A stretch of DNA of 64,000 nucleotides from an uncultured Gemmatimonadales bacterium (GCA_963730185.1 CAVSQW010000006.1:320001-384000); one strand, 5' to 3'; counted from the stretch's first letter, positions 1 through 64,000 are shown. Notes: generated by a model not told the origin, from the sequence alone. Numbers and translations: made by a program.

Positions 1-20
1 CATCCCGCACGAGGCCAAGC

Positions 21-2087
21 GTGAGTCACGAGATCGACTGGAAGCGAGTTTACACCCTGACCCTGGTGTCCCGGGCCCTCGACGACATCGAAGAGCACCG
101 TCTGGTCCCCGAGAAGAAGGTGGCCTACCAGTTCTCGGCCCGAGGTCATGACGTGGCCCAGATCATCCTGGGGTCGCTGCTTACCCACCAGCACGACGGG
201 GCCAGCGCCTACTACCGGTCCAGGCCACTCCTGCTCACGCTGGGGCTCGGGATCGGGGATGCGTTCGCCGGCCCGATGGGCAAGTCCGGCGGCTTCAGCG
301 ACGGGCGGGACATCGGCGTGGTCTGCAACCTCCCCAACGTGCCCGGCCCGGTAGTGCTGCCGATGGCCGGCGACGTGGGCTCCCAATACACCCCCTGCGC
401 CGGCTGGGCCCAGGCCATCACCTACCATCGCGACGTGCTCCAGGACGCCGCCTATCAGGGCGCCATCGGCTGCGTGCTCGGGGGCGAGGCGTCGGCTGCC
501 ACCAACGGCTTCTGGTCGTCGCTCACCATCGCGACCACGCTCGAGCTCCCGATGGTCTTCTACATCGAGGACAACGGCTACGGGATCTCGGTCCCGTCGC
601 TGCTCCAGACGCCGGGCGCCAACATCGCCGACAACCTGGCCTCCTTCAAGAACCTCCGGATCACGCAGGGCGACGGCACCGACCCTGCCCAGTCGGCCCA
701 GCTGCTCGGCGATGCGATCGCCCACGCCCGGGCCGGCAACGGTCCCGCGCTGGTCCGGCTCACCGTGCCCCGGCTGTCGGGGCACTCGGGACAGGACACC
801 CAGGCCTACAAGCCGCCCGAGCTGCTGAAGCGGGAGCAGGCCCAAGACCCCCTGCCCAAGCTTCGGGCCTTCCTGCTCGGCCAGGGACTGACCGACGCCG
901 ACCTGAACGCGATCGCCGACCAGGTCAATCGCGACATCGAGGCCGGACTGGCCGAGGCCCTCGGCCGTCCCGATCCCGACCCGAGCACGATCACCCGCTA
1001 TTGCTTCGCCGAGACCGCCGACGACGGAACACCCGACCTTCAGATCCGGGGTGGACTGGCGCCCGCCGGGCATCGGTTTCCGGCCTCCACCGAGACGCCG
1101 CATCCTGATGGGCCCCGCATCAACCTCCTCACCGCCGTTCGCAAGACCCTCGAGCACGAGCTGGCCACCAACCCCAAGCTCCTGGTGTTCGGCGAGGACG
1201 TGGGCCCCAAAGGCGGCGTCCACGCGGCGACGCTCGGCCTCCAGGAGGCCTTCGGCGACCGGCGAGTGTTCGATACCAGCCTGTCCGAGGAGGGTATCAT
1301 CGGCCGCTCGGTCGGCATGGCGCTCGCGGGTCTGATGCCGGTCCCCGAGATCCAGTTCCGGAAGTACGCCGACCCCGCCACCGAGCAGCTCAACAACTGC
1401 GGCACCATCCGCTGGCGGACTCACAACCGCTGGGCGGCCCCGATCGTGGTCCGGCTCCCGGGTGGGTACGCACCTAAGTGCGGCGACCCGTGGCACAGCG
1501 TCTCGGGCGAGGTGACGTGGGCCCACGCGACCGGCTGGCAGGTGGCCTACCCGTCGAACGCCGAAGACGCCGTGGGTCTTCTCCGCGCCGCGCTCCGCGA
1601 CAACAACCCGACCATCTTCTTCGAGCACCGCGCCCTGCTGGACGGCGCCTGGGCCCGCCGGCCGTATCCCGGTGACGACTACGTCGTTCCGTTCGGGCGG
1701 GCGCGGACCATCGTCGAGGGTGACCGGCTGACCTGCGTCACCTGGGGGGCCATGACCGAACGGTGCGAGGCCGCGGCCAAGCAGAGCGGCTACCCGGTTC
1801 ACCTGCTCGATCTCCGGACCATCGCCCCCTGGGACCGCGAGGCGGTGCTCGGCTCGGTCAAGGCGACCCGCCGGTGCCTGGTCGTCCACGAGGACACCAT
1901 CACCGCCGGCTTCGGCGCCGAGATCGCGGCGACCATCGCCCAGGAAGCGTTTCTGTCGCTGGACGCGCCGGTCAGCCGGATGGCGATCCCGGACGTGCCC
2001 ACCCCCTACAACGTGGGCCTGATGAACGCCGTCCTACCTCAGGTCGACGACATCACCGCCCGGATGGTGGATCTCATCGAGTTCTAA
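21..2087 (+). CDS. Fused 2-oxoacid dehydrogenase E1 alpha/beta (TPP-dependent, branched-chain type)
   Basis: 688 aa. Alpha part has YYRSR, a TPP motif variant GGEAS...IEDN and RLSGHS. Beta part has FGEDVGPKGGV, DTSLSE, EIQF, HS, HED. Confidence 0.9.
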   Translation: MSHEIDWKRVYTLTLVSRALDDIEEHRLVPEKKVAYQFSARGHDVAQIILGSLLTHQHDGASAYYRSRPLLLTLGLGIGDAFAGPMGKSGGFSDGRDIGVVCNLPNVPGPVVLPMAGDVGSQYTPCAGWAQAITYHRDVLQDAAYQGAIGCVLGGEASAATNGFWSSLTIATTLELPMVFYIEDNGYGISVPSLLQTPGANIADNLASFKNLRITQGDGTDPAQSAQLLGDAIAHARAGNGPALVRLTVPRLSGHSGQDTQAYKPPELLKREQAQDPLPKLRAFLLGQGLTDADLNAIADQVNRDIEAGLAEALGRPDPDPSTITRYCFAETADDGTPDLQIRGGLAPAGHRFPASTETPHPDGPRINLLTAVRKTLEHELATNPKLLVFGEDVGPKGGVHAATLGLQEAFGDRRVFDTSLSEEGIIGRSVGMALAGLMPVPEIQFRKYADPATEQLNNCGTIRWRTHNRWAAPIVVRLPGGYAPKCGDPWHSVSGEVTWAHATGWQVAYPSNAEDAVGLLRAALRDNNPTIFFEHRALLDGAWARRPYPGDDYVVPFGRARTIVEGDRLTCVTWGAMTERCEAAAKQSGYPVHLLDLRTIAPWDREAVLGSVKATRRCLVVHEDTITAGFGAEIAATIAQEAFLSLDAPVSRMAIPDVPTPYNVGLMNAVLPQVDDITARMVDLIEF

Positions 2088-2133
2088 CCGGCGGGGGGCT
2101 TGCTGGCGGGGGCCGGGCCCCCGACCTTCGGAT

Positions 2134-3240
2134 ATGTCTCCGACCCGGGGCCGGGCCCGAACCCGGTGGTGGTCCGGCGCCGCGACGACCCTCCTCCTCG
2201 CCGCGTGTCTCGACGGGCCGACCGCTCCGTCGGCGCCGGAGGACCTGTCGGGGCCCTGGCCGACCGCGTCGCCGGCCTCGCAGTCGATCGACCCGGACCT
2301 CCTCAATCGGGCGGTGGACCACGCCGCGACCCTTTCCCGGCTCCGGAGCCTCGTGGTGATTCGCCACGGGTTCCTGGTGTTGGACCGGTACTTCAACGGC
2401 AGCCGGGCCGACCAGCTCGACGACGTCCGATCGGTCACCAAGACCGTCGTGTCGACGCTGGTCGGCATCGCGATCGGGCGGGGCGAGCTGCCAGGTGTCG
2501 ACGCGCCCATCAGCGACTATCTCGACCCCGGACATCTCGCCGGCCTGGACCCGACCAAGCAAGCCATCACCGTCGGCCAGCTCCTCAGGATGTCGTCGGG
2601 GTTCCAATGGGACGAGTCCACCACCGCCGGCTACAACGCGTGGGTCGCGGCGCCGGATCCGATCCAGTATCTCCTGGACCAGCCCCTGATCGCGACGCCG
2701 GGCACCACCTTCCGCTACAACACCGCCGGCATCGACCTCGTGAGCTACCTCCTGACCCGGGTCACCGGCGTCCCGCTACCGCAATACGCCGCCGACCACC
2801 TCTTCGGGCCCCTGGGCATCACGGACGTCGCCTGGGAGCTCTTCGCGGACGGACGCGCCAACGGCGGGTCGGGCATCGACCTTCGGCCCCTCGACCTCGC
2901 CAAGCTGGGTGAGCTCTTTCTTCGCCAGGGGGCGACCAGCGCCGGACCCGTCGTGCCCCCGGACTGGGTGGCGACCGCCACCGCCCCCCACTACCCCTTC
3001 TGGTCCTCCTCGCCCCCGCTGGGCCGCCAGAGCTACGGCTTCGGCTGGTGGGTCAATCAGAGCGGCGGCCGCACCGACTACTTCGCCTGGGGCTACGGTG
3101 GCCAGTTCGTCTGGGTCTCGCCCGACCTCGATCTGGTCGTCGTCGTGACCGACAGCTGGCAGGGCGACCCCGATCCCGGCCTCCGCGAGGTCAATGGGCT
3201 CGGCCTGATCCTCGATTGGGTCGTCCCGGCGGTTCATTAG
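2134..3240 (+). CDS. Serine hydrolase, beta-lactamase class C family, probable lipoprotein
   Basis: SVTK (SxxK), FRYNT, AWGYGGQ; lipobox-like LLAAC. Confidence 0.85.
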   Translation: MSPTRGRARTRWWSGAATTLLLAACLDGPTAPSAPEDLSGPWPTASPASQSIDPDLLNRAVDHAATLSRLRSLVVIRHGFLVLDRYFNGSRADQLDDVRSVTKTVVSTLVGIAIGRGELPGVDAPISDYLDPGHLAGLDPTKQAITVGQLLRMSSGFQWDESTTAGYNAWVAAPDPIQYLLDQPLIATPGTTFRYNTAGIDLVSYLLTRVTGVPLPQYAADHLFGPLGITDVAWELFADGRANGGSGIDLRPLDLAKLGELFLRQGATSAGPVVPPDWVATATAPHYPFWSSSPPLGRQSYGFGWWVNQSGGRTDYFAWGYGGQFVWVSPDLDLVVVVTDSWQGDPDPGLREVNGLGLILDWVVPAVH

Positions 3241-3740
3241 CCCTCACGGCCGGGTCTCGGGCCCCGCCGTCCCGCCAGCGCCCCATCAGCCCCCACCCAC
3301 CGAAGACATCAGCCACCGCCACGATCAGCTCGTTCTCGCCGGCTCGAAGGGGGAGATACACCGTGGCCTGGTCGAGCCCGATCAGGCCGTCCCGCCGCGG
3401 CTGGTCGAAGCTGTATCCGGCCCGGGCCGAGAGGATCGGGCGGCCGTTCAGAAGCACCGTGGCGTCGTCACTGAGGCCGAGATCGAGAGCCCGGACCTGG
3501 TCGCCCGGTACGTGCAGCCGGAGCCGGGCCAGCACCGCGGACCGCCGCGCCCCGTCGGGGGGGGCCAGATATCGGTCCAGCACCACCAGCGACGACGGCT
3601 CGGCGGCCACGGTCTGCCAAGGGCCGGTCAGGATCGACGCGGGTAGCCGATCGACCACGCCGGTATCGAGCGGAAACGGCCGGAAGAGCTCCCAGCGGGT
3701 GACCGCACCCGGCGGGGCGGGCTCCTTCACCGGGTAACCC
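3241..3740 (-). pseudogene. C-terminal fragment of a hypothetical protein
   Basis: Protein-like segment DLGLSDDATVLLNG...LPLRAGENEL...FGGWG in ORF 3191..3778. No credible N-terminus, and the ORF end overlaps the opposite-strand gene. Confidence 0.45.
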
Positions 3741-4103
3741 GCAAGTTCTAATGGTACTTTTCGATGATGCCACGGCACCCCGAGACGACCGGCCGGCCAC
3801 CGATCCGGCGGATCGAGTTCGCCCGCCGCAGTACGGTCCCGAGCTGCTGGTCACCGCCGGCGAGGGTGAGCTCTGGCTCGACGACGGCCGGATCACGGTC
3901 GAGCCGGGAAGGGCGCCCAACCGGCACCGGCGCTCCGGATCGACCCCGACGAGGTCCGCCGCTTGATTCGTCGGGAGGTGGGGGAGACGCCCGACCGCTT
4001 CCGTCGCACCCTGTGACTCCGCTGGCGGACCGGCCCAGGACGTTCTACCATGGAAGGAGACACCGTCGCCGGTCCAACCCGTCAACGAAACCCGGAGGAG
4101 CCC

Positions 4104-5066
4104 ATGCAGACCCGCCGCATGCTCGCTTGGTCGTCCGTTCTCGCCGCCGGCATCGCCCTCTCCGCCTGCTCCGACGCGCTCGAGCCGCCTCGGACCCAGG
4201 ACCCGTCGGCCCCGGTGCTCTCCGTCGGGGGAACGGGATCGGCGGCCGCCTCGATCCTCGACCTGATGGACCATATCAACACGGGACTCGAGCTCCAGGG
4301 TGCCGACTACCGGGTCGAGATGGCCGAGTACCTGACCTCGCCGGCGGGTGGCGACGAGGCCGGCGCCACCCTGCTGGCTCGCGATCTGGGCAACAAGCGC
4401 CTCTCGGCCGACTTCGTGCCCTTCGATCCGCGCCGGACCTGGAGCGGCTCGGCCACGGGCTCCGACGACATCACCTACGCGATCGACCAGACCGGTGACG
4501 CCGTGCCGCCCTTCGGCGGCGCGACGGCCGCCGCCACGACCGCCGCGATCCAAGCCGCGATGGGCACCTGGAGCGGCGTCCCCTGCTCCAATCTGGCAAT
4601 CGACCAGGTCGCCGACTTCGGCCTCGATCTCGGCGTGGTGGCGTATCTCAACGGCCTGGGCGGGAGCCCCTTCGTGGTCGCCGACGTGATGCACGCCGGA
4701 TGGCGTGACATCGATTTCGCCGGCGGGGTCCTGGGCGTGACCTTCACCTTCGTCTTCACCTCGGGCAGCGTGCCGACCGACATCGACGCCAACGGCCGGG
4801 ACGACGTCGCCTTCCGCGAGATCTATTACGACCCCAGCTGGCTCTGGCAGGTCGGGAGCGACATCGACGTCGAGACGGTCGCCCTCCACGAATCCGGCCA
4901 CGGCCTGAGCCAGGCGCACTTCGGCAACATCTTCGCCAAGAAGGGCGTGCTCACCGCCTCGCCGCGCGCGGTGATGAACGCCATCTACGGCGGCGTTCTC
5001 CACGACCTCACCGGGACCGATCGCGGAGGTCACTGCGGCAACTGGGCCAACTGGCCGGGCCGCTGA
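4104..5066 (+). CDS. Lipoprotein with metzincin/matrixin-like zinc metalloprotease domain
   Basis: GGAGG RBS at 4094-4098; lipobox LSAC; HESGHGLSQAH (HExxHxxG/SxxH) followed by Met-turn-like AVMNA. Confidence 0.7.
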   Translation: MQTRRMLAWSSVLAAGIALSACSDALEPPRTQDPSAPVLSVGGTGSAAASILDLMDHINTGLELQGADYRVEMAEYLTSPAGGDEAGATLLARDLGNKRLSADFVPFDPRRTWSGSATGSDDITYAIDQTGDAVPPFGGATAAATTAAIQAAMGTWSGVPCSNLAIDQVADFGLDLGVVAYLNGLGGSPFVVADVMHAGWRDIDFAGGVLGVTFTFVFTSGSVPTDIDANGRDDVAFREIYYDPSWLWQVGSDIDVETVALHESGHGLSQAHFGNIFAKKGVLTASPRAVMNAIYGGVLHDLTGTDRGGHCGNWANWPGR

Positions 5067-5109
5067 ACCAGCGTGGCGGAGGGCGGGTCGGCCCCGCTAC
5101 ACTCCGTCC

Positions 5110-6300
5110 ATGCGATACTCGTCTCTCACCTCCCGCATCGCGGGAGAAGGCTCCGATGCGTGGGAAGTCCATGACCTCGCCGTGGCCCGACAGGGCCGCG
5201 GCGAGGACATCTTCCTGCTCTCCATCGGCGATCCCGATTTCGACACCCCCGCCTCGATCCGCCAGGCGGCGGTCGACGCTCTGAATCGCGGCCGGACTCA
5301 CTACGCCCCGATCGGGGGTGAGCCGGCCCTGCTCCAGGCGATCGCCGGCGAAGCGGCCACGCAGCTGGGGCGGCCGGTCGAGCCCGCCCAGGTGACCGTC
5401 TACCCCGGGGCCCAGGCCGCGCTGTTCGCGGTGGCGCAGTGCCTGTTCGACGTGGGTGACGAGGTGATCGTGGTCGAGCCCACCTACGTCACCTACGAAG
5501 CCGTTCTCGGGGCGCCTGGTGCCCGGATGGTGCAGCTGTCGCTCCGGCCCGAGCAGGGATTCCATCTCGATCTCGACCAGTTGGCGAGCGCCATCACCCC
5601 GAAGACCAGGGGCCTGCTCCTCAACTTCCCGCACAATCCCACCGGCGCCTGCCTGTCGCCGGAGGCGGCGAGCACGGTCGCGGCGCTCTGCCGGAAGCAC
5701 GATCTCTGGTTGGTGTCCGACGAAGTCTACGGCAAGCTCACTTTCGCCCGACCTCACGTGAGCCCGGCCGCCGAGCCGGGCATGGCCGAGCGGTCGGTGG
5801 TGATCTCGAGCCTGTCGAAGTCGCACGCGATGACGGGCTGGCGCTGCGGCTGGTCGGTCACCCCGCTGCCGCTCGCCCGGCATCTCGCCAATCTGGCGCG
5901 GGCCATGTATTTCGGCGTGGCCCAGTTCGTTCAGGACGCCGCCGCGACCGCGGTGACCTCGTCGGGCGAGGACCTTCGGGCCATCCGGGCGTCCTACCGG
6001 CGGCGAGCCAAGGTGGTGGTCGAAGCTCTGGCTGGGGCGCCGGGCATCGTGGCCCGGATGCCGGAAGGCGGGATGTACGTGTTCGTGGACGTCCGGGGCA
6101 CCGGGATGGACGGCAAGCAATTCGCCCGGGCGTTGCTCGACGCCGAGGCCGTGGCGGTCACCCCGGGCGAGGGGTTCGGGCCGAGCGGGGCCGGGCACGT
6201 CCGACTGACGCTCGGCACCGACGAGACCCGGCTGGCCGAGGCCTGCGCCCGCATCGCGCGGTTCGCGGGCGAGCGCAGTCCTGCGGCCGAGGTTAGCTAG
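5110..6300 (+). CDS. PLP-dependent class I/II aminotransferase, AruH (arginine:pyruvate transaminase)-like
   Basis: N-terminus MRYSSLTSRIAGEG..AW resembles AruH; GDPDFDTP, PHNPTG, SDEVY, SLSKSHAMTGWR (PLP Lys). Confidence 0.85.
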   Translation: MRYSSLTSRIAGEGSDAWEVHDLAVARQGRGEDIFLLSIGDPDFDTPASIRQAAVDALNRGRTHYAPIGGEPALLQAIAGEAATQLGRPVEPAQVTVYPGAQAALFAVAQCLFDVGDEVIVVEPTYVTYEAVLGAPGARMVQLSLRPEQGFHLDLDQLASAITPKTRGLLLNFPHNPTGACLSPEAASTVAALCRKHDLWLVSDEVYGKLTFARPHVSPAAEPGMAERSVVISSLSKSHAMTGWRCGWSVTPLPLARHLANLARAMYFGVAQFVQDAAATAVTSSGEDLRAIRASYRRRAKVVVEALAGAPGIVARMPEGGMYVFVDVRGTGMDGKQFARALLDAEAVAVTPGEGFGPSGAGHVRLTLGTDETRLAEACARIARFAGERSPAAEVS

Positions 6301-6307
6301 GCGGGCC

Positions 6308-7084
6308 TCAGGCCGGCTTCGCTGAGTGGACCGCGAAGACGGCCCCCTGCGGGTCCGTCCCGATCGCGATCCGGTCGCCGCCCGGCACCTCCATCGGCTC
6401 GATCATCAGCGTGCCCCCGTTGGCCTTGGCGCGGGCCGCCGACTCGTCGGCGCTCGCCACCTTGGCGTAGGGCTGCCAGTTGGGCCTCGGGGCCTGATCG
6501 GGCTTCCGCATGATCCCGCCCATCTGAACGCCCTTGAGGCCGAACAGGGTGTACATCCCCATCGCCCCCATGTCGAACTCCCCCATCTTCTCCCAACCGA
6601 AGAGGTCGGCGTAGAACTCGAACGCCTGCACCGGATCGGGGGCCGTCAGCTCGTGCCAGGAGAACTCCCCGACCGCCGGCACCCCGTCGGGGCCCGGTGG
6701 ATCGCCCTCCGCCGTGAAGGCACAGAACGTCGCCCCACCGGGATCGGCCACGACGGCAAACCGCCCGACCGTGGGGATCTGTTCCGGTCCCTTGAGTACC
6801 TTGCCGCCCCGGGCCTTCGCATCCTTGCAGGTGGCGTCGAGGTCCGGCGTGCCGATGTAGCTGAGCCAGTGCGGAGGCATCCCGGCCGCCTTGACCTCGG
6901 CGGGCAGCGCCAGGCAGCCGCCGACCGGGACCTCGCCGTTCATCCAGATGGTGTACGACCCGTCCGGCCCCCAGGGCTGGGTGCCCCAACCGACCACCTT
7001 GGTGTAGAACTGCTGGGCTCCGGCGGGATCGGAGGTCATGCACTCGTGCCAGACGAACTGGCCCCGCGGCGTGGGCTTCGCCAT
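6308..7084 (-). CDS. VOC/glyoxalase family protein with two domains
   Basis: Duplicated FVWHE/FSWHEL and DPGGA/DPQGAVF motifs; start placed at MAKPTPRG. Confidence 0.85.
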   Translation of the reverse strand: MAKPTPRGQFVWHECMTSDPAGAQQFYTKVVGWGTQPWGPDGSYTIWMNGEVPVGGCLALPAEVKAAGMPPHWLSYIGTPDLDATCKDAKARGGKVLKGPEQIPTVGRFAVVADPGGATFCAFTAEGDPPGPDGVPAVGEFSWHELTAPDPVQAFEFYADLFGWEKMGEFDMGAMGMYTLFGLKGVQMGGIMRKPDQAPRPNWQPYAKVASADESAARAKANGGTLMIEPMEVPGGDRIAIGTDPQGAVFAVHSAKPA

Positions 7085-7310
7085 CTCGACTTCTCCTGAC
7101 CAGTGAGGTTCCCCCGATGGGACCGGAACGGGGTCCGGCCCCGAGAATCGACCGCAAGCGTCTCTCCCTACGACCCACCTTTCGGTGGTGTTTCGGGGTA
7201 CCGAACCCATACAATCTCGCCCGGTCGATCCTTTAGCCACCCCCGCGCGGGTGTTAGAATGCGGTCACGATTTCACTTCGAACCGACCGACCCCGCGCAC
7301 CGGAACCCCG

Positions 7311-8513
7311 ATGGCAACCCTGACCGATATCGTGCTCCCGGCCGACCAGACCGAAGGGACCACCAACCTGGTGGGGACCTGGTTCAAGCAGGTCGGCGAC
7401 GAAGTGGCCGTGAACGACCCCCTGCTGGAGATCACGACCGACAAAGTCACGGTCGAGATCGCGGCCCCCGCGGCAGGTGTGCTGGTCGAGGTCCTGAAGG
7501 CGGAGGGTGAGGAGGTCACTCCCGGCGACGTCCTGGGTCGGATCGGGCCGGCCGGATCGGCGCCGGCGGCGACGTCGGCCGGCGCCCCATCGGCAGGCGC
7601 GACCAGCGGGCGGACCGCCGAGTTCGCCCGGCCGGCCGCCCCACCGGCGGGCGAGGTGACCGAGTTGAGCCCGGCCGTCCGCCGATTGCTCAAGCAGCAC
7701 GACCTCGATCCGGCCGCGGTTTCCGGCACGGGGCGGGGCGGACGGATCACCGTCGAGGACGTCGAGCAGGCGGTGGCGGAGCGGGCCGGGGCTCCGCCGC
7801 CCGCGTCGGAGCCCAAAGCCGGCCAGCCGGCCGGCCGGCGGGTGCCCCATTCCCAGATGCGGAAGTCGGTCGCGGCGCACATGGCCAAGAGCATGGCGAC
7901 CGCGCCCCACGTCACCTCGGTCTTCGAGGCCGACCTGACCGCGATCCTGGCCCACCGCGCGGCCCACAAGGCCGGGGCGGAGAGCCGGGGATCCAAACTC
8001 ACCCTCACCGCCTACTTCGTCCGCGCCACCGTCCTGGCGCTCCAGAGCGTTCCCGAGGTGAACAGCCGCTGGCACGACGACGCCCTCGAGCTGTTCGACG
8101 ACTGTAACATCGGGGTCGGCACCGCTCTGGAGGCCGGCGGGCTCATCGTGCCGGTCGTCCATCGAGCCCAAACGCTCGACCTCGATCAGACGGCCGACCG
8201 GCTCCACGACCTCACCACCCGGGCCCGGGCTGGCTCGCTCGCCCCCGCCGACGTCCAGGGTGGCACCTTCTCGATCTCCAACCACGGGGTGAGCGGGAGC
8301 CTGGTGGCGGCCCCGATCATCATCAACCAGCCCCAGTCGGCCATCCTCGGCACCGGCAAGCTCGAGCAACGCCCCGTGGTCGACGCGACCGGCCAGATCG
8401 TCGCCCGGCCGATGATCTACGTCACCCTGACCATCGACCACCGCGTGCTCGACGGATTCCAGGCCAACGCATTCCTGACCCGGTGGGTCGAGGTTATCGA
8501 GCGCTGGTCCTGA
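7311..8513 (+). CDS. 2-oxoacid dehydrogenase E2 (dihydrolipoamide acyltransferase)
   Basis: Lipoyl motif EITTDKVTVE; E3-binding SPAVRRL...GTGRGGRIT; catalytic DHRVLDG. Confidence 0.92.
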   Translation: MATLTDIVLPADQTEGTTNLVGTWFKQVGDEVAVNDPLLEITTDKVTVEIAAPAAGVLVEVLKAEGEEVTPGDVLGRIGPAGSAPAATSAGAPSAGATSGRTAEFARPAAPPAGEVTELSPAVRRLLKQHDLDPAAVSGTGRGGRITVEDVEQAVAERAGAPPPASEPKAGQPAGRRVPHSQMRKSVAAHMAKSMATAPHVTSVFEADLTAILAHRAAHKAGAESRGSKLTLTAYFVRATVLALQSVPEVNSRWHDDALELFDDCNIGVGTALEAGGLIVPVVHRAQTLDLDQTADRLHDLTTRARAGSLAPADVQGGTFSISNHGVSGSLVAAPIIINQPQSAILGTGKLEQRPVVDATGQIVARPMIYVTLTIDHRVLDGFQANAFLTRWVEVIERWS

Positions 8514-8701
8514 GCCCAGCGCCCGAATGACATCCACCGCTCACTGGACCTTCACTCCGCTTTAACCGACCCCTGGCGAGATTGGGACCGCAATGCCTCC
8601 AAGGGGGCTCGGCCCGCCCGCTCGCGGCCGCCCGGACCGACGACAAAGCCCCGCCCAGGCAGGTTCTGCCTGCCAAGCGTGCCGCGAACCGGGAGGGTCG
8701 T

Positions 8702-9535
8702 ATGCAAAGGACCATGTCCGTGGTCGCGGCCGCATTGGTGTCGGCAGCTGCGCTGGCTTGCGAGACACCGACCGCCACGCCAACGAGCCCCGAAACCGAC
8801 GTCGCTGCCGCTCCCATGGCCCCTGATGTCGGCCCGAAGTACGAGGAGTTCACCGTCTGCAAGTTCGGTTCTGGCGGCGACTTCGTCTACACCATCGCCA
8901 ATCGCAACACCGAAGCCACCACGACCGGCACCATCGAGATGGCCCAGGGAACCTGCCGGACCGTCGCCGTGGTCGACCGTCTCGGTGCCGAAGTCACCAT
9001 CTGGGAGAAATTCGTATTCCCGGAGGCGGGGTATCGGCTCGACAAGGTCGTCGTCACCCGGATGACCAGGGTCGAAGGGCAGGACCAGCTGGTCACGACC
9101 GTCGAGCCCGGCCCGAGCGTCACCGGGTTCATCGCCGGCGGCGCCAGCGGGCAGCTCCGGGGCGTCCTGGCGGTGTTCTACAACGTGAAGGGTGGACAGG
9201 GCTGCGGCCCGGAATTCTGGAGTGGTCACCGTGATCTCTGGCCCGCACCGTATCGGCCCGACCAGCTCTTCGTGACGTACTTCGTGAACGCCTTCCCGGG
9301 GAAGACGCTCTACCAGGTACTGACGACGCCGGGCGGCGGGATGAAGGCGTTCGGGCGGCAGGCCGTGGCCGCGCTGCTCAACGCGGCGTCGCCCAAGGTG
9401 AGCTACGATCTGACGGTGGCCCAGGTGAAGGCCACGTTCCGCGACGGATACCGGAGCGAGCACTACGCCGGCGACTATCAGCGCCTGCTCAAGTTCAACA
9501 CGCAGGGCTGCCCGCTCGTGCCGCCCGCCAACTGA
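8702..9535 (+). CDS. Hypothetical lipoprotein
   Basis: GGAGG upstream; lipobox ALAC; C-terminal GQGCGPEFW...AVAALLNAA segment. Confidence 0.6.
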   Translation: MQRTMSVVAAALVSAAALACETPTATPTSPETDVAAAPMAPDVGPKYEEFTVCKFGSGGDFVYTIANRNTEATTTGTIEMAQGTCRTVAVVDRLGAEVTIWEKFVFPEAGYRLDKVVVTRMTRVEGQDQLVTTVEPGPSVTGFIAGGASGQLRGVLAVFYNVKGGQGCGPEFWSGHRDLWPAPYRPDQLFVTYFVNAFPGKTLYQVLTTPGGGMKAFGRQAVAALLNAASPKVSYDLTVAQVKATFRDGYRSEHYAGDYQRLLKFNTQGCPLVPPAN

Positions 9536-9542
9536 AGGCGCA

Positions 9543-9575
9543 GAGGTCCGGGACCGCGGTCGGGTCCCGGACCTC
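9543..9575. terminator. Perfect 13-bp hairpin between convergent genes, possible bidirectional terminator
   Basis: GAGGTCCGGGACC-N7-GGTCCCGGACCTC; no U-tract. Confidence 0.5.
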
Positions 9576-9602
9576 GGCCCCACCGACACCGCGCCACCCG
9601 GC

Positions 9603-10115
9603 TCAGATGCTCTTGAAGTGCTCGAAGGGCTGGTGACAGCTCAGGCAGGCGTGGATCGACTTGCAGGCGGTGGAGCCGAACTCGCTCTCGAGGCGGGTCT
9701 GCTTCGACCCGCAGTAAGGACAGGCGACCGAGCGGGCCGGCCCCATCAAGGGGACCAGCTCCTGCGACGCGCCCCCGGTGGGACCGGGCGGCGCGATGCC
9801 GTAGACCCGGAGCTTCTCCCGCGCCTCCGCCGACATCCAGTCGGTGGTCCACGGCGGGTTGAAGACGGTGCGCACCGTGACCTCGGCCACCCCGTGGCGC
9901 TGGAGCGCGGCCTCGATCTCGGTCTCGATCAGCCGCATGGCCGGACAGCCCGAATAGGTCGGGGTAATGTCGACCGTGACCCGGTCTCCCACGATCGTGG
10001 CGCCGCGCACCACGCCCAGCTCGACCACGTCGATCACCGGCACTTCGGGGTCCTTCACCTCGTGCAGGATCTCGATCACGTCCGCCGGCGTGGCGGGCAG
10101 GGTGCCGCGGGTCAC
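9603..10115 (-). CDS. paaD: 1,2-phenylacetyl-CoA epoxidase subunit D
   Basis: DPEVPVI, TPTYSGCPAM, PWTTDW, CPYCGS, FGSTACK, CLSCHQPFEHFK; GTG start overlaps paaC stop (GTGA). Confidence 0.92.
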   Translation of the reverse strand: MTRGTLPATPADVIEILHEVKDPEVPVIDVVELGVVRGATIVGDRVTVDITPTYSGCPAMRLIETEIEAALQRHGVAEVTVRTVFNPPWTTDWMSAEAREKLRVYGIAPPGPTGGASQELVPLMGPARSVACPYCGSKQTRLESEFGSTACKSIHACLSCHQPFEHFKSI

Positions 10116-10894
10116 CAGGAAGCCCCCGGATGCGACCGGGCCACGATCTGCATCTCGGCCAGCATGTGGCCCAGGAACTCCGAGTGCCGGCCCCTCCGCC
10201 CGCCCACCATCCGCATCGGAACGTCGGGCACGGTCAGCGTGGCCCGGCTCAGGACGTCCTTGACCAGCGCGTCGTAGCCAGGCCGCAAGGTCTCCGGATC
10301 GGGCGCCAGCCCCTCGGCCTGGAGGGAGCGGTCGACGTCGTCCTGATACCAGAATTCCACCGTCCACGGCCAGAGCTCGTCCAGCGCGGACTGGGCTCGC
10401 CGGTGGCTCTCGTCGGTGCCGTCGCCGAGCCGGACGACCCACTCCCCGGCGTGGCGCAGGTGGTATCGGTTTTCCTTGGCGGCCTTGGCGGCAATGCCGG
10501 CCAGATCGTCGTGCCCGACGGAGGCCAAGGCCTCCAGCTGCCCGTGGGCCCAGGCCGAAAAGAGAAACTGGCGGACCACCGTGAACGCGAAGTCGCCCGG
10601 GGGAAGCTCCACCAGTTGGACGTTCCGGAACCCGGTCTCGTCGCGCCAGTAGGCCAGGGCGTCGGCGTCGCGGCCCTCCCCCTCCGTTTGCCCGGCCAGG
10701 TTCAGGAACAGCTGCGCCTCGCCGACCAGATCGAGCGACACGTTGGCCAGGGCGATGTCCTCCTCGAGGATCGGCCCGTGCCCACACCACTCCGAGGTCC
10801 GGTGCCCGAGCACCAATCGATCGTCGCCCAACCGCAGCAGGTACTCGACCAGTGCCCCCGGCCTTCCCACCGTCCGCCCGCCGGCCCGACTCAT
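10112..10894 (-). CDS. paaC: 1,2-phenylacetyl-CoA epoxidase subunit C
   Basis: LGDDRLVLGHRTSEWCGHGPILEEDIAL; ends HPGASW. Confidence 0.95.
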   Translation of the reverse strand: MSRAGGRTVGRPGALVEYLLRLGDDRLVLGHRTSEWCGHGPILEEDIALANVSLDLVGEAQLFLNLAGQTEGEGRDADALAYWRDETGFRNVQLVELPPGDFAFTVVRQFLFSAWAHGQLEALASVGHDDLAGIAAKAAKENRYHLRHAGEWVVRLGDGTDESHRRAQSALDELWPWTVEFWYQDDVDRSLQAEGLAPDPETLRPGYDALVKDVLSRATLTVPDVPMRMVGGRRGRHSEFLGHMLAEMQIVARSHPGASW

Positions 10895-11196
10895 CAGAAC
10901 ACCCTGACGCCCCGGGGCGTCTTGTAGAATTGTGGGTGCCGGTAGGCCTTGTCGTTGCCAGGGTCGAAGAACGGCCCCGCGTCGCCCGGGCTCGACGCCG
11001 AGATCATCGTGCTCGGCACCACCCAGAGGCTCACCGCTTCGCCCCGGCGGGCGTACACGTCGCGCGCGTTCTGCATTGCCATCTCGGCGTCGGGCGCGTG
11101 GACGCTGCCGGCGTGCTCATGGGGCGCCCCGCTCTTGGGCTGGGTAAAGACCTCCCAGAGAGGCCACTGTCCCACGGCATCGGCTTCGGTCGCCAT
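10894..11196 (-). CDS. paaB: 1,2-phenylacetyl-CoA epoxidase subunit B
   Basis: WPLWEVF, GSVHAPDAEMAMQNARDVYARR, DKAYRHPQFY. Confidence 0.95.
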   Translation of the reverse strand: MATEADAVGQWPLWEVFTQPKSGAPHEHAGSVHAPDAEMAMQNARDVYARRGEAVSLWVVPSTMISASSPGDAGPFFDPGNDKAYRHPQFYKTPRGVRVF

Positions 11197-11220
11197 CGTG
11201 CTATTCCACTCCGTCAGAGG

Positions 11221-12189
11221 TCAGGCCGCGGTGGATCGCGCCCGGGCCGCCTGCTTGGCGGCAAAGGCGTCGGCGGCTTCGCGAACCCAGGATCCCCGCT
11301 CGTGCGCCTCCCGGCGGGCGGCCAGCCGTTCGTGATTGCAGGGCCCGTTGCCCTTGATGACCTGGAAGAACTCGGCCCAGTCGATCGGGCCGATCTCCCA
11401 GTCCTTGGTCTCCTCGTTGTAGGTCAGGACGGGATCCGGGACCGTAAGCCCGATCGACTGGGCCTGCGGAATCGTCAGGTTGACGAAGCGCTGGCGGAGC
11501 TCGTCGTTGCTCTTCTGCTTGACCCGCCAGCGAAGCAGCTCGGCGCTATTGGGCGATTCCTTGTCCGACGGACCAAACATCATCAGCGACGGCCACCACC
11601 AGCGATTTACCGCGTCCTGCGCCATGGCTTTCTGGGCCGGGGTGCCCCGGGCCAGCGTGGTCATGATCTCGTAGCCCTGCCGCTTGTGGAAGTTCTCTTC
11701 CTTGCAGATCCGGATCATCGCCCGGGCGTACGGGCCGTAGGAGGCCTTGGCCAGCATCGTCTGGTTCACGATCGCGGCGCCGTCCACCAGCCACCCGATG
11801 GCGCCCATGTCGGCCCAGGTCAGGGTCGGATAGTTGAAGATGCTGGAGTACTTCGCCTTGCCTTCGAGCAGCTGGTCGATCAGCTCGGCCCGATCCACGC
11901 CCAGCGTCTCGGTCCCGCAGTAGATATAGAGGCCGTGCCCGGCCTCGTCCTGGACCTTGGCCAAGAGGGCCATCTTCCGGCGAAGGTTCGGAGCCCGGGT
12001 GATCCAGTTGCCCTCCGGCAGCATCCCGACCACCTCGGAGTGGGCGTGCTGCGACATCATCCGGATCAGCTGCTTCCGATACCGCTCCGGCATCCAATCC
12101 TTGGGCTCGATCGTCTCACCGGCCGCGATCCGGGCCTCGAATGCCTCGTTGGCCGGGTCGCGGTCGGGGGTCGGGATGTTGCTCGCCAT
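11221..12189 (-). CDS. paaA: 1,2-phenylacetyl-CoA epoxidase subunit A (diiron)
   Basis: [40 protein letters not shown]. Confidence 0.96.
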
Positions 12190-12364
12190 GGCGCGGTTCC
12201 TTCCATCAAAGAGTCCTACCCAGCAATCTACACCCCGGGCTGAAATGGGCCAAGTCCGCATATGACATTACTTTAGACCGTCTTCACGGGCTCGCGTCCT
12301 GACCCGGATGCCCTTCGGCGATCATCCCGCTATACTCCCGGTCCCCGACTCACGAGGAGTGAAG

Positions 12365-13000
12365 ATGGCCGTTCGTCTCGGCGACACCGCACCCGACTTT
12401 CAGGCCGACACCACCCAGGGCCCGATCCGCTTCCACGAGTGGAAGGGCGACTCCTGGGCCGTGCTCTTCTCGCACCCCAAGGACTTCACCCCGGTCTGCA
12501 CCACCGAGCTCGGCACGGTGGCCCGGCTCAAGCCGGAATTCGACCGCCGGAACGTGAAGGTCATCGGCCTCTCGGTCGACCCGGTGCCGTCGCACCTGGA
12601 GTGGGAGAAGGACATCACCGACGTCACCGGTCAGACCGTGAACTTCCCGATGATCGGCGATCCGGATCGGAAGGTCACCACCCTCTACGACATGATCCAT
12701 CCGAACGCCAACGACACCCTCACGGTCCGCTCGGTGTTCGTGATCGGTCCCGATCACAAGGTGAAGCTGACGCTGACCTATCCGGCCAGCGCGGGTCGGA
12801 ACTTCGACGAACTCCTCAGGGTCATCGATTCCCTGCAGCTCACCGCGCGGTACGCGGTCTCCACGCCGGCCGATTGGCAGGACGGCGACGACGTCATCAT
12901 CTCGCCCGCCTTGAGCGACGCCGACGCCAAGCAGAAGTTCCCGAAAGGCTTCGTGACCAAGAAGCCGTACCTCCGGGTCACCCCCCAACCCAACCGCTGA
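12365..13000 (+). CDS. 1-Cys peroxiredoxin (Prx6 type)
   Basis: FSHPKDFTPVCTTE; GAGGAG RBS. Confidence 0.92.
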   Translation: MAVRLGDTAPDFQADTTQGPIRFHEWKGDSWAVLFSHPKDFTPVCTTELGTVARLKPEFDRRNVKVIGLSVDPVPSHLEWEKDITDVTGQTVNFPMIGDPDRKVTTLYDMIHPNANDTLTVRSVFVIGPDHKVKLTLTYPASAGRNFDELLRVIDSLQLTARYAVSTPADWQDGDDVIISPALSDADAKQKFPKGFVTKKPYLRVTPQPNR

Positions 13001-13014
13001 GCCGGGAGGCGATT

Positions 13015-13782
13015 CTGTCCCACGATCCGACGCAGGACGGCCGAGTGACGTCGACCCCTCGGGAGGGCGTCACCACCATCGAATTCGGGCACCCCAAGAG
13101 CAACTCCCTCCCCGGCCGGATCCTCGGCCAGCTGGCCGACGCGATCACGGCCGCGGGACGGGACGAACGCTGTCGGGTGATCGTGCTCCGCGGCGAAGGC
13201 ACCCGGGCCTTCTGCGCCGGCGCCTCGTTCGACGAGCTCCGTGCCGTGGCCGATCCCGCCGCCGGCCAACAGTTCTTCTCGGGCTTCGCCCGGGTCATCC
13301 TGGCCATGATCCGGGCCCCGCAGTTCGTCGTGGCGCGGGTCCATGGCAAGGCGGCCGGCGGGGGGGTCGGGTTGATCGCGGCCGCGGATTACGCCATCGC
13401 CACCAGCGGCGCGTCCGTCAAGCTCAGCGAGCTGGCGGTCGGGATCGGACCGTTCGTGGTGGGTCCGGTGATCGAGCGGAAGGTCGGACTCGGCGCCTTC
13501 GCGGCGCTCTCGGTCGACGCCGATTGGCGGTCGGCCGCATGGGCCGCCGAGCAGGGGCTCTACGCGGTCGTCACCGAGGACATCGCCGGACTCGACCAGG
13601 CGGTCGCCGGCCGGGCGGCGTGGCTGGCCGCCGCCAACGTCGAGGCGATGCGTGAGCTCAAGCGGATGTTCTGGCACGGCACGGAGTCCTGGGACGCGCT
13701 CCTGGCGGAGCGTGCGGCGATCAGCGGCCGCCTGGTCCTGACCCCGGCGGCCCGGGCCGCGATCGAGGCCGTCGGCCGCTAG
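13015..13782 (+). CDS. Enoyl-CoA hydratase/isomerase family protein
   Basis: HPKSNSLP, FCAGASFDEL, GKAAGGG, LSELAVGIGP; start uncertain (13015 or 13045). Confidence 0.85.
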   Translation: MSHDPTQDGRVTSTPREGVTTIEFGHPKSNSLPGRILGQLADAITAAGRDERCRVIVLRGEGTRAFCAGASFDELRAVADPAAGQQFFSGFARVILAMIRAPQFVVARVHGKAAGGGVGLIAAADYAIATSGASVKLSELAVGIGPFVVGPVIERKVGLGAFAALSVDADWRSAAWAAEQGLYAVVTEDIAGLDQAVAGRAAWLAAANVEAMRELKRMFWHGTESWDALLAERAAISGRLVLTPAARAAIEAVGR

Positions 13783-14807
13783 GGCCGGGCCACCGTCATC
13801 CGGACGATCCGGCCCTCCGGACCGACCATCCAACCCACCCCACGGGGCGAGAAGGCCGCCGCCCAGTACTCGGCGTCGTCGAGGCGACGCCAGCTGGTCC
13901 CGTCGTCCTGGGACCAGGACGCCCCCCGGGGCCCGACCGCGACCAACACCGGCCCGGGCCCGTACACCAGACCATAAACCGGCCCCGGAAAGCTGGGCCG
14001 GCCGCCCAACCGCCAGCTCTGGCCGCCGTCCCGGGTGACGATCACGTTGTCGGTGTAGACGTCCTGCTTGCCCAGATCGCCGCCGGCCGCGACTCCGATC
14101 TTCTCCGAGCGGAACGCCAGCGACGCGATCCCGGCCGAGCCGCCGTGGATCATCGGGGTCGCGGTCACCTCCACCCCGCGCTGGGTGGCCCGGATCACCC
14201 GGCCACCCAACGCCGTCCCCAACCAGAACCCGCCGTCTTCCGCCACCACGATGCAGGTCCCGCTGGCGGCGAACGCGCCTTCGCCCGGAAGGGCCCGGAT
14301 CGAATCGTAGCCCGGCGGCTCGAAAGGCTCCCACGAGCGCCCGCCGTTTCGGGTCCGAAGCAACGGGAAGTGCCCGCCCACCTCGTCGCTCACCGCCACG
14401 CCGAACGAGCCCGCGAAGTCGATGCAGTCGTAGAACGCCTTGGGCTCACGATTGGTGAAGACCAGGATCCAGCTTCGGCCCCCGTCCTCGGTCCGGTAAA
14501 GGCGCGACTTCTCGCCGGGGCCGGCGGCGAGGAGGACGGCTCGGCGGGCATCGAAGGCATGCACGTCGCGGAACTCGAGCGAGTCCGCACCGGGCACCAC
14601 GTGCGCTTCCCAGGTCTTCCCGCCGTTCTCGGTCCGTGCGAACGTGCCACCGGTCCCGCTCACCCACACCACATCGGGGCTGACCACGGAGATCGCCTGC
14701 AACCGGGCAGTCGTACCCGAGCGTTGCGGCTCCAACCGCGGCGGCACCTGGGCCAGGATGGCGGTCGGGAGGGCCAGGAACAGGCCGTACCAGAAATGTC
14801 GTCGCAT
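13779..14807 (-). CDS. Secreted BNR/Asp-box repeat beta-propeller (Ycf48-like)
   Basis: Signal peptide; repeated T.DGG.SW Asp-boxes. Confidence 0.8.
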   Translation of the reverse strand: MRRHFWYGLFLALPTAILAQVPPRLEPQRSGTTARLQAISVVSPDVVWVSGTGGTFARTENGGKTWEAHVVPGADSLEFRDVHAFDARRAVLLAAGPGEKSRLYRTEDGGRSWILVFTNREPKAFYDCIDFAGSFGVAVSDEVGGHFPLLRTRNGGRSWEPFEPPGYDSIRALPGEGAFAASGTCIVVAEDGGFWLGTALGGRVIRATQRGVEVTATPMIHGGSAGIASLAFRSEKIGVAAGGDLGKQDVYTDNVIVTRDGGQSWRLGGRPSFPGPVYGLVYGPGPVLVAVGPRGASWSQDDGTSWRRLDDAEYWAAAFSPRGVGWMVGPEGRIVRMTVARP

Positions 14808-14970
14808 CGACCTCGTCGGGGCGGGAGGCAACCTGTCGTCGCCAGTTCAGGGTGGCACCGTCGCAGGGCCATCAACGCCCGGCTCGGCGCCGAAAGCTAC
14901 TTGGATACCTCGGGATTCGCCCACCGCCCAACCACCCACCGCTCCGACGATGGGGGCGGGGATCACAGCG

Positions 14971-15531
14971 TCAGACGAGCTCGGCTGCCTCTCGGACCAG
15001 GCTCTCGGCCAGGGCCCGAAGTCGCTCCGTCGTTCTCTCGGCCGGAAGCAGGGCATCGAGGCGCCCGAAGTCGCGAACCAATCCGTCCTGCCGGGCCGGC
15101 GAGAGCAGCTCATCCGCCATCGGGAACACCAGGTCGTCTTCCTTCTGGATATGATCCCGAAGCAGCGCGACGTAGCCTCGGGTGGCCGAGATCAGCGGGT
15201 CCCGCGCGGTGGGATCGGCTTCGGCCAGTCGGGTCGCCGCGTCACGGATGGCGCCGGCGTATCGGCGCCCCTCCTGGTGTTCCTCCAGCATGACGGCGAT
15301 CGGCCCACCGCCGACGAGCGTGCCTCCCTCGATCATCGCCGGGAAGAGCACGCCTTCCTCCTTCTGGTGATGACAGCCGTCGGCGAACCCGGTAATGAAG
15401 GTGACCGCGTCGAGAAAGAAGGCGGGCCTCACGGACCGGGCCCGAGCCAAATGATCCGCGGCCAGCTCGAGCGCATCCAGTACGGGCTCGATGGTCCGGT
15501 GCTCGTCCATCAGAATGTCGATCGCTCGCAT
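14971..15531 (-). CDS. Hemerythrin/HHE domain protein
   Basis: DEH, HHQKEEGVLFP, EEH, HIQKEDDLVFP; AGGAGG RBS; 34 nt after had. Confidence 0.88.
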   Translation of the reverse strand: MRAIDILMDEHRTIEPVLDALELAADHLARARSVRPAFFLDAVTFITGFADGCHHQKEEGVLFPAMIEGGTLVGGGPIAVMLEEHQEGRRYAGAIRDAATRLAEADPTARDPLISATRGYVALLRDHIQKEDDLVFPMADELLSPARQDGLVRDFGRLDALLPAERTTERLRALAESLVREAAELV

Positions 15532-15565
15532 CGTGCCTCCTGGCCTGCGCTCCCCGCCACACCCT

Positions 15566-16641
15566 TCACGCCGGGGTCAGCACGGCCCGCCGCGACAGTT
15601 GTCCGTGGTGGGCCGCATCGAAAACCTGATTGATCTCGTTCAGCGGGTGGCGCTCGACGAACGGTCTGACCTTGATCCGACCCTGGCCGATCCAGGCCAG
15701 CAGCTCGGGATAGACCGAACGGGTCGGCGCCCCAGTTGCCTCGTGCCACGGCATCATAGGCCATGAGGTTCGACAGGGAGACTTCCATCTGGTCCATCGT
15801 GAACCCGACCACCGCCAGCGTGGCGCCGAATCCGAGGAGGCCGAACGCGGTCTCTTGCCCCGCCCGGGTGCCCGAGGTCTCGAAGATCTTCCAGAGGTGG
15901 GGCGGCGCTCCATCTGCTCGGCTTCGGCTCTGACCCGCTTCCGCATCTCCTTCACCGCGAGTCCGCGCAGATTCAAGACCGCCCGGGCGCCGGCTTGCCT
16001 GGGCCTGCTCCAGCTTGCCGTCGTCGACATCCAGCGCGATCACCAGGCCCCCGGACGCCGACGCGATCTGCACCGCGTGAATCCCGATCCCGCCGACCCC
16101 GACGACGACGGCCAGCTCGCCCTCGGCCAGGCCCGATCGCTGCACCGCCTGGAAGGGAGTCGCCACCGCGTCCGACACCACGGCGAGCTCCCAGAGCTCG
16201 TGCGGTCGCGAGCACCGCGTCCGGCACCGGACAGAGAAACCGGGCCGGCACGGTGACGTGGCTGGCATAGCCGCCGTCGCGGTCGTTGCCGGGCATCACC
16301 TGGCGGCGGCAGATCGTGCGGTGGCCGGCTCGGCAGAGATCGCACTCGCCGCAGGGCAGAACGGCCGGCACGATCACCGGCCGCCCCAGCAGCGACCGGT
16401 CCACGCCGGACCCGATCTCGGTCACCACCCCACTGATCTCGTGGCCCAGGACGAGGGGAAGCGCCTCCCGGGTCTTCACGCCCTGGTAGAGAAAGGAGAG
16501 ATCGGTGTGGCACACCCCGCACCCGGCCACCTCGACGACCGCTTCGCCGGCCACGGGAGCCACCGGCGGACCCCGCCGGTGCTCCAGCCGAGCTCCGATC
16601 GCGGTCATCGGCCACGCCTCCCATTGCTGGGGACTCGTCAT
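15566..16641 (-). CDS. had: 6-hydroxycyclohex-1-ene-1-carbonyl-CoA dehydrogenase (Zn-dependent MDR), about 4 frameshifts
   Basis: GCGVCHTD, GHEISG, PCGECDLC, RQVMPGND, GVGGIG, WKIFETSG, LSNLMAYDA, GNWG. Pieces lie in ORFs 15973..16695, 15510..16268 and 15566..16030. Confidence 0.85.
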
Positions 16642-16667
16642 CGTCCGCCTCCTTGCGGGTCGCCCGC

Positions 16668-18545
16668 CTAATCTCCGAAGACGAAGTTGCCGCACTCATG
16701 ACAGCGATCGAGCGTCCGGTCCCGCCCCGCGAAGCAGGGTCGGTCGTCCGGGCCCAACCGCATCACCTTGCGCAGGAACCGGCAGTCGCAATCCTCCGCC
16801 GGTTCGTAGACCGCATCGAGATACTCCTTCCGCGCCTCGAAGCACGTTCCGGAATCGGACCTTGAGGGACGGGGTGAGCTCCTGCTCCTCGACCGAGAGC
16901 TCCTTGCTGATCACGGCGAAGGCCTGGATCCGCTCGTACTTGACCGGGTGCGACAGCGTTGAACGCCAGCACCGACTCGCGAAGGGCCTGTTTCACCGCT
17001 CGGTCCGCGGCGGCCCGATCCTCGCCGAACTCTTCCTCGATCCGGAAGAAGTCGGGAAAGATCAGGGCACGCAGAAAATCACGTCCCTCGCCGGTCACGA
17101 TCACGTGACGAATGTACGGGCTCATCCCCGCCAGCCGGTTCTCGAGCTCGGTCGGGCACCACCTTCTCGGCGTTGAGCAGCTTGAAGACGCGGTCCTTCC
17201 GGGTGACGAGCCGGAGACCGGCCCCGACGAACTCACCCAGATCGCCGGTGTGAAACCACCCGTCGCCGGGCAACGCCCGCGCGGTGGCCTCCGGACTGTC
17301 GAAGTAACCCGGCATGACGTTGGGGCCCCGTACCAGGATCTCTCCGTCCGCCGCCAGCCGCAGCCGGACGCCGGGAATGGGATAGCCGACCATGCCCGGC
17401 GTGGTCCGCGGCTCGGCGGGATCGGTCACCGTGCAGCAGGGGGCGGTTTCGGTGAGCCCCCAACCCTCCTGCACCGCAATGCCGCGAGCCGCGAAGAAGG
17501 CCGAAAGGTTGGCCGGAAGCGGAGCCGCCGCGGTGAACACGAAGCGAAGCTCCGGGTGAAAGAGGCCGTCCGCGTCGGCCGGGTGCGTCTCGGCGTGACC
17601 GACGAGCTGCTGAAACACCTTCGGCACGCTGAAGTAGACCGTGGGCCGGACGGTCAGCCAGTTGGCGAGCAAGCGGTCGAAGTCCCGCCCGTAACTGTCG
17701 TCGAGAACGAGAAGGGCGCCGTTGTGGAGGGCCGCGTACTTCTCGAAGTTGCCGCCGAAGCTGTGATGCCAGGGGAGGTACGAGAGAAATCGGTCCTCGG
17801 CCGTCACCGACCAGACCGCCGCGGCCAGGGCCCGTTGCTGCGAGAGCAGGTTGTCGTGGGTGAGCAGCACACCCTTGTTCAGTCCGGTGGTCCCCGAGGT
17901 ATAGAGCATCAGGCACGCGGCGTCGGGATCGACTGCCACCGCCCGCGCCAGAAATCGGTCCGGAGCAACCGACCCGGCCCCAGCCAGGATCTCGTCCAAC
18001 CAGGTGTATCCCAGCGAGCGGCCGAGTCCGGCCGCCGCCAGCTCGCCCGTCGTGATCGGGTCGAAGGAGACAATCTCCCGGACCGAGGTCGGGACTCGCA
18101 CCCGGGCCAGCTGCCCGGCGTCGGCGAGCACGAGCACCGCCGGACGGGCCTGCCCGGCGAGCGCGCTGGCCTGCTCCATTGGGTAGCCGGCGAACACCGG
18201 TACGTGAATCGCGCCCAGGCCCATGACGGCGAACTCTGTCACCAGGAGCTCCCGTCGGTTCGGCGAAAAGGCGACGACCCGGTCGCCGGGGATTACGCCG
18301 ACCTCTTCCAGGTGTGCCGCCAACCGCGCCACGTCCGCGAGGAACGACCGCCAGCTCAGGGCTTCGAAGTCGCTCCCCCGGCGCTCCCACAGCATCGCGC
18401 GGTCGCCGAACCGCTCGACGTTTCGGGCCAGGAGCCCTCCCATCGACTCCCGCGGGCCGTCCACGGCCAGGGCCGAATGGATCTCGTCGCCGTCGCGAAC
18501 GGCGGCCCGAGCATGCCGTGCACTCGAACTGCCGCGCTCGTTCAT
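16668..18545 (-). CDS. AMP-forming acyl-CoA synthetase (long-chain type) with Cys-rich C-terminal tail, about 3 frameshifts
   Basis: YTSGTTGLNKG, LPWHH, EGWGLTE, FHTGDLG, ELTPSLKV. Hand translation of the last frame ends EDCDCRFLRKVMRL...PC...RCHECGNFVFGD*. Confidence 0.8.
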
Positions 18546-19369
18546 GGCGTCCTCCTGGAGTCCCGGTCGGCGGCGCGGGCGGCGCTCGGCCCGACGGACG
18601 GGGAGCCTTCCCGGGCGGCGAGCGCGGCCCCGATGGCGCCGATTTCCTGCGGATGGGGCGGGAGGATCACCTGCCGCTGGAGCACCCGCTCCAGCAGATC
18701 GACCATCGTCCGGTGATGAGCCACGACGCCGCCGGTGACGACTACGGTGCCCTGAAAGACGTCCATCTCGATCACCCGCTTGACCAGCGAGCGGTACGCC
18801 GCCCGGGCGAGGTCGGGCGGCCGCTTGCCGGCCCGGATCAGCGACAGGAGCTCGGTGCCCGCGAAGACGGTGCAGAAGCTGCCCAGCTCGATGTCCTCCG
18901 TGGCTCCGCCGGCCAATTGGTCGAGCTCGTCGACCACGATGCCCAGACGGAGGGCGATCTCCTCCAGAAAACTGCCCGTGCCCGCGGCGCATTTCCGGTT
19001 CATCCGGTGCGCCACCCGCCGGCCTGAGTCATCGAGGCGGATGACTTTGGCGTCCTGACCACCGATGTCGAGCACCACGAGCGGACCGTCCACGTAATGG
19101 GCCACCCCGCGCGCGTGGCAGTCGAGCTCCGTCCGAGACCCGTCGGCGAAGGGAATCGCTTCCCGGCCGAAGCCGGTGGCCCAGACGGCTTCGATCTCCG
19201 AACGGGCCACGCCGGCTCCCGCGAGCGCCAGCGCGAAGGCCCGTTCCGCGGCGGCGGCGAGATCGGCTCCCGAGCGCACCACGCCGGTGCCGGCGACGTC
19301 GCCCCGGGCATCGAGAATCGCGGCCTTGGTGTTCCACGAGCCACTGTCGATACCGGCGAACCAGGTCAT
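18542..19369 (-). CDS. BadF/BadG/BcrA/BcrD-family ATPase (acyl-CoA dehydratase activase), canonical motifs
   Basis: GIDSGSWNTK, TGFGR, CHARG, LDIGGQDAK, MNRKCAAGTGSFL, FCTVFA; ATGA-coupled at both ends. Confidence 0.9.
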   Translation of the reverse strand: MTWFAGIDSGSWNTKAAILDARGDVAGTGVVRSGADLAAAAERAFALALAGAGVARSEIEAVWATGFGREAIPFADGSRTELDCHARGVAHYVDGPLVVLDIGGQDAKVIRLDDSGRRVAHRMNRKCAAGTGSFLEEIALRLGIVVDELDQLAGGATEDIELGSFCTVFAGTELLSLIRAGKRPPDLARAAYRSLVKRVIEMDVFQGTVVVTGGVVAHHRTMVDLLERVLQRQVILPPHPQEIGAIGAALAAREGSPSVGPSAARAADRDSRRTP

Positions 19370-20610
19370 CCGGGCCTCGCTCGCCGCCCCGCCATCCGGG
19401 CATCCGCGAGGAGCTCGACGAAGCCCTCGAGGTTGGTGCGCGACTGCTCGTCGGAGAAACACCGGAGATCGTTCACATCGCCGTCGAGCACCAACGTGGG
19501 AATGCCCATCCGTTCCGCGAGGCGGCGGGGCATGCCATACCGGGTGTTGGTGTTGTTGGGGCAGGTCCGGCAATCATGGAAGACGATTCCGTCGACATCG
19601 TAAAACCTCGCCATCTCCTCGATGTAGCGTTCCTTCGGCTCCTCCGACCGGACGATGAACAGCTCGAGTGAGGCCCGGGCCATCGACCGAACCGGATCGG
19701 CCGGGTCGAGCGCCGAGAAGATCCAGCTGTTGCAGTAGGTGGACGCCACGACCGCGGTACGGAAGTCCGCCAGCAGGGTGCCGAGCGCTCGGAGTCGACC
19801 CCAGATCGGCATCCCCTCCCAGTAGAGTCGGTACGACTCGTCCGGGACCGCCGCGTCGCCGGCGGCTGCCCGCCCCTCCAGCTCGGCGAGCAAGGTCCGG
19901 TAATAGGCCGGGGCCTCCGGCGCCCCCCGCAGCACCACCGCCGGTCCCATGTGGATGGTGCCATCGAAAAAGGTGAGCGGCGCCGGATGATGCGCCCCGG
20001 TCTCCAGACAGGCTCGCCAGAGCTCCGAGCAGTCCCGCGACACCTGAACCGCCTCGGCCAGCCGGGTCGGGTCGAGTCGCCGTCCCGCCACCGCTTCGAG
20101 CGGAGGGATCAGGGCCTCGATCTGGGAGGCCACGCCGTCGACGTCGTCGGGTCGGACCTCGTCGATCGAGCGGGGTGAGCGAATCCCCACGACGGGCGCC
20201 CCCCAGCGCCGGCCGTAGAACTCGAACCAGTCCCGCACGTCGCGGCACTGGTTGGTGTTGAAGACCAGCACGTCCGCCCGGGGTACGCCACCGAGGCCGA
20301 ATCCCGCCAGCGGGGTTTCGCCGGCCAGGAACGCGCCGATGTCGCTCGTCAGGTAGGAGCAGATGTCCGGGGAGTACCCCAGGGCGTGAGCCCGGGGCAT
20401 CAGGTCGTTGGCCCGCCGGGTGGCCCCCAGCATGGCCGCGTGATTCTCCGGAAAGAACACCTGAAAACCCAGGGCCCGGAGCAACTCCGCCGGCCCGACG
20501 CTGGTGCACCAGGCGACCGGTGCCGTCTTCCGGGTCACGGCGTCGCCCAGGGCCGCGTAGTACGCGGCCATCGTCTCCTTGAGCGCCCCGGTGCTGGCCA
20601 GGGGGCTCAT
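19366..20610 (-). CDS. 2-hydroxyacyl-CoA dehydratase / BcrB-family [4Fe-4S] subunit
   Basis: PENHAA, DICSY, NTNQCR, HDCRTCPNN, DGDVNDLR; three expected cluster Cys present. Confidence 0.88.
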   Translation of the reverse strand: MSPLASTGALKETMAAYYAALGDAVTRKTAPVAWCTSVGPAELLRALGFQVFFPENHAAMLGATRRANDLMPRAHALGYSPDICSYLTSDIGAFLAGETPLAGFGLGGVPRADVLVFNTNQCRDVRDWFEFYGRRWGAPVVGIRSPRSIDEVRPDDVDGVASQIEALIPPLEAVAGRRLDPTRLAEAVQVSRDCSELWRACLETGAHHPAPLTFFDGTIHMGPAVVLRGAPEAPAYYRTLLAELEGRAAAGDAAVPDESYRLYWEGMPIWGRLRALGTLLADFRTAVVASTYCNSWIFSALDPADPVRSMARASLELFIVRSEEPKERYIEEMARFYDVDGIVFHDCRTCPNNTNTRYGMPRRLAERMGIPTLVLDGDVNDLRCFSDEQSRTNLEGFVELLADARMAGRRARPG

Positions 20611-21389
20611 GCGCGCCAGGCCTGGAGCGCCGCGCCGAGCGCGGCGGTGTGAATTGGGTCGGCCACGATCCGGACCGGGGTCCCGGCCATCGCCTCCAGG
20701 GCATGGACGACCCCCGGGAAGTACTCGGCCACGCCGCCGCACGCCGCCACCGGCGCCTCCAGGCCACCGATCTCGACGATCCGCTCGGCGATCGAGTGCA
20801 TGCTGCCGAGCGCGACCTCCTCGCAGGTGGCACCGTCGCGGAGCCGTTCCAGGATCTCGGTGCTCGAAAAGACCGAGCAGTAGCTGCTCACCGGCACCGG
20901 TCGGTCGCCCCCGGCCGCCAGCTCCTGGAGCCGGGTCGGATGGACGTCGAGGTGGCGCGCCGTGAACATCAGGAAGCTCCCGATCCCGAGCGCGCAGCGG
21001 CGCGACCCTCGGGCGTCCCCTCGGATCCCACTCCGGTCGACGGCCACCACCTGGGGCTCCCGTCCTCCGATCACGATCAGGGTCGCCGCCTCTCCCAGAT
21101 GATGGAACGCACCCAGGGCGTGGCACGTCGCCTCGGTGGCCGTTGCCGAAGCCCCCTTCACGCAGGCGGCCCCAAACCCGGTGGCCCAGACGCCGTCGAG
21201 GTCGGCGGCGGCACGCTGGGCATCGTCGAGGGCTGCCGTCAGCACCTCGTAGGCACAGGCCTGGAAGTAGCCCCGGGTCGGTACCACGGCCCGGCCCAGA
21301 ACCCGTTCCCCGGCTCCGAGCACGACCGCCTTGACACACTCGGTGCCGACGTCGACGCCGGCCACGATGCGATTCGTTTGTTCCGTCAT
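20607..21389 (-). CDS. BadF/BadG/BcrA/BcrD-family ATPase with degenerate second ATP motif
   Basis: GVDVGTECVK, TGFG, CHALG, VIGGRE in place of DIGGQD, RRCALGIGSFL, SYCSVF. Confidence 0.82.
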   Translation of the reverse strand: MTEQTNRIVAGVDVGTECVKAVVLGAGERVLGRAVVPTRGYFQACAYEVLTAALDDAQRAAADLDGVWATGFGAACVKGASATATEATCHALGAFHHLGEAATLIVIGGREPQVVAVDRSGIRGDARGSRRCALGIGSFLMFTARHLDVHPTRLQELAAGGDRPVPVSSYCSVFSSTEILERLRDGATCEEVALGSMHSIAERIVEIGGLEAPVAACGGVAEYFPGVVHALEAMAGTPVRIVADPIHTAALGAALQAWRA

Positions 21390-21400
21390 CGGTCCCTCCT

Positions 21401-23680
21401 TCAACTCGCGGGGCCGGCGGCGTACGCCGCCCCCCGCCGCTCCAGGAAGTCGGCCAGCAGGGCGCTGACCCGCTCCCCGGAGAAGAGTCGCGGATCGTGC
21501 GAGTCGGCCTCGAGAACCAGGGTCGGTACCCCGGTCGACGCCGTCAGCTTGCCCGCCAGCCCGTAGCGGACGTGGCTGGTCTCGGGCGTGGTGCGGCAAT
21601 CGTGCAGCAGAGCGGCGTCGACCCCGTACTCGTGCAGCGCGGAGGCCAGGAACGCCGTCTGGAAGGCCTCGGAGCGGTTGGCGAAGACGGCGCTGTAGCT
21701 CCGCGCCAGGCTGCCGATCGGATCGATCGGGTCGAGTCCCTCCAGCACGAACGACTCGCAGAAGGTCGACGCGACGATGGCGGTGCCGGACTCCGCGAAG
21801 ATCCGCGACAGCGGCCGGAGCGCGCACCAGATCGGCGGCCCGTCCCAGTAGAAGCGGAACCGCTCGCCCGGCACGGCGGCGACCCCCTGCGCCACCCGCT
21901 CCGTCAGCTCGTCTCGAAGGAGCTCGTAGTACTCGACGGCCGCCGGGGTCCCGCGGAGCAGGACCATCGGCGTGACGTGGATCAGCGTGTCGAAGAAGGT
22001 GAAGGGCGCCGGCACCGCCCGGGCCAGATCCAGGATCTCTCCCCAGAGCGTCGCGGCTCGGGCGGTGCAGGTCACCAGCTCCGACAGGCGGTCGAGGTCC
22101 AGCCCGCGATGGGTGATCTCCTCGAGGCGGGATGCCATCCGCAGCAGCTGCTGGATCGCGGCGTTCTCGTCGATCCGCTCGAGCTCGCCCAGCGCGGCCG
22201 GAGGATGGAGCCCGATGACCGGCACGTGGTAGTGCGTCCCGTAGAAATCGAACCAGTTGACCAGCGCTCGCCCGATGTTGGTGCTGTAGACCACCACGTC
22301 CGGCCGGGGCGGACCGCTCACGCCGTGGGCGCTCACCAGCGGGCTGTCGCCGGCCAGCAAGGCGCCCACGTCGGCCCGCATCGCCGAGCTGGCAAACTGC
22401 GAATAGCCCTCGGCCGTGGCCCGGGCGATGTACTTGGCCGCCTGACCGCTCGCCCCGATCAGCGCGGCGTGATTTTCCGGGAGGTAGGGCACCAGGTCCA
22501 GCGCTCGGACCAGCTCCACCGGGCCCAAACTGGAGCAGACCGCCACCTGGCGGTCCGGATCCTCGGACGCCGCGTCGAGATCGCGGTAGTACTCGTGGAT
22601 CAGCTCCTTGAGGCGCCGGGTGCTCTCCAGCGGCGGCCCGCTCGCCGGGATCCCGCCATCGCCCACCCGGCGCGTTGCCCGCCGCGCCGCCCGGGACGAC
22701 GGGGCGGCCTGGGGCGTCGGCAGCGCGACCTTCCGGGCGATTTCCTGCTTTCTAAGGAAGGTCTGCCGCTCCCGCGAGTGGATGAAATGCACCAGCGCGG
22801 CACAATGAGGCGCCGACAAGCCGACCCGGTCCGCCTCGGTGACGACGGCGCCGTTGATCGCATCGACCTCGGTCCGCTGGCCTCGCGCCAGGTCCTGCCA
22901 CATCGACGGACGATTCTTCGCGAGGGCCGTGAGCGAGCCGATCAGCGGGCGGAACGGATCCTCTTCGTCGACGATCGGCACGCCCCGAGCCCGCATCACC
23001 GCGACGATCTCGCCGCAGAGATCGCGCATGAACGCCATCAGGTCTTCGTCGCCCATCATCTCCCGGCAGCTCAGACCGGTCAGCGCCGAGACCGGGTTGA
23101 TCACCGCGTTGTGCAGCAGCTTCTGCCACACCACATGGTCCACGTTCGGGACCACGTTGGTCTCCAGCCCCGCCCGGCGGAACACCGTCCCGATCGCCTC
23201 GATCTCCGGCGTGATCGCCCCGGCGAACGGTGCGATCTGGATCGGCTTGATGCCCGGCCGATACTGGAGCCGACCCGGACCGGAGTGTTGGATGCTGTGG
23301 TAGGTGATGCCGGTGAGAACCCGGGCCGGACCGACCAGCCCGGCGATGGTCTCCGCGTTACCGAAGCCGTTCTGCATCGAGAGAAAGCGGGTGCTCGCGG
23401 TGGTGGCAGCGAGAATTCCGCGGGTTGCCGCTTCGGTCTGGTAGCTCTTGACGGCGATGAACACCAGATCGAACGGCGCGAGGCCATCGATTGCCGTCAC
23501 CACCGACACGGGGAAGTTGGCCTCCGCCTCGCCCACCTTCGACACCAGGAGACCGAACTCGATCAGGTGGCGGGCCCGGGCCTGATTGGCCTCGAGCAGC
23601 ACCACGTCCTCGCCCGCCCGGGTCAGGTAGGCACCGACCATCCCGCCCAACGCTCCCGCGCCCACGATCAGAATTCGCAT
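21401..23680 (-). CDS. Fusion: ketopantoate reductase (PanE/ApbA) + 2-hydroxyacyl-CoA dehydratase/BcrB-like domain lacking the Fe-S cysteines
   Basis: N-terminal GAGALG, VKSYQT, MQNG, WQKLLHN, PSMWQD, TEVDAING. C-terminal PENHAA domain paralogous to 19366..20610. Confidence 0.8.
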   Translation of the reverse strand: MRILIVGAGALGGMVGAYLTRAGEDVVLLEANQARARHLIEFGLLVSKVGEAEANFPVSVVTAIDGLAPFDLVFIAVKSYQTEAATRGILAATTASTRFLSMQNGFGNAETIAGLVGPARVLTGITYHSIQHSGPGRLQYRPGIKPIQIAPFAGAITPEIEAIGTVFRRAGLETNVVPNVDHVVWQKLLHNAVINPVSALTGLSCREMMGDEDLMAFMRDLCGEIVAVMRARGVPIVDEEDPFRPLIGSLTALAKNRPSMWQDLARGQRTEVDAINGAVVTEADRVGLSAPHCAALVHFIHSRERQTFLRKQEIARKVALPTPQAAPSSRAARRATRRVGDGGIPASGPPLESTRRLKELIHEYYRDLDAASEDPDRQVAVCSSLGPVELVRALDLVPYLPENHAALIGASGQAAKYIARATAEGYSQFASSAMRADVGALLAGDSPLVSAHGVSGPPRPDVVVYSTNIGRALVNWFDFYGTHYHVPVIGLHPPAALGELERIDENAAIQQLLRMASRLEEITHRGLDLDRLSELVTCTARAATLWGEILDLARAVPAPFTFFDTLIHVTPMVLLRGTPAAVEYYELLRDELTERVAQGVAAVPGERFRFYWDGPPIWCALRPLSRIFAESGTAIVASTFCESFVLEGLDPIDPIGSLARSYSAVFANRSEAFQTAFLASALHEYGVDAALLHDCRTTPETSHVRYGLAGKLTASTGVPTLVLEADSHDPRLFSGERVSALLADFLERRGAAYAAGPAS

Positions 23681-23710
23681 GGTCCCGCTCCCGCCGCCCG
23701 ACTGCGCGGC

Positions 23711-24484
23711 TCAGCTGTTGCTCCAGACCGGCGCCCGCTTCTCCGCGAACGAGGCGATGCCCTCACGTACGTCGGCCAGGTTCATCAGCTCCCCGAGGAA
23801 GACCCGCTCGGCCTCGAGCCGAGCCGCCTCGAAGGGCCGATCGCCAAGGGTCCGAACCATCCGGACGTTGAGGCGCATGACGGCCGGACTCGCCCGGCCC
23901 AGGTCGGTCAACACCGTCGTCATCGCGGCGTCGAGCTCGCTCGGGGCGACGACCCGGGTCACCAGCCCCATCGCGTGCATCTCGGCCGCCGAATAGGTGC
24001 GTCCCGTCCCGGTGACCTCCACCGCCCGTCCCGCCCCGATCCGCCGGGCGAGCCACGCGACGCCCACCGGCGCGAAGAAGCCCAGGCGGATCTCGGGTTG
24101 CCCGAATGCGGCCCGGTCAGAGGCCAGCAGAACGTCGGCCATCATCGCGATCTCGAACCCGCCACCCAGTGCGGCGCCGTCCACCGCCATCACCAGGGGA
24201 AGCTCGATCGCCCCCAACCGGCGAAAGAGCCGGCTGAACGAACCGATCATCGCGGGAGCCTGCTCGGGGCGATGCTCGCCGACGTCGGCGCCGGCCGAGA
24301 ACGCCTTGCCGTTGGCGCAGATCGCCACCGCCGTGAGAGTGCGGTCCCGGTCGGCGCGCTCCAAGGCGGCCTCGAGCTGGTCCATCATGCTCGCGGTGAG
24401 GATGTTGAGGGGCGGGGCGTCGAGCGTGATTCGGGCCGTCGAGCCCGTCACCTCGTACTGCACCAGCGCGCGATCGTTCGCCAT
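23711..24484 (-). CDS. dch: Cyclohexa-1,5-diene-1-carbonyl-CoA hydratase
   Basis: Crotonase with PPLNIL, FSAGADVGEH, ALGGGFE, GQPEIRLG; bcr operon context. Confidence 0.8.
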   Translation of the reverse strand: MANDRALVQYEVTGSTARITLDAPPLNILTASMMDQLEAALERADRDRTLTAVAICANGKAFSAGADVGEHRPEQAPAMIGSFSRLFRRLGAIELPLVMAVDGAALGGGFEIAMMADVLLASDRAAFGQPEIRLGFFAPVGVAWLARRIGAGRAVEVTGTGRTYSAAEMHAMGLVTRVVAPSELDAAMTTVLTDLGRASPAVMRLNVRMVRTLGDRPFEAARLEAERVFLGELMNLADVREGIASFAEKRAPVWSNS

Positions 24485-24495
24485 GGAGCCCCCTC

Positions 24496-25245
24496 CTACA
24501 TGTACTGGCCGCCGTCGACCCGAATCACCGTCCCGGTGAGATGCCGGGCGGGTCCCGAACACAGAAAGGTCACCACCGCCGCCACGTCCTCCGGCGTCCC
24601 CGCCCGGCCGAGGGCGCTCTCGGCCAGGGCCCGCTCCCGAACTGCCGCCGGCAGGTCGGCCGTCATCCCGGTGGCCACGAGCCCGGGTGCCACACAGTTC
24701 ACGGTGACCCCGGCCGGCCCGAGCTCGCGCGCCACCGTCTTGGTCAGGGCGATGACCCCGGCCTTCGACGCCGCGTAGTTGGCCTGGCCGGCCTTGCCCC
24801 GGATCCCGTTGATCGACGCCACCGTCACGATCCGCCCCCGCTGCTGGGCCCGGAACCGCGGCGCCACCGCTCGACAGAAGGTGAAGCAGCCCTTGAGATT
24901 CACGGCCAACACCTGATCCCAGGCGGCCTCGGTCAACTTCCACACCACGCCGTCCCGGGTGATGCCCGCGTTGCAGACCAGGATGTCGAGCCCGCCCAAC
25001 TCCTCGACCGTACGGGTTACGGCCGCCTCCGCCTGGTCGAGACTGGTCACGTCCGCCTCGATCGCGAGCGCCGGCCGGCCTTCCGATCGGAGCCGGGCCG
25101 CGAGCAATTGCGCCTGGTCGTGGCCCGCGAGGTCCACGAGCGCAACCGGGCAACCCTCGCCCGCCAGGCTGGTGGCGATCGTCGCCCCGATCCCACGCCC
25201 GGCGCCGGTCACCAGCGCCACCCGACCCGCCAACTCCAGGTCCAT
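24496..25245 (-). CDS. Short-chain dehydrogenase (FabG/BzdZ-like)
   Basis: TGAGRGIG, NAGITRD, YAASK. Confidence 0.88.
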   Translation of the reverse strand: MDLELAGRVALVTGAGRGIGATIATSLAGEGCPVALVDLAGHDQAQLLAARLRSEGRPALAIEADVTSLDQAEAAVTRTVEELGGLDILVCNAGITRDGVVWKLTEAAWDQVLAVNLKGCFTFCRAVAPRFRAQQRGRIVTVASINGIRGKAGQANYAASKAGVIALTKTVARELGPAGVTVNCVAPGLVATGMTADLPAAVRERALAESALGRAGTPEDVAAVVTFLCSGPARHLTGTVIRVDGGQYM

Positions 25246-25247
25246 CG

Positions 25248-26204
25248 TCAGCCGAGCTTGGCGCCGCAGCCGCCACAGAAGGTGAATTCGGACGGGATCC
25301 CGGTGGCCCCGCAGGACGGACAATCGAGGGCGTACGGTCCCCAGAGGAACTCGCTGCTTCCCCCAGCAGCTGCTTTGACCCGGAGGGCCCGCGGGTTGGA
25401 CTTTCGCTTCTCGACGAAGGCCCGCATCCCTTCGTACGGCTCGACCGTCGTGAAATGGGTGGAGAGCCAGTCCCGGGCGTGGCCGATGGTGGCATACCAG
25501 GCGGACTCCTTCCAGTAGTTCACCTGCTGCTTGGTGTAGCGGGTGCACTCGGGGAAGGTCTCAAGCACCTTCTCGGCGATGGCCTGGACCTCGTCGTCCA
25601 GCTTGGCGCGGGGCACCACCCGGTTGACCAGACCCCACTCCAGCGCCTGCTGGGCGGGGATCTTCGGGTTGAGGAACAGCATCTCACGGGCTCGCCGGTC
25701 GCCCACGTGGATCGAGAGCCACTGGGTCGCGCCCCCGGCGGCCACGCTCCCGACGCTGCTGCCCACCTGGCCGAGGTAGGTGTCGTCGGCCATGACGGCG
25801 AGATCGCAGGCCAGCTGCGACTCGTTCCCCCCACCCACCGCCATCCCGTTGATCCGGGCGATGGTCACCTTGCCGTTCCGGAAGATGCTCTCCAGGTACC
25901 GGCTGAAGAGGCCCATGTACTTCCAGTAGTCCCGGGGCCGCTTGGTGTATACGGCGGCGTACTCCTTGACGTCGCCCCCGGTACAGAAGGCCCGGTCGCC
26001 CGCGCCCGTGAACACCACGGCGCCGACCTGATCGTCGCAGGCGGCGTCCTCGAAGGCCGTGATCAGCTCGCGCAGGGTGTCGGTGGTGTAGGCGTTGTAC
26101 GCCCCGGGCCGGTTGATCGTGACCCGGGCGACCATGTCTTTCTTTTCGTACAGGATGTCCCGGAAGCCGAAGCCGTCAGCCGGTTTCGAAGCAAAGTATT
26201 CCAT
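25248..26204 (-). CDS. oah: 6-oxocyclohex-1-ene-1-carbonyl-CoA hydrolase (ring-opening) with C-terminal zinc ribbon
   Basis: YNAYTT, FCTGGDVKEYA, YMGLF, GGGNE, GSVAAGGATQWL; tail CPSCG...FCGGCG. Confidence 0.78.
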   Translation of the reverse strand: MEYFASKPADGFGFRDILYEKKDMVARVTINRPGAYNAYTTDTLRELITAFEDAACDDQVGAVVFTGAGDRAFCTGGDVKEYAAVYTKRPRDYWKYMGLFSRYLESIFRNGKVTIARINGMAVGGGNESQLACDLAVMADDTYLGQVGSSVGSVAAGGATQWLSIHVGDRRAREMLFLNPKIPAQQALEWGLVNRVVPRAKLDDEVQAIAEKVLETFPECTRYTKQQVNYWKESAWYATIGHARDWLSTHFTTVEPYEGMRAFVEKRKSNPRALRVKAAAGGSSEFLWGPYALDCPSCGATGIPSEFTFCGGCGAKLG

Positions 26205-26227
26205 CGTCCGCTCGTCCTCTCGTCCCG

Positions 26228-27439
26228 TCAGTGTACGTTGACCTTCAGCACCACCGCCGCCGCGCTGTCACCGGCCGCACAACCGGTGAACAGGCCGTAC
26301 CCCCCGCCCGTCAGCGCCAGATCCTCGATCAGCTCGATCACCGACCGAAGTCCGGTCGGTCCCTGCGGGTGCCCCCAGACGAGCGAGCAGCCGCGCCGGT
26401 TCATCCGCTCGGGGTCGAGGCCCAGCTCGCGAGACAGATACACGTCGTTCACCGCAAACGGGTTATGGGTCGTGATCCCGGCGAGGTCCGCCGGGCCGAT
26501 CCCGGCGGCCTCCAAGGCCCGCCGCGCGGCCGGGACCGTGGCCATCGGCATCATCCCCTTGTCCACCCGGGCCTGGCCGAAGCCCCTGAGCTGGATCTCG
26601 ACGGCCGGGTCGCGGGCGAGAGCCCGGGCCCGTTCCCGCGACCCGGCCACCAGAAGGCCGGCGCTCCCGTCGGCAGGGTGGGTCTGGGTCCCGAAGGTCA
26701 CCGTGCCGTTCTCGAGCACCGGCTTGAGCCCAGCCAGCCCCGCCGCCGTCGTCCCGTGCACCCCTTCGTCTCCCGGGACGGTGGCAAGCACCTTCCGGCC
26801 GCGAGCGTCCTTGATCTCCACCGGGCGGATCATGTAGCGGGCCTGGAAGGCGCCGTCATCCGCGAGGGCGTCGGCGTACTGCCGGTATCGCAGCAACGTG
26901 ATCTCTTCCTGGGCCGCCCGGCTGATGTCCGCGGCCCGCGCCACGTTCTCCGCCGTCTGGAGCATCGAGTTCCGGGCCCAGGGATCGTGGCCGAAGCTGT
27001 CCAGCACCCAATCCTCCCGATCGCCCGTTCCTCCGGGGCCGGCGGGATTCGGGTAGTAGAGGTGTGGTCCGTTGCTGGTCCGATCGGCCGCGACCGTGAG
27101 GTGAACCGTCGCCGCCCCGCTCGCGACCTCGCCCGCCGCGTGGGCCAGGCATCGGGCCGAGGTCGCGCAGGCCTGGTTGATGGTGGGACCGGTCAGGTGG
27201 GGGAGCCCCGCCAGGCCGGCGAACCACGGCGCCCCGTAGAACGAGTACTTGCTCGGAATCGTGGTCCCGAAGCTCAGACCGTCGAGATCGGCCGGCGCGA
27301 CCCCGCGCGCCTCCAGCGCTTGATGCGCCAGGCTCGCGGCCAGAGGAATCGGCGGCTGGGTGGCGAAGCTGCCCTGCCAGGCACAAAACGGCGACGTCCA
27401 GTAGCCACCGTAGGGAATCCACACGTCATTGACCCGCAT
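26228..27439 (-). CDS. Thiolase of aromatic-degradation clusters
   Basis: IPYGGYWTSPF, QACATS, HNPFAVND, GHPQGPTG, GCAAGD. Confidence 0.88.
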   Translation of the reverse strand: MRVNDVWIPYGGYWTSPFCAWQGSFATQPPIPLAASLAHQALEARGVAPADLDGLSFGTTIPSKYSFYGAPWFAGLAGLPHLTGPTINQACATSARCLAHAAGEVASGAATVHLTVAADRTSNGPHLYYPNPAGPGGTGDREDWVLDSFGHDPWARNSMLQTAENVARAADISRAAQEEITLLRYRQYADALADDGAFQARYMIRPVEIKDARGRKVLATVPGDEGVHGTTAAGLAGLKPVLENGTVTFGTQTHPADGSAGLLVAGSRERARALARDPAVEIQLRGFGQARVDKGMMPMATVPAARRALEAAGIGPADLAGITTHNPFAVNDVYLSRELGLDPERMNRRGCSLVWGHPQGPTGLRSVIELIEDLALTGGGYGLFTGCAAGDSAAAVVLKVNVH

Positions 27440-28139
27440 CCGTGCCTCGCTTGGCTCCCGTGGACCGGAGGGTGGGACGACCCATGGCGGGTGCCAATCC
27501 ATGCTTCACGCCGTTCAGCACCAGCGCCACCATCTCCTCGCCCAATTCGTCGAGGGGCGCATCTCGGGTCGGATCGTACCACATGAACACCCAGTTCAGC
27601 ATGCCGAAGACGAAGAGGGTCGCGTGCCGGCTCTGACGGGACTCCGTCCCATCGCCCGCCGGGCCGTCCATCAGCTCGCGGACCCGCTCCGCCATCATCC
27701 GGTAGTAGCGCCGCCGGACCCCCTCCACCTCGTGATACGCCTCACCCTGGAGCGACTCGAGCTCGTAGGTGCAGACCTTCAGCTCGTTGGGATGGCGGGC
27801 GAAAAAGGCCAGGTGGCCGATCACCAGCCTCCGAAACCGCTCCTCGGGGGAGCCCGGCAGGGCGTCGATCCGTTCCTGCGCTTCGAGCAACTGAGCGAAG
27901 GTCCGGTATTGGATCTGGTAGAGCAGATCTTCCTTGCTGCGGAAGTAGTAGTACATCCCCCCCAGACTCTTGTCGGCTTCGCGGCCCACGTCCCGGATCG
28001 AGGTCGCCTCGAACCCCTTGTCCGCGATGAGGGCGGCCGCCCGTTCGAGGAGATGCTCGAGCTTCTGCTGCGTCGCGGCCCGGGGCCCGCGTCCCCGCCG
28101 GGCCAGGGCCGGTCCATCCTGGCGGCGTCCCTCCGTCAT
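27426..28139 (-). CDS. TetR-family regulator (KstR2/PaaR-like C-terminal domain)
   Basis: HTH KGFEATSIRDVG...GMYYYFRSKEDLL; FGMLNWVFMWY. Confidence 0.88.
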   Translation of the reverse strand: MTEGRRQDGPALARRGRGPRAATQQKLEHLLERAAALIADKGFEATSIRDVGREADKSLGGMYYYFRSKEDLLYQIQYRTFAQLLEAQERIDALPGSPEERFRRLVIGHLAFFARHPNELKVCTYELESLQGEAYHEVEGVRRRYYRMMAERVRELMDGPAGDGTESRQSRHATLFVFGMLNWVFMWYDPTRDAPLDELGEEMVALVLNGVKHGLAPAMGRPTLRSTGAKRGTDAGQ

Positions 28140-28189
28140 GCGACCTCGATCCAGCAGGAGGGGGCGAGGAGATGGGCGGACGTGAGGGG

Positions 28190-28345
28190 CCCCCGCCCCT
28201 TCAACCCGTTCAGGATCCTTTTGGGGATGATCGGTAGCTCCGTCACACGCACCTCACGGGCACCGTAGATCGCAGTGGCGATCGCCCCCAGCATGGGCAG
28301 CAAGGATCCCTCACCGATCTCTTTGGCCTCAAACGGTCCTCGAGC
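28190..28345 (-). pseudogene. C-terminal relic of a xanthine-dehydrogenase-family Mo subunit (possibly HcrA/HbaC)
   Basis: GPFEAKEIGEGSLLPMLGAIATAIYGA..VRVTELPIIP..IL matches the family C-terminal consensus; the rest of the gene is absent. Confidence 0.7.
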
Positions 28346-28369
28346 AGTGCACGCCATGTCCGGCGCCCC

Positions 28370-28828
28370 TCAGTCGGGCCCGGCGACAGCGCGCTCCAGC
28401 ACCAGCCGCGGGACCGGCATGAAGCGGGACCGACCGAAGAAGCCGAGGAGCTCGAGCTCGCTCCACGCTACCTCGGTCCGCAGTCGCTCGATCCGGAGTC
28501 CCGACAGATTGAGCAGCAGCTGTTCCAGCAGCGCCGTCGCGATCCCCTGACGGGCAAAGGCCCGGTCCACCAGGATCGTGTCCAGCACCGCGACCGGCTC
28601 GGGCTGGCCAAATTCGCCATAGTGCACCGAACCCAACAACGCGCCGACCAGGGTTCCGTCCATCTCGGCCCCCAGCGAGATGTTCACGTCGGTGTCGGCG
28701 AGGGCTCGCTGGATCTTGCCTTCGTACCAGGCGGGCCGCTTCCGCCCGCTGACCTGGAAATCCATGGTCACGAGCCGGGCGCAGTCGGCCAGCCGGAGGG
28801 CCCGGATCGTCAGTTCGTCGCCGCCCAT
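28370..28828 (-). CDS. GNAT acetyltransferase (BadL-like)
   Basis: VHYGEFGQPEPVAVLDTILV, RQGIATALL; directly follows bcrD. Confidence 0.8.
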   Translation of the reverse strand: MGGDELTIRALRLADCARLVTMDFQVSGRKRPAWYEGKIQRALADTDVNISLGAEMDGTLVGALLGSVHYGEFGQPEPVAVLDTILVDRAFARQGIATALLEQLLLNLSGLRIERLRTEVAWSELELLGFFGRSRFMPVPRLVLERAVAGPD

Positions 28829-29661
28829 GCCACGCCTCCCTGTCCGAGCTTCCGGTAGCGGAAGCCGCCCCAGAGCGCCGCGCCGATGGCGCCGGCGAAG
28901 ATCGCCTGGTCGTGCGTCATGACCTCGACGGCGGCCGCCTCGGCGCCGAGCCGTTTGACCAGCGCGTCACGCAGGGCGGCAAGCAGGCCCGGGTCGCCGG
29001 CCAAGCCACCGCTCACGAACACGACGCCGTCGAGGTGCAACGATCGGAGCAACCGCGCGAACCGATCGGCCATGCTCTCGTGTACCCCCCGGAGGATGTC
29101 CGCCGTGGCGATCCCCCGGGAGACCATGTTGATCACGTCGGTCTCGGCCAGCACCGCGCAGATCGAGCTCACCTTCTCCGGCTGCTTGGCCTGGAGCGAG
29201 AGAGGTCCGATTTCGTCGTGCGAAACTCCCAAATACCGGGCGATGTTCTCCAGAAACTGACCCGAGCCCGAGGCGCACTGGCTGGTCATCTTGTAGTCCG
29301 TGACCCGACCCCGCGGGTCCATCGCGACCGCTCTGGTGTGCAGCGCGCCGACGTCCAACACCGCCCGCGACCGGGGCTCCAGATAGAGCGCCCCGCGCGC
29401 GTGCGTCGTCATCCCGTAGAAGTGGCCGGTGGCGAAGGGGACCTCCTCCCCCTCCCCCGTCGTCGCGATGTAGTCGATGTGATCCACACCCGCCTCGGTG
29501 CGGGCCGCCTCGAACACCTCGTCGATCACCTTGGCGACCTCTCGGCGGCGGATTCGGGCCGAGGTTCGGCTCAACAGCTGCTCCATGCCTGCGTCGTCGG
29601 TCGCCATGAAGACCGTCTTGACGGCGCCACTTCCCACGTCGATGCCCGCGCTGATTTGCAT
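28810..29661 (-). CDS. bcrD: Benzoyl-CoA reductase subunit D
   Basis: GIDVGSGAVK, GHFYGMTTHARGA, KMTSQCASGSGQFLENIARYLG, SSICAVLAETDVINMVSRG. Confidence 0.93.
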   Translation of the reverse strand: MQISAGIDVGSGAVKTVFMATDDAGMEQLLSRTSARIRRREVAKVIDEVFEAARTEAGVDHIDYIATTGEGEEVPFATGHFYGMTTHARGALYLEPRSRAVLDVGALHTRAVAMDPRGRVTDYKMTSQCASGSGQFLENIARYLGVSHDEIGPLSLQAKQPEKVSSICAVLAETDVINMVSRGIATADILRGVHESMADRFARLLRSLHLDGVVFVSGGLAGDPGLLAALRDALVKRLGAEAAAVEVMTHDQAIFAGAIGAALWGGFRYRKLGQGGVAWAATN

Positions 29662-30933
29662 CAGGCCACCATCCGATGCGCAAAGAGGGCCGCGCCCCAC
29701 GCCCCGGTGAAGATGCTGTCGGGCGAGATGTTGATGGTCCGCTCGCCGTAGTTCTCCTGCACCAGCTCCCGCACCGCCCGGACCGCCGCCGGGTTCTTGG
29801 CGACACCGCCGGTGAAGGTGAACTCGTCGGAGACGCCTCCCGAGCGCGCCAGGAGGCTCATCGCGCGAAGGATGATCGCCCGATGGAGACCGGCCAGGAT
29901 GTCCTCCCGACGCTCACCGAGGGAGAGCAGCTCCCGAAGCTCGGCCCCGGCGAACACCGTACAGGTCGAATTGATCTTGACGCAGCGGGTCGACTGCTCG
30001 GCCAGGGGGCCGAGCTCGTGGAGGCCCAGGTTCATTTCGTCCGCGATGTACCCCAGATACCGGCCGCAGCCGGCCGCGCACCGGTCGTTCATCTGAAAGC
30101 CGGTCACGATGCCCTGGCCGTCCACCTGAATGGCCTTGGTGTCCTGCCCACCGATGTCCAGCACCGTGCGCGAGGCTGGGAACATCGCGTGCGCCCCCAA
30201 CCCGTGGCAGAGAATCTCGGAGCGGATCTGCTCCTTGGGGAACGGCAGCCGGGCCCGGCCATAGCCGGTGCCGACCGTGGCGGCCGGTTCCAGGTCGGCC
30301 GCCATCGCCGCGTCGACCGCCGCCGCCAACTCCGGCGGCGCCTTGAGCCGTTTGAGGGCGGAGCCGATGTGGTCTCGGAAGTCGAGCGCCAGCGGCTCGT
30401 TCTCGACCCGGATGATGCACTTGTCGTAGACCCCCACCAGGTGGTCGAACGACACCCCGTTGGGATCGGCCACCAGCTCGGCCAGCCGCATGAAGGCCGA
30501 CCCGGCCGCGTCCCGGAAGAAGTCGGACCGCGGCGGGGGCTGGAGCTGCTTGAAGCGATGCTCCTCCTCCTCGACGATCCGGCGGCAGATGGTGCCGATC
30601 GCCGCCGCGAAGGCGGGCCGGGACCGGGATCCGGATCGCTCGACCTCTTCCAGCATCAGCGCTTCCAGGTGCCGGCAGCTGGTGCAGCGTCTGCTCCAGG
30701 CGAAAGGCCCGCCGCAGCCGCTGCACCTGCACCGCACCGATCTCCCCCTCGACCCGCTTCTGGACCAGGGCGAACCGGGCGTTGATGAACGCCTCGGTCC
30801 GAGCGACCCCGGCGGCCAGGTCGTAGTTCGATCGCGAGTTGGTGATGCCCCGCCCGAGTACCTCCTGGCGCTCGTCGAGGATCACCGCCTTGGTGGTGGT
30901 GGAGCCGAGATCGATCCCGATGACGCAGCTCAT
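29661..30933 (-). CDS. bcrA: Benzoyl-CoA reductase subunit A, one frameshift near 30670
   Basis: [54 protein letters not shown]. Confidence 0.92.
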
Positions 30934-32211
30934 ACCGCGGCCACCTCTCCGGCGCGCCGCGCCTCGATCATCTGGAAATAGCTCTCCAGCCGGTTCTTGA
31001 TGTTCGCGGCCCCGAAATAGCGGGGATCGACCAGGTCGGACTCGATGAAGCCGCCGGGGATCCCGGTTCGAGCCTCGACTTCGCGAAGCATCATCAGCTG
31101 ACCGGCGGAGAAGGAGTTGCAGGACTTGACCGAATTGATCAGGAAGCCATCGGCCTCGTACTCACGGACGTAGCGGGCCAGCATCTCGATCCGGGAGGGG
31201 AGGTTGAGGTTGGTGTAGCAGCCGCTGCAGTAGTCGGCCATCGTCCCGATCGGATCGTCGGGATCATGACGGAACCCGAAGTCGTAGGTGCCGCCGACCT
31301 TGGTGTAGGTCGACGCCACCACCACCGCGCCCTCATCGGCAAACATCTTCCAGAAGTCGCGGAAGTGGGTCCAGTTGGGCGGCCCCTCCACCACCAGCCG
31401 ATACTTCTGATCGTTGAGCGGCCCCTCGGGGGTGATCGGTCCGAGGCCCAGACGGATCCGCTCCTCGATCTCGGCTCGGAGGGCGCGGTAGTACTCGACC
31501 CCCTCGGGGGTGCCCCGGAACGCGCTGAAGATCGGCCCGACGTAGTACACCGTTCCGAAGTAGCCGTCGATCGGACTCGGTCGCCGCTTCGCCGCGTGCA
31601 GCACCGCGACCAGGTCGTCCTCGGCCTGGGCAGCCAGAGCCAGCCGCTCCCGGAGCTTGTCCTCGTCGTACTTGCGGCCGGTGGCCTGCTTCCAGCGCCG
31701 GGATCACCTGCTCGCGGAGCTGCCGGATCATGTAGCTCCCGGTGCTCCGGCTCGAGCCGCCCATCACCCTGGTAGGGCACGTGGAAGAAGACGATGGGGC
31801 AGTCGTACTCCTCGCGGAGCAGCTCGAACCACTTCATGAAGGTGTAGCAGCCGGTGTAGGACAGCAGCAGCAGGTCGGGCTTGGGGAGCCGGGTACCGGC
31901 CGGACCGATGTTGCCGGACTTGAGCATGCCGAGGTCGCACTTGACGTAGGTGCAGACGTCTTCCGAATGCCCCGCCCGCTCCGCCTCCGCGATGTAGTCG
32001 GCGGAAAGCTTCCGCATGCCGGACTGCAGTGCATTGATCTCCGGCAGCACCGGCAGGGCGTCGAACGACCGGATCAGCTCCGCCAGGTTGCCGGGAACGA
32101 AGGTGTAGACCACCGGCTCGCCGGTCTCGGCGCCCGCTCCAGCCGCTCGAAATGCTCCGCGATCATCTCCTTCTGGAGCACCATCGAGCGGTCCTTCAGG
32201 GCCTCCGCCAT
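30930..32211 (-). CDS. bcrB: Benzoyl-CoA reductase subunit B, about 3 frameshifts
   Basis: SMVLQKEMIA, TFVPGNL, GHSEDVCTYVK, SYTGCYTFMKWFE, INSVKSCNSFSAGQ, ESDLVDPRYF. Confidence 0.92.
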
Positions 32212-33377
32212 TATGCACCTCCCCACAGCTTGATCGAGTCGGAGAACGTGCCTGCCTGCTCCCGGTACTGTTGGAACTGCCCCGTGTTCTCCGAATACTT
32301 GAAGGCGATGCACGGGATGCCCGCCGCCTCGGCGCCGGTCCGCAACATCGGCTGATCGAGAAGGGCGGGGTCACAGAAGCTCGGGGCGGCGAAGATGATC
32401 CCGTCGGCCCGCGCGGCCGCGACCCGCTCCCGCATCAGGCGCCGCTTGCCGGCGGGGTCCGGCTCGTACAGCACCGAGGTGTGGAGGTTGTTGCCCACCA
32501 GCGCCTCGGCGAGCGCTCGCACCGGATCACCGTCCAACGAGACGTCGCCCTGGAGGAACCGATTGCCGAGCACAAAGTCGTCGTCGACGATGTAGCAGCC
32601 GGCCCGCTCGATCGACTTGATCAGGCCCAGAGGCGGCTGCTCGCAGAACGCACCCGTCACCACGACCCGGCTGTTGTCCCGGAGCCGGCCCGGCTCCTCC
32701 GCCACCGCTTCGAGGTAGCGGCTCGCCTGGCTCAGGAACTCCGATGCCGGCGCCACCTCACCCGCCCGCATCAGCAGATAGAGCTCTTCGCTGGGGACGT
32801 CCGCCGGTCGCTCCCGCCGGGCGTCGTAGAGCGAGCGCACCATGCGACGGACCTCGTTGTACAACGCGAGCGAGCCGCGGAGCTCGGACTCGGTGGGCGG
32901 CCGCCCCGACCGCTCCCCGAGATCGGCGATGACGTGCCGCAGCTCGGCTTCCCAGAAATCGGTCGCCAGGGCGCGATCGGGCGCCTGAGGAACGTCCATG
33001 TACCGGACATAGAGGTCCGGATAGAGCAGCTTCCAGATCCCGGAGAGGTTCCGGATGACGTCGCAGGTCGACGGGAAGAGAATCGCCGACAGGAAATCGA
33101 GCCGCCCGGACTGGGCCAGCTCGATCACCGACCGCGGGAGGTGACAGATATAGGACTGATAGAAGGCGTCGCCTCGGATGATCTCGAGACGGTCGCCGCC
33201 GCCGTGGATCCCTACGGGATGGTAGCCACAGGCGTGCAGCAGCTCGCGGGGAGCATAGACCGGCAGGTAGCCACCGGCCAGGCGGCCGGGCTCCTCGGCC
33301 AACCAGCTCCGGACCGAGGTGAAGTCGAGGTCTTCGTACAGGCCCCGAGCCCAATCAACCACAGTGGCTCGCGACAC
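32211..33377 (-). CDS. bcrC: Benzoyl-CoA reductase subunit C
   Basis: LYEDLDF, GDAFYQSYICH, FPSTCDVIRNLSG, PSFCDPALLD, EQAGTFSDSIKLW; GTG start with GGAGG RBS. Confidence 0.93.
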   Translation of the reverse strand: MSRATVVDWARGLYEDLDFTSVRSWLAEEPGRLAGGYLPVYAPRELLHACGYHPVGIHGGGDRLEIIRGDAFYQSYICHLPRSVIELAQSGRLDFLSAILFPSTCDVIRNLSGIWKLLYPDLYVRYMDVPQAPDRALATDFWEAELRHVIADLGERSGRPPTESELRGSLALYNEVRRMVRSLYDARRERPADVPSEELYLLMRAGEVAPASEFLSQASRYLEAVAEEPGRLRDNSRVVVTGAFCEQPPLGLIKSIERAGCYIVDDDFVLGNRFLQGDVSLDGDPVRALAEALVGNNLHTSVLYEPDPAGKRRLMRERVAAARADGIIFAAPSFCDPALLDQPMLRTGAEAAGIPCIAFKYSENTGQFQQYREQAGTFSDSIKLWGGA

Positions 33378-33466
33378 AGCCCGTGCCTCCGATCTTGCAA
33401 CGGGCCGTCCGGAGCACCCCACCCCACCCCCCCGACTCGCCAACCCCTGCCGGCCCGGACGGGCCC

Positions 33467-33495
33467 TAGAAAACAGAACGAACGTTCGATATAAT
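33467..33495 (+). promoter_or_regulatory. Overlapping divergent promoter for the HADH-ECH gene, containing an operator
   Basis: TAGAAA-N17-TATAAT; spacer holds GAAC-GAAC-GTTC (33476-33487). Confidence 0.6.
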
Positions 33496-33519
33496 ACGAA
33501 ACCGCCCAACGGCGGTCAA
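33491..33519 (-). promoter_or_regulatory. Sigma70-type promoter of the bcr operon
   Basis: TTGACC (33519-33514)-N17-TATTAT (33496-33491). Confidence 0.75.
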
Positions 33520-33587
33520 GGGGTCCCCTCCCCTCCGAAGCATGCCGTTCGTTCCTTTGCGCCCGGGTGCCCCGGGGGGAGTCACGT

Positions 33588-35609
33588 GTGACCTATCGCT
33601 CGCCCGCCATCGTTCTGTCGAAGATCGGGATCGTCGGATCGGGGCAGATCGGTCCCGACATCGCCCTCTATTTCGCCAAGGCCCTTCAGTCCCATGGGGT
33701 GACCGTCGAGGTCGTCGATATCGCGCCTGATGCGCTCGAGCGGGGCCGGGCCAAGCTGGCTCAGAAGGTGGAGAAGGGCCGTGAAACCGGCGCCTTCAAG
33801 CCGGCCGAGGCGGAGGCCATCGTTCGGGCCGTGACGTTCTCGAGCGACTACGGCCGGCTCGCCGGCTCCGACCTGGTGATCGAGGCGGCGACCGAGAACG
33901 TCACGACCAAGCGCCGGATCTTCGCCCAGCTGGAGCAGCTCTGCGCGCCCGACGCGCTGCTGGCATCGAACTCCTCCCACCTTCCCCCGGAAGACATCTT
34001 CGCCGAGCTCGCGCATCCCGAGAGGGCGCTGGTGATCCACTACTTCTTTCCGGCGGAGCGGAATCCCCTGGTGGAGATCGTCCCCGGCCGTCGCACCCAG
34101 CCCGCCGTGGCCGACCGGCTGATGGCATTCTACGAAGCCCTCGGGAAGGTGCCGATCCTGGTCCGGAGCCGGTACGGCTATGCCGTCGACCCGGTGTTCG
34201 AAGGCCTGTTCCTCGCCGCCGCGTTCGCCGTGGAGGCCGGTCTGGGCACCACCCGCGAGGTCGACGCGGCCGCCCGGCGGGCGCTGGGATTGGGGGTCGG
34301 GCCGTTCACCGCCATCAACCTGACCGGCGGCAACCCGATCACCGACCACGGCCTCGACGAGATGCAGCGGCGCTTCGGCGGGTGGTTCCGGTCACCGCGC
34401 CTCATGAAGGAGGCGATTGCCTCCGGCCGCCCCTGGGAGGTTCCCGGTCGCGGAGAAAAGGTCACGCTCAGCGCCGACGCCGAGCGGCGGATCGCCGAGT
34501 GGATGCAGGGCGCCTACTTCGGATTGGTGGGCCAGGTGCTCGATACCGGCATCGTCGCGCTCGAGGATCTGGAGATGGCGATCGAGCTCGGCCTGGCAAT
34601 GCGCCCGCCGTTCGGCTTCATGAACGAGGTCGGGCCGGCCCGCGCCCTGAAGCTCGTCGAAGCGTTCGCGGCGACCAACCCGGACTTCAGCGTGCCGACC
34701 TGCCTGACCCGCCAGGCCCGCTCGGGGCGGCCCTTCCCGATCCCGCAGGTCCTCCGTCGCGATGAGGGCGATGTGGCGGTGCTGACGATCCGGCGGCCCC
34801 GGGTCTTGAACGCGCTCGACGAGGAAGTCTACCGACAGCTGACGGATCATTTCACGACCATTCGCGACGATCCCGCCGTCGCGGCCGTCGTTCTCACCGG
34901 CTTCGGCACCAAGGCGTTCGTCTCGGGCGCCGACGTCAACTTTCTCGCCCGGATCCAAACGGTGGAGGAAGGCATCGCCACCTCCGAGCGGTCCAAGGTG
35001 CCTGGGGGCCTGATCGAACAGCTCGGCAAACCGGTCATCTGCGCGCTCAACGGCTCCGCGATCGGTGGCGGCAACGAGCTGGCCATGTGCTGCACCGCCA
35101 GAATCGCGCGGCGGGGGCTCAAGGTCGCCGCGTCCCAGCCGGAGGCGAACCTTGGCATCGTACCGGGCGCTGGGGCGACCCAGCGATTGCCCCGCTTGGT
35201 GGGGGTCGAACGGGCGGCCGAGATGCTCCGGACCGGGCGGCCGCTCTCCGGAGCCGAGGCCGTCGAGTGGGGCCTGATCCGGGCCGAGGTCGACGGCGAC
35301 GTGGTCATCGCGGCGATCCGGCTGGCGCGGGCGGCGGCCACGGGGGAAGTCACGCTCCGTCCGATCGACCCGGCGCCGATGACGACTCCCGATACCTTGC
35401 CAGCTGTCGACCTCGGGCACCTGAGTCAGGCTACGGACGCCCTGATCTGTCAGGCGGTAATCGAGGGATGTCGCCTCCCGTTGCCGCTGGGACTGCGGTT
35501 CGAGTCCGAGATGTTCGGGGCGTGCTGTGCCACGGACGACATGCGGATCGGGGTCGACAACTTCATCGAGCGGGGCCCGCGGTCACAGGCCGTGTTCGCG
35601 CACCACTGA
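33588..35609 (+). CDS. 3-hydroxyacyl-CoA dehydrogenase / enoyl-CoA hydratase fusion (lower pimelyl-CoA pathway candidate)
   Basis: GSGQIG, IEAATE, ASNSSH, HYFFPAERN; C-terminal crotonase FVSGAD, GGGNE, QPEANLG. Confidence 0.88.
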   Translation: MTYRSPAIVLSKIGIVGSGQIGPDIALYFAKALQSHGVTVEVVDIAPDALERGRAKLAQKVEKGRETGAFKPAEAEAIVRAVTFSSDYGRLAGSDLVIEAATENVTTKRRIFAQLEQLCAPDALLASNSSHLPPEDIFAELAHPERALVIHYFFPAERNPLVEIVPGRRTQPAVADRLMAFYEALGKVPILVRSRYGYAVDPVFEGLFLAAAFAVEAGLGTTREVDAAARRALGLGVGPFTAINLTGGNPITDHGLDEMQRRFGGWFRSPRLMKEAIASGRPWEVPGRGEKVTLSADAERRIAEWMQGAYFGLVGQVLDTGIVALEDLEMAIELGLAMRPPFGFMNEVGPARALKLVEAFAATNPDFSVPTCLTRQARSGRPFPIPQVLRRDEGDVAVLTIRRPRVLNALDEEVYRQLTDHFTTIRDDPAVAAVVLTGFGTKAFVSGADVNFLARIQTVEEGIATSERSKVPGGLIEQLGKPVICALNGSAIGGGNELAMCCTARIARRGLKVAASQPEANLGIVPGAGATQRLPRLVGVERAAEMLRTGRPLSGAEAVEWGLIRAEVDGDVVIAAIRLARAAATGEVTLRPIDPAPMTTPDTLPAVDLGHLSQATDALICQAVIEGCRLPLPLGLRFESEMFGACCATDDMRIGVDNFIERGPRSQAVFAHH

Positions 35610-35833
35610 CCCTCTGGTGGGGGAGGAAGCTCAGGACTCGTCGACCCGGTCCCGAACGACCTCCCCGCGCCAATCATCCAGAAGACGGCGGGTAGCTTCG
35701 GGCACGGCGAGCGAACCCCTCTTCGGCGTTCTGGAACTCGGCCCGCCGGCGGCGAGCCCGCGCTCGACGTCAGAGGACGGTCCCCGCCAGATTCCAGACA
35801 GCCACGACCCACGACCCCAGGCCTCGAGGACGA

Positions 35834-36322
35834 ATGGTTTACCACGAGCTGACGCCCGGCCGTATCATCCACGGAGGGTCCCGCGAGGTCACCGAACGCG
35901 AGATCGTCGAGTTCGCCGAACGGTACGATCCCCAGCCCTTTCACACCGATCCCAAGGCGGCCGCCGCCAGCCGTTGGAACGGGCTCATCGCGAGCGGATG
36001 GATGACCTGCGCGATCGCCATGGAGTTGGTGGCCCGGGAGATTCTCCCGGGCTCCGAATCGACCGGGTCACCCGGAGTCGAGGCAATCGAATGGCCAGCG
36101 CCGGTCCGACCTGGTGACCGTCTCGAGCTCACCGTGACCGTCCTCGCGTCCCGGATCTCGAGCTCCGGGAAGATCGGGATCGTTCGCTGGCGCTGGGAGC
36201 TGCACAACCAGCACCGGATGCTGGTCTTGCGCTTGGTCGGCACGAGCTTCTTCGACGTCACCGCTCCAGCGGTGACCTCGCCTTCGGGCGGACCAACCGA
36301 ACCGGGCTCGACGCCCGGCTGA
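35834..36322 (+). CDS. MaoC-family dehydratase
   Basis: FAERYDPQPFHTD, LIASGWMT, PVRPGD. Confidence 0.88.
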   Translation: MVYHELTPGRIIHGGSREVTEREIVEFAERYDPQPFHTDPKAAAASRWNGLIASGWMTCAIAMELVAREILPGSESTGSPGVEAIEWPAPVRPGDRLELTVTVLASRISSSGKIGIVRWRWELHNQHRMLVLRLVGTSFFDVTAPAVTSPSGGPTEPGSTPG

Positions 36323-36349
36323 CCCGGACCGTCGCCCCACGCCAGCCGC

Positions 36350-36399
36350 TTGACCGCCGTTCCCGGCCACGATAGAATCGTTCTCGAACACTCGTTCGA
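36350..36399 (+). promoter_or_regulatory. Promoter and palindromic operator of the hydrolase-boxCB operon
   Basis: TTGACC-N17-TAGAAT (36350-36378); TCGAAC-ACTC-GTTCGA (36384-36399) at the predicted +1. Confidence 0.75.
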
Positions 36400-36501
36400 A
36401 TTTCATCGAGGAGCGCCCGCTGCAATGACCGACCCGCCGACCCTGAATCGAGCCAGCGGCTCGACCGCCTGTTCGCCTGCCGCGAGCGGCGTCGGCACGA
36501 G

Positions 36502-37326
36502 ATGAGGACCGATCGAATCACCGTCGACGGGGTGACCCTGGAGAGCCGCTGGATCGGGCCGGGGCCGGCCGACGCGCCTACGATCGTGATGCTCCATGAG
36601 GGACTCGGCTCGGCCGGGCTCTGGGGCCGCTTTCCCGACGAGCTTGCCCGGGTGAGCGGATGTGGAGTCTTCGTCTATTCGCGCGCGGGCTATGGCCGAT
36701 CCGATCCGATTGCTTTGCCTCGTCCCCTGAGCTACATGCACGACGAGGCGCTCGGCGTGTTGCCGAGCGTGCTGTCGTTGATCGGCTTCGAGCGGGGCCT
36801 GCTCCTGGGACACAGCGACGGTGCCTCGATCGCCACCCTCTATGCCGGCGGCATCGAGGACCACCGGGTGCGCGGCCTGATTCTCCTCGCCCCCCATTTC
36901 TTCGTCGAGGAGCTGGGGATCCGGAGCATCGAGCAGGCCCGATCGGCGTACCAGGAGGGCGATCTTCGTGAGCGCCTCGCCCGCCACCATGGGGACAACG
37001 TGGACACCGCGTTTTGGGGCTGGAGCCGCGCCTGGCTCGATCCCGAGTTTCGCGGGTGGGACATTCGCGAGTCCCTGGGTTACATCCGGGTCCCGATCCT
37101 CATCGTTCAGGGCACGGCGGATCAGTACGGCACCACGGCCCAGATCGAGGCCGCGCAGGAGGAGACCTACTGCCCCGTGGACGTGGCGCTGATCGACGGT
37201 GCGGGTCACGCCCCTCACCTGGAGCGGCCGGTCGAGACGGTGACCGCGGTCGCCACCTTTCTCGAAACGCTGCTCGTGACGATGGGCGAAGGTGCTCGGT
37301 CGGCGGCGGGAGGCTCGACCCCATGA
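36502..37326 (+). CDS. Alpha/beta hydrolase associated with box genes
   Basis: LHEGLGS, GHSDG nucleophile, DQYG, GHAPH; ATGA-coupled to boxC. Confidence 0.88.
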   Translation: MRTDRITVDGVTLESRWIGPGPADAPTIVMLHEGLGSAGLWGRFPDELARVSGCGVFVYSRAGYGRSDPIALPRPLSYMHDEALGVLPSVLSLIGFERGLLLGHSDGASIATLYAGGIEDHRVRGLILLAPHFFVEELGIRSIEQARSAYQEGDLRERLARHHGDNVDTAFWGWSRAWLDPEFRGWDIRESLGYIRVPILIVQGTADQYGTTAQIEAAQEETYCPVDVALIDGAGHAPHLERPVETVTAVATFLETLLVTMGEGARSAAGGSTP

Positions 37327-39006
37327 CGACGGCCACCGCCCGCGGCTCGGAGCCAAGGATCGACTTCCAGACCCGGCCGGACGACTACCGGCACTGGAGG
37401 CTCGAGATCGACGGGCCGATCGCCTTTCTCACCATGGCCGTGTCGGAGGCCGGCGGCCTGTTTCCCGGCTACGAGCTCAAGATGAACTCGTACGACCTGG
37501 GCGTCGACATCGAGCTCCACGACGCGGTGCAGCGGCTCCGCTTCGAACACCCGGCGGTCAAGGTGGTGGTGCTCCGGTCCGCGCTGGAGCGGGTCTTCTG
37601 CGCCGGCGCGAATATCCGGATGCTCTCGCAGGCGAGCCACCCTCACAAGGTCAACTTCTGCAAGTTCACCAACGAGACCCGGAACGCGATCGAGGACGGC
37701 GGGCGCCGAGAGCGGTCAGCGCTACCTGGCGGCGGTGAGCGGCAGCGCGGCGGGCGGCGGCTACGAGCTCGCCTTGGCGGCCGACCACATCATGCTGGTG
37801 GACGATCGGAGCTCATCGGTCTCGTTTCCCGAGACGCCGCTGCTCGCGGTGCTACCGGGGACCGGCGGCCTCACCCGTCTGGTCGACAAGCGCAAGGTCC
37901 GCCGCGACCGGGCCGACGTGTTCTCGACCCTCGAGGAAGGCATTCGGGGCCAGCGGGCGGTGGCGTGGCGGCTCGTCGACGAGGCGGTCCCCAAGTCGGC
38001 CTGGGACTCCGCCGTCCGCGCTCGCGCCCTCGAGCTGGCGGACCGGTCGGATCGTCCGGACGGCGCCAGCGGCGTGGTGCTCCATCCGCTCCAGCGGACC
38101 TTCGGCGCCGACCGGGTGAGCTACCGCTACGTCGAGGTCGAGATCGACCGCGCCGGACGCCTCGCCCATCTTCGAGTACGGGGTCCCGCCGAATCGGCGC
38201 CGGCATCCCCGGAGCAGATCGCGGTCGAGGGCGATCGGTTCTGGCCGCTCGCCCTGGCTCGGGAGCTGGACGACGCCATCCTCCACCTCCGGCTGAACGA
38301 GCCGGAGATCGGTCAGCTCCTGCTGCACACGAGCGGCGACCCCGTGGCGGTGCAGTCGTACGATGCCCTGCTCGAGGCGGGCGTGGGGGACTGGCTGGTG
38401 CGCGAGATTCGCCTTCTCTGGAAGCGGGTGCTGAAGCGGCTCGACCTGACCTCCCGTACTCTGATCGCGTTGATCGAGCCGGGCAGCTGCTTCGCGGGAA
38501 CGCTGGCCGAGCTGGCGTTCGCGGCCGATCGGTCGGTGATGGTGGATGGCACCCTGAGCGGCGACCCCTACCCCGCCCCGGTCCTGGTGCTGGGCTCGAC
38601 CAACTTCGGGACCTACCCCATGAGCAACGGACTCTCCCGACTCGCGACCCGATTCCTGGGCGAGCCCGAGAGCGTCGGGCGCGCCCGGGAACGGCTTGGT
38701 GAGCCGCTCGACGCCGAGTCCGCCGACACGCTCGGGCTCGTGACCTTCATCTTCGACGACACCGACTGGGCCGACGAGATCCGGATCATGCTGGAGGAGC
38801 GCGCCAGCTTCTCGCCCGACGCGCTCACCGGCATGGAGGCCAATCTCCGCTTCGCCGGACCCGAAACGATGGAAACCAAGATCTTCGGACGCTTGACCGC
38901 CTGGCAGAACTGGATCTTCCAGCGACCCAACGCGGCCGGCGACGAGGGCGCGCTCAAGCGCTACGGCACGGGCGTGCAGCCGACCTACGACCGGAAGCGG
39001 GTGTGA
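37323..39006 (+). CDS. boxC: 2,3-epoxybenzoyl-CoA dihydrolase, frameshift near 37700
   Basis: YELKMNSYDLGVDIEL, KVNFCKFTNETRN, SPDALTGMEANLRF, LTAWQNWIFQRPNA. Confidence 0.93.
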
Positions 39007-39009
39007 TCG

Positions 39010-40458
<1,449 letters not shown>

Positions 40459-40509
40459 GCGAAGATCGGACGCGGCCGGGCCGCGCCGGTTCACGCCGCC
40501 GAGCCGTCC

Positions 40510-41151
40510 ATGTTTCCCGTCAGGGAGGTACCCGGTCGCCGCCAGGGCTGGTATTACCGACTCCAGGCCTGGGCGCTGGCCCGCGGGAGCCACTACTACG
40601 AGGGCCGGGTCGACCCGTACAAGCGGCGGCTGTTCGGCCCGCTCCGCGGGCGGGTGATCGAGATCGGACCCGGGGCCGGCGCCAGCTTTGCCTACCTCGA
40701 CCCGAGCGTCCGCTGGCTCGGGATCGAGCCGAACCTCCACAACCATCCGCACCTCGTCCGCCGCGCGGCCGAGCGAGGGCTCACGATCGAGTTGCAGGCG
40801 GGGTTGGCCGATCGGCTGCCGGCCGCCGACGGCGCGGTCGATCACGTCATCTCGAGTCTGGTGCTCTGCACCGTCCCCGATCCCCCGGCCGTACTCGCGG
40901 AAATCCGCCGGGTGCTCCGGCCCGGCGGCACCCTGGTCTTCCTCGAGCACGTCGTGGCCCACGACGCGGGGCGGGCCGGCCGACAGCGATGGATCAAGCC
41001 CCTCTGGCGACGGCTGATGGACGGCTGCGAGCCGGATCGCGACACCGAGGCCGTCATCCGCGGCGCCGGGTTTCGGGCGGTGGAGGTCGAACGATTCGAC
41101 GTCCGGGTCCCCATTGCCGGGCCGCACATCGCGGGTCGGGCGATCGCCTGA
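40510..41151 (+). CDS. Class I SAM-dependent methyltransferase
   Basis: EIGPGAG, GIEPN, LVLCTVPD, LRPGG, FLEHV. Confidence 0.85.
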   Translation: MFPVREVPGRRQGWYYRLQAWALARGSHYYEGRVDPYKRRLFGPLRGRVIEIGPGAGASFAYLDPSVRWLGIEPNLHNHPHLVRRAAERGLTIELQAGLADRLPAADGAVDHVISSLVLCTVPDPPAVLAEIRRVLRPGGTLVFLEHVVAHDAGRAGRQRWIKPLWRRLMDGCEPDRDTEAVIRGAGFRAVEVERFDVRVPIAGPHIAGRAIA

Positions 41152-41193
41152 GGCGGGGGTTAGTATTCGGCCGAACCCGAACCCTTTCGTCGC

Positions 41194-42528
41194 ATGCGGA
41201 CCTCGATCTCAGCCCTGCTCCTCACGGGCCTCGCGCTCCTCGCCACCGCCCGGAACGCCGCCGGCCAATCGCTCACCGACCGGGAAGCGCGGATCCGTGG
41301 GGCCGTGAGCCACGGCTACGAGCCGGCCATCGGCCTGCTCGAGCGCTCGGTGAACATCGGAAGCGGCACCCTCAACCTCGAGGGCGTCCGCGCCGTGGGC
41401 CGGCTCTTCCAAGCGCAGCTCGACTCGCTGGGCTTCACCACCCGCTGGCTCGACCTCCCACCCGAGCTCAAGCGGGCGGGCCACCTGCTCGCGGAGCGTC
41501 ACGGCGCCAAGGCCGATCCGGCCGGCAAGCGGCTGCTCCTGATCGGCCACCTCGATACCGTTTTCGAAGGACCGGGACAGCGATTCGCCCGCCGGGACAC
41601 GGTGGCCCGCGGTGCCGGAACCTCCGACATGAAGGGCGGCGACGTCGCCATCGTCCTCGCCCTCCGCGCCTTGGCAACCGTCGGTGCCTTGGACGAGATG
41701 GACGTCACCGTGGTGATGACCGGCGACGAGGAGAGCCCCGGCCGCCCGGTCGAGGCCACCCGCCGGCCCCTGGTCGAGGCCGCCCGCCAGGCCGACGTGG
41801 CCCTGGCGTTCGAGGGGGGCGACGCCCGGACCGCCACCATCTCCCGGCGGGGCTCGAGCAGCTGGATCCTCACGGTCACGGGCCGGCAATCGCACTCGTC
41901 CGGGATCTTCCGGCCGGGTGCGGGTTACGGCGCGATCTTCGAAGCCGCCCGGATCCTCGACGGGTTCCGCGACCACCTGGCCGGCCAGCCCTACCTGACC
42001 TTCAACCCGGGCGCGATCGTCGGCGGGACCGAGGTGAGCTTCGACAGCACGGCGGTGAGCGGCCAGACCGCCGGCAAGACCAACATCATCGCCCGTTCCG
42101 CCGTGGTCGAGGGCGACCTCCGCTTCCTGACCGAATCGCAGAAGGACTCGGCCCGGGCCGTGATGCGCGCCGTCGTGTCCGACAACCTCCCCGGGACCAG
42201 TGCTCGGATCACCTTCGAAGACAGCTATCCCGGTATGCCCCCGACCGACGGCGCCCGGGCCCTATTGCGGGTGTTCGACGGCGTCAGCCAGGCGCTGGGC
42301 TACCCCGCGATCGAGCCGCTCCCGCCCGACCGGCGCGGGGCGGGCGACGTCGCCTTCGTCGGGACGATCATCCCCGGCCTCGACGGCCTGGGCGTCACCG
42401 GCTTCGGCGCCCACAGTCCGGAGGAAGGCGTCTACCTGCCCTCGCTCCGGATGGCGGCCGAGCGGGCCGCCGTGCTGATGGCGCGGCTGGCCCGGATCAA
42501 GGGAGCCGGCGGGGCAGCCCAGCCCTGA
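41194..42528 (+). CDS. Secreted M20 metallopeptidase (carboxypeptidase G2-like)
   Basis: Signal peptide; GHLDTVF, DMKGG, GDEE, GAHS. Confidence 0.88.
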   Translation: MRTSISALLLTGLALLATARNAAGQSLTDREARIRGAVSHGYEPAIGLLERSVNIGSGTLNLEGVRAVGRLFQAQLDSLGFTTRWLDLPPELKRAGHLLAERHGAKADPAGKRLLLIGHLDTVFEGPGQRFARRDTVARGAGTSDMKGGDVAIVLALRALATVGALDEMDVTVVMTGDEESPGRPVEATRRPLVEAARQADVALAFEGGDARTATISRRGSSSWILTVTGRQSHSSGIFRPGAGYGAIFEAARILDGFRDHLAGQPYLTFNPGAIVGGTEVSFDSTAVSGQTAGKTNIIARSAVVEGDLRFLTESQKDSARAVMRAVVSDNLPGTSARITFEDSYPGMPPTDGARALLRVFDGVSQALGYPAIEPLPPDRRGAGDVAFVGTIIPGLDGLGVTGFGAHSPEEGVYLPSLRMAAERAAVLMARLARIKGAGGAAQP

Positions 42529-42532
42529 CGCC

Positions 42533-43696
42533 TCAGTATCTCGGGATCGACGGGTCGACCTCGGCGCTCCACGCCGTGATCCCGCCAGCCAGGTTCCAAA
42601 CCCGGGTGAATCCTTCCAGCGCCAGCAGCGCCACCGCCTGGGCGCTCCGCGCGCCCCCCTTGCAGTAGATCACGATGTCCTGATCGCGGGGCAGCGAGGG
42701 GATCGTCTCGGGAAAGTCCGCCAACGGGACCAGCCGGGCCGGCCCGAGGTGCCCGATCGCCCACTCGAAGGGCTCCCGGACGTCGATCAGGAGCGGATCG
42801 TCGCCCCGCTCGATCCGCCGGGCCAGCTCGCGGACCGAGAGCTCCTGGAGGGTCGGCCCGGTCGCGGGGGTGTCGCAGGCCACCTCGACCTCGCACAGCT
42901 CCAGGATTTCCCGGGTGCCGCAGGCCGGGCAGGCCGGATCCTTCCGGATCTTCACCTTCCGGAACTCGGCTCCTAACGCGTCGACCAGCAGCAGCTCGCC
43001 GATCAGCGGCCGGCCGATCCCGAGCAGGAGCTTGAGCGCCTCGGTCGCCTGGATCGTCCCCACCAGCCCCGGCAACACACCCAGCACCCCGCCCTCGGCG
43101 CAGTTCGGCACCGCGCCCGCCGGCGGCGGGTTCCGGAAGAGGCAGCGGTAGCACGGCCCCTCCTCCGTCGCGAACACCGACGCCTGGCCCTCGAAGCGGA
43201 AGATGCTCCCGTACGCGTTCGGCACGCCCAGGATCACGCAGGCGTCGTTGACCAAATAGCGGGTCCCGAAGTTGTCGGTCCCGTCGACCACGACGTCGTA
43301 TCCATGGATGATCTCCAGCGCGTTCTCCGCCGAGAGCCGGGTGTCGTATCGCTCCACCTTCACGTGCGGGTTCAGATCCTTGAGCCGGGCTTCGGCCGAA
43401 TCCAGCTTCGAGGTCCCCACCGTGCTGGTGCCGTGGAGGATCTGCCGCTGGAGATTGGTCTCGTCCACCCGGTCGAAGTCCACGAGGCCGAGATGGCCCA
43501 CCCCGGCGGCGGCCAGGTAGAGCGCCACCGGCGAGCCCAACCCGCCGGCGCCGACGATCAGCACCCGGCTCTGCTTGAGCCGGCGCTGACCGTCGATCCC
43601 GACGTCGGGGAGGATCAGGTGCCGGCTGTAGCGAAGCAGCTCGGCGTTGGAGAGCGACGGCGCGGCGTCGATGATCGCGGTGCCCATGGCGCTCAC
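42533..43696 (-). CDS. MoeB/ThiF adenylyltransferase-rhodanese fusion (MoeZ-like)
   Basis: RYSRH, GAGGLG, TNLQRQ, CYRC, CPAC; rhodanese DVRE...YCKGGARS. Confidence 0.92.
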   Translation of the reverse strand: MSAMGTAIIDAAPSLSNAELLRYSRHLILPDVGIDGQRRLKQSRVLIVGAGGLGSPVALYLAAAGVGHLGLVDFDRVDETNLQRQILHGTSTVGTSKLDSAEARLKDLNPHVKVERYDTRLSAENALEIIHGYDVVVDGTDNFGTRYLVNDACVILGVPNAYGSIFRFEGQASVFATEEGPCYRCLFRNPPPAGAVPNCAEGGVLGVLPGLVGTIQATEALKLLLGIGRPLIGELLLVDALGAEFRKVKIRKDPACPACGTREILELCEVEVACDTPATGPTLQELSVRELARRIERGDDPLLIDVREPFEWAIGHLGPARLVPLADFPETIPSLPRDQDIVIYCKGGARSAQAVALLALEGFTRVWNLAGGITAWSAEVDPSIPRY

Positions 43697-43968
43697 CCTC
43701 CGGCGATGGCGGGCACGAGGCTCAGCTCGTCGCCATCGGTCACGGGCGCGCCGGTCCCACCCAGGAACCGGACGTCCTCGTCGTTCAGGTAAATGGTGAC
43801 GAACGGGTTGCGATCGTCGGTGGCTTCGGTCAGACGCTGGCCCAGCTCGGGATGCCTGGCGCCGAGCTCGGCCAGCACGTCGCCGACGGTGCCGCCGGCG
43901 AGCGAGAGGGCTCGGACGCCGCCGGCATAGCGACTCAGGATGCTCGGGAGACGAACGGTCACGGCCAT
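43693..43968 (-). CDS. Ubiquitin-like sulfur carrier (MoaD/ThiS/CysO family)
   Basis: 91 aa ending AIAGG; YLNDEDVRFL. Confidence 0.9.
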   Translation of the reverse strand: MAVTVRLPSILSRYAGGVRALSLAGGTVGDVLAELGARHPELGQRLTEATDDRNPFVTIYLNDEDVRFLGGTGAPVTDGDELSLVPAIAGG

Positions 43969-43992
43969 GATGCGATTCCTTTCAAAGACAGG

Positions 43993-45240
43993 TCAGGCGG
44001 CGTCGACCAACGAGACGACCTCGCGGAGCCGCGGGTTGACGATGGGAAGGTCGGCGGCGGCGCCGGCGACCAGGTCCGGGGTCTTGAGACCATGAGCGGT
44101 GATGCAGAGCACCACCTCGTCGGCCGGGCCCAGCCGCTTCCGCTCGGCCAGGGCCAGGGCGGCGGCGGTGGTCACCCCGCCGGCCGACTCCGTGAAGATG
44201 CCGGTCGTCTCGGCCAGCACCCGGACACCGGCGACGATTTGGGGATCGGTCACGGCCGCGCCGCCACCCAACGAATCGCGGATGGCACGCACCGCCCGGG
44301 GGCCGTCGGCGGGGTTGCCGATCGCGAGCGACCGGGCCACGGTGTTCGGCGTGACCGGCACGATCCGGCCATCCTCTCGACCGAGGGCGTCGATGATCGG
44401 TGAGCATCCCGACGCCTGCGCCCCGAAGAGCCGCGGCGGCGGATCGTTCACCAGACCGTCGTGGATGAATTCCCGGAAGCCCTTGGCCAGCTTGGTCAGA
44501 AGCGACCCGCCCGCCATCGGCGCCACCACGGCCGTGGGCAGGCGCCAACCGAGCTGCTCGGCGATCTCGAACGCCACCGTCTTCGAGCCCTCGGCGTAGT
44601 AGGCCCGGAGATTCACGTTGGCGATCCCCCACGAGAACCGATCGGCCAGCTGCACGCAGAGCCGGTTTACGTCGTCGTAGGTACCGCGGACCCGGATCAC
44701 CCGAGCGCCGTGGATCGCGCTCGCCAGGATCTTGCCGGGCTCGAGATCTTCGGGAATCAGGATCCAGGCAGGCAGCCCGGCTCGGGCCGCCTGGGCGGCG
44801 ACCGCGTTGGCCAGGTTGCCGGTGGAAGCGCAGGCCAGGGTCTCGCAGCCGAGTCCGACGGCCGCGTTGATCGCGCTCGCCACCACCCGGTCCTTGAACG
44901 AAAGCGAGGGATGGGAGACGGTGTCGTTCTTGATCCAACAGCGCGCTACGCCGAGACGCTCGGCCAGCGCTGGCGCCTCGACCAGCGGCGTGAACCCGGT
45001 GTCGAACGAGTGGACCGGCGAGCCCGCGAACGGCAGCCATTCCCGATAGCGCCAGAGCGAGGGCCAGCGGGTGGCGATCTCGGCCCGGTCGGGGCGGGGT
45101 CGGTCACGGGGGTAGATCGGCTCGAGCGGCCCGAAGCACTCGCCGCAGATGGCCTGTGGGAGCGGTGGGTACTCGGTTCCGCAGTGGCCGCAACGGAGCG
45201 GCAGCGGCTCGGTGGTCGCCGGGAGCGACGCGACGGTCAT
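43993..45240 (-). CDS. Threonine synthase-like PLP enzyme with N-terminal Zn ribbon
   Basis: CGHC..CGEC, SLWRY, SFKDR (PLP Lys), ASTGN, EGSKT, SLAIGNP. Confidence 0.88.
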   Translation of the reverse strand: MTVASLPATTEPLPLRCGHCGTEYPPLPQAICGECFGPLEPIYPRDRPRPDRAEIATRWPSLWRYREWLPFAGSPVHSFDTGFTPLVEAPALAERLGVARCWIKNDTVSHPSLSFKDRVVASAINAAVGLGCETLACASTGNLANAVAAQAARAGLPAWILIPEDLEPGKILASAIHGARVIRVRGTYDDVNRLCVQLADRFSWGIANVNLRAYYAEGSKTVAFEIAEQLGWRLPTAVVAPMAGGSLLTKLAKGFREFIHDGLVNDPPPRLFGAQASGCSPIIDALGREDGRIVPVTPNTVARSLAIGNPADGPRAVRAIRDSLGGGAAVTDPQIVAGVRVLAETTGIFTESAGGVTTAAALALAERKRLGPADEVVLCITAHGLKTPDLVAGAAADLPIVNPRLREVVSLVDAA

Positions 45241-45291
45241 GGGGTCTTCTCTTTCCGCCGCGCGCTCGGATCATCCTGGGGCCCGAACGCG

Positions 45292-45324
45292 AAAAACGTC
45301 CGGTGCCAAGAAGACACGCAGACG
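45292..45324 (-). terminator. Intrinsic terminator-like hairpin downstream of the riboswitch
   Basis: CGTCTGCGTGTC-TTCTT-GGCACCGGACG followed by TTTTT on the minus strand. Confidence 0.6.
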
Positions 45325-45330
45325 CGTGGC

Positions 45331-45379
45331 TTTTTAGCGGTTGATTTACGTGGCCGCAATACGCCTCAAATCGCCACGA
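45331..45379 (-). ncRNA. SAM-II (SAM_alpha/SAM-V-like) riboswitch aptamer
   Basis: UCGUGGCGAUUUGAGGCGUAUUGCGGCCACGUAAAUCAACCGCUAAAAA has the P1 CGUGGC/GCCACG, GAUUU, UUGC and GCUAAA hallmarks; AT-rich island in the leader. Confidence 0.8.
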
Positions 45380-45502
45380 GCTTCAGTTGTCGGGACCCAA
45401 AGTATGGACCCGACCCGGAACACGCAAGGCCCGGCTCCCGATTGCTTGAGATCCGGCCGTCACCACGGCAGCTTATCGACGACGCCCCGTCCCCGAGTGC
45501 CC

Positions 45503-46384
45503 GTGCCCGAGCTGCCCGACATCGTCACCTACGTGGAAGCCCTCGGCGAGCGGATCGTCGGGGCGCGGCTCGAGGACGTCCGGCTCAAGAGTCCGTTCCT
45601 GCTCCGGAGCTTCGATCCGCCCCTCGCCGGGGCGAAGGGACGGGTGGTCCGGAAGATCGATCGGATCGGCAAGCGGATCGTCATCGGGTTCGAAGACGAG
45701 CTCTGGCTGGTGATTCACCTGATGATCGCCGGCCGCTTTCACTGGAAACGGCCGGCCGCCAAGCTCGGCTCGAAGATCAACCTGGCGGCCTTCGACTTCG
45801 CGGCGGGGACGCTGCTGCTCACCGAGGCCGGCTCCAAGAAGCGAGCCTCGCTCCACGTGGTCGGCGCTCGTGCCGAGCTGGAGCAGTTCCGCCGGGGCGG
45901 CATCGACGTGCGGAGCGCCACCGCGGCCCAGTTCGCCGAGCGGCTCCGGGTCGAGAATCACACGGTGAAACGATCGCTCACCGACCCGCGCTTCTTCGAC
46001 GGGATCGGCAACGCCTACTCCGACGAGATCCTCCACGCGGCGCGGCTCTCGCCGCTCAAGCTCACCAGCAAGCTCACCGACGACGAGATCGCCGCCCTCC
46101 GGACCGCCGCCGTCCGGACCCTCGACGCCTGGATCGTCCGGCTCCGCGAACAGCGATCCGGTGCCTTCCCCGAGAAGGTCACCGCCTTCCGCCCCGAGAT
46201 GGCGGTCCACGGCAGGTTCGGCCAGCCCTGCCCCGACTGCGGCGCCCCGGTGCAGCGGATTCGCTACGCGGACAACGAGACCAACTACTGCGCCCGCTGC
46301 CAGACCGGCGGGCGGCTCCTGGCGGACCGGGCGATGTCCCGCCTGCTCCGCGACGACTGGCCCCGGTCGCTCGATGAGCTCTGA
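45503..46384 (+). CDS. Fpg/Nei-family DNA glycosylase
   Basis: N-terminal [20 protein letters not shown], zinc finger CPDC...CARC. Confidence 0.92.
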
Positions 46385-46427
46385 CCCCGCTCGCCGACCC
46401 CGCCACCCGGGCCGGGCCGAGGCGTCG

Positions 46428-47087
46428 GTGATCGATGCCAAGACGCCGGTCGAACCCGCCACCCTCCGACGGCTCGACCGCCGGAGTCTCGCGGTCGGGG
46501 CCCGCGCGCTCGCGGCTCGCGACCCGGATCTGGGGCGTCTGCTCCGCACCCATGGCACGCCGCCGCTGTGGGGTCGGCGCCCCGGCTTCCCGACCCTGAT
46601 CCGAATCATCATCGAGCAACAGGTCTCGCTGGCGGCGGCCCGGACCATGTACCGGCGGCTGACCGAGCGATTGGGCGGCATGGATCCGGAGCGGGTGGCG
46701 GCGGCCGGCAGCGACCGGCTCCGGTCCTGGGGGCTCACCCGTCAGAAGGCTGCCTATTGCCATGGCCTGGCGGAGCGGGTGCTCGGTGGCCTCGACCTCG
46801 GACGGGTGGCCCGGGCCGGCGACGCCGACGGTCGCGCGCTCCTGCTCGGGGTGCCGGGCCTCGGACCCTGGAGCGTCGATATCTACTTCCTGATGGCGCT
46901 TCGGCGGCCGGACGTCTGGCCGACCGGCGACCTGGCTCTCGCGCAAGCCTTGTTCGAGATCAAGGGGGGGCGACGGTTACCGTCGCGGGAGCGGCAGGCG
47001 GCCCTGGCCCGAGCGTGGGCGCCTTGGCGATCAGTGGCGGCCCGGCTCCTCTGGTGCCACTACCTAGCGACTCGCAGCCGTACCTGA
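46428..47087 (+). CDS. DNA-3-methyladenine glycosylase II (AlkA family)
   Basis: IIEQQVS, HhH GLGPWS, DVWPTGD, WAPWRS. Confidence 0.88.
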   Translation: MIDAKTPVEPATLRRLDRRSLAVGARALAARDPDLGRLLRTHGTPPLWGRRPGFPTLIRIIIEQQVSLAAARTMYRRLTERLGGMDPERVAAAGSDRLRSWGLTRQKAAYCHGLAERVLGGLDLGRVARAGDADGRALLLGVPGLGPWSVDIYFLMALRRPDVWPTGDLALAQALFEIKGGRRLPSRERQAALARAWAPWRSVAARLLWCHYLATRSRT

Positions 47088-47104
47088 GTGGCAAAATCGA
47101 CGCC

Positions 47105-48217
47105 TCAGGCTGCGCCGGAGAGCGCCTCGTCCTCGATCGTCAGCCCGTCACCCAGCCGCTTGAGCATCCGCCAGTGCGATCGAATCGCGCTCCAGAGGGT
47201 CAGGTGCTCGTGGTACGGCATGCCGTGGGTCTCGGCGATCGAGCGGACGATCTCCGAGATGGCGGGATAGTGGATGCTGCAGACCTTGGGAAAGAGATGA
47301 TGCTCCACCTGGTAGTTCAGGCCGCCGACATACCACGTCAGCAGCCGATTCCGACGGGCGAAGTTCGCCGTGGTCTCCATCTCGTGCACCAGCCAGGCCT
47401 GCTCCATCGTGCCGGCCGGATCGGGCACCGGAAAGGCCGTCTCCTCGACCACGTGCGCCAGTTGGAATACCACCCCGAGAATCACCCCCGCCGTCAGATG
47501 CATCGCCACCCAGCCCAACGTCACCTGCCACCAGGGCAGGTCGAGCACCAGGATCGGGACGACCAGCGACCACGCGTAGTAGAAAACCTTGGTTCCCAGC
47601 ATGAACACGACGTGCTTGAGCGGCGGGCGGCGGCTGCCGGTCGGGCACCCCTTCCGGGAGAAGAAGTAGACGTAGTCCTTGGCCAGCACCCAGGAGAGCG
47701 TGGCCAGGCTGTAGGCGCCAAGCGCGTACCAGGCCTGCCAGCGGTGGATCGGCCGGTAGGGAGACCGGGGCGAGAGCCTGAGGTACGGCGAGACCTCGAG
47801 GTCGCCGTCAACGCCCTGGATGTTGGTGTAGGTATGGTGGAGAACGTTATGCGTCGTCTTCCACATGTACCCGTTGGCGCCGAGCACGTCGAAGGAATAC
47901 CCCAGCAGCCGGTTGATCCAGGGCGACTCCGCGTAGGCTCCATGTAAGGCGTCGTGCGCGACCGCGAAGCCGATGCCCGCGGCGCCGACACCCATCGTCA
48001 TGGCAAGGAGCAACATCACCAGGGGCGAGAATCCTCCCAACAGGATCGCCGCGTACGACCCGAAGCAGAGGACGAACAGCGTCAGGGTCTTGGCCACCAT
48101 CCGCCAGTCGCCTTTGGTGCGGCCGCCGCGGGCCTCGAAATAGGCCGCGACTTCTGCCTTGATCTCGGCAATGAACTGAGCCGGGTTGCGATTGGGAAAG
48201 CGAACCTTCGTCGTCAT
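47105..48217 (-). CDS. Membrane fatty acid desaturase
   Basis: His boxes HDALH, HNVLHH, QVEHHLFP. Confidence 0.9.
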   Translation of the reverse strand: MTTKVRFPNRNPAQFIAEIKAEVAAYFEARGGRTKGDWRMVAKTLTLFVLCFGSYAAILLGGFSPLVMLLLAMTMGVGAAGIGFAVAHDALHGAYAESPWINRLLGYSFDVLGANGYMWKTTHNVLHHTYTNIQGVDGDLEVSPYLRLSPRSPYRPIHRWQAWYALGAYSLATLSWVLAKDYVYFFSRKGCPTGSRRPPLKHVVFMLGTKVFYYAWSLVVPILVLDLPWWQVTLGWVAMHLTAGVILGVVFQLAHVVEETAFPVPDPAGTMEQAWLVHEMETTANFARRNRLLTWYVGGLNYQVEHHLFPKVCSIHYPAISEIVRSIAETHGMPYHEHLTLWSAIRSHWRMLKRLGDGLTIEDEALSGAA

Positions 48218-48429
48218 GCACACGCTCCAGACGAAGAACACCGGCCTCCGAAGAGGCCCAACGCCTGCGTGAAGGGGATCTAGGCATCAGGGAGTTCTGC
48301 GATGCTCAAAGGTAACACCGCGCCCGCCCCGGACCCTGACCGGCTTCCCGAAGCGAGCCCGCATTCATCGTGCCGTCATGGGTGAAGGGGTGTTCAGTCT
48401 GGGCCGGCCGACTTCCGGACCGACCATCC

Positions 48430-48645
48430 GGCGCCGCGGTCAACCGCACGATCGAGACCCGGACCGGACGTCAGGTGTCCCTCGGCGCCATCTACACTGG
48501 CCTGGACCGCCTCGAGACTCGGCGGTTCGTGAAGTCTCGAATCGGCGAGCCAACCCCCGAACGGGGCGGTCGACGGAAGAAGCTTTGCCGAGTCACCCCG
48601 GCCGGAGCCCGGGCACTCCGCCGGTCGGTCGACGTTTTGCGGCCG
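48430..48645 (+). pseudogene. PadR-family regulator fragment
   Basis: IETRTGRQVSLGAIYTGLDRLE...PERGGRRKK..VTPAG; N-terminus degraded. Confidence 0.65.
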
Positions 48646-48686
48646 CTCCCACCCGGAGGGCGCGTGAGCGGGCTCGTTCGGAACAC

Positions 48687-49505
48687 CTACCGCGGCCCGA
48701 GTCCGATCTCGGCGCCCACGGCGAGGTGCCTCAGCTGGCGGGTGGTGGTGGAGGCGAACGGCTCGGCGGTCGGCCGCCCGGGCGCGTAGTGATAGCGCAC
48801 CGTCGCGAACACCCGCCAGGCTCCACCCGGATCTCCCACCGCGACGCCCACCGCGCCGGCCACGCCCACGTAGTGATCGGTGAGTGTCTCCTCCGAGTAG
48901 GTGCACTCGGGGACGCCGGGCGCGCAGTGTCCCACGATTGCCGGGTGCCGCCAGCCGTACCGGCCGACGCCGAGCTCCAAGAAGGGACGGATCGCGCCCC
49001 GGGCCGGGTCGATCCGGCCCGCCAGCCCCACGCTCGAAACCCGCCAGCCGCCGCCCGACAGCCACTCCGCCGAGGGGCCGACCAGCAACCCGCCCCGCCG
49101 GAGTCCGACCAGCATCCGGCCGCCGTACATGGTCTGGTCCAGCGAGTTCCATTCGCCCCGGGCTGCCGATCCATCCACCAGCGCGGCGAGGTGAAACCGC
49201 CCGTCCGATTCTGAGGCCCGGCTGGTGGGATCGGCCGGGAACAAGGCGCCAAACGCGGCCCCCAACCCTGCCCCCGCGAATCCACCCAGCACCGCGCCGG
49301 TCACCGCGCCGTCGACCCACTCGAGCGAGCAGTCCGCCGCGTCGCAGAGACCCTGGGCGAGGACGGCCCCGACCCCACCCGTGACCGTCGCGCCGATCAC
49401 CCCACCCACCAGGGCCCCCGATCGGGCCCGGGTCTGCGCCGCGGCCGGGACCGCCGTGGCGGTGGCCCACGCCATCAGCGCCAGCACCGTTCGTCGTCGC
49501 CTCAT
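48687..49505 (-). CDS. Hypothetical exported protein (Gly-zipper region + possible beta-barrel)
   Basis: Signal peptide ending AAA-Q; GALVGGVIG/GAVLGG repeats; alternating beta-strand C-terminal half. Confidence 0.55.
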   Translation of the reverse strand: MRRRRTVLALMAWATATAVPAAAQTRARSGALVGGVIGATVTGGVGAVLAQGLCDAADCSLEWVDGAVTGAVLGGFAGAGLGAAFGALFPADPTSRASESDGRFHLAALVDGSAARGEWNSLDQTMYGGRMLVGLRRGGLLVGPSAEWLSGGGWRVSSVGLAGRIDPARGAIRPFLELGVGRYGWRHPAIVGHCAPGVPECTYSEETLTDHYVGVAGAVGVAVGDPGGAWRVFATVRYHYAPGRPTAEPFASTTTRQLRHLAVGAEIGLGPR

Positions 49506-49609
49506 CGCTCGCCCCTTCAGAAGACGAGCGAAAGATCGACCCGTCCCGTGACCGAGGCGTGACCCGGGACTCGGCCTGAACCAATCCACACGCCGGCTGC
49601 ACCGCGGCT

Positions 49610-50650
49610 TCAGAACGTCCCGGCGTTCACGTCCCGGACGAACTTGATCACCCCGTCGAACCAGGTCTGCTGGTCGTCGTAGAGCGCCAGGTGACTGCCC
49701 TTCGGACAGTAGAGGTAACGTCCCTTGGGGAACTGCCCCGCCATCCACTCCATGTGCTTCGGATCCATGGTGTCGTATCGAGCCCCGATCACCAGCGTGG
49801 GCACCGTGATCTGGGACAGGTCCTTGGTCCGATCCCAATGCACCAGCTTCCCGCTGGCGCCGAGCTCGCTCGGCCCCTGCATCGGGATGTAGACGGCCGG
49901 GTTCATGTGCTTGAACGCCCGATTCACCGGATCGGGCCACTGACTTGCAGGCATCCGGAGCAGGTGGAGCTCGTAGTGATTGGGAATCAGCAGCTCCATG
50001 TAGCGCGGATTGTCGTAGTCCTTCTTGGCCTCGAGCGCCTTGATCTCCGCCAGCACCTTCGGATCCATCGCTGGCATGAGGACCTTCTCGGCGTAATCGA
50101 CGTAGGCCGGGATGCTGGCCATCATGTTCGAGATGATCAGGCCCTTCAGGTGCTGCTGGTACTTGAGGGCGTATTCGATCGCCAGCAGGCCGCCCCACGA
50201 CTGCCCCAGGAGATAGAAGTTGTCGGGCCCGAGGCCGAGCGCGGTGCGGACCTGCTCCACCTCGTCGACGAACCGGTCCAGATTCACCAGTGAGGTGTCG
50301 GTCGGCTGATCGCTGTAGTAGGAGCCCAGCTGATCGTAGTAGTAGTACTCGATCCCCGCGCCCGGAAAGTAGCTGTCGACCGCCTCGAAGTACTCGTGGG
50401 TGAGCCCCGGCCCGCCGTGAAGGAGCAGCACCTTGATCTTCGGATTGTTGCCGATCCGCTTGGTCCAGACCCTGAAGGTGCCCTTGGGGGTGGTGATCGG
50501 GATCATCTTGACGCCGCCCGAGAGGACATCGTCGTGACCGGTGTTGTCGTAGTAGCTGCTCGGCGGGATGGAACTGGCGGCCGGAGTGCCGGGCTGGGCG
50601 CAGGCGAGCGCCGCGAGCGACGCCGCGGCCAAGGCGATGGTGGTCCTCAT
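49610..50650 (-). CDS. Proline iminopeptidase-family hydrolase, lipoprotein
   Basis: LHGGPG, YDQLGS, GQSWGG, YDTMDP, GSH; lipobox ALAC. Confidence 0.9.
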   Translation of the reverse strand: MRTTIALAAASLAALACAQPGTPAASSIPPSSYYDNTGHDDVLSGGVKMIPITTPKGTFRVWTKRIGNNPKIKVLLLHGGPGLTHEYFEAVDSYFPGAGIEYYYYDQLGSYYSDQPTDTSLVNLDRFVDEVEQVRTALGLGPDNFYLLGQSWGGLLAIEYALKYQQHLKGLIISNMMASIPAYVDYAEKVLMPAMDPKVLAEIKALEAKKDYDNPRYMELLIPNHYELHLLRMPASQWPDPVNRAFKHMNPAVYIPMQGPSELGASGKLVHWDRTKDLSQITVPTLVIGARYDTMDPKHMEWMAGQFPKGRYLYCPKGSHLALYDDQQTWFDGVIKFVRDVNAGTF

Positions 50651-50841
50651 GAAACGGGCTCCGGAGGGTGAGGAGGTGACTGGACTGGCTCGAGGAATGT
50701 ACCTCGCGCGGTTCCGTTCCGGAGCGCCGGTTGCCGTGCCGGGGGCGGCCGGTAACTTCCCGGCGTCGGGACAGCGTCCCCGGACACGCGACGCCCGCGC
50801 GTCTGGTCGTCGCGCCGTTCCATTCGAGCCGGGAGACCGCC

Positions 50842-51351
50842 GTGGACCGCGATCGTGAGCTCCTCCTCCACTTTCTCGCTGCCATCGCCTACCGGGCCCA
50901 GAAGGCCCTCCGTGGGGCGCCCCCGCACTACCCCGAGTTCGGCACGGGCCTCCAGGCACGGACCCCGGTCGCCATCCTCCGCCACATGACCAGTCTGATG
51001 GGGTTCACCCAGACGCTCTTTCTGGGGGGATCCTATCCGATGCAGCCGGATCCGCTGCCGACCTTCGCCGACGAGATCGATCGCTTCCATCGGACGCTGA
51101 GCGGCGTGGCCGACCTCCTTCGCGCGGGCACCCCGCTCCGCGAGATCTCCACCGAGCAGCTGCTCCAGGGCCCGCTCGCCGACACGATGACCCACGTCGG
51201 CCAGCTGGCGATGCTCCGCCGACTGGCCGGAAGCCCGGTCCCACCGGAGAACTTCATTTACGCCGAGGTGCGCGCCGACCGGTTGGGATCGGATCAAGCC
51301 CAGCCGGCTCGCCCCGACCGCCAATGGCCCGAGCGGCCCGGCGGCGCCTAG
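50842..51351 (+). CDS. DinB-like protein
   Basis: HFLAAIAYR, LRHM, QGPLADTMTHVGQLAMLRR. Confidence 0.75.
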   Translation: MDRDRELLLHFLAAIAYRAQKALRGAPPHYPEFGTGLQARTPVAILRHMTSLMGFTQTLFLGGSYPMQPDPLPTFADEIDRFHRTLSGVADLLRAGTPLREISTEQLLQGPLADTMTHVGQLAMLRRLAGSPVPPENFIYAEVRADRLGSDQAQPARPDRQWPERPGGA

Positions 51352-51502
51352 GTTTGGCGGCAGCTCGTCGACACCCGGGGCGGTGACCAAGGCGCTCGTG
51401 TCCCCCTGACCGCACCCCCGCCGTCTTGAGGTTCGGGCGCCCCGCGCCCACGACGGGCAATTTTTGGATACAATTAGGCACCTTTTTCGATCGGGTTGCC
51501 CG

Positions 51503-54500
51503 ATGTCCATCCTTCCGAGAGTCGCCGGCCGCACCCTGACCCTGGCCCTCCTTGCCACGGCCACCACCGGCCATCTCGCCGCTCAGCCCAGCACGACCGA
51601 CACCCGGCTGCTCTCCGAGCCCGCCATCAGCGCGGCCCAGATCGCCTTTGCCTATGCCGGTGACCTCTGGACCGCTCGCCAGGATGGGAGCGACGTCCGC
51701 CGGCTCACCAGCGCCCAGGGCGACGAGCAGCATCCGGTCTACTCGCCCGATGGAGCATGGATCGCCTTTGCCGGCAACTACGACGGCAACGTGGACGTCT
51801 ATCTGATTCCCGCGGCCGGCGGCGAGCCCCGGCGGCTCACCTGGCACCCGGGCCCCGACATTCCGCAGTCGTTCACGGCCGACGGCAAGGCGGTGCTCTT
51901 CACCTCCAATCGGAACGACTTCTCGGGCCGGTACACCCAGCTCTGGTCGGTGCCGGTCGGCGGCGGACCCGCGACCGAGCTGCCCATTCCGAACGCCGCC
52001 GAGGCGACCGTGTCGCCCGACGGCCGGCACATCGCCTACAACCCGATCGGCCGGGCGTTCGAGCAGTGGAAGGGCTATCGGGGCGGGCAGGCGTCGGAGC
52101 TCTGGCTGATCGACACCTCGACCTGGGACGTGGAGAAGATTCCGCAACCCGAGGGCCGGTGCAATGACGTCGACGCCGTCTGGCTCGATCCCAATACGGT
52201 CTGGTTCCGGTCCGATCGCGATGGCGAGTTCAACCTCTATCGCTACGATCGCACCACCAAGAAGGTCAGCCGGGTCACCAACCACACCGACTTCCCGATT
52301 CAGAACGTGGCCGGCGGTGGCGGCAAGATCCTCTACGAGCAGGCCGGCTGGCTCCACCTGTTCGATCCGGCCTCGTCGCAGTCGAAGCGCCTGGTGATCG
52401 GCGTCGCGGCGGACCTCACCCAGATTCGGCCCCACTGGGTCAAGGGCGCCCAGTACGTCCGGAACTTCTCGCTCTCACCGTCGGCGGCACGGGTGGCGGT
52501 CGAGACCCGGGGCGAGATCGTGACCGTCCCGGCCGAGAAGGGCGACCCCCGGAACCTCACCAAGACCACCGGCGCCCACGAGCGGGAGCCGGCCTGGTCG
52601 CCGGACGGAACCCAGATCGCGTACCTCTCCGACGAAGGCGGGGAGTACCGCCTCCACCTGGCGCCACAGGACGGGCAAGGCGCCCACCGGGTCATTCCGC
52701 TCGGCGGGGCCGGCTTCTACTTCGGGCTCCAGTGGTCGCCCGACGGGAAGAAGATCGCCTACTGGGACAACTCCCAGACCATCTTCATCCTCGACGTGGC
52801 GTCGGGCCAGCCGACCAAGGTGGCCGCGAACGCGATTTACACGCCGGCCGAGGGCATCACCTACGCCTGGTCGCCGGACTCGAAGTGGCTGGCCTACACC
52901 GTGCTGGACCATCCGCTCAACCGGGTGCTCTACCTCTATGACGTGGCGGCCGCCAAGTCGACGGCCGTGACCGACGGGCTCTCCGAGGTCGCCGACCCGA
53001 CCTTCGACCAGAGCGGCAAGTACCTCTATGTGCTGGCGTCGACCGACGGGGGACCGCAGCTCGACTGGTTCGCGCAGAGCGGCGACGGCCTGACCCGGAG
53101 CCGCGGCATCTACGCGATCGCGCTCGCCAAGAGCGCGCCCAATCCGTTCGCGCCCCAGAGCGACGAGGAGAAGCCAGCGACTCCGCCCGACACCACCAAG
53201 AAAGCGGCCGGGTCCGGCGCCGCGACCACGACGGTGGACTTCGCCGGAATCACCCAGCGGATCGTGGCCTTCCCGATCGGCGAGGCGGACATCACCCAGC
53301 TCGAGGCGGGCGACGCCAATCAGATCTATTACCTCCGTCGCGCCGACGCCAAGGGGGCCATCCACCGCTACGACCTGAGCAAGCGGAAGGACGAGGTCCT
53401 GATCACCCCGGCCGACGGTTTCGGCCTGAGCCGGGACGGCAAGAAGCTCTTCTACAAGCAGGGTCCGGGATATTTCCTGACCTCGACCGCGCAGCCTCAG
53501 CCGGGTCAGGGGAAGGTCAACCTCGACGCCATCGATCTCTACGTCGACCCGCCGGCCGAGTGGGCTCAGGAGCTCGACGAGGCCTGGCGAATCAACCGGG
53601 ACTACTTCTACGCCACCAACTACCACGGCGTGAACTGGCCCGCTCAGCGGACGAAGTACGCAGCCCTGGTGGCGCAGTCGCCGACCCGCGAGGACACCTA
53701 CAAGATCATCAGCTGGCTCCTCTCGGAGCTCCGGGTCGGCCACAGCTTCACCTTCGCCGGCCCAGGCCCCGACCAGCCCAAGACCGTGCCCGGCGGCCTG
53801 CTGGGGGCCGACTACGAGGTGGCCAACGGCCGCTATCGGATCGCCAAGGTGTACGGTGGGCTCAACTGGAACCCCGGTCTTCGGTCGCCCTTGGCCGAGC
53901 CGGGCGTCGACGTCCGGACCGGTGAGTACCTGCTCGCGGTGAACGGGGTCGATCTCCGGCCACCCACCAACGTCTACGCGCCCTTCGAGAACACGGCCGG
54001 GAAGACGGTGGAGCTCACCGTCGGCGCCGACCCGAGCGGCGCCGGGTCGCGGACGGTCACGGTGGTCCCGATCCCCAACGAGTTCGCCCTCCGCCACCGG
54101 GCCTGGATCGAGGGCAATCTCCAGAAGGTCGACTCGGCCACCGGCGGACGGGTGGCCTATGTGTACGTGCCGAACACCGCCGGCTCGGGGTACGAGTCGT
54201 TCCGGCGCTACTTCTATCCCCAGGCCCACAAGGACGCCCTCATCGTCGACGAGCGGTTCAACGGCGGCGGGCAGCTGGCCGACTACTACATCGACATCAT
54301 GAAGCGGCAGACCCTGAGTTACTGGGCCACCCGCTACGGCCACGACTTGAGAACGCCGGCCGGGTCGATCCCGGGACCCAAGGCCCTGCTCATCAACCAG
54401 ACCGCGGGCTCGGGCGGCGACTACTTCCCCTGGATGTTCCACCACGAGAAGATCGGCCCGCTGATCGGCAAGCGGACCTGGGGTGGGCTGGTCGGCATTC

Positions 54501-54754
54501 TCGGCACGCCGGTCCTGATCGATGGCGGCGCCGTCACGGCACCCAACCTCGCCATCTGGACGCCGGAGGGTGGCTACATCGTCGAGAACGTGGGCATCCC
54601 GCCCGACATCGAGGTGGAGCAGACCCCCAAGGACGTGATTGCCGGACACGACCCGCAGCTCGAGCGGGCGATCGCCTGGGTGATGGACGAGCTGCGGAAG
54701 AACCCGCCGCCGACCGTCAAGCGGCCGCCGTACCCAGACAAGGTCCATCCCTAG
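51503..54754 (+). CDS. Tricorn protease (S41 family)
   Basis: PD40-like SPDG repeats, ELRVGH, PDZ region, DERFNGGG, AGSGGD, GKRTWGG. Confidence 0.93.
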   Translation: MSILPRVAGRTLTLALLATATTGHLAAQPSTTDTRLLSEPAISAAQIAFAYAGDLWTARQDGSDVRRLTSAQGDEQHPVYSPDGAWIAFAGNYDGNVDVYLIPAAGGEPRRLTWHPGPDIPQSFTADGKAVLFTSNRNDFSGRYTQLWSVPVGGGPATELPIPNAAEATVSPDGRHIAYNPIGRAFEQWKGYRGGQASELWLIDTSTWDVEKIPQPEGRCNDVDAVWLDPNTVWFRSDRDGEFNLYRYDRTTKKVSRVTNHTDFPIQNVAGGGGKILYEQAGWLHLFDPASSQSKRLVIGVAADLTQIRPHWVKGAQYVRNFSLSPSAARVAVETRGEIVTVPAEKGDPRNLTKTTGAHEREPAWSPDGTQIAYLSDEGGEYRLHLAPQDGQGAHRVIPLGGAGFYFGLQWSPDGKKIAYWDNSQTIFILDVASGQPTKVAANAIYTPAEGITYAWSPDSKWLAYTVLDHPLNRVLYLYDVAAAKSTAVTDGLSEVADPTFDQSGKYLYVLASTDGGPQLDWFAQSGDGLTRSRGIYAIALAKSAPNPFAPQSDEEKPATPPDTTKKAAGSGAATTTVDFAGITQRIVAFPIGEADITQLEAGDANQIYYLRRADAKGAIHRYDLSKRKDEVLITPADGFGLSRDGKKLFYKQGPGYFLTSTAQPQPGQGKVNLDAIDLYVDPPAEWAQELDEAWRINRDYFYATNYHGVNWPAQRTKYAALVAQSPTREDTYKIISWLLSELRVGHSFTFAGPGPDQPKTVPGGLLGADYEVANGRYRIAKVYGGLNWNPGLRSPLAEPGVDVRTGEYLLAVNGVDLRPPTNVYAPFENTAGKTVELTVGADPSGAGSRTVTVVPIPNEFALRHRAWIEGNLQKVDSATGGRVAYVYVPNTAGSGYESFRRYFYPQAHKDALIVDERFNGGGQLADYYIDIMKRQTLSYWATRYGHDLRTPAGSIPGPKALLINQTAGSGGDYFPWMFHHEKIGPLIGKRTWGGLVGILGTPVLIDGGAVTAPNLAIWTPEGGYIVENVGIPPDIEVEQTPKDVIAGHDPQLERAIAWVMDELRKNPPPTVKRPPYPDKVHP

Positions 54755-54794
54755 ACCGACTGGCGGACGGCGGGTCGAGCGGGTACGCTCCGGC

Positions 54795-55913
54795 ATGAGC
54801 ATTCGCGCCCGGCCGCTCGTCGCCCTGCTTCTGCTCGCCCCGGCCACCCCAGCCGGGGCGCAGCAGAACCGGTTCACCGGGGTTGAGCGGATCGTGGCCG
54901 TGGGAGACGTCCACGGCGATTACGATCAGTTCGTCACCGTGCTCCGGCAGACCGGAATCATCGACGACCGGAACCACTGGACCGGCGGCAAGACCCACCT
55001 GGTCCAGAACGGCGACGTCCTGGACCGGGGCGCGGATTCCCGGAAGGTGATGGACCTCCTGATGGCGCTGGAGAAGGAGGCGCCCAAGGCCGGCGGCATG
55101 GTCCACGCCCTGATCGGGAACCACGAAGCCATGAACATCCTGGGCGACCTGCGCTATACCTCGCCCGGGGAGTTCGAGGCCTTTCGGAACCGGGGCTCGG
55201 AAGCGCTCCGCGACCGCGCCTACCGGGTCCTGTCCGACTCCGCCCGCCGCGACGACGACGCCTACCATCGCCAGTGGAACGACGACCACCCGCTCGGCTG
55301 GGTGGAGCAGCGGCTCGCCTTCGAGGGCAAGGGCAGCTACGGCGATTGGATTCGAGGCCACGACGCGGTGATCGCGATCGACGGCTATCTCTTCCTCCAC
55401 GGCGGGATCAGCTCCAAGTATGTGGGCGCCTCGCTCGAAGCGCTCAACGACAGCGTGCGGGCCAACCTGGCGCCGGGCCGGCCGGCCGAGCCGCGGGGCG
55501 CGGCCGAGCCGCGGGGCGTGGCCGAGGATCCGGACGGGCCCCTCTGGTACCGGGGCCTGGCTCAGGGCGACGAGTCCGAGCTCGCGCCGCTGGTCGACTC
55601 GGTGCTCGCCGCGTTCGGGGTCCAGCACGTGGTGATCGGCCACACCGTGACGCCGGGCACCGTGATCCCGCGGTTCGACGGCAAGGTGATCATGATCGAC
55701 GTCGGCATGTCGGCGGTCTACGGGGGCCCGCCGGCCGCCCTGGTGATCGAACACGGCGTGCCGTACACGAGTCACCGCGGCCAGCGCCTCGCTCTGCCGC
55801 TCGGCGGCGACCTGCTTCCCTATCTCCAGGCCGCCGCGGCCCTCGACCCCGCACCCACCCGGCTCCAGAAGCTGATCGACCAGCTCAAAGCCGCGGCGGT
55901 CCCCTCGCGATGA
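54795..55913 (+). CDS. Secreted metallophosphoesterase (Shewanella-like phosphatase)
   Basis: GDVHG, GDVLDRG, GNHE, HGG, GHT, IDVG. Confidence 0.9.
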   Translation: MSIRARPLVALLLLAPATPAGAQQNRFTGVERIVAVGDVHGDYDQFVTVLRQTGIIDDRNHWTGGKTHLVQNGDVLDRGADSRKVMDLLMALEKEAPKAGGMVHALIGNHEAMNILGDLRYTSPGEFEAFRNRGSEALRDRAYRVLSDSARRDDDAYHRQWNDDHPLGWVEQRLAFEGKGSYGDWIRGHDAVIAIDGYLFLHGGISSKYVGASLEALNDSVRANLAPGRPAEPRGAAEPRGVAEDPDGPLWYRGLAQGDESELAPLVDSVLAAFGVQHVVIGHTVTPGTVIPRFDGKVIMIDVGMSAVYGGPPAALVIEHGVPYTSHRGQRLALPLGGDLLPYLQAAAALDPAPTRLQKLIDQLKAAAVPSR

Positions 55914-55943
55914 TCCGCGGCTGGGGGCGTCCTGAACCGGCTA

Positions 55944-55972
55944 TTGACTTCTCCAGCGCCAAGTGGTATTCT
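55944..55972 (+). promoter_or_regulatory. Sigma70-type promoter with extended -10
   Basis: TTGACT-N17-TATTCT preceded by TG. Confidence 0.6.
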
Positions 55973-56206
55973 GTGCGCCCCCGAACACGCGCCTAACGTG
56001 TGATCGGGATCACCAAATCGCGGGTCCGAAGGAGCTTCGAGGCATGACGAGTCGTCTCTCCCCACCAGCCGCCGCCATTCGAGCCGGGTCGTTCCCGCTC
56101 GTAGGGGCGTACGGTACGGTTGCCGGCCGGCTCGACCGGACCGGGACCGGGGCTCGATTCTCTGGGAGGACGCGGATCCGCTGAGGCGGCCTTTCCGCAC
56201 GGCGTT

Positions 56207-56243
56207 CATCGCCCCACCAGAGCTTCGGCCTGGTGGGGCGATG
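56207..56243 (+). terminator. Strong hairpin with C(UUCG)G loop
   Basis: 14-bp perfect stem CATCGCCCCACCAG/CTGGTGGGGCGATG; weak U-tract. Confidence 0.55.
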
Positions 56244-56311
56244 TCGTTGTGGGCTTGCCGGGCAAGCGGAAACACGTCGGTCGACGCCGAAGCGTCGAGG
56301 AAGGAGGGGCC

Positions 56312-56584
56312 ATGTTGCGCCCCACGGTTTACATGGCATCGCCTCTCCATCGGCTGTTGGCGACCTGGGTCGCGCGGCCGGAGGCCCCGGCGCGTCCCGA
56401 GACCACTCGGCCGGTACCGGCTCCGGCGCCACGGGCGGCAGCCAAGCCGGACGAAGACGGTCCGACCCCGGTGCCCGTCCGAAGCCCGGCACCGGTCATG
56501 GTGCCGGTGGCGGGGCGGGTCGCGTCGTCCCCGTGGTCACCGACGTCGACGCCCTCATTCCCGGACCTGCCCGTGAGGCGATAG
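56312..56584 (+). CDS. Small proline-rich hypothetical protein
   Basis: AAGGAGG RBS before ATG; no recognisable domain. Confidence 0.35.
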   Translation: MLRPTVYMASPLHRLLATWVARPEAPARPETTRPVPAPAPRAAAKPDEDGPTPVPVRSPAPVMVPVAGRVASSPWSPTSTPSFPDLPVRR

Positions 56585-56615
56585 GTTCAACCCATCCACC
56601 GCCTGGGAGCTTCGG

Positions 56616-58715
56616 GTGACTTTCCGAGCCATCGTCATCGGCAGCCTCGCGCTCGCCGCCAGCGGCCACACCACGCCGGCCGCCGCGCAGTCCATCCGCC
56701 GATCCGCGTTCGGCGAATACGAGGGGTACTCGGCGTCGCGCTTCGACAGCTTCGTCCGGGAGTCGCGCTACCTCCCCACCGGCGACAGCACCCGCATCGC
56801 CCTCGACATCTACCGCCCGGCGGTGCGTGGCGCGGCCGCCACCGCGCCGCGGCCGGTGGCGCTCCTCGTCACCCGCTACTGGCGGAGCTCCGAGCTCGAG
56901 GACGGCTCGATCCGCACGATGCCGGGCACCGTCCCGGCCGGGAAGCGCTGGGCGCCGCTCCTCGACCCGGCCGATTACCGCTCGGAACGCGGCTGGGCGG
57001 TGGTCACCGGCGAGCTGATTCGCCACGGCTACATCGTGGTGGTGATGGACAGCCGCGGGACCGGCGCGTCCTTCGGCGTGCAGACCCCGGGCCTCAGCGC
57101 CGAGGTGGCCGACATGCGCACCGTGATCGAGTGGCTGGCGAGCCGGTCGTGGACCACCGACAAGGTCGGCATGTTCGGCGCGTCCTGGCCCGGGATCATC
57201 CAACTGGTGGCGGCGCTCGGAGAGCCGCCGTCACTCGCCGCGATCTTTCCGGCGGTGCCGAACTTCATCGACACCTATCGTATCCTCCGGCCGGGTGGGG
57301 TCTACGGGAAGGGTGCCGCCCTCACCATGCGGAAGACGCTGGTCGGCCTCTCGGAGGTGAAAGACCAGGGGCAGACGGGCTCGACCTACGGCAAGATGGC
57401 CGGCAACCTCCGGGTCGTCGGACCCGCCAAAGTCGACGCCGATCCGGACGGCTCGCTCCGGACCGCCGCCCGCGCGGGCCAAGGCTCCGCGTCGTTCGCG
57501 GGCTACGTCGACGGCATCCTCGCCCACCCGGCCGTGAAGGAGGCCGCCGAGGAGCTCCGGCTCACGAGCATCGACCAGATCATCAATACCCTCTTCTACG
57601 CCGACAGCCTGGATCGGGCGCTCCAGGGTCACGACGCGCTCCGGCGAAAGCTCGCGGCCGCCCAGTGGCCGGAGCCGCCGCAGGCCCTGACGACGACGAT
57701 GCGGTTCCTGGCCCGGCTCGACTCGGCCGCGGTGCCGACGTACTTCTGGGACGGCTGGCAGGATCCCATGCCGTCCGAGCGGCTTCTCTACTATTACAAC
57801 CTGACCGGCCCCACCCGGATCACGATCGGCCCCTGGTCGCACGGCGCCGGCGAGCCGAACGACCTCCGCGAGGACGCCCATCTCACCTTGATGGCCACCG
57901 AGCTGGTCCGCTGGTTCGACCACTGGCTCCTGGGGGTCGACAACGGAGTGGACCGGGAACCCAAGGTCACCTACGCCGTGATGGAGAACCCCGCGCGCTG
58001 GAGCTGGCACACCAGCAGCACCTTTCCGCCTCCGGAGGCCACGGCGACGGACTTCTATTTCGACGGCGACCCCTCCGGCAGCCTCGCGTCACCGAACGAC
58101 CACAGCCTGGTCCGGGAGCCACCGAGCGCCGCGGCGGCCAGGGACGACTACACCGCCGACTACGGCCTCACCACCGGCGAGCACACCCGGCTCCACGACG
58201 CGACCGGCGCCGGCCCGATCGCCTACCCCGATCTGGCCCCCAACGATGCCAGGGCGCTCACCTACACCACGGAGTCGCTCGCCCAGGACGTCGCGTTCGC
58301 GGGGTTCCCAATCGTCACCATGCAGGTCTCCTCGACCTCGCCCGACCCGACCTTCATCGTCTACCTCGAGGACGTCGATCCGGACGGTCACTCGACGCTC
58401 GTCACCCAGGGCTTCCTCCGGGCCTCGCACCGCACCCCCTGGACGCCGCCCTACTCCACCAACGGGACGCCCTGGACCAGCTCGCTGCCCGACGACGTGG
58501 AACACGCGGCGCCGCTCACCGCCGGTCCAGCCGAGCTCCGCTTCGCCCTCCACCCGGCGGCCCAGCGGTTCCCTCGGGGTCATCGGATCCGGCTGACCAT
58601 CGCGCTCGCCGACGAAGGCGTGATCTGGGTGGTTCCCGAGTCACCGCGACCAGTGATCTCGGTGCGGCGGGACGGCGCGCATCCCTCGCGCCTGACCCTG
58701 CCGCTGGTTCCCTAG
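56616..58715 (+). CDS. CocE/NonD-family hydrolase, secreted
   Basis: TRYWR, DSRGTGASFG, GASWPG, GWQD, GPWSH, GHRIRL. Confidence 0.9.
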   Translation: MTFRAIVIGSLALAASGHTTPAAAQSIRRSAFGEYEGYSASRFDSFVRESRYLPTGDSTRIALDIYRPAVRGAAATAPRPVALLVTRYWRSSELEDGSIRTMPGTVPAGKRWAPLLDPADYRSERGWAVVTGELIRHGYIVVVMDSRGTGASFGVQTPGLSAEVADMRTVIEWLASRSWTTDKVGMFGASWPGIIQLVAALGEPPSLAAIFPAVPNFIDTYRILRPGGVYGKGAALTMRKTLVGLSEVKDQGQTGSTYGKMAGNLRVVGPAKVDADPDGSLRTAARAGQGSASFAGYVDGILAHPAVKEAAEELRLTSIDQIINTLFYADSLDRALQGHDALRRKLAAAQWPEPPQALTTTMRFLARLDSAAVPTYFWDGWQDPMPSERLLYYYNLTGPTRITIGPWSHGAGEPNDLREDAHLTLMATELVRWFDHWLLGVDNGVDREPKVTYAVMENPARWSWHTSSTFPPPEATATDFYFDGDPSGSLASPNDHSLVREPPSAAAARDDYTADYGLTTGEHTRLHDATGAGPIAYPDLAPNDARALTYTTESLAQDVAFAGFPIVTMQVSSTSPDPTFIVYLEDVDPDGHSTLVTQGFLRASHRTPWTPPYSTNGTPWTSSLPDDVEHAAPLTAGPAELRFALHPAAQRFPRGHRIRLTIALADEGVIWVVPESPRPVISVRRDGAHPSRLTLPLVP

Positions 58716-58856
58716 GTCCGGCCAGTCGGAACCCACCCGACGGCGATCGACCGAGGTAACCGCGGCCGTGGGCAGTGACCGAGCCGCCCCAGCCGGGGTC
58801 TTCGGTGGGCGGAAGGGTGTGATTCGAGAGACCACTATTGCCTGGGTGAGATACCA

Positions 58857-59297
58857 TTGAAACGGCTGGTGCTGTTGGCGGTGCTGGGCCTCGGATGCGG
58901 GGTGGGTGTTACCCAACCCGCGGCCTCACTCCGATTCGATCTGAGCGCCATCGACGGACATCCCCTGCCCCGGACACCGATTGGCTGGCCGGCCGACGCG
59001 ACCGTCGAGGCCGCCTCCCTGGAATTTGATGTGGGCACCGCCCTGGCGGATGGCACCGAGGGCCTCGTGACGTATACGATCCGGATCGCGGGTGAGGATC
59101 GCCCCGAGCCGCTTCGGTACCAGGTGGTGGGCGGCGTCCTCGCCATCAACCTCTGTCCCCTCCGGGCGGCCTGCCCGGTGGTGGTGACCGAGCTGCTGGG
59201 CCCCGTGCCCGCCGACGGTGGGCCGCTGCTCCTGACCTATGCCATCGCCGGCGTCGCGAGCTCCGTGTTTCGCTTCGATCCGCTCGGCTTGGACTGA
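58857..59297 (+). CDS. Hypothetical lipoprotein
   Basis: TTG start; MKRLVLLAVLGLGC signal/lipobox. Confidence 0.5.
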   Translation: MKRLVLLAVLGLGCGVGVTQPAASLRFDLSAIDGHPLPRTPIGWPADATVEAASLEFDVGTALADGTEGLVTYTIRIAGEDRPEPLRYQVVGGVLAINLCPLRAACPVVVTELLGPVPADGGPLLLTYAIAGVASSVFRFDPLGLD

Positions 59298-59344
59298 CCG
59301 ACCCGACATCCAGGCCAGCACCTCCATTGCCGGACCCTCACATC

Positions 59345-59360
59345 TCTGACTATTGTCAGA
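59345..59360. promoter_or_regulatory. Palindromic operator immediately before the MarR-GNAT start
   Basis: TCTGAC-TATT-GTCAGA, 2 nt upstream of the ATG. Confidence 0.65.
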
Positions 59361-59362
59361 CA

Positions 59363-60247
59363 ATGACGTCCGACCAGATCGCCGGGGTCCGGCGCTTCAA
59401 CCGCCTGGTCACCCAGCGCGCCGGCGCGCTCGATGACCACTTCCTGGGTCGCGACCGGCCGCTCGGCGCCTCCCGGGTGCTCTACGACATCGGTCCGGAT
59501 GGCGCCGACCTGCGCGAGGTCCGGGCCCACCTCAGCCTCGACTCCGGCTACCTGAGCCGTTTGGTCCAGTCGCTCGAGACGGCCGGTCTCGTCACTCTTG
59601 GCGCCGATCCGACCGACGAGCGGGTTCGCCGAGCCACGCTCACGGGCGCCGGCCAGGCGGAGGTGAGGGAGATGGACCGGCGGGCGGACGAGGTGGCTCA
59701 GTCCACCCTGGCGCCCCTCTCGGAACGCCAGCGGGAGCGGCTGGCGGCGGCCATGGCCGAGGTGTGCCTGCTCCTCACCGCATCGGGGACCACGATCGAG
59801 CGGGTCGATCCGGCCGGCCGCGAGGCCCGGTGGTGCGTCGCCCGGTATTGCGACGAGCTGGACCGGCGATTCGAGGCGGGATTCGACCCGGGCAAGAGTC
59901 TGCCGGCCGACGAGAGCGACTTCCGCCCGCCCACCGGGTCCTTCCTGGTGGCGATGGCCGACGGTGAGCCGATCGCGGGTGGGGCGGTCAAGGCGATCGG
60001 CCTGGGCGTCGGTACCATCAAGCGGATGTGGGTCGCGGACCGGGCCCGCGGCCTCGGTTTCGGCCGTCGGATGCTGGTGGCGTTGGAGGATGAGGCCCGG
60101 CGGTTGGGAATCGTCACGCTTCACCTGGAGACGAACCAGGCGCTGGAGGAAGCGATCGCGCTCTACCGGCGGTCGGGCTACGTCGATGTCGCGGCCTTCA
60201 ACGACGACCCCTACGCCACCCACTGGTTCGAAAAGCGGCTGGCCTGA
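59363..60247 (+). CDS. MarR HTH-GNAT acetyltransferase fusion
   Basis: VRRFNR, LDSGYLSR, DERVRR; KRMWV, RGLG, LETN, AIALY. Confidence 0.9.
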   Translation: MTSDQIAGVRRFNRLVTQRAGALDDHFLGRDRPLGASRVLYDIGPDGADLREVRAHLSLDSGYLSRLVQSLETAGLVTLGADPTDERVRRATLTGAGQAEVREMDRRADEVAQSTLAPLSERQRERLAAAMAEVCLLLTASGTTIERVDPAGREARWCVARYCDELDRRFEAGFDPGKSLPADESDFRPPTGSFLVAMADGEPIAGGAVKAIGLGVGTIKRMWVADRARGLGFGRRMLVALEDEARRLGIVTLHLETNQALEEAIALYRRSGYVDVAAFNDDPYATHWFEKRLA

Positions 60248-60420
60248 CCCGCCCCGGCCGAGCCTCGCCACGCGCGGCGCCGGGTGGGTGATTTTCCGGA
60301 ACGGCGATTCGTCGCTCGCGGCGGCTCCGAGTCACCCTCGACTGAGGTCGGCCTTCGACTACGACGGCACCAGCATCCCGGCCACCTACGACCGGACCCG
60401 AGCGATCCTAGGGCGGGCGG

Positions 60421-61076
60421 CTATTCCCGAAGGATGGAGACCGGATCGGTTCGAAGGGCACGGAGAGCGGGGACCCACCTGGCGGCCAGCGCCGCGGCAC
60501 CGAGCCCGGCGGCGATGACCGCCAGCGTCGCGGGGTCGGCGGCTCCGACGCCGTAGAGCTGGCTCCGGAGCAGTCGTCCGAGGACGACGCCGGCGACCGC
60601 GCCGACTAGAACACCGGCCACCGCCATCGCGATGCCCTCGCTCACCACCACGACCAGGGGCGTCGCGGGCCCGTCCGCCGCACTCAACGGCCGGCCGTCT
60701 CTGAGGGCGAGCCCCACGGTCTCGAAATAGCCGGGGCTCACTGTGCAGACCATGGCGGTCGGCGCGGTCGTACGATCCGGGCGCGACCACCGCCCAACGC
60801 GACCCGATGGGCAAGCTCACCCTGACGGGCGGCGGTCCGGCTGACCAGCGCGCCGGCCACGCTGCCCGAGGCTGCCAGCAGCATGAACAGCACGGCACCG
60901 AGCACCGGGAGCAGGATCGGACGGGCGTCCGCCGAGTGATAGGCGAGCGCTCTGATCAGCCTCAGGTGCCAGGCCGGATCGGTCGCCGCCGGGACCTGGC
61001 CTCGAACGATGGCATCGAGACGCCGCTCCGCCGCGACCCGGGATTGACTCGGCCTCAGCCGGACCAGCGACGGCAT
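60421..61076 (-). pseudogene. Collapsed ADOP/MacB-FtsX ABC permease relic
   Basis: Non-adjacent motifs juxtaposed: RLRP, VLGAVLFMLL, ELAHRVALG, VSPGYFETVG, QLYGV..ADP, VPALRALRTDP..LRE. Confidence 0.75.
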
Positions 61077-61210
61077 CCAGTTACCCGGCTGAAGCGGGCC
61101 AGCGCGTCACCGGGCTATCTTGGAGACGAGTTCTTGGGCGACCCAGTACCGATGAACACCGAGCTCGATCGCTCGGGTCCTCGAACCCCGAACGGGTCAC
61201 ATACCGAACG

Positions 61211-62380
61211 ATGCGCCGGCCGTTCTGGCAGCACGCTCTGCCCCTCGTCGCTTGCCTCGCCTGCGGTGGAGATGCGCCACCATCCGCTCCACCATCGCCG
61301 TCGGGTTATGGTACGGCCGGTGACGGCCGCCTGGGAGAAGTCCTCGCGAACATCCGGGTCAGCCGAGACCTTCCAGCGCTGGCCGCGATTCTGGTGGCGG
61401 GAAACCAGGTGGTCGAGACCGGGGCTGCCGGGCTCAGGGCGATCGGTCAGACGCCGCAGGTCACGACCACCGATCAGTGGCACATCGGATCGCTCACCAA
61501 GGCGATGACGGCCACGCTCGCCGGGGTATTGGTCGAGCGGGGTCGGATCGACTGGAGCACCCGGGTGCGAGACGCCCTGCCGGAACTGGTCGCTGGTTCG
61601 CAGGCCGAGCTCGTCGACGTGACCCTCCAGGAGCTGCTCAGCCACACTGCCGGCATCACGACCGACGTGACCCAGGCGCCGTCCTGGGCCACGCTCCGAA
61701 GCACCGCCGGACCGCTCCTGGAGCGCCGGAGGGCGTTCGCGGCCGAGTTGCTCGCGCTGCCACCGGCCGGCCCCCGCGGAACCTATGCCTACTCCAATGG
61801 CGGGTACATCGTGGCCGGGGCGATGCTCGAGGCGGCCACCGGCACCGCGTGGGAAGACCTCCTTCAGCAGGAGGTCCTCGGACCACTTGGGATGACGGGA
61901 ACGGGCTTCGGCGCGCCCGGCGAGGCGGCGACGCCGGACCAACCATGGGGTCATGTCCGACAGAGCGGGAGCTGGGTGGCGGTTCCACCGGGTCCCAACG
62001 CCGACAACCCGGACGTCCTCGGCCCGGCGGGCACCGTGCACACGACGCTGATGGATTATGCCCGGTTCATGATGGCGCATCTGGCCGGAGCCCGAGGCGT
62101 CGACGGGTTGGTCTCGGCCGCGACCTTCGCCCGCCTGCATACCCCAGCCCCGGGTACCAACTACGCGCTAGGCTGGGGCGTGATCGAGCGCAGTTGGGCC
62201 GACGGACTGGTGCTGCAGCACGCCGGCAGCAACAGCCTCTGGTACGCGGTCGTCTGGATCGCGCCCGAACGGAACCTCGCCATGTTCGCCGCCACCAACG
62301 CTGGCGGCGACCCGGCCCAGGCCGGAACCAACGACGCGATCACCGCCCTGATTGAACGATTCGACGCCCTCACCCGCTGA
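61211..62380 (+). CDS. Serine hydrolase, beta-lactamase family, probable lipoprotein
   Basis: GSLTK, LLSHTAG, YSNGG, HAGSN. Confidence 0.88.
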   Translation: MRRPFWQHALPLVACLACGGDAPPSAPPSPSGYGTAGDGRLGEVLANIRVSRDLPALAAILVAGNQVVETGAAGLRAIGQTPQVTTTDQWHIGSLTKAMTATLAGVLVERGRIDWSTRVRDALPELVAGSQAELVDVTLQELLSHTAGITTDVTQAPSWATLRSTAGPLLERRRAFAAELLALPPAGPRGTYAYSNGGYIVAGAMLEAATGTAWEDLLQQEVLGPLGMTGTGFGAPGEAATPDQPWGHVRQSGSWVAVPPGPNADNPDVLGPAGTVHTTLMDYARFMMAHLAGARGVDGLVSAATFARLHTPAPGTNYALGWGVIERSWADGLVLQHAGSNSLWYAVVWIAPERNLAMFAATNAGGDPAQAGTNDAITALIERFDALTR

Positions 62381-62499
62381 TCAGAGTCGAATCCCGGGCC
62401 CGACCACGAACCAAACGAGCGCCACCAGCACAGCGGCGGAGACCATGACGCTTCGCACCCCGGTCTCGCCCGGGGCCGGAGCGACCGAGGGGACGCGCT

Positions 62500-62730
62500 T
62501 CACGAACCGCGGACCACGTAGCCTCCCGCCGACAGCGTCCGATAGCCTCCGAGCACCTCGGTGGCGGTCCACAGCGTCGGCGTCCCGCCGGCCAACCATC
62601 CGCCCCGCATGTGCGCCCCCTCGTGGGCGGTGATGCCGAGGCAGGCCGCGAGCACCGATGCAGCCGCGTTTACCGCGATTGAGAGGCGGTCGGTGGGGAG
62701 CTCGAAGGGTGGCGTCGGATCGCTGGGCAC
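62500..62730 (-). pseudogene. Fragment of a membrane HExxH metalloprotease-like gene
   Basis: Hydrophobic segment followed by TAHEGAH, then truncation. Confidence 0.35.
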
Positions 62731-62781
62731 AAGGAGAGCACGGGGTCGGACCGGACCGGGTTTCGGGCGCGGCGGGCCGCA

Positions 62782-64000
62782 TCACCGAAGCGCTACCACC
62801 ATCGCCACGACGGCCCCGGCGACGAGGGCGGGGAGCATCCGTCGGATCAGCGCCACCGGCGTCACCCCCACCAGGCCCGCCGAGTAGACCACCACCGCCG
62901 CCACCGGCGACATGGTCCGGCCGAACGCGCCGCCCAGGCAGGCGAGCGCCGCGAGCCGGACCGAGTCGTGACCCGGCTCGACCTGGGTCAGGAACGTCTG
63001 CGCGAAGGCGAGAATCGGCCCCGAGCCCGAGCCGGACAGCGTCGCCAGGGCCCAGGGGAACCCACCAGACAGCAGCCTCAAGGCGTGGCTCTCGCTCGCC
63101 CGGCGGAGCAGCACCTCGGCCAACCCGACCGCGCCGATGCCGGCCCCGAAACACTGCGCGGTGATGGTCAGGGAGATGATCCCCCCGTAGGCCGACCCCA
63201 TGCCGTCGAAGAGACTCTTGGTGAGGGTGGCGATCTCGCGCCAGCCCACGATCCCGGCCAGGGCCGCTCCAATCAGCATGGCACGCACGACCGGCAGCGC
63301 GTTGGCGAGCGGAGCCCACTCTTCGCCGGGCGGGATCCGCACCAACCAACCCAGGCCCGGCACGCCGGCGTAGCCGAGCAGGAGCAGGACGATGGGTACC
63401 AGGGGGATCGCGGCCTTGAGCGGGTCGACCCGGAAATTCGGCCGGTCGTGCGGCACGTCGACCAGCACCCCGGCGTCGTCTTCCCGACCCGGCCTGGCGG
63501 CGCGTCGGTGCTGGAGGGTGAAGACCAGCGCGGCCGCCACCGCGCCCGCGATGCTGGCCGGGATGACCCGGGCGGAGAGCGCCACGGCCGAGAGCTTGGC
63601 AATGCCGGCCACCGCCTGCACGTCCTGCGCGCCGGGATTGAGGAGATCGCCACCGAAGGAGGCGCCGAGAATCAGCGCCGCGCCCGCGACGGCGGCGGGG
63701 AGGCCGCTGGCCAGGAGCAGAGGCACCAGAATCGGGCCGAGCGCGGCGGCAGTGCTGGCCTGGCTGGGCACCGCCATGTTCACCAGGTAGGCGACCAGGA
63801 TCCGCCCGGTACCACCAACCACGGCACTCTGCGGATCGGGCTGAGGAGCACGTGGACCAAATGCTTGTCGGCCCCGGTCGCCGCCATGATGGCCGCGAAG
63901 CCCATGGCCGCGCAGATCGGGGCCGCCATCGCGGTGACCATGGCGCGGGTGAAGGTGTCGGCCAGGGCGAGCGGCTGGCCGGCGAGGAGCATCAGCACCA
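62782..64000 (-). CDS. dcuC: C4-dicarboxylate transporter DcuC family, partial at window edge, frameshift near 63805
   Basis: ICAAMGFA, DKHLV, PSQAST, LLNPG, SGSG, GRTMSPVA; many TM segments. Confidence 0.75.
   Translation of the reverse strand, partial: GADAPRRPAARPGRHLHPRHGHRDGGPDLRGHGLRGHHGGDRGRQAFGPRAPQPDPQSAVVGGTGRILVAYLVNMAVPSQASTAAALGPILVPLLLASGLPAAVAGAALILGASFGGDLLNPGAQDVQAVAGIAKLSAVALSARVIPASIAGAVAAALVFTLQHRRAARPGREDDAGVLVDVPHDRPNFRVDPLKAAIPLVPIVLLLLGYAGVPGLGWLVRIPPGEEWAPLANALPVVRAMLIGAALAGIVGWREIATLTKSLFDGMGSAYGGIISLTITAQCFGAGIGAVGLAEVLLRRASESHALRLLSGGFPWALATLSGSGSGPILAFAQTFLTQVEPGHDSVRLAALACLGGAFGRTMSPVAAVVVYSAGLVGVTPVALIRRMLPALVAGAVVAMVVALR

Follow-up and report, generated by a model that had tools for sequence, protein, structure and literature searches.

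A predicted one-cluster, ATP-activated radical dehydratase module beside the benzoyl-CoA reductase genes of an uncultured Gemmatimonadales bacterium

The analysed window is a 64,000-nucleotide stretch of an uncultured Gemmatimonadales genome (GCA_963730185.1, CAVSQW010000006.1:320001-384000). As the initial annotation described, a block of five genes lies between dch (stop at 23711) and had (start at 16641), all on the minus strand. G1 (21401..23680) encodes a 759-aa fusion of a PanE/ApbA-type 2-oxoacid reductase to an HGD-D domain, here termed alpha0 (ApbA, ApbA_C and HGD-D by Pfam and NCBIfam). G2 (20607..21389) is an activator subunit (BcrAD_BadFG, PF01869) that retains both [4Fe-4S] cysteines but whose ATP site is altered. 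G3 (19366..20610) is an intact alpha (catalytic-type) subunit (HGD-D, PF06050) with three cluster cysteines, Ser37 and Glu55; G4 (18542..19369) is an intact ASKHA activator subunit (BcrAD_BadFG; TIGR00241 above cut-off); and G5 (16668..18545) is an AMP-forming CoA ligase with a Cys-rich tail (AMP-binding, PF00501, plus PF23562). The ATGA overlaps reported among the last four genes are present at G2/G3, G3/G4 and G4/G5, and the gap between G1 and G2 is 11 nt.

Genes of aromatic metabolism surround the block on the same strand. had occupies 15566..16641 (best model TIGR03201, with frameshifts), and genes for the central benzoyl-CoA pathway, oah, SDR and dch, occupy 23711..26204 (TIGR03200, TIGR01830 and TIGR03189 are the best NCBIfam models, all under cut-off). 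A thiolase gene at 26228..27439 travels with the module by the distribution of its orthologues. Farther on lies bcrCBAD (28810..33374, starts approximate), a canonical class I benzoyl-CoA reductase (BCR) to which the module is indeed additional: bcrC, bcrB, bcrA and bcrD are each best matched by their own model (TIGR02263, 02260, 02259 and 02261). bcrC and bcrD score above the cut-offs, and bcrB and bcrA are split by frameshifts. Divergent from bcrC, on the plus strand, is a 680-aa 3-hydroxyacyl-CoA dehydrogenase/enoyl-CoA hydratase fusion (33567..35609; Pfam). An Rfam search of 14000-36000 returned no match.

The closest solved structure to G3 (PF06050, 204 bits; cluster cysteines C84, C122 and C350) is HadB (3O3M), both by sequence and by fold (Z 49.3, rmsd 1.8, 395 residues), with BzdO second in the fold match, only about 2 Z units behind. 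G3 falls under every equivalog cut-off, that of the HadB model among them (191 vs 750 bits). The large subunits had been called BcrB-like; profile, sequence and fold comparison all place them closer to HadB. The module large subunits nonetheless form a clade to themselves, distinct from BcrB, Mbr-like, BzdO and HadB sequences (SH-aLRT 99-100; all tree support values are SH-aLRT or FastTree only), so the phylogenetic check proposed at the outset did not refute the initial view. Judged by sequence, they are an unstudied branch of the BCR/HAD radical-enzyme superfamily.

The active site of G3 resembles that of HadB in most respects. Ser37, which has a catalytic role in HadB, and Glu55 are present in 120/120 G3 orthologues and in all 131 lone alphas, the single-alpha relatives described below. 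W34, S37, P40, N56 and A59 equal all three HadB-like references, and the last four set G3 apart from the BcrB and Mbr-like rows. At position 39 HadB has Phe, whereas G3 shares a small residue (G39) with the BcrB and Mbr-like rows; W296 does not discriminate, since Trp also occurs in the BzdO row and Tyr in one HadB-like row. Five cysteines are conserved family-wide (35, 84, 122, 293 and 350), and C293 aligns with a Cys of the double-cubane protein (DCCP) in the GEETC stretch. A double-cubane enzyme was nevertheless rejected: the seven-Cys motif that defines DCCP proteins (PMC7317905) is absent although Cys 35 and 293 are conserved, and G3 scores 42 with NF040772 against a cut-off of 350.

The PanE part of G1 (residues 1 to about 305) has a Rossmann motif and the catalytic Lys/Lys/Glu, scores 242 vs 141 bits with TIGR00745, and lies under all equivalog cut-offs. 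Among the G1 homologues listed, the fusion is seen in 120/120 (119 non-self, at 61-88% identity), and K78, N104, K187 and E271 are kept throughout. Some PanE-annotated enzymes are D-2-hydroxyacid dehydrogenases (bioRxiv 10.1101/2024.01.05.573888). The first dehydratase had been described as ligand-less, and alpha0 has S431, G470 and T698 where G3 has its three ligands; 111 of the 120 listed homologues have no ligand Cys and nine have one. Cysteines do occur in alpha0 at the equivalents of G3 positions 35, 293 and 347 (in 118, 75 and 102 of the 120), but these positions appear too variable between homologues for a fixed ligand set, so an alternative cluster site is disfavoured.

G4 has intact ATP motifs and both cysteines. 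G2, 34% identical to G4, keeps the cluster cysteines (C132 and C171) and reads VIGGREPQ in place of DIGGQDAK; across G2 orthologues, the first Asp of DIGGQD is retained in 42% and the Gln is changed to Arg in 80%. Both activators group with those of the wider family, split from BcrA/BcrD by a branch with SH-aLRT 98. The initial annotation saw in the module a duplicated dehydratase-activase pair whose first copy had degenerated. Ligands have indeed been lost from alpha0 and the ATP site of G2 is altered, but 'degenerate' does not mean decaying, because purifying selection acts on both: the alpha0 domain has a median dN/dS of 0.29 and G2 one of 0.31, compared with 0.23 in G3 and G4 and 0.25 in dch (18 loci with 153 pairs per core gene; rough estimates by NG86, dS being near 1). 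These ratios, with 120 full-length fusions, also rule out an artefactual fusion or pseudogene. As to a simple tandem duplication, free trees place alpha0 at the family base, and a tree constrained to such a duplication is not rejected (AU p = 0.06). The fifth gene belongs to the AMP-binding family as claimed, but in this assembly three frameshifts interrupt it. Errors of assembly are the probable cause, because at each of 16826, 16955 and 17153 one base is missing from the contigs of close relatives; in eight relatives G5 is a single open frame.

The five-gene order is identical in 16/16 long related loci, and the proposed check on co-occurrence and selection found the genes together in relatives and under purifying selection. 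By sequence comparison, this form is a derived variant within a far broader beta-less family of two genes, most members of which comprise one alpha subunit and one activator. Lone-alpha members seem to need no beta subunit, because 11 of 44 lone-alpha genomes hold no second family gene at all; the module itself, as first noted, has no BcrC-like beta gene among its five. Across the 52 lone-alpha loci that extend 4 kb or more to either side, an activator accompanies the alpha in 51, a CoA ligase or transferase in 33, beta-oxidation genes in 25, PanE in 13, an arylpyruvate:ferredoxin oxidoreductase in 10 and a beta subunit in one; 19 have no CoA-activating gene and 39 no PanE. One locus (L091) carries dch, hydratase/dehydrogenase, had, iorAB, paaK, panE, alpha, activator, ligase and thiolase in a single run, and a second PanE fusion, independent and to an intact alpha, is found in P0242.

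Genes for beta-oxidation accompany the module but not BCR by itself. Orthologues of the thiolase (69-74%) occur in 10/10 module genomes and 0/53 others, and those of the dehydrogenase/hydratase fusion in 9/10 (none was found in module genome G004) and 0/53, although these counts are not independent because the genes share one inherited island in related genomes. Loci L011 and L013 have no thiolase. The fusion is a candidate for cinnamoyl-CoA beta-oxidation and the thiolase for the benzoyl-CoA-releasing step, although the latter could have its role in the pimelyl-CoA lower pathway instead. Only 4/160 loci have genes for an acyl-CoA dehydrogenase, which argues against a Stickland-type reduction of the product.

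We consider the module to encode, rather probably, a radical (R)-aryl-lactyl-CoA dehydratase activated by ATP, together with a dedicated 2-oxoacid reductase and CoA ligase, and predict it to feed phenylpyruvate-type compounds into benzoyl-CoA. The first hypothesis of the initial annotation, a route from 2-oxoacid via 2-hydroxyacid, CoA ester and enoyl-CoA to benzoyl-CoA, is supported by phylogeny, active-site residues, neighbourhoods, beta-oxidation co-occurrence and a complex model. In the mechanism we propose, the PanE domain of G1 would reduce an aryl-pyruvate to the (R)-aryl-lactate, presumably with a preference for NADH, and G5, a ligase by its sequence family, would form the CoA ester of this presumed substrate. 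G2 and G4 would make up a heterodimeric activator in which a single [4Fe-4S] cluster bridges the subunits and just one of the ATP sites is canonical. G3 and alpha0 are predicted to pair as a pseudo-twofold dimer with a single cluster, that of G3, to which the activator would pass one catalytic electron directly; besides acting as a structural partner, alpha0 would hold reductase and dehydratase together. Water would be lost via a ketyl radical, a mechanism borrowed from HadBC, to give cinnamoyl-CoA, from which the linked hydratase/dehydrogenase fusion and thiolase would release acetyl-CoA and, for the BCR, benzoyl-CoA (or 4-hydroxybenzoyl-CoA). Mandelyl-CoA was rejected as a dehydratase substrate, as it has no removable beta-hydrogen.

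The pseudo-symmetric dimer suggested earlier gains support from the complex model. The G3/alpha0 pair scored 0.75 and the best of three controls 0.00, where the pass mark was reached by 116/157 solved and 2/215 mismatched pairs, counts that are only rough here. At least 94% of contacts recur between runs, the partner pLDDT is at least 90, and 35 of the 42 modelled interface positions are equivalent on the two chains; the pass may be due to likeness to the solved HadBC, BzdNO and DCCP dimers. In characterised 2-hydroxyacyl-CoA dehydratases and class I BCRs, each of the two catalytic subunits bears a cluster, and reviews that place a cluster in both regard the beta cluster as probably storing an electron (PMC7317905). 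In DCCP, the activator cluster lies on the twofold axis within reach of both subunits (PMC9351452), so that geometry does not demand a relay cluster. A dimer with one cluster is without precedent in the literature covered.

Within the same pathway, G3 and G4 could instead act as homodimers, with alpha0 and G2 as pseudoenzymes in a regulatory or scaffold role, such as sensing CoA esters to control the fused reductase or limiting the use of ATP. That an alpha and one activator can be the whole system in lone-alpha relatives is in keeping with this arrangement, as is the failure of alpha0 and G2 to group as sisters of G3 and G4 in free trees; alpha0 also keeps the Glu55 equivalent (119/120 listed homologues) and the PENH motif, compatible with ligand binding. 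We nevertheless hold it to be unlikely. Both cluster cysteines are kept in 26/26 G2 orthologues, as expected of half a cluster-bridged dimer, the dimer face of alpha0 is selectively conserved (0.85 vs 0.76 elsewhere), and alpha0 accompanies G3 in all 10 sampled genomes.

The substrate bears on a further alternative, in which the module dehydrates a non-aromatic 2-hydroxyacyl-CoA, derived from branched-chain 2-oxoacids or 2-oxoglutarate, and is merely located in an aromatic island. The nearest solved enzyme uses 2-hydroxyisocaproyl-CoA, PanE-like dehydrogenases use branched-chain 2-oxoacids (bioRxiv 10.1101/2024.01.05.573888), and many lone-alpha loci show no aromatic genes. The genomic setting makes this improbable: central benzoyl-CoA genes are found in 13/16 long five-gene loci and Hcr/Xdh-type genes in 12/16, all 10 module genomes carry true BcrB, and IorAB and PaaK recur beside lone-alpha relatives.

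Quite improbable, too, is the second hypothesis of the initial annotation, by which the module would act on substituted benzoates, as a second aryl-CoA reductase or as a reductive dehydroxylase, either by itself or with borrowed BcrC. The embedding in the dch/had operon, a heterodimeric ATPase like that of class I BCRs, the small G39, the second rank of BzdO by fold and a beta-type gene in all six module genomes tested are what it would lead one to expect. BCRs, however, require two electrons, ATP in stoichiometric amounts and a partner cluster that stores an electron (PMC11971306); alpha0 cannot bind such a cluster. The module subunits also lie outside the BCR clades, the PanE fusion is left unexplained, and borrowing of BcrC is disfavoured because the family often occurs without a beta subunit in the genome (no beta-like match in 13/44 lone-alpha genomes) and the reductase adjoining the module is of another type in two relatives.

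AMP-forming ligases drive acid activation, dehydration to conjugated cinnamoyl-CoA is the favoured direction and no thioesterase was identified in the module, so that operation in reverse, with enoyl-CoA hydrated to 2-hydroxyacyl-CoA and oxidised to the 2-oxoacid, is very improbable. It would fit the FAD-linked 2-hydroxyacid dehydrogenases beside 11/131 lone-alpha loci and the Desulfococcus multivorans genes described in PMC5109826 as converting phenyllactate to phenylpyruvate.

As an aryl-lactyl-CoA dehydratase, the module is most akin to HadBC/HadI (3O3M, 4EHT) and FldBC/FldI, with which it shares the fold, three cluster cysteines, Ser37 and Glu55, an ASKHA activator, and an associated 2-oxoacid reductase and CoA-activating enzyme. 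Unlike these, it has a G3 only about 28% identical and in a clade separate from HadB, an alpha paralogue without cluster ligands in place of a cluster-bearing beta subunit, a predicted heterodimeric activator, a ligase rather than a CoA transferase, a PanE-type reductase fused to the partner, and a product that is likely beta-oxidised, not reduced. With the class I BCRs BcrCBAD, MbdONPQ (9G87, 9GAI) and BzdNOPQ (8S02) it has in common the superfamily, the 2+2 layout, two unequal ATPase subunits and the operon, whereas its large subunits and ATPases form separate clades, it has no BcrC/BzdN-type subunit, and its asymmetry is of independent origin. The lone-alpha relatives share with DCCP/DCCP-R (6ENO, 7YYL) a single-gene catalytic dimer and a single-gene activator; G3, unlike DCCP, is an alpha-type sequence with a CoA-ester-type site.

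A syntenic cluster, Dmul_24850-24870 of D. multivorans, lends the aryl-lactyl-CoA reading further support. According to PMC5109826, it comprises a lone 416-aa 'phenyllactate dehydratase alpha', an activator, a 'phenylpyruvate reductase', ligases, a dehydrogenase/hydratase fusion of 680 aa and a thiolase, and it adjoins genes of the benzoyl-CoA pathway; it differs from the module in having one alpha, one activator, a separate reductase and iorAB, in a host with class II BCR. We infer from synteny, length and close named relatives that Dmul_24850 belongs with G3. The paper ties the cluster to phenylpyruvate/phenylacetate growth by annotation and proteomics only, its running text does not name the three genes among the detected proteins, and it calls the route from phenylacetate or phenylpyruvate to benzoyl-CoA in sulfate reducers lacking Pad enzymes 'unclear at present'. 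The lone-alpha/module family offers a testable answer to this gap. A 2026 benzene paper likewise requires a cinnamoyl-CoA-forming dehydratase without an assigned gene (PMC13416013).

More tentatively, the family may constitute a widespread third BCR/HAD architecture of radical dehydratases without a beta subunit. In strict anaerobes these would be alpha2 homodimers; here they would take the form of an alpha0/alpha dimer that has a single iron-sulfur cluster, one canonical ATP site and the upstream reductase fused on. The family would open an undescribed route from aryl-pyruvate via cinnamoyl-CoA to benzoyl-CoA and, with a reversed arylpyruvate:ferredoxin oxidoreductase, could be the missing phenylacetate pathway of Pad-less sulfate reducers. 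That entry route may not apply in the window's genome, because IorA is matched at 25% only and IorB not at all. If the arylpyruvate route is true, breakdown products of aromatic amino acids would be channelled into benzoyl-CoA, and a natural one-cluster dimer with a one-ATP-site activator would test the need for a second cluster and a second ATP in ATP-driven electron transfer. A literature search, with most subscription journals outside its scope, found no description of the five-gene module or of a beta-less dehydratase. Among the family's other loci, L044 has the order ACT-panE-activator-alpha-ligase with TRAP genes nearby. Cultured lone-alpha hosts include Desulfonema magnum, Desulfatirhabdium butyrativorans and Geobacter argillaceus.

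The five genes that the initial annotation placed between dch and had, inside the benzoyl-CoA reductase (BCR) operon, were all found there on the minus strand. They encode a PanE/ApbA domain fused to an HGD-D dehydratase domain (G1, 23680-21401), an ASKHA activator (G2, 21389-20607), an intact HGD-D subunit, or alpha (G3, 20610-19366), another ASKHA activator (G4, 19369-18542) and an AMP-forming ligase (G5, 18545-16668); the ATGA overlaps described for the last four are likewise present. The window's genome has no HGD-D genes beyond G1, G3, bcrC and a split bcrB. Homologues with named sources point to a host in the Gemmatimonadota. Many single-base indels occur in the assembly, and G5, bcrB and had are split. 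At each of the three G5 breaks the extra base is missing from close relatives' contigs (two runs, low depth), so G5 is probably intact in life. Its Cys-rich C-terminal tail (CDC-x18-C-x9-CHxC, window 16668-16800, minus strand), present in 8 of 8 relatives compared, is possibly a metal or FeS site.

This module is real and conserved; its enzyme is a variant on a known kind, and the mechanism proposed for it lends itself to testing. Behind oah and dch it recurs with unchanged gene order in 3 of 40 relatives, two of which have an Mbr-like instead of a Bcr reductase adjoining it. Fetching with G3 gave 160 loci, the 80 best from each of two scans with more than 575 matches apiece, with some DNA common to both collections: 27 of the five-gene type, 131 with a lone alpha (a relative of G3, usually beside one activator, without a second alpha copy) and 2 too short for typing. 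The five genes are in order in all 16 five-gene loci with enough flank, 4 of which carry a different AMP ligase, and the G1 homologues listed are full fusions in every case (120/120). A sample of 300 genomes from the phylum contains 10 with G3, each of which also has alpha0 (the HGD-D domain of G1) and a BcrB over the cut-off, and 53 with a BCR-like match alone. Over these 63 BCR-like-positive genomes, the window's thiolase occurs in 10/10 module genomes versus 0/53 others and its hydratase/dehydrogenase fusion in 9/10 versus 0/53, the tenth having bcrB at a contig edge; the two counts are not independent, as the genes lie on one island. Genome G004, which has the module but no orthologue of the fusion, is an exception.

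We favour, with moderate confidence, a reading in which aryl-pyruvate is converted through aryl-lactyl-CoA and its dehydration to benzoyl-CoA by way of alpha0/G3 and G2/G4. The PanE domain of G1 would reduce the presumed aryl-pyruvate, and G5 would activate the presumed aryl-lactate. One electron would then pass from a G2/G4 activator, a putative pairing, into the single cluster of a predicted alpha0/G3 dimer. Elimination of water, followed by beta-oxidation, would supply benzoyl-CoA to BCR, if the route runs in the presumed direction.

G1 and G3 share 42% identity, and cluster cysteines 84, 122 and 350 of G3 are S, G and T in G1. Of the 120 G1 fusions listed, 111 keep none of the three ligands and 9 keep one, and the Glu55 equivalent is kept in 119; all three cysteines are retained in 119 of 120 G3 orthologues. 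Both cluster cysteines of G2 are present in 26/26 orthologues, from which the first Asp and Gln of DIGGQD are mostly gone. Because this stretch is described as binding phosphates in DCCP-R (PMC9351452), the ATP site of G2 is altered, not necessarily dead. Median dN/dS is 0.29 for alpha0, 0.31 for G2, 0.23 for G3 and G4 and 0.25 for dch, rough estimates with dS near 1 from 153 pairs at 18 loci (105 pairs for dch). In the PanE domain, K78, N104, K187 and E271 occur in 120/120 listed fusions; an acidic residue at position 30, found in 112/120, suggests from sequence that NADH is used. As for G3, two extra cysteines, residue 35 (130/131 lone alphas) and residue 293 (127/131; aligned to a DCCP Cys), are a possible remnant of a second sub-cluster site.

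A rival reading, in which alpha0 and G2 act as regulators of a homodimeric enzyme, seems unlikely. HadB is the closest structural match to the G3 model (pLDDT 90.8), at Z 49.3 and rmsd 1.8, followed by BzdO (Z 46.9), MbdO (41.7) and DCCP (33.5). W34, S37, P40, N56 and A59 of G3 are identical to all three HadB-like references; S37, P40, N56 and A59 differ in BcrB and Mbr-like rows. The G3/alpha0 complex model received a score of 0.75, and none of 3 controls rose above 0.00; in a benchmark only roughly applicable here, that score was reached by 116/157 solved and 2/215 mismatched pairs. At least 94% of contacts agree between runs, with partner pLDDT of at least 90, and the pass may reflect likeness because similar dimers are already solved. 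Independently of this score, the interface uses equivalent positions of the two chains in 35 of 42 cases. Conservation within alpha0 is higher at the interface than elsewhere in the domain (0.85 versus 0.76; permutation p 0.007, columns not independent), and the same comparison gave no excess for the G3 interface. The reported DCCP:DCCP-R structure has the activator cluster on its twofold axis, at a distance of ~17 A from the cluster of either subunit (PMC9351452), which makes direct electron delivery to a single alpha cluster plausible.

Lone alphas share 55-65% identity with G3, are found in Thermodesulfobacteriota, Planctomycetota, Verrucomicrobiota, Bacillota, Chloroflexota and archaea, and form a wider family without a beta subunit. 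A beta-type gene, a member of a Bzd operon, was present at 1 of 131 loci. Among 44 lone-alpha genomes of unstated completeness, 11 have exactly one PF06050 gene and 13 gave no match to the HadC model; the beta-less cases include G083 and G044, each with one contig of about the entire genome. The other 31 have beta-like or DCCP-like genes elsewhere. Beta genes exist in all six five-gene genomes examined, each adjoining another alpha-type gene. Where a lone-alpha locus extends 4 kb or more on each side (52 loci), neighbours include an activator (51), CoA ligase or transferase (33), beta-oxidation genes (25), PanE (13) and arylpyruvate:ferredoxin oxidoreductase (10), and P0242, from an unrelated lineage, is PanE fused to an intact alpha. 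Acyl-CoA dehydrogenases occur at 4 of all 160 loci. Aliphatic substrates for the module are also unlikely, slightly more so than the regulator reading. A separate order, fadJ, alpha, activator, metallo-beta-lactamase and fabH, sometimes with a benzoate-CoA ligase, is seen in Planctomycetota and Verrucomicrobiota (L030, L033, L040, L041, L048, L056, L067, L085 and similar loci) and could provide the aryl-CoA starter of some biosynthetic route.

The phylogeny proposed with the initial annotation, against Bcr, Bzd, Mbr and Had subunits, places G3, alpha0 and the lone alphas in one clade of their own (support 99-100), separate from BcrB (L015), Mbr-like (L011), BzdO (L169) and HadB (P0360) sequences; none of the references was identified as FldB, HgdA or LcdA. 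G2 and G4 cluster with lone-alpha activators, not with BcrA or BcrD. The module, which would operate like HadBC and FldBC, differs from them in beta subunit and clade, and it is not a member of the class I BCRs. An aryl-CoA reductase, as its place in a BCR operon might suggest, is improbable, marginally more so than aliphatic substrates. The branching of the alpha0 subtree broadly matches that of the G3 subtree, a sign that the two were long inherited together. Of the duplicated dehydratase-activase pair first envisaged, a second pair arising as a paralogue from within the family stands. Simple tandem duplication is not demonstrated: the free tree does not make alpha0 and G3 sisters, and a tree constraining both together was not rejected (p-AU 0.06). 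Beside the module at L011:16800-19730, L012 and L014 (G004, G010) lies an Mbr-like reductase below the Bcr and Bzd cut-offs. Such sub-cut-off matches (E <= 1e-45) occur in 46/63 BCR-like-positive genomes of the phylum and, judged by sequence, make up a large unstudied group of putative class I BCRs.

A possible parallel for aryl-lactyl-CoA dehydration comes from Desulfococcus multivorans. Its published gene lists include iorA3B3, ACT, a putative phenylpyruvate reductase, an activator, a 416-aa 'R-phenyllactate dehydratase subunit alpha', two ligases, TRAP genes, a 680-aa fusion and a thiolase; a beta subunit is absent from those lists. Proteins of these clusters are reported to form on phenylacetate and phenylpyruvate, the organism is reported to grow on phenyllactate, and how benzoyl-CoA is reached is unclear according to the authors (Doerries et al. 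2016, PMC5109826). We infer the link to this cluster from locus L044, where ACT, panE, activator, alpha and ligase stand in this same order close to TRAP genes, and from named members in Desulfonema magnum, Desulfatirhabdium butyrativorans and Geobacter argillaceus that are 54-60% identical to G3, rather than from D. multivorans protein sequence. Another locus, L091, runs dch, hydratase/dehydrogenase, had, iorAB, paaK, panE, alpha, activator, ligase, thiolase. A module running in reverse would agree with the direction from phenyllactate to phenylpyruvate given for three D. multivorans genes (PMC5109826), but is very improbable. Neither the module nor a beta-less dehydratase was described in the literature searched, which covers few subscription journals.

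The anaerobic operon is flanked by paaA and paaC (aerobic phenylacetyl-CoA epoxidase) and boxB and boxC (benzoyl-CoA epoxidase pathway) at 9600-12261 (minus strand) and 37300-40458 (plus strand), and together these form a single aromatic island in which oxygen-dependent routes stand beside anoxic ones. The oah-like hydrolase scores similarly to Oah and BadI models and has a C-terminal zinc-ribbon-like CxxC...CxxC tail (25248-25330, minus strand; weak DUF7577 match). Between bcrD and the thiolase lie a GNAT acetyltransferase and a TetR regulator (28370-28828 and 27426-28139, minus strand); hcrA-type genes stand upstream of tetR in several relatives and are absent at that place in the window. 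After had, a hemerythrin-like ORF recognised by eye (14971-15531, minus strand) may be an accessory gene of the operon connected with oxygen or iron.
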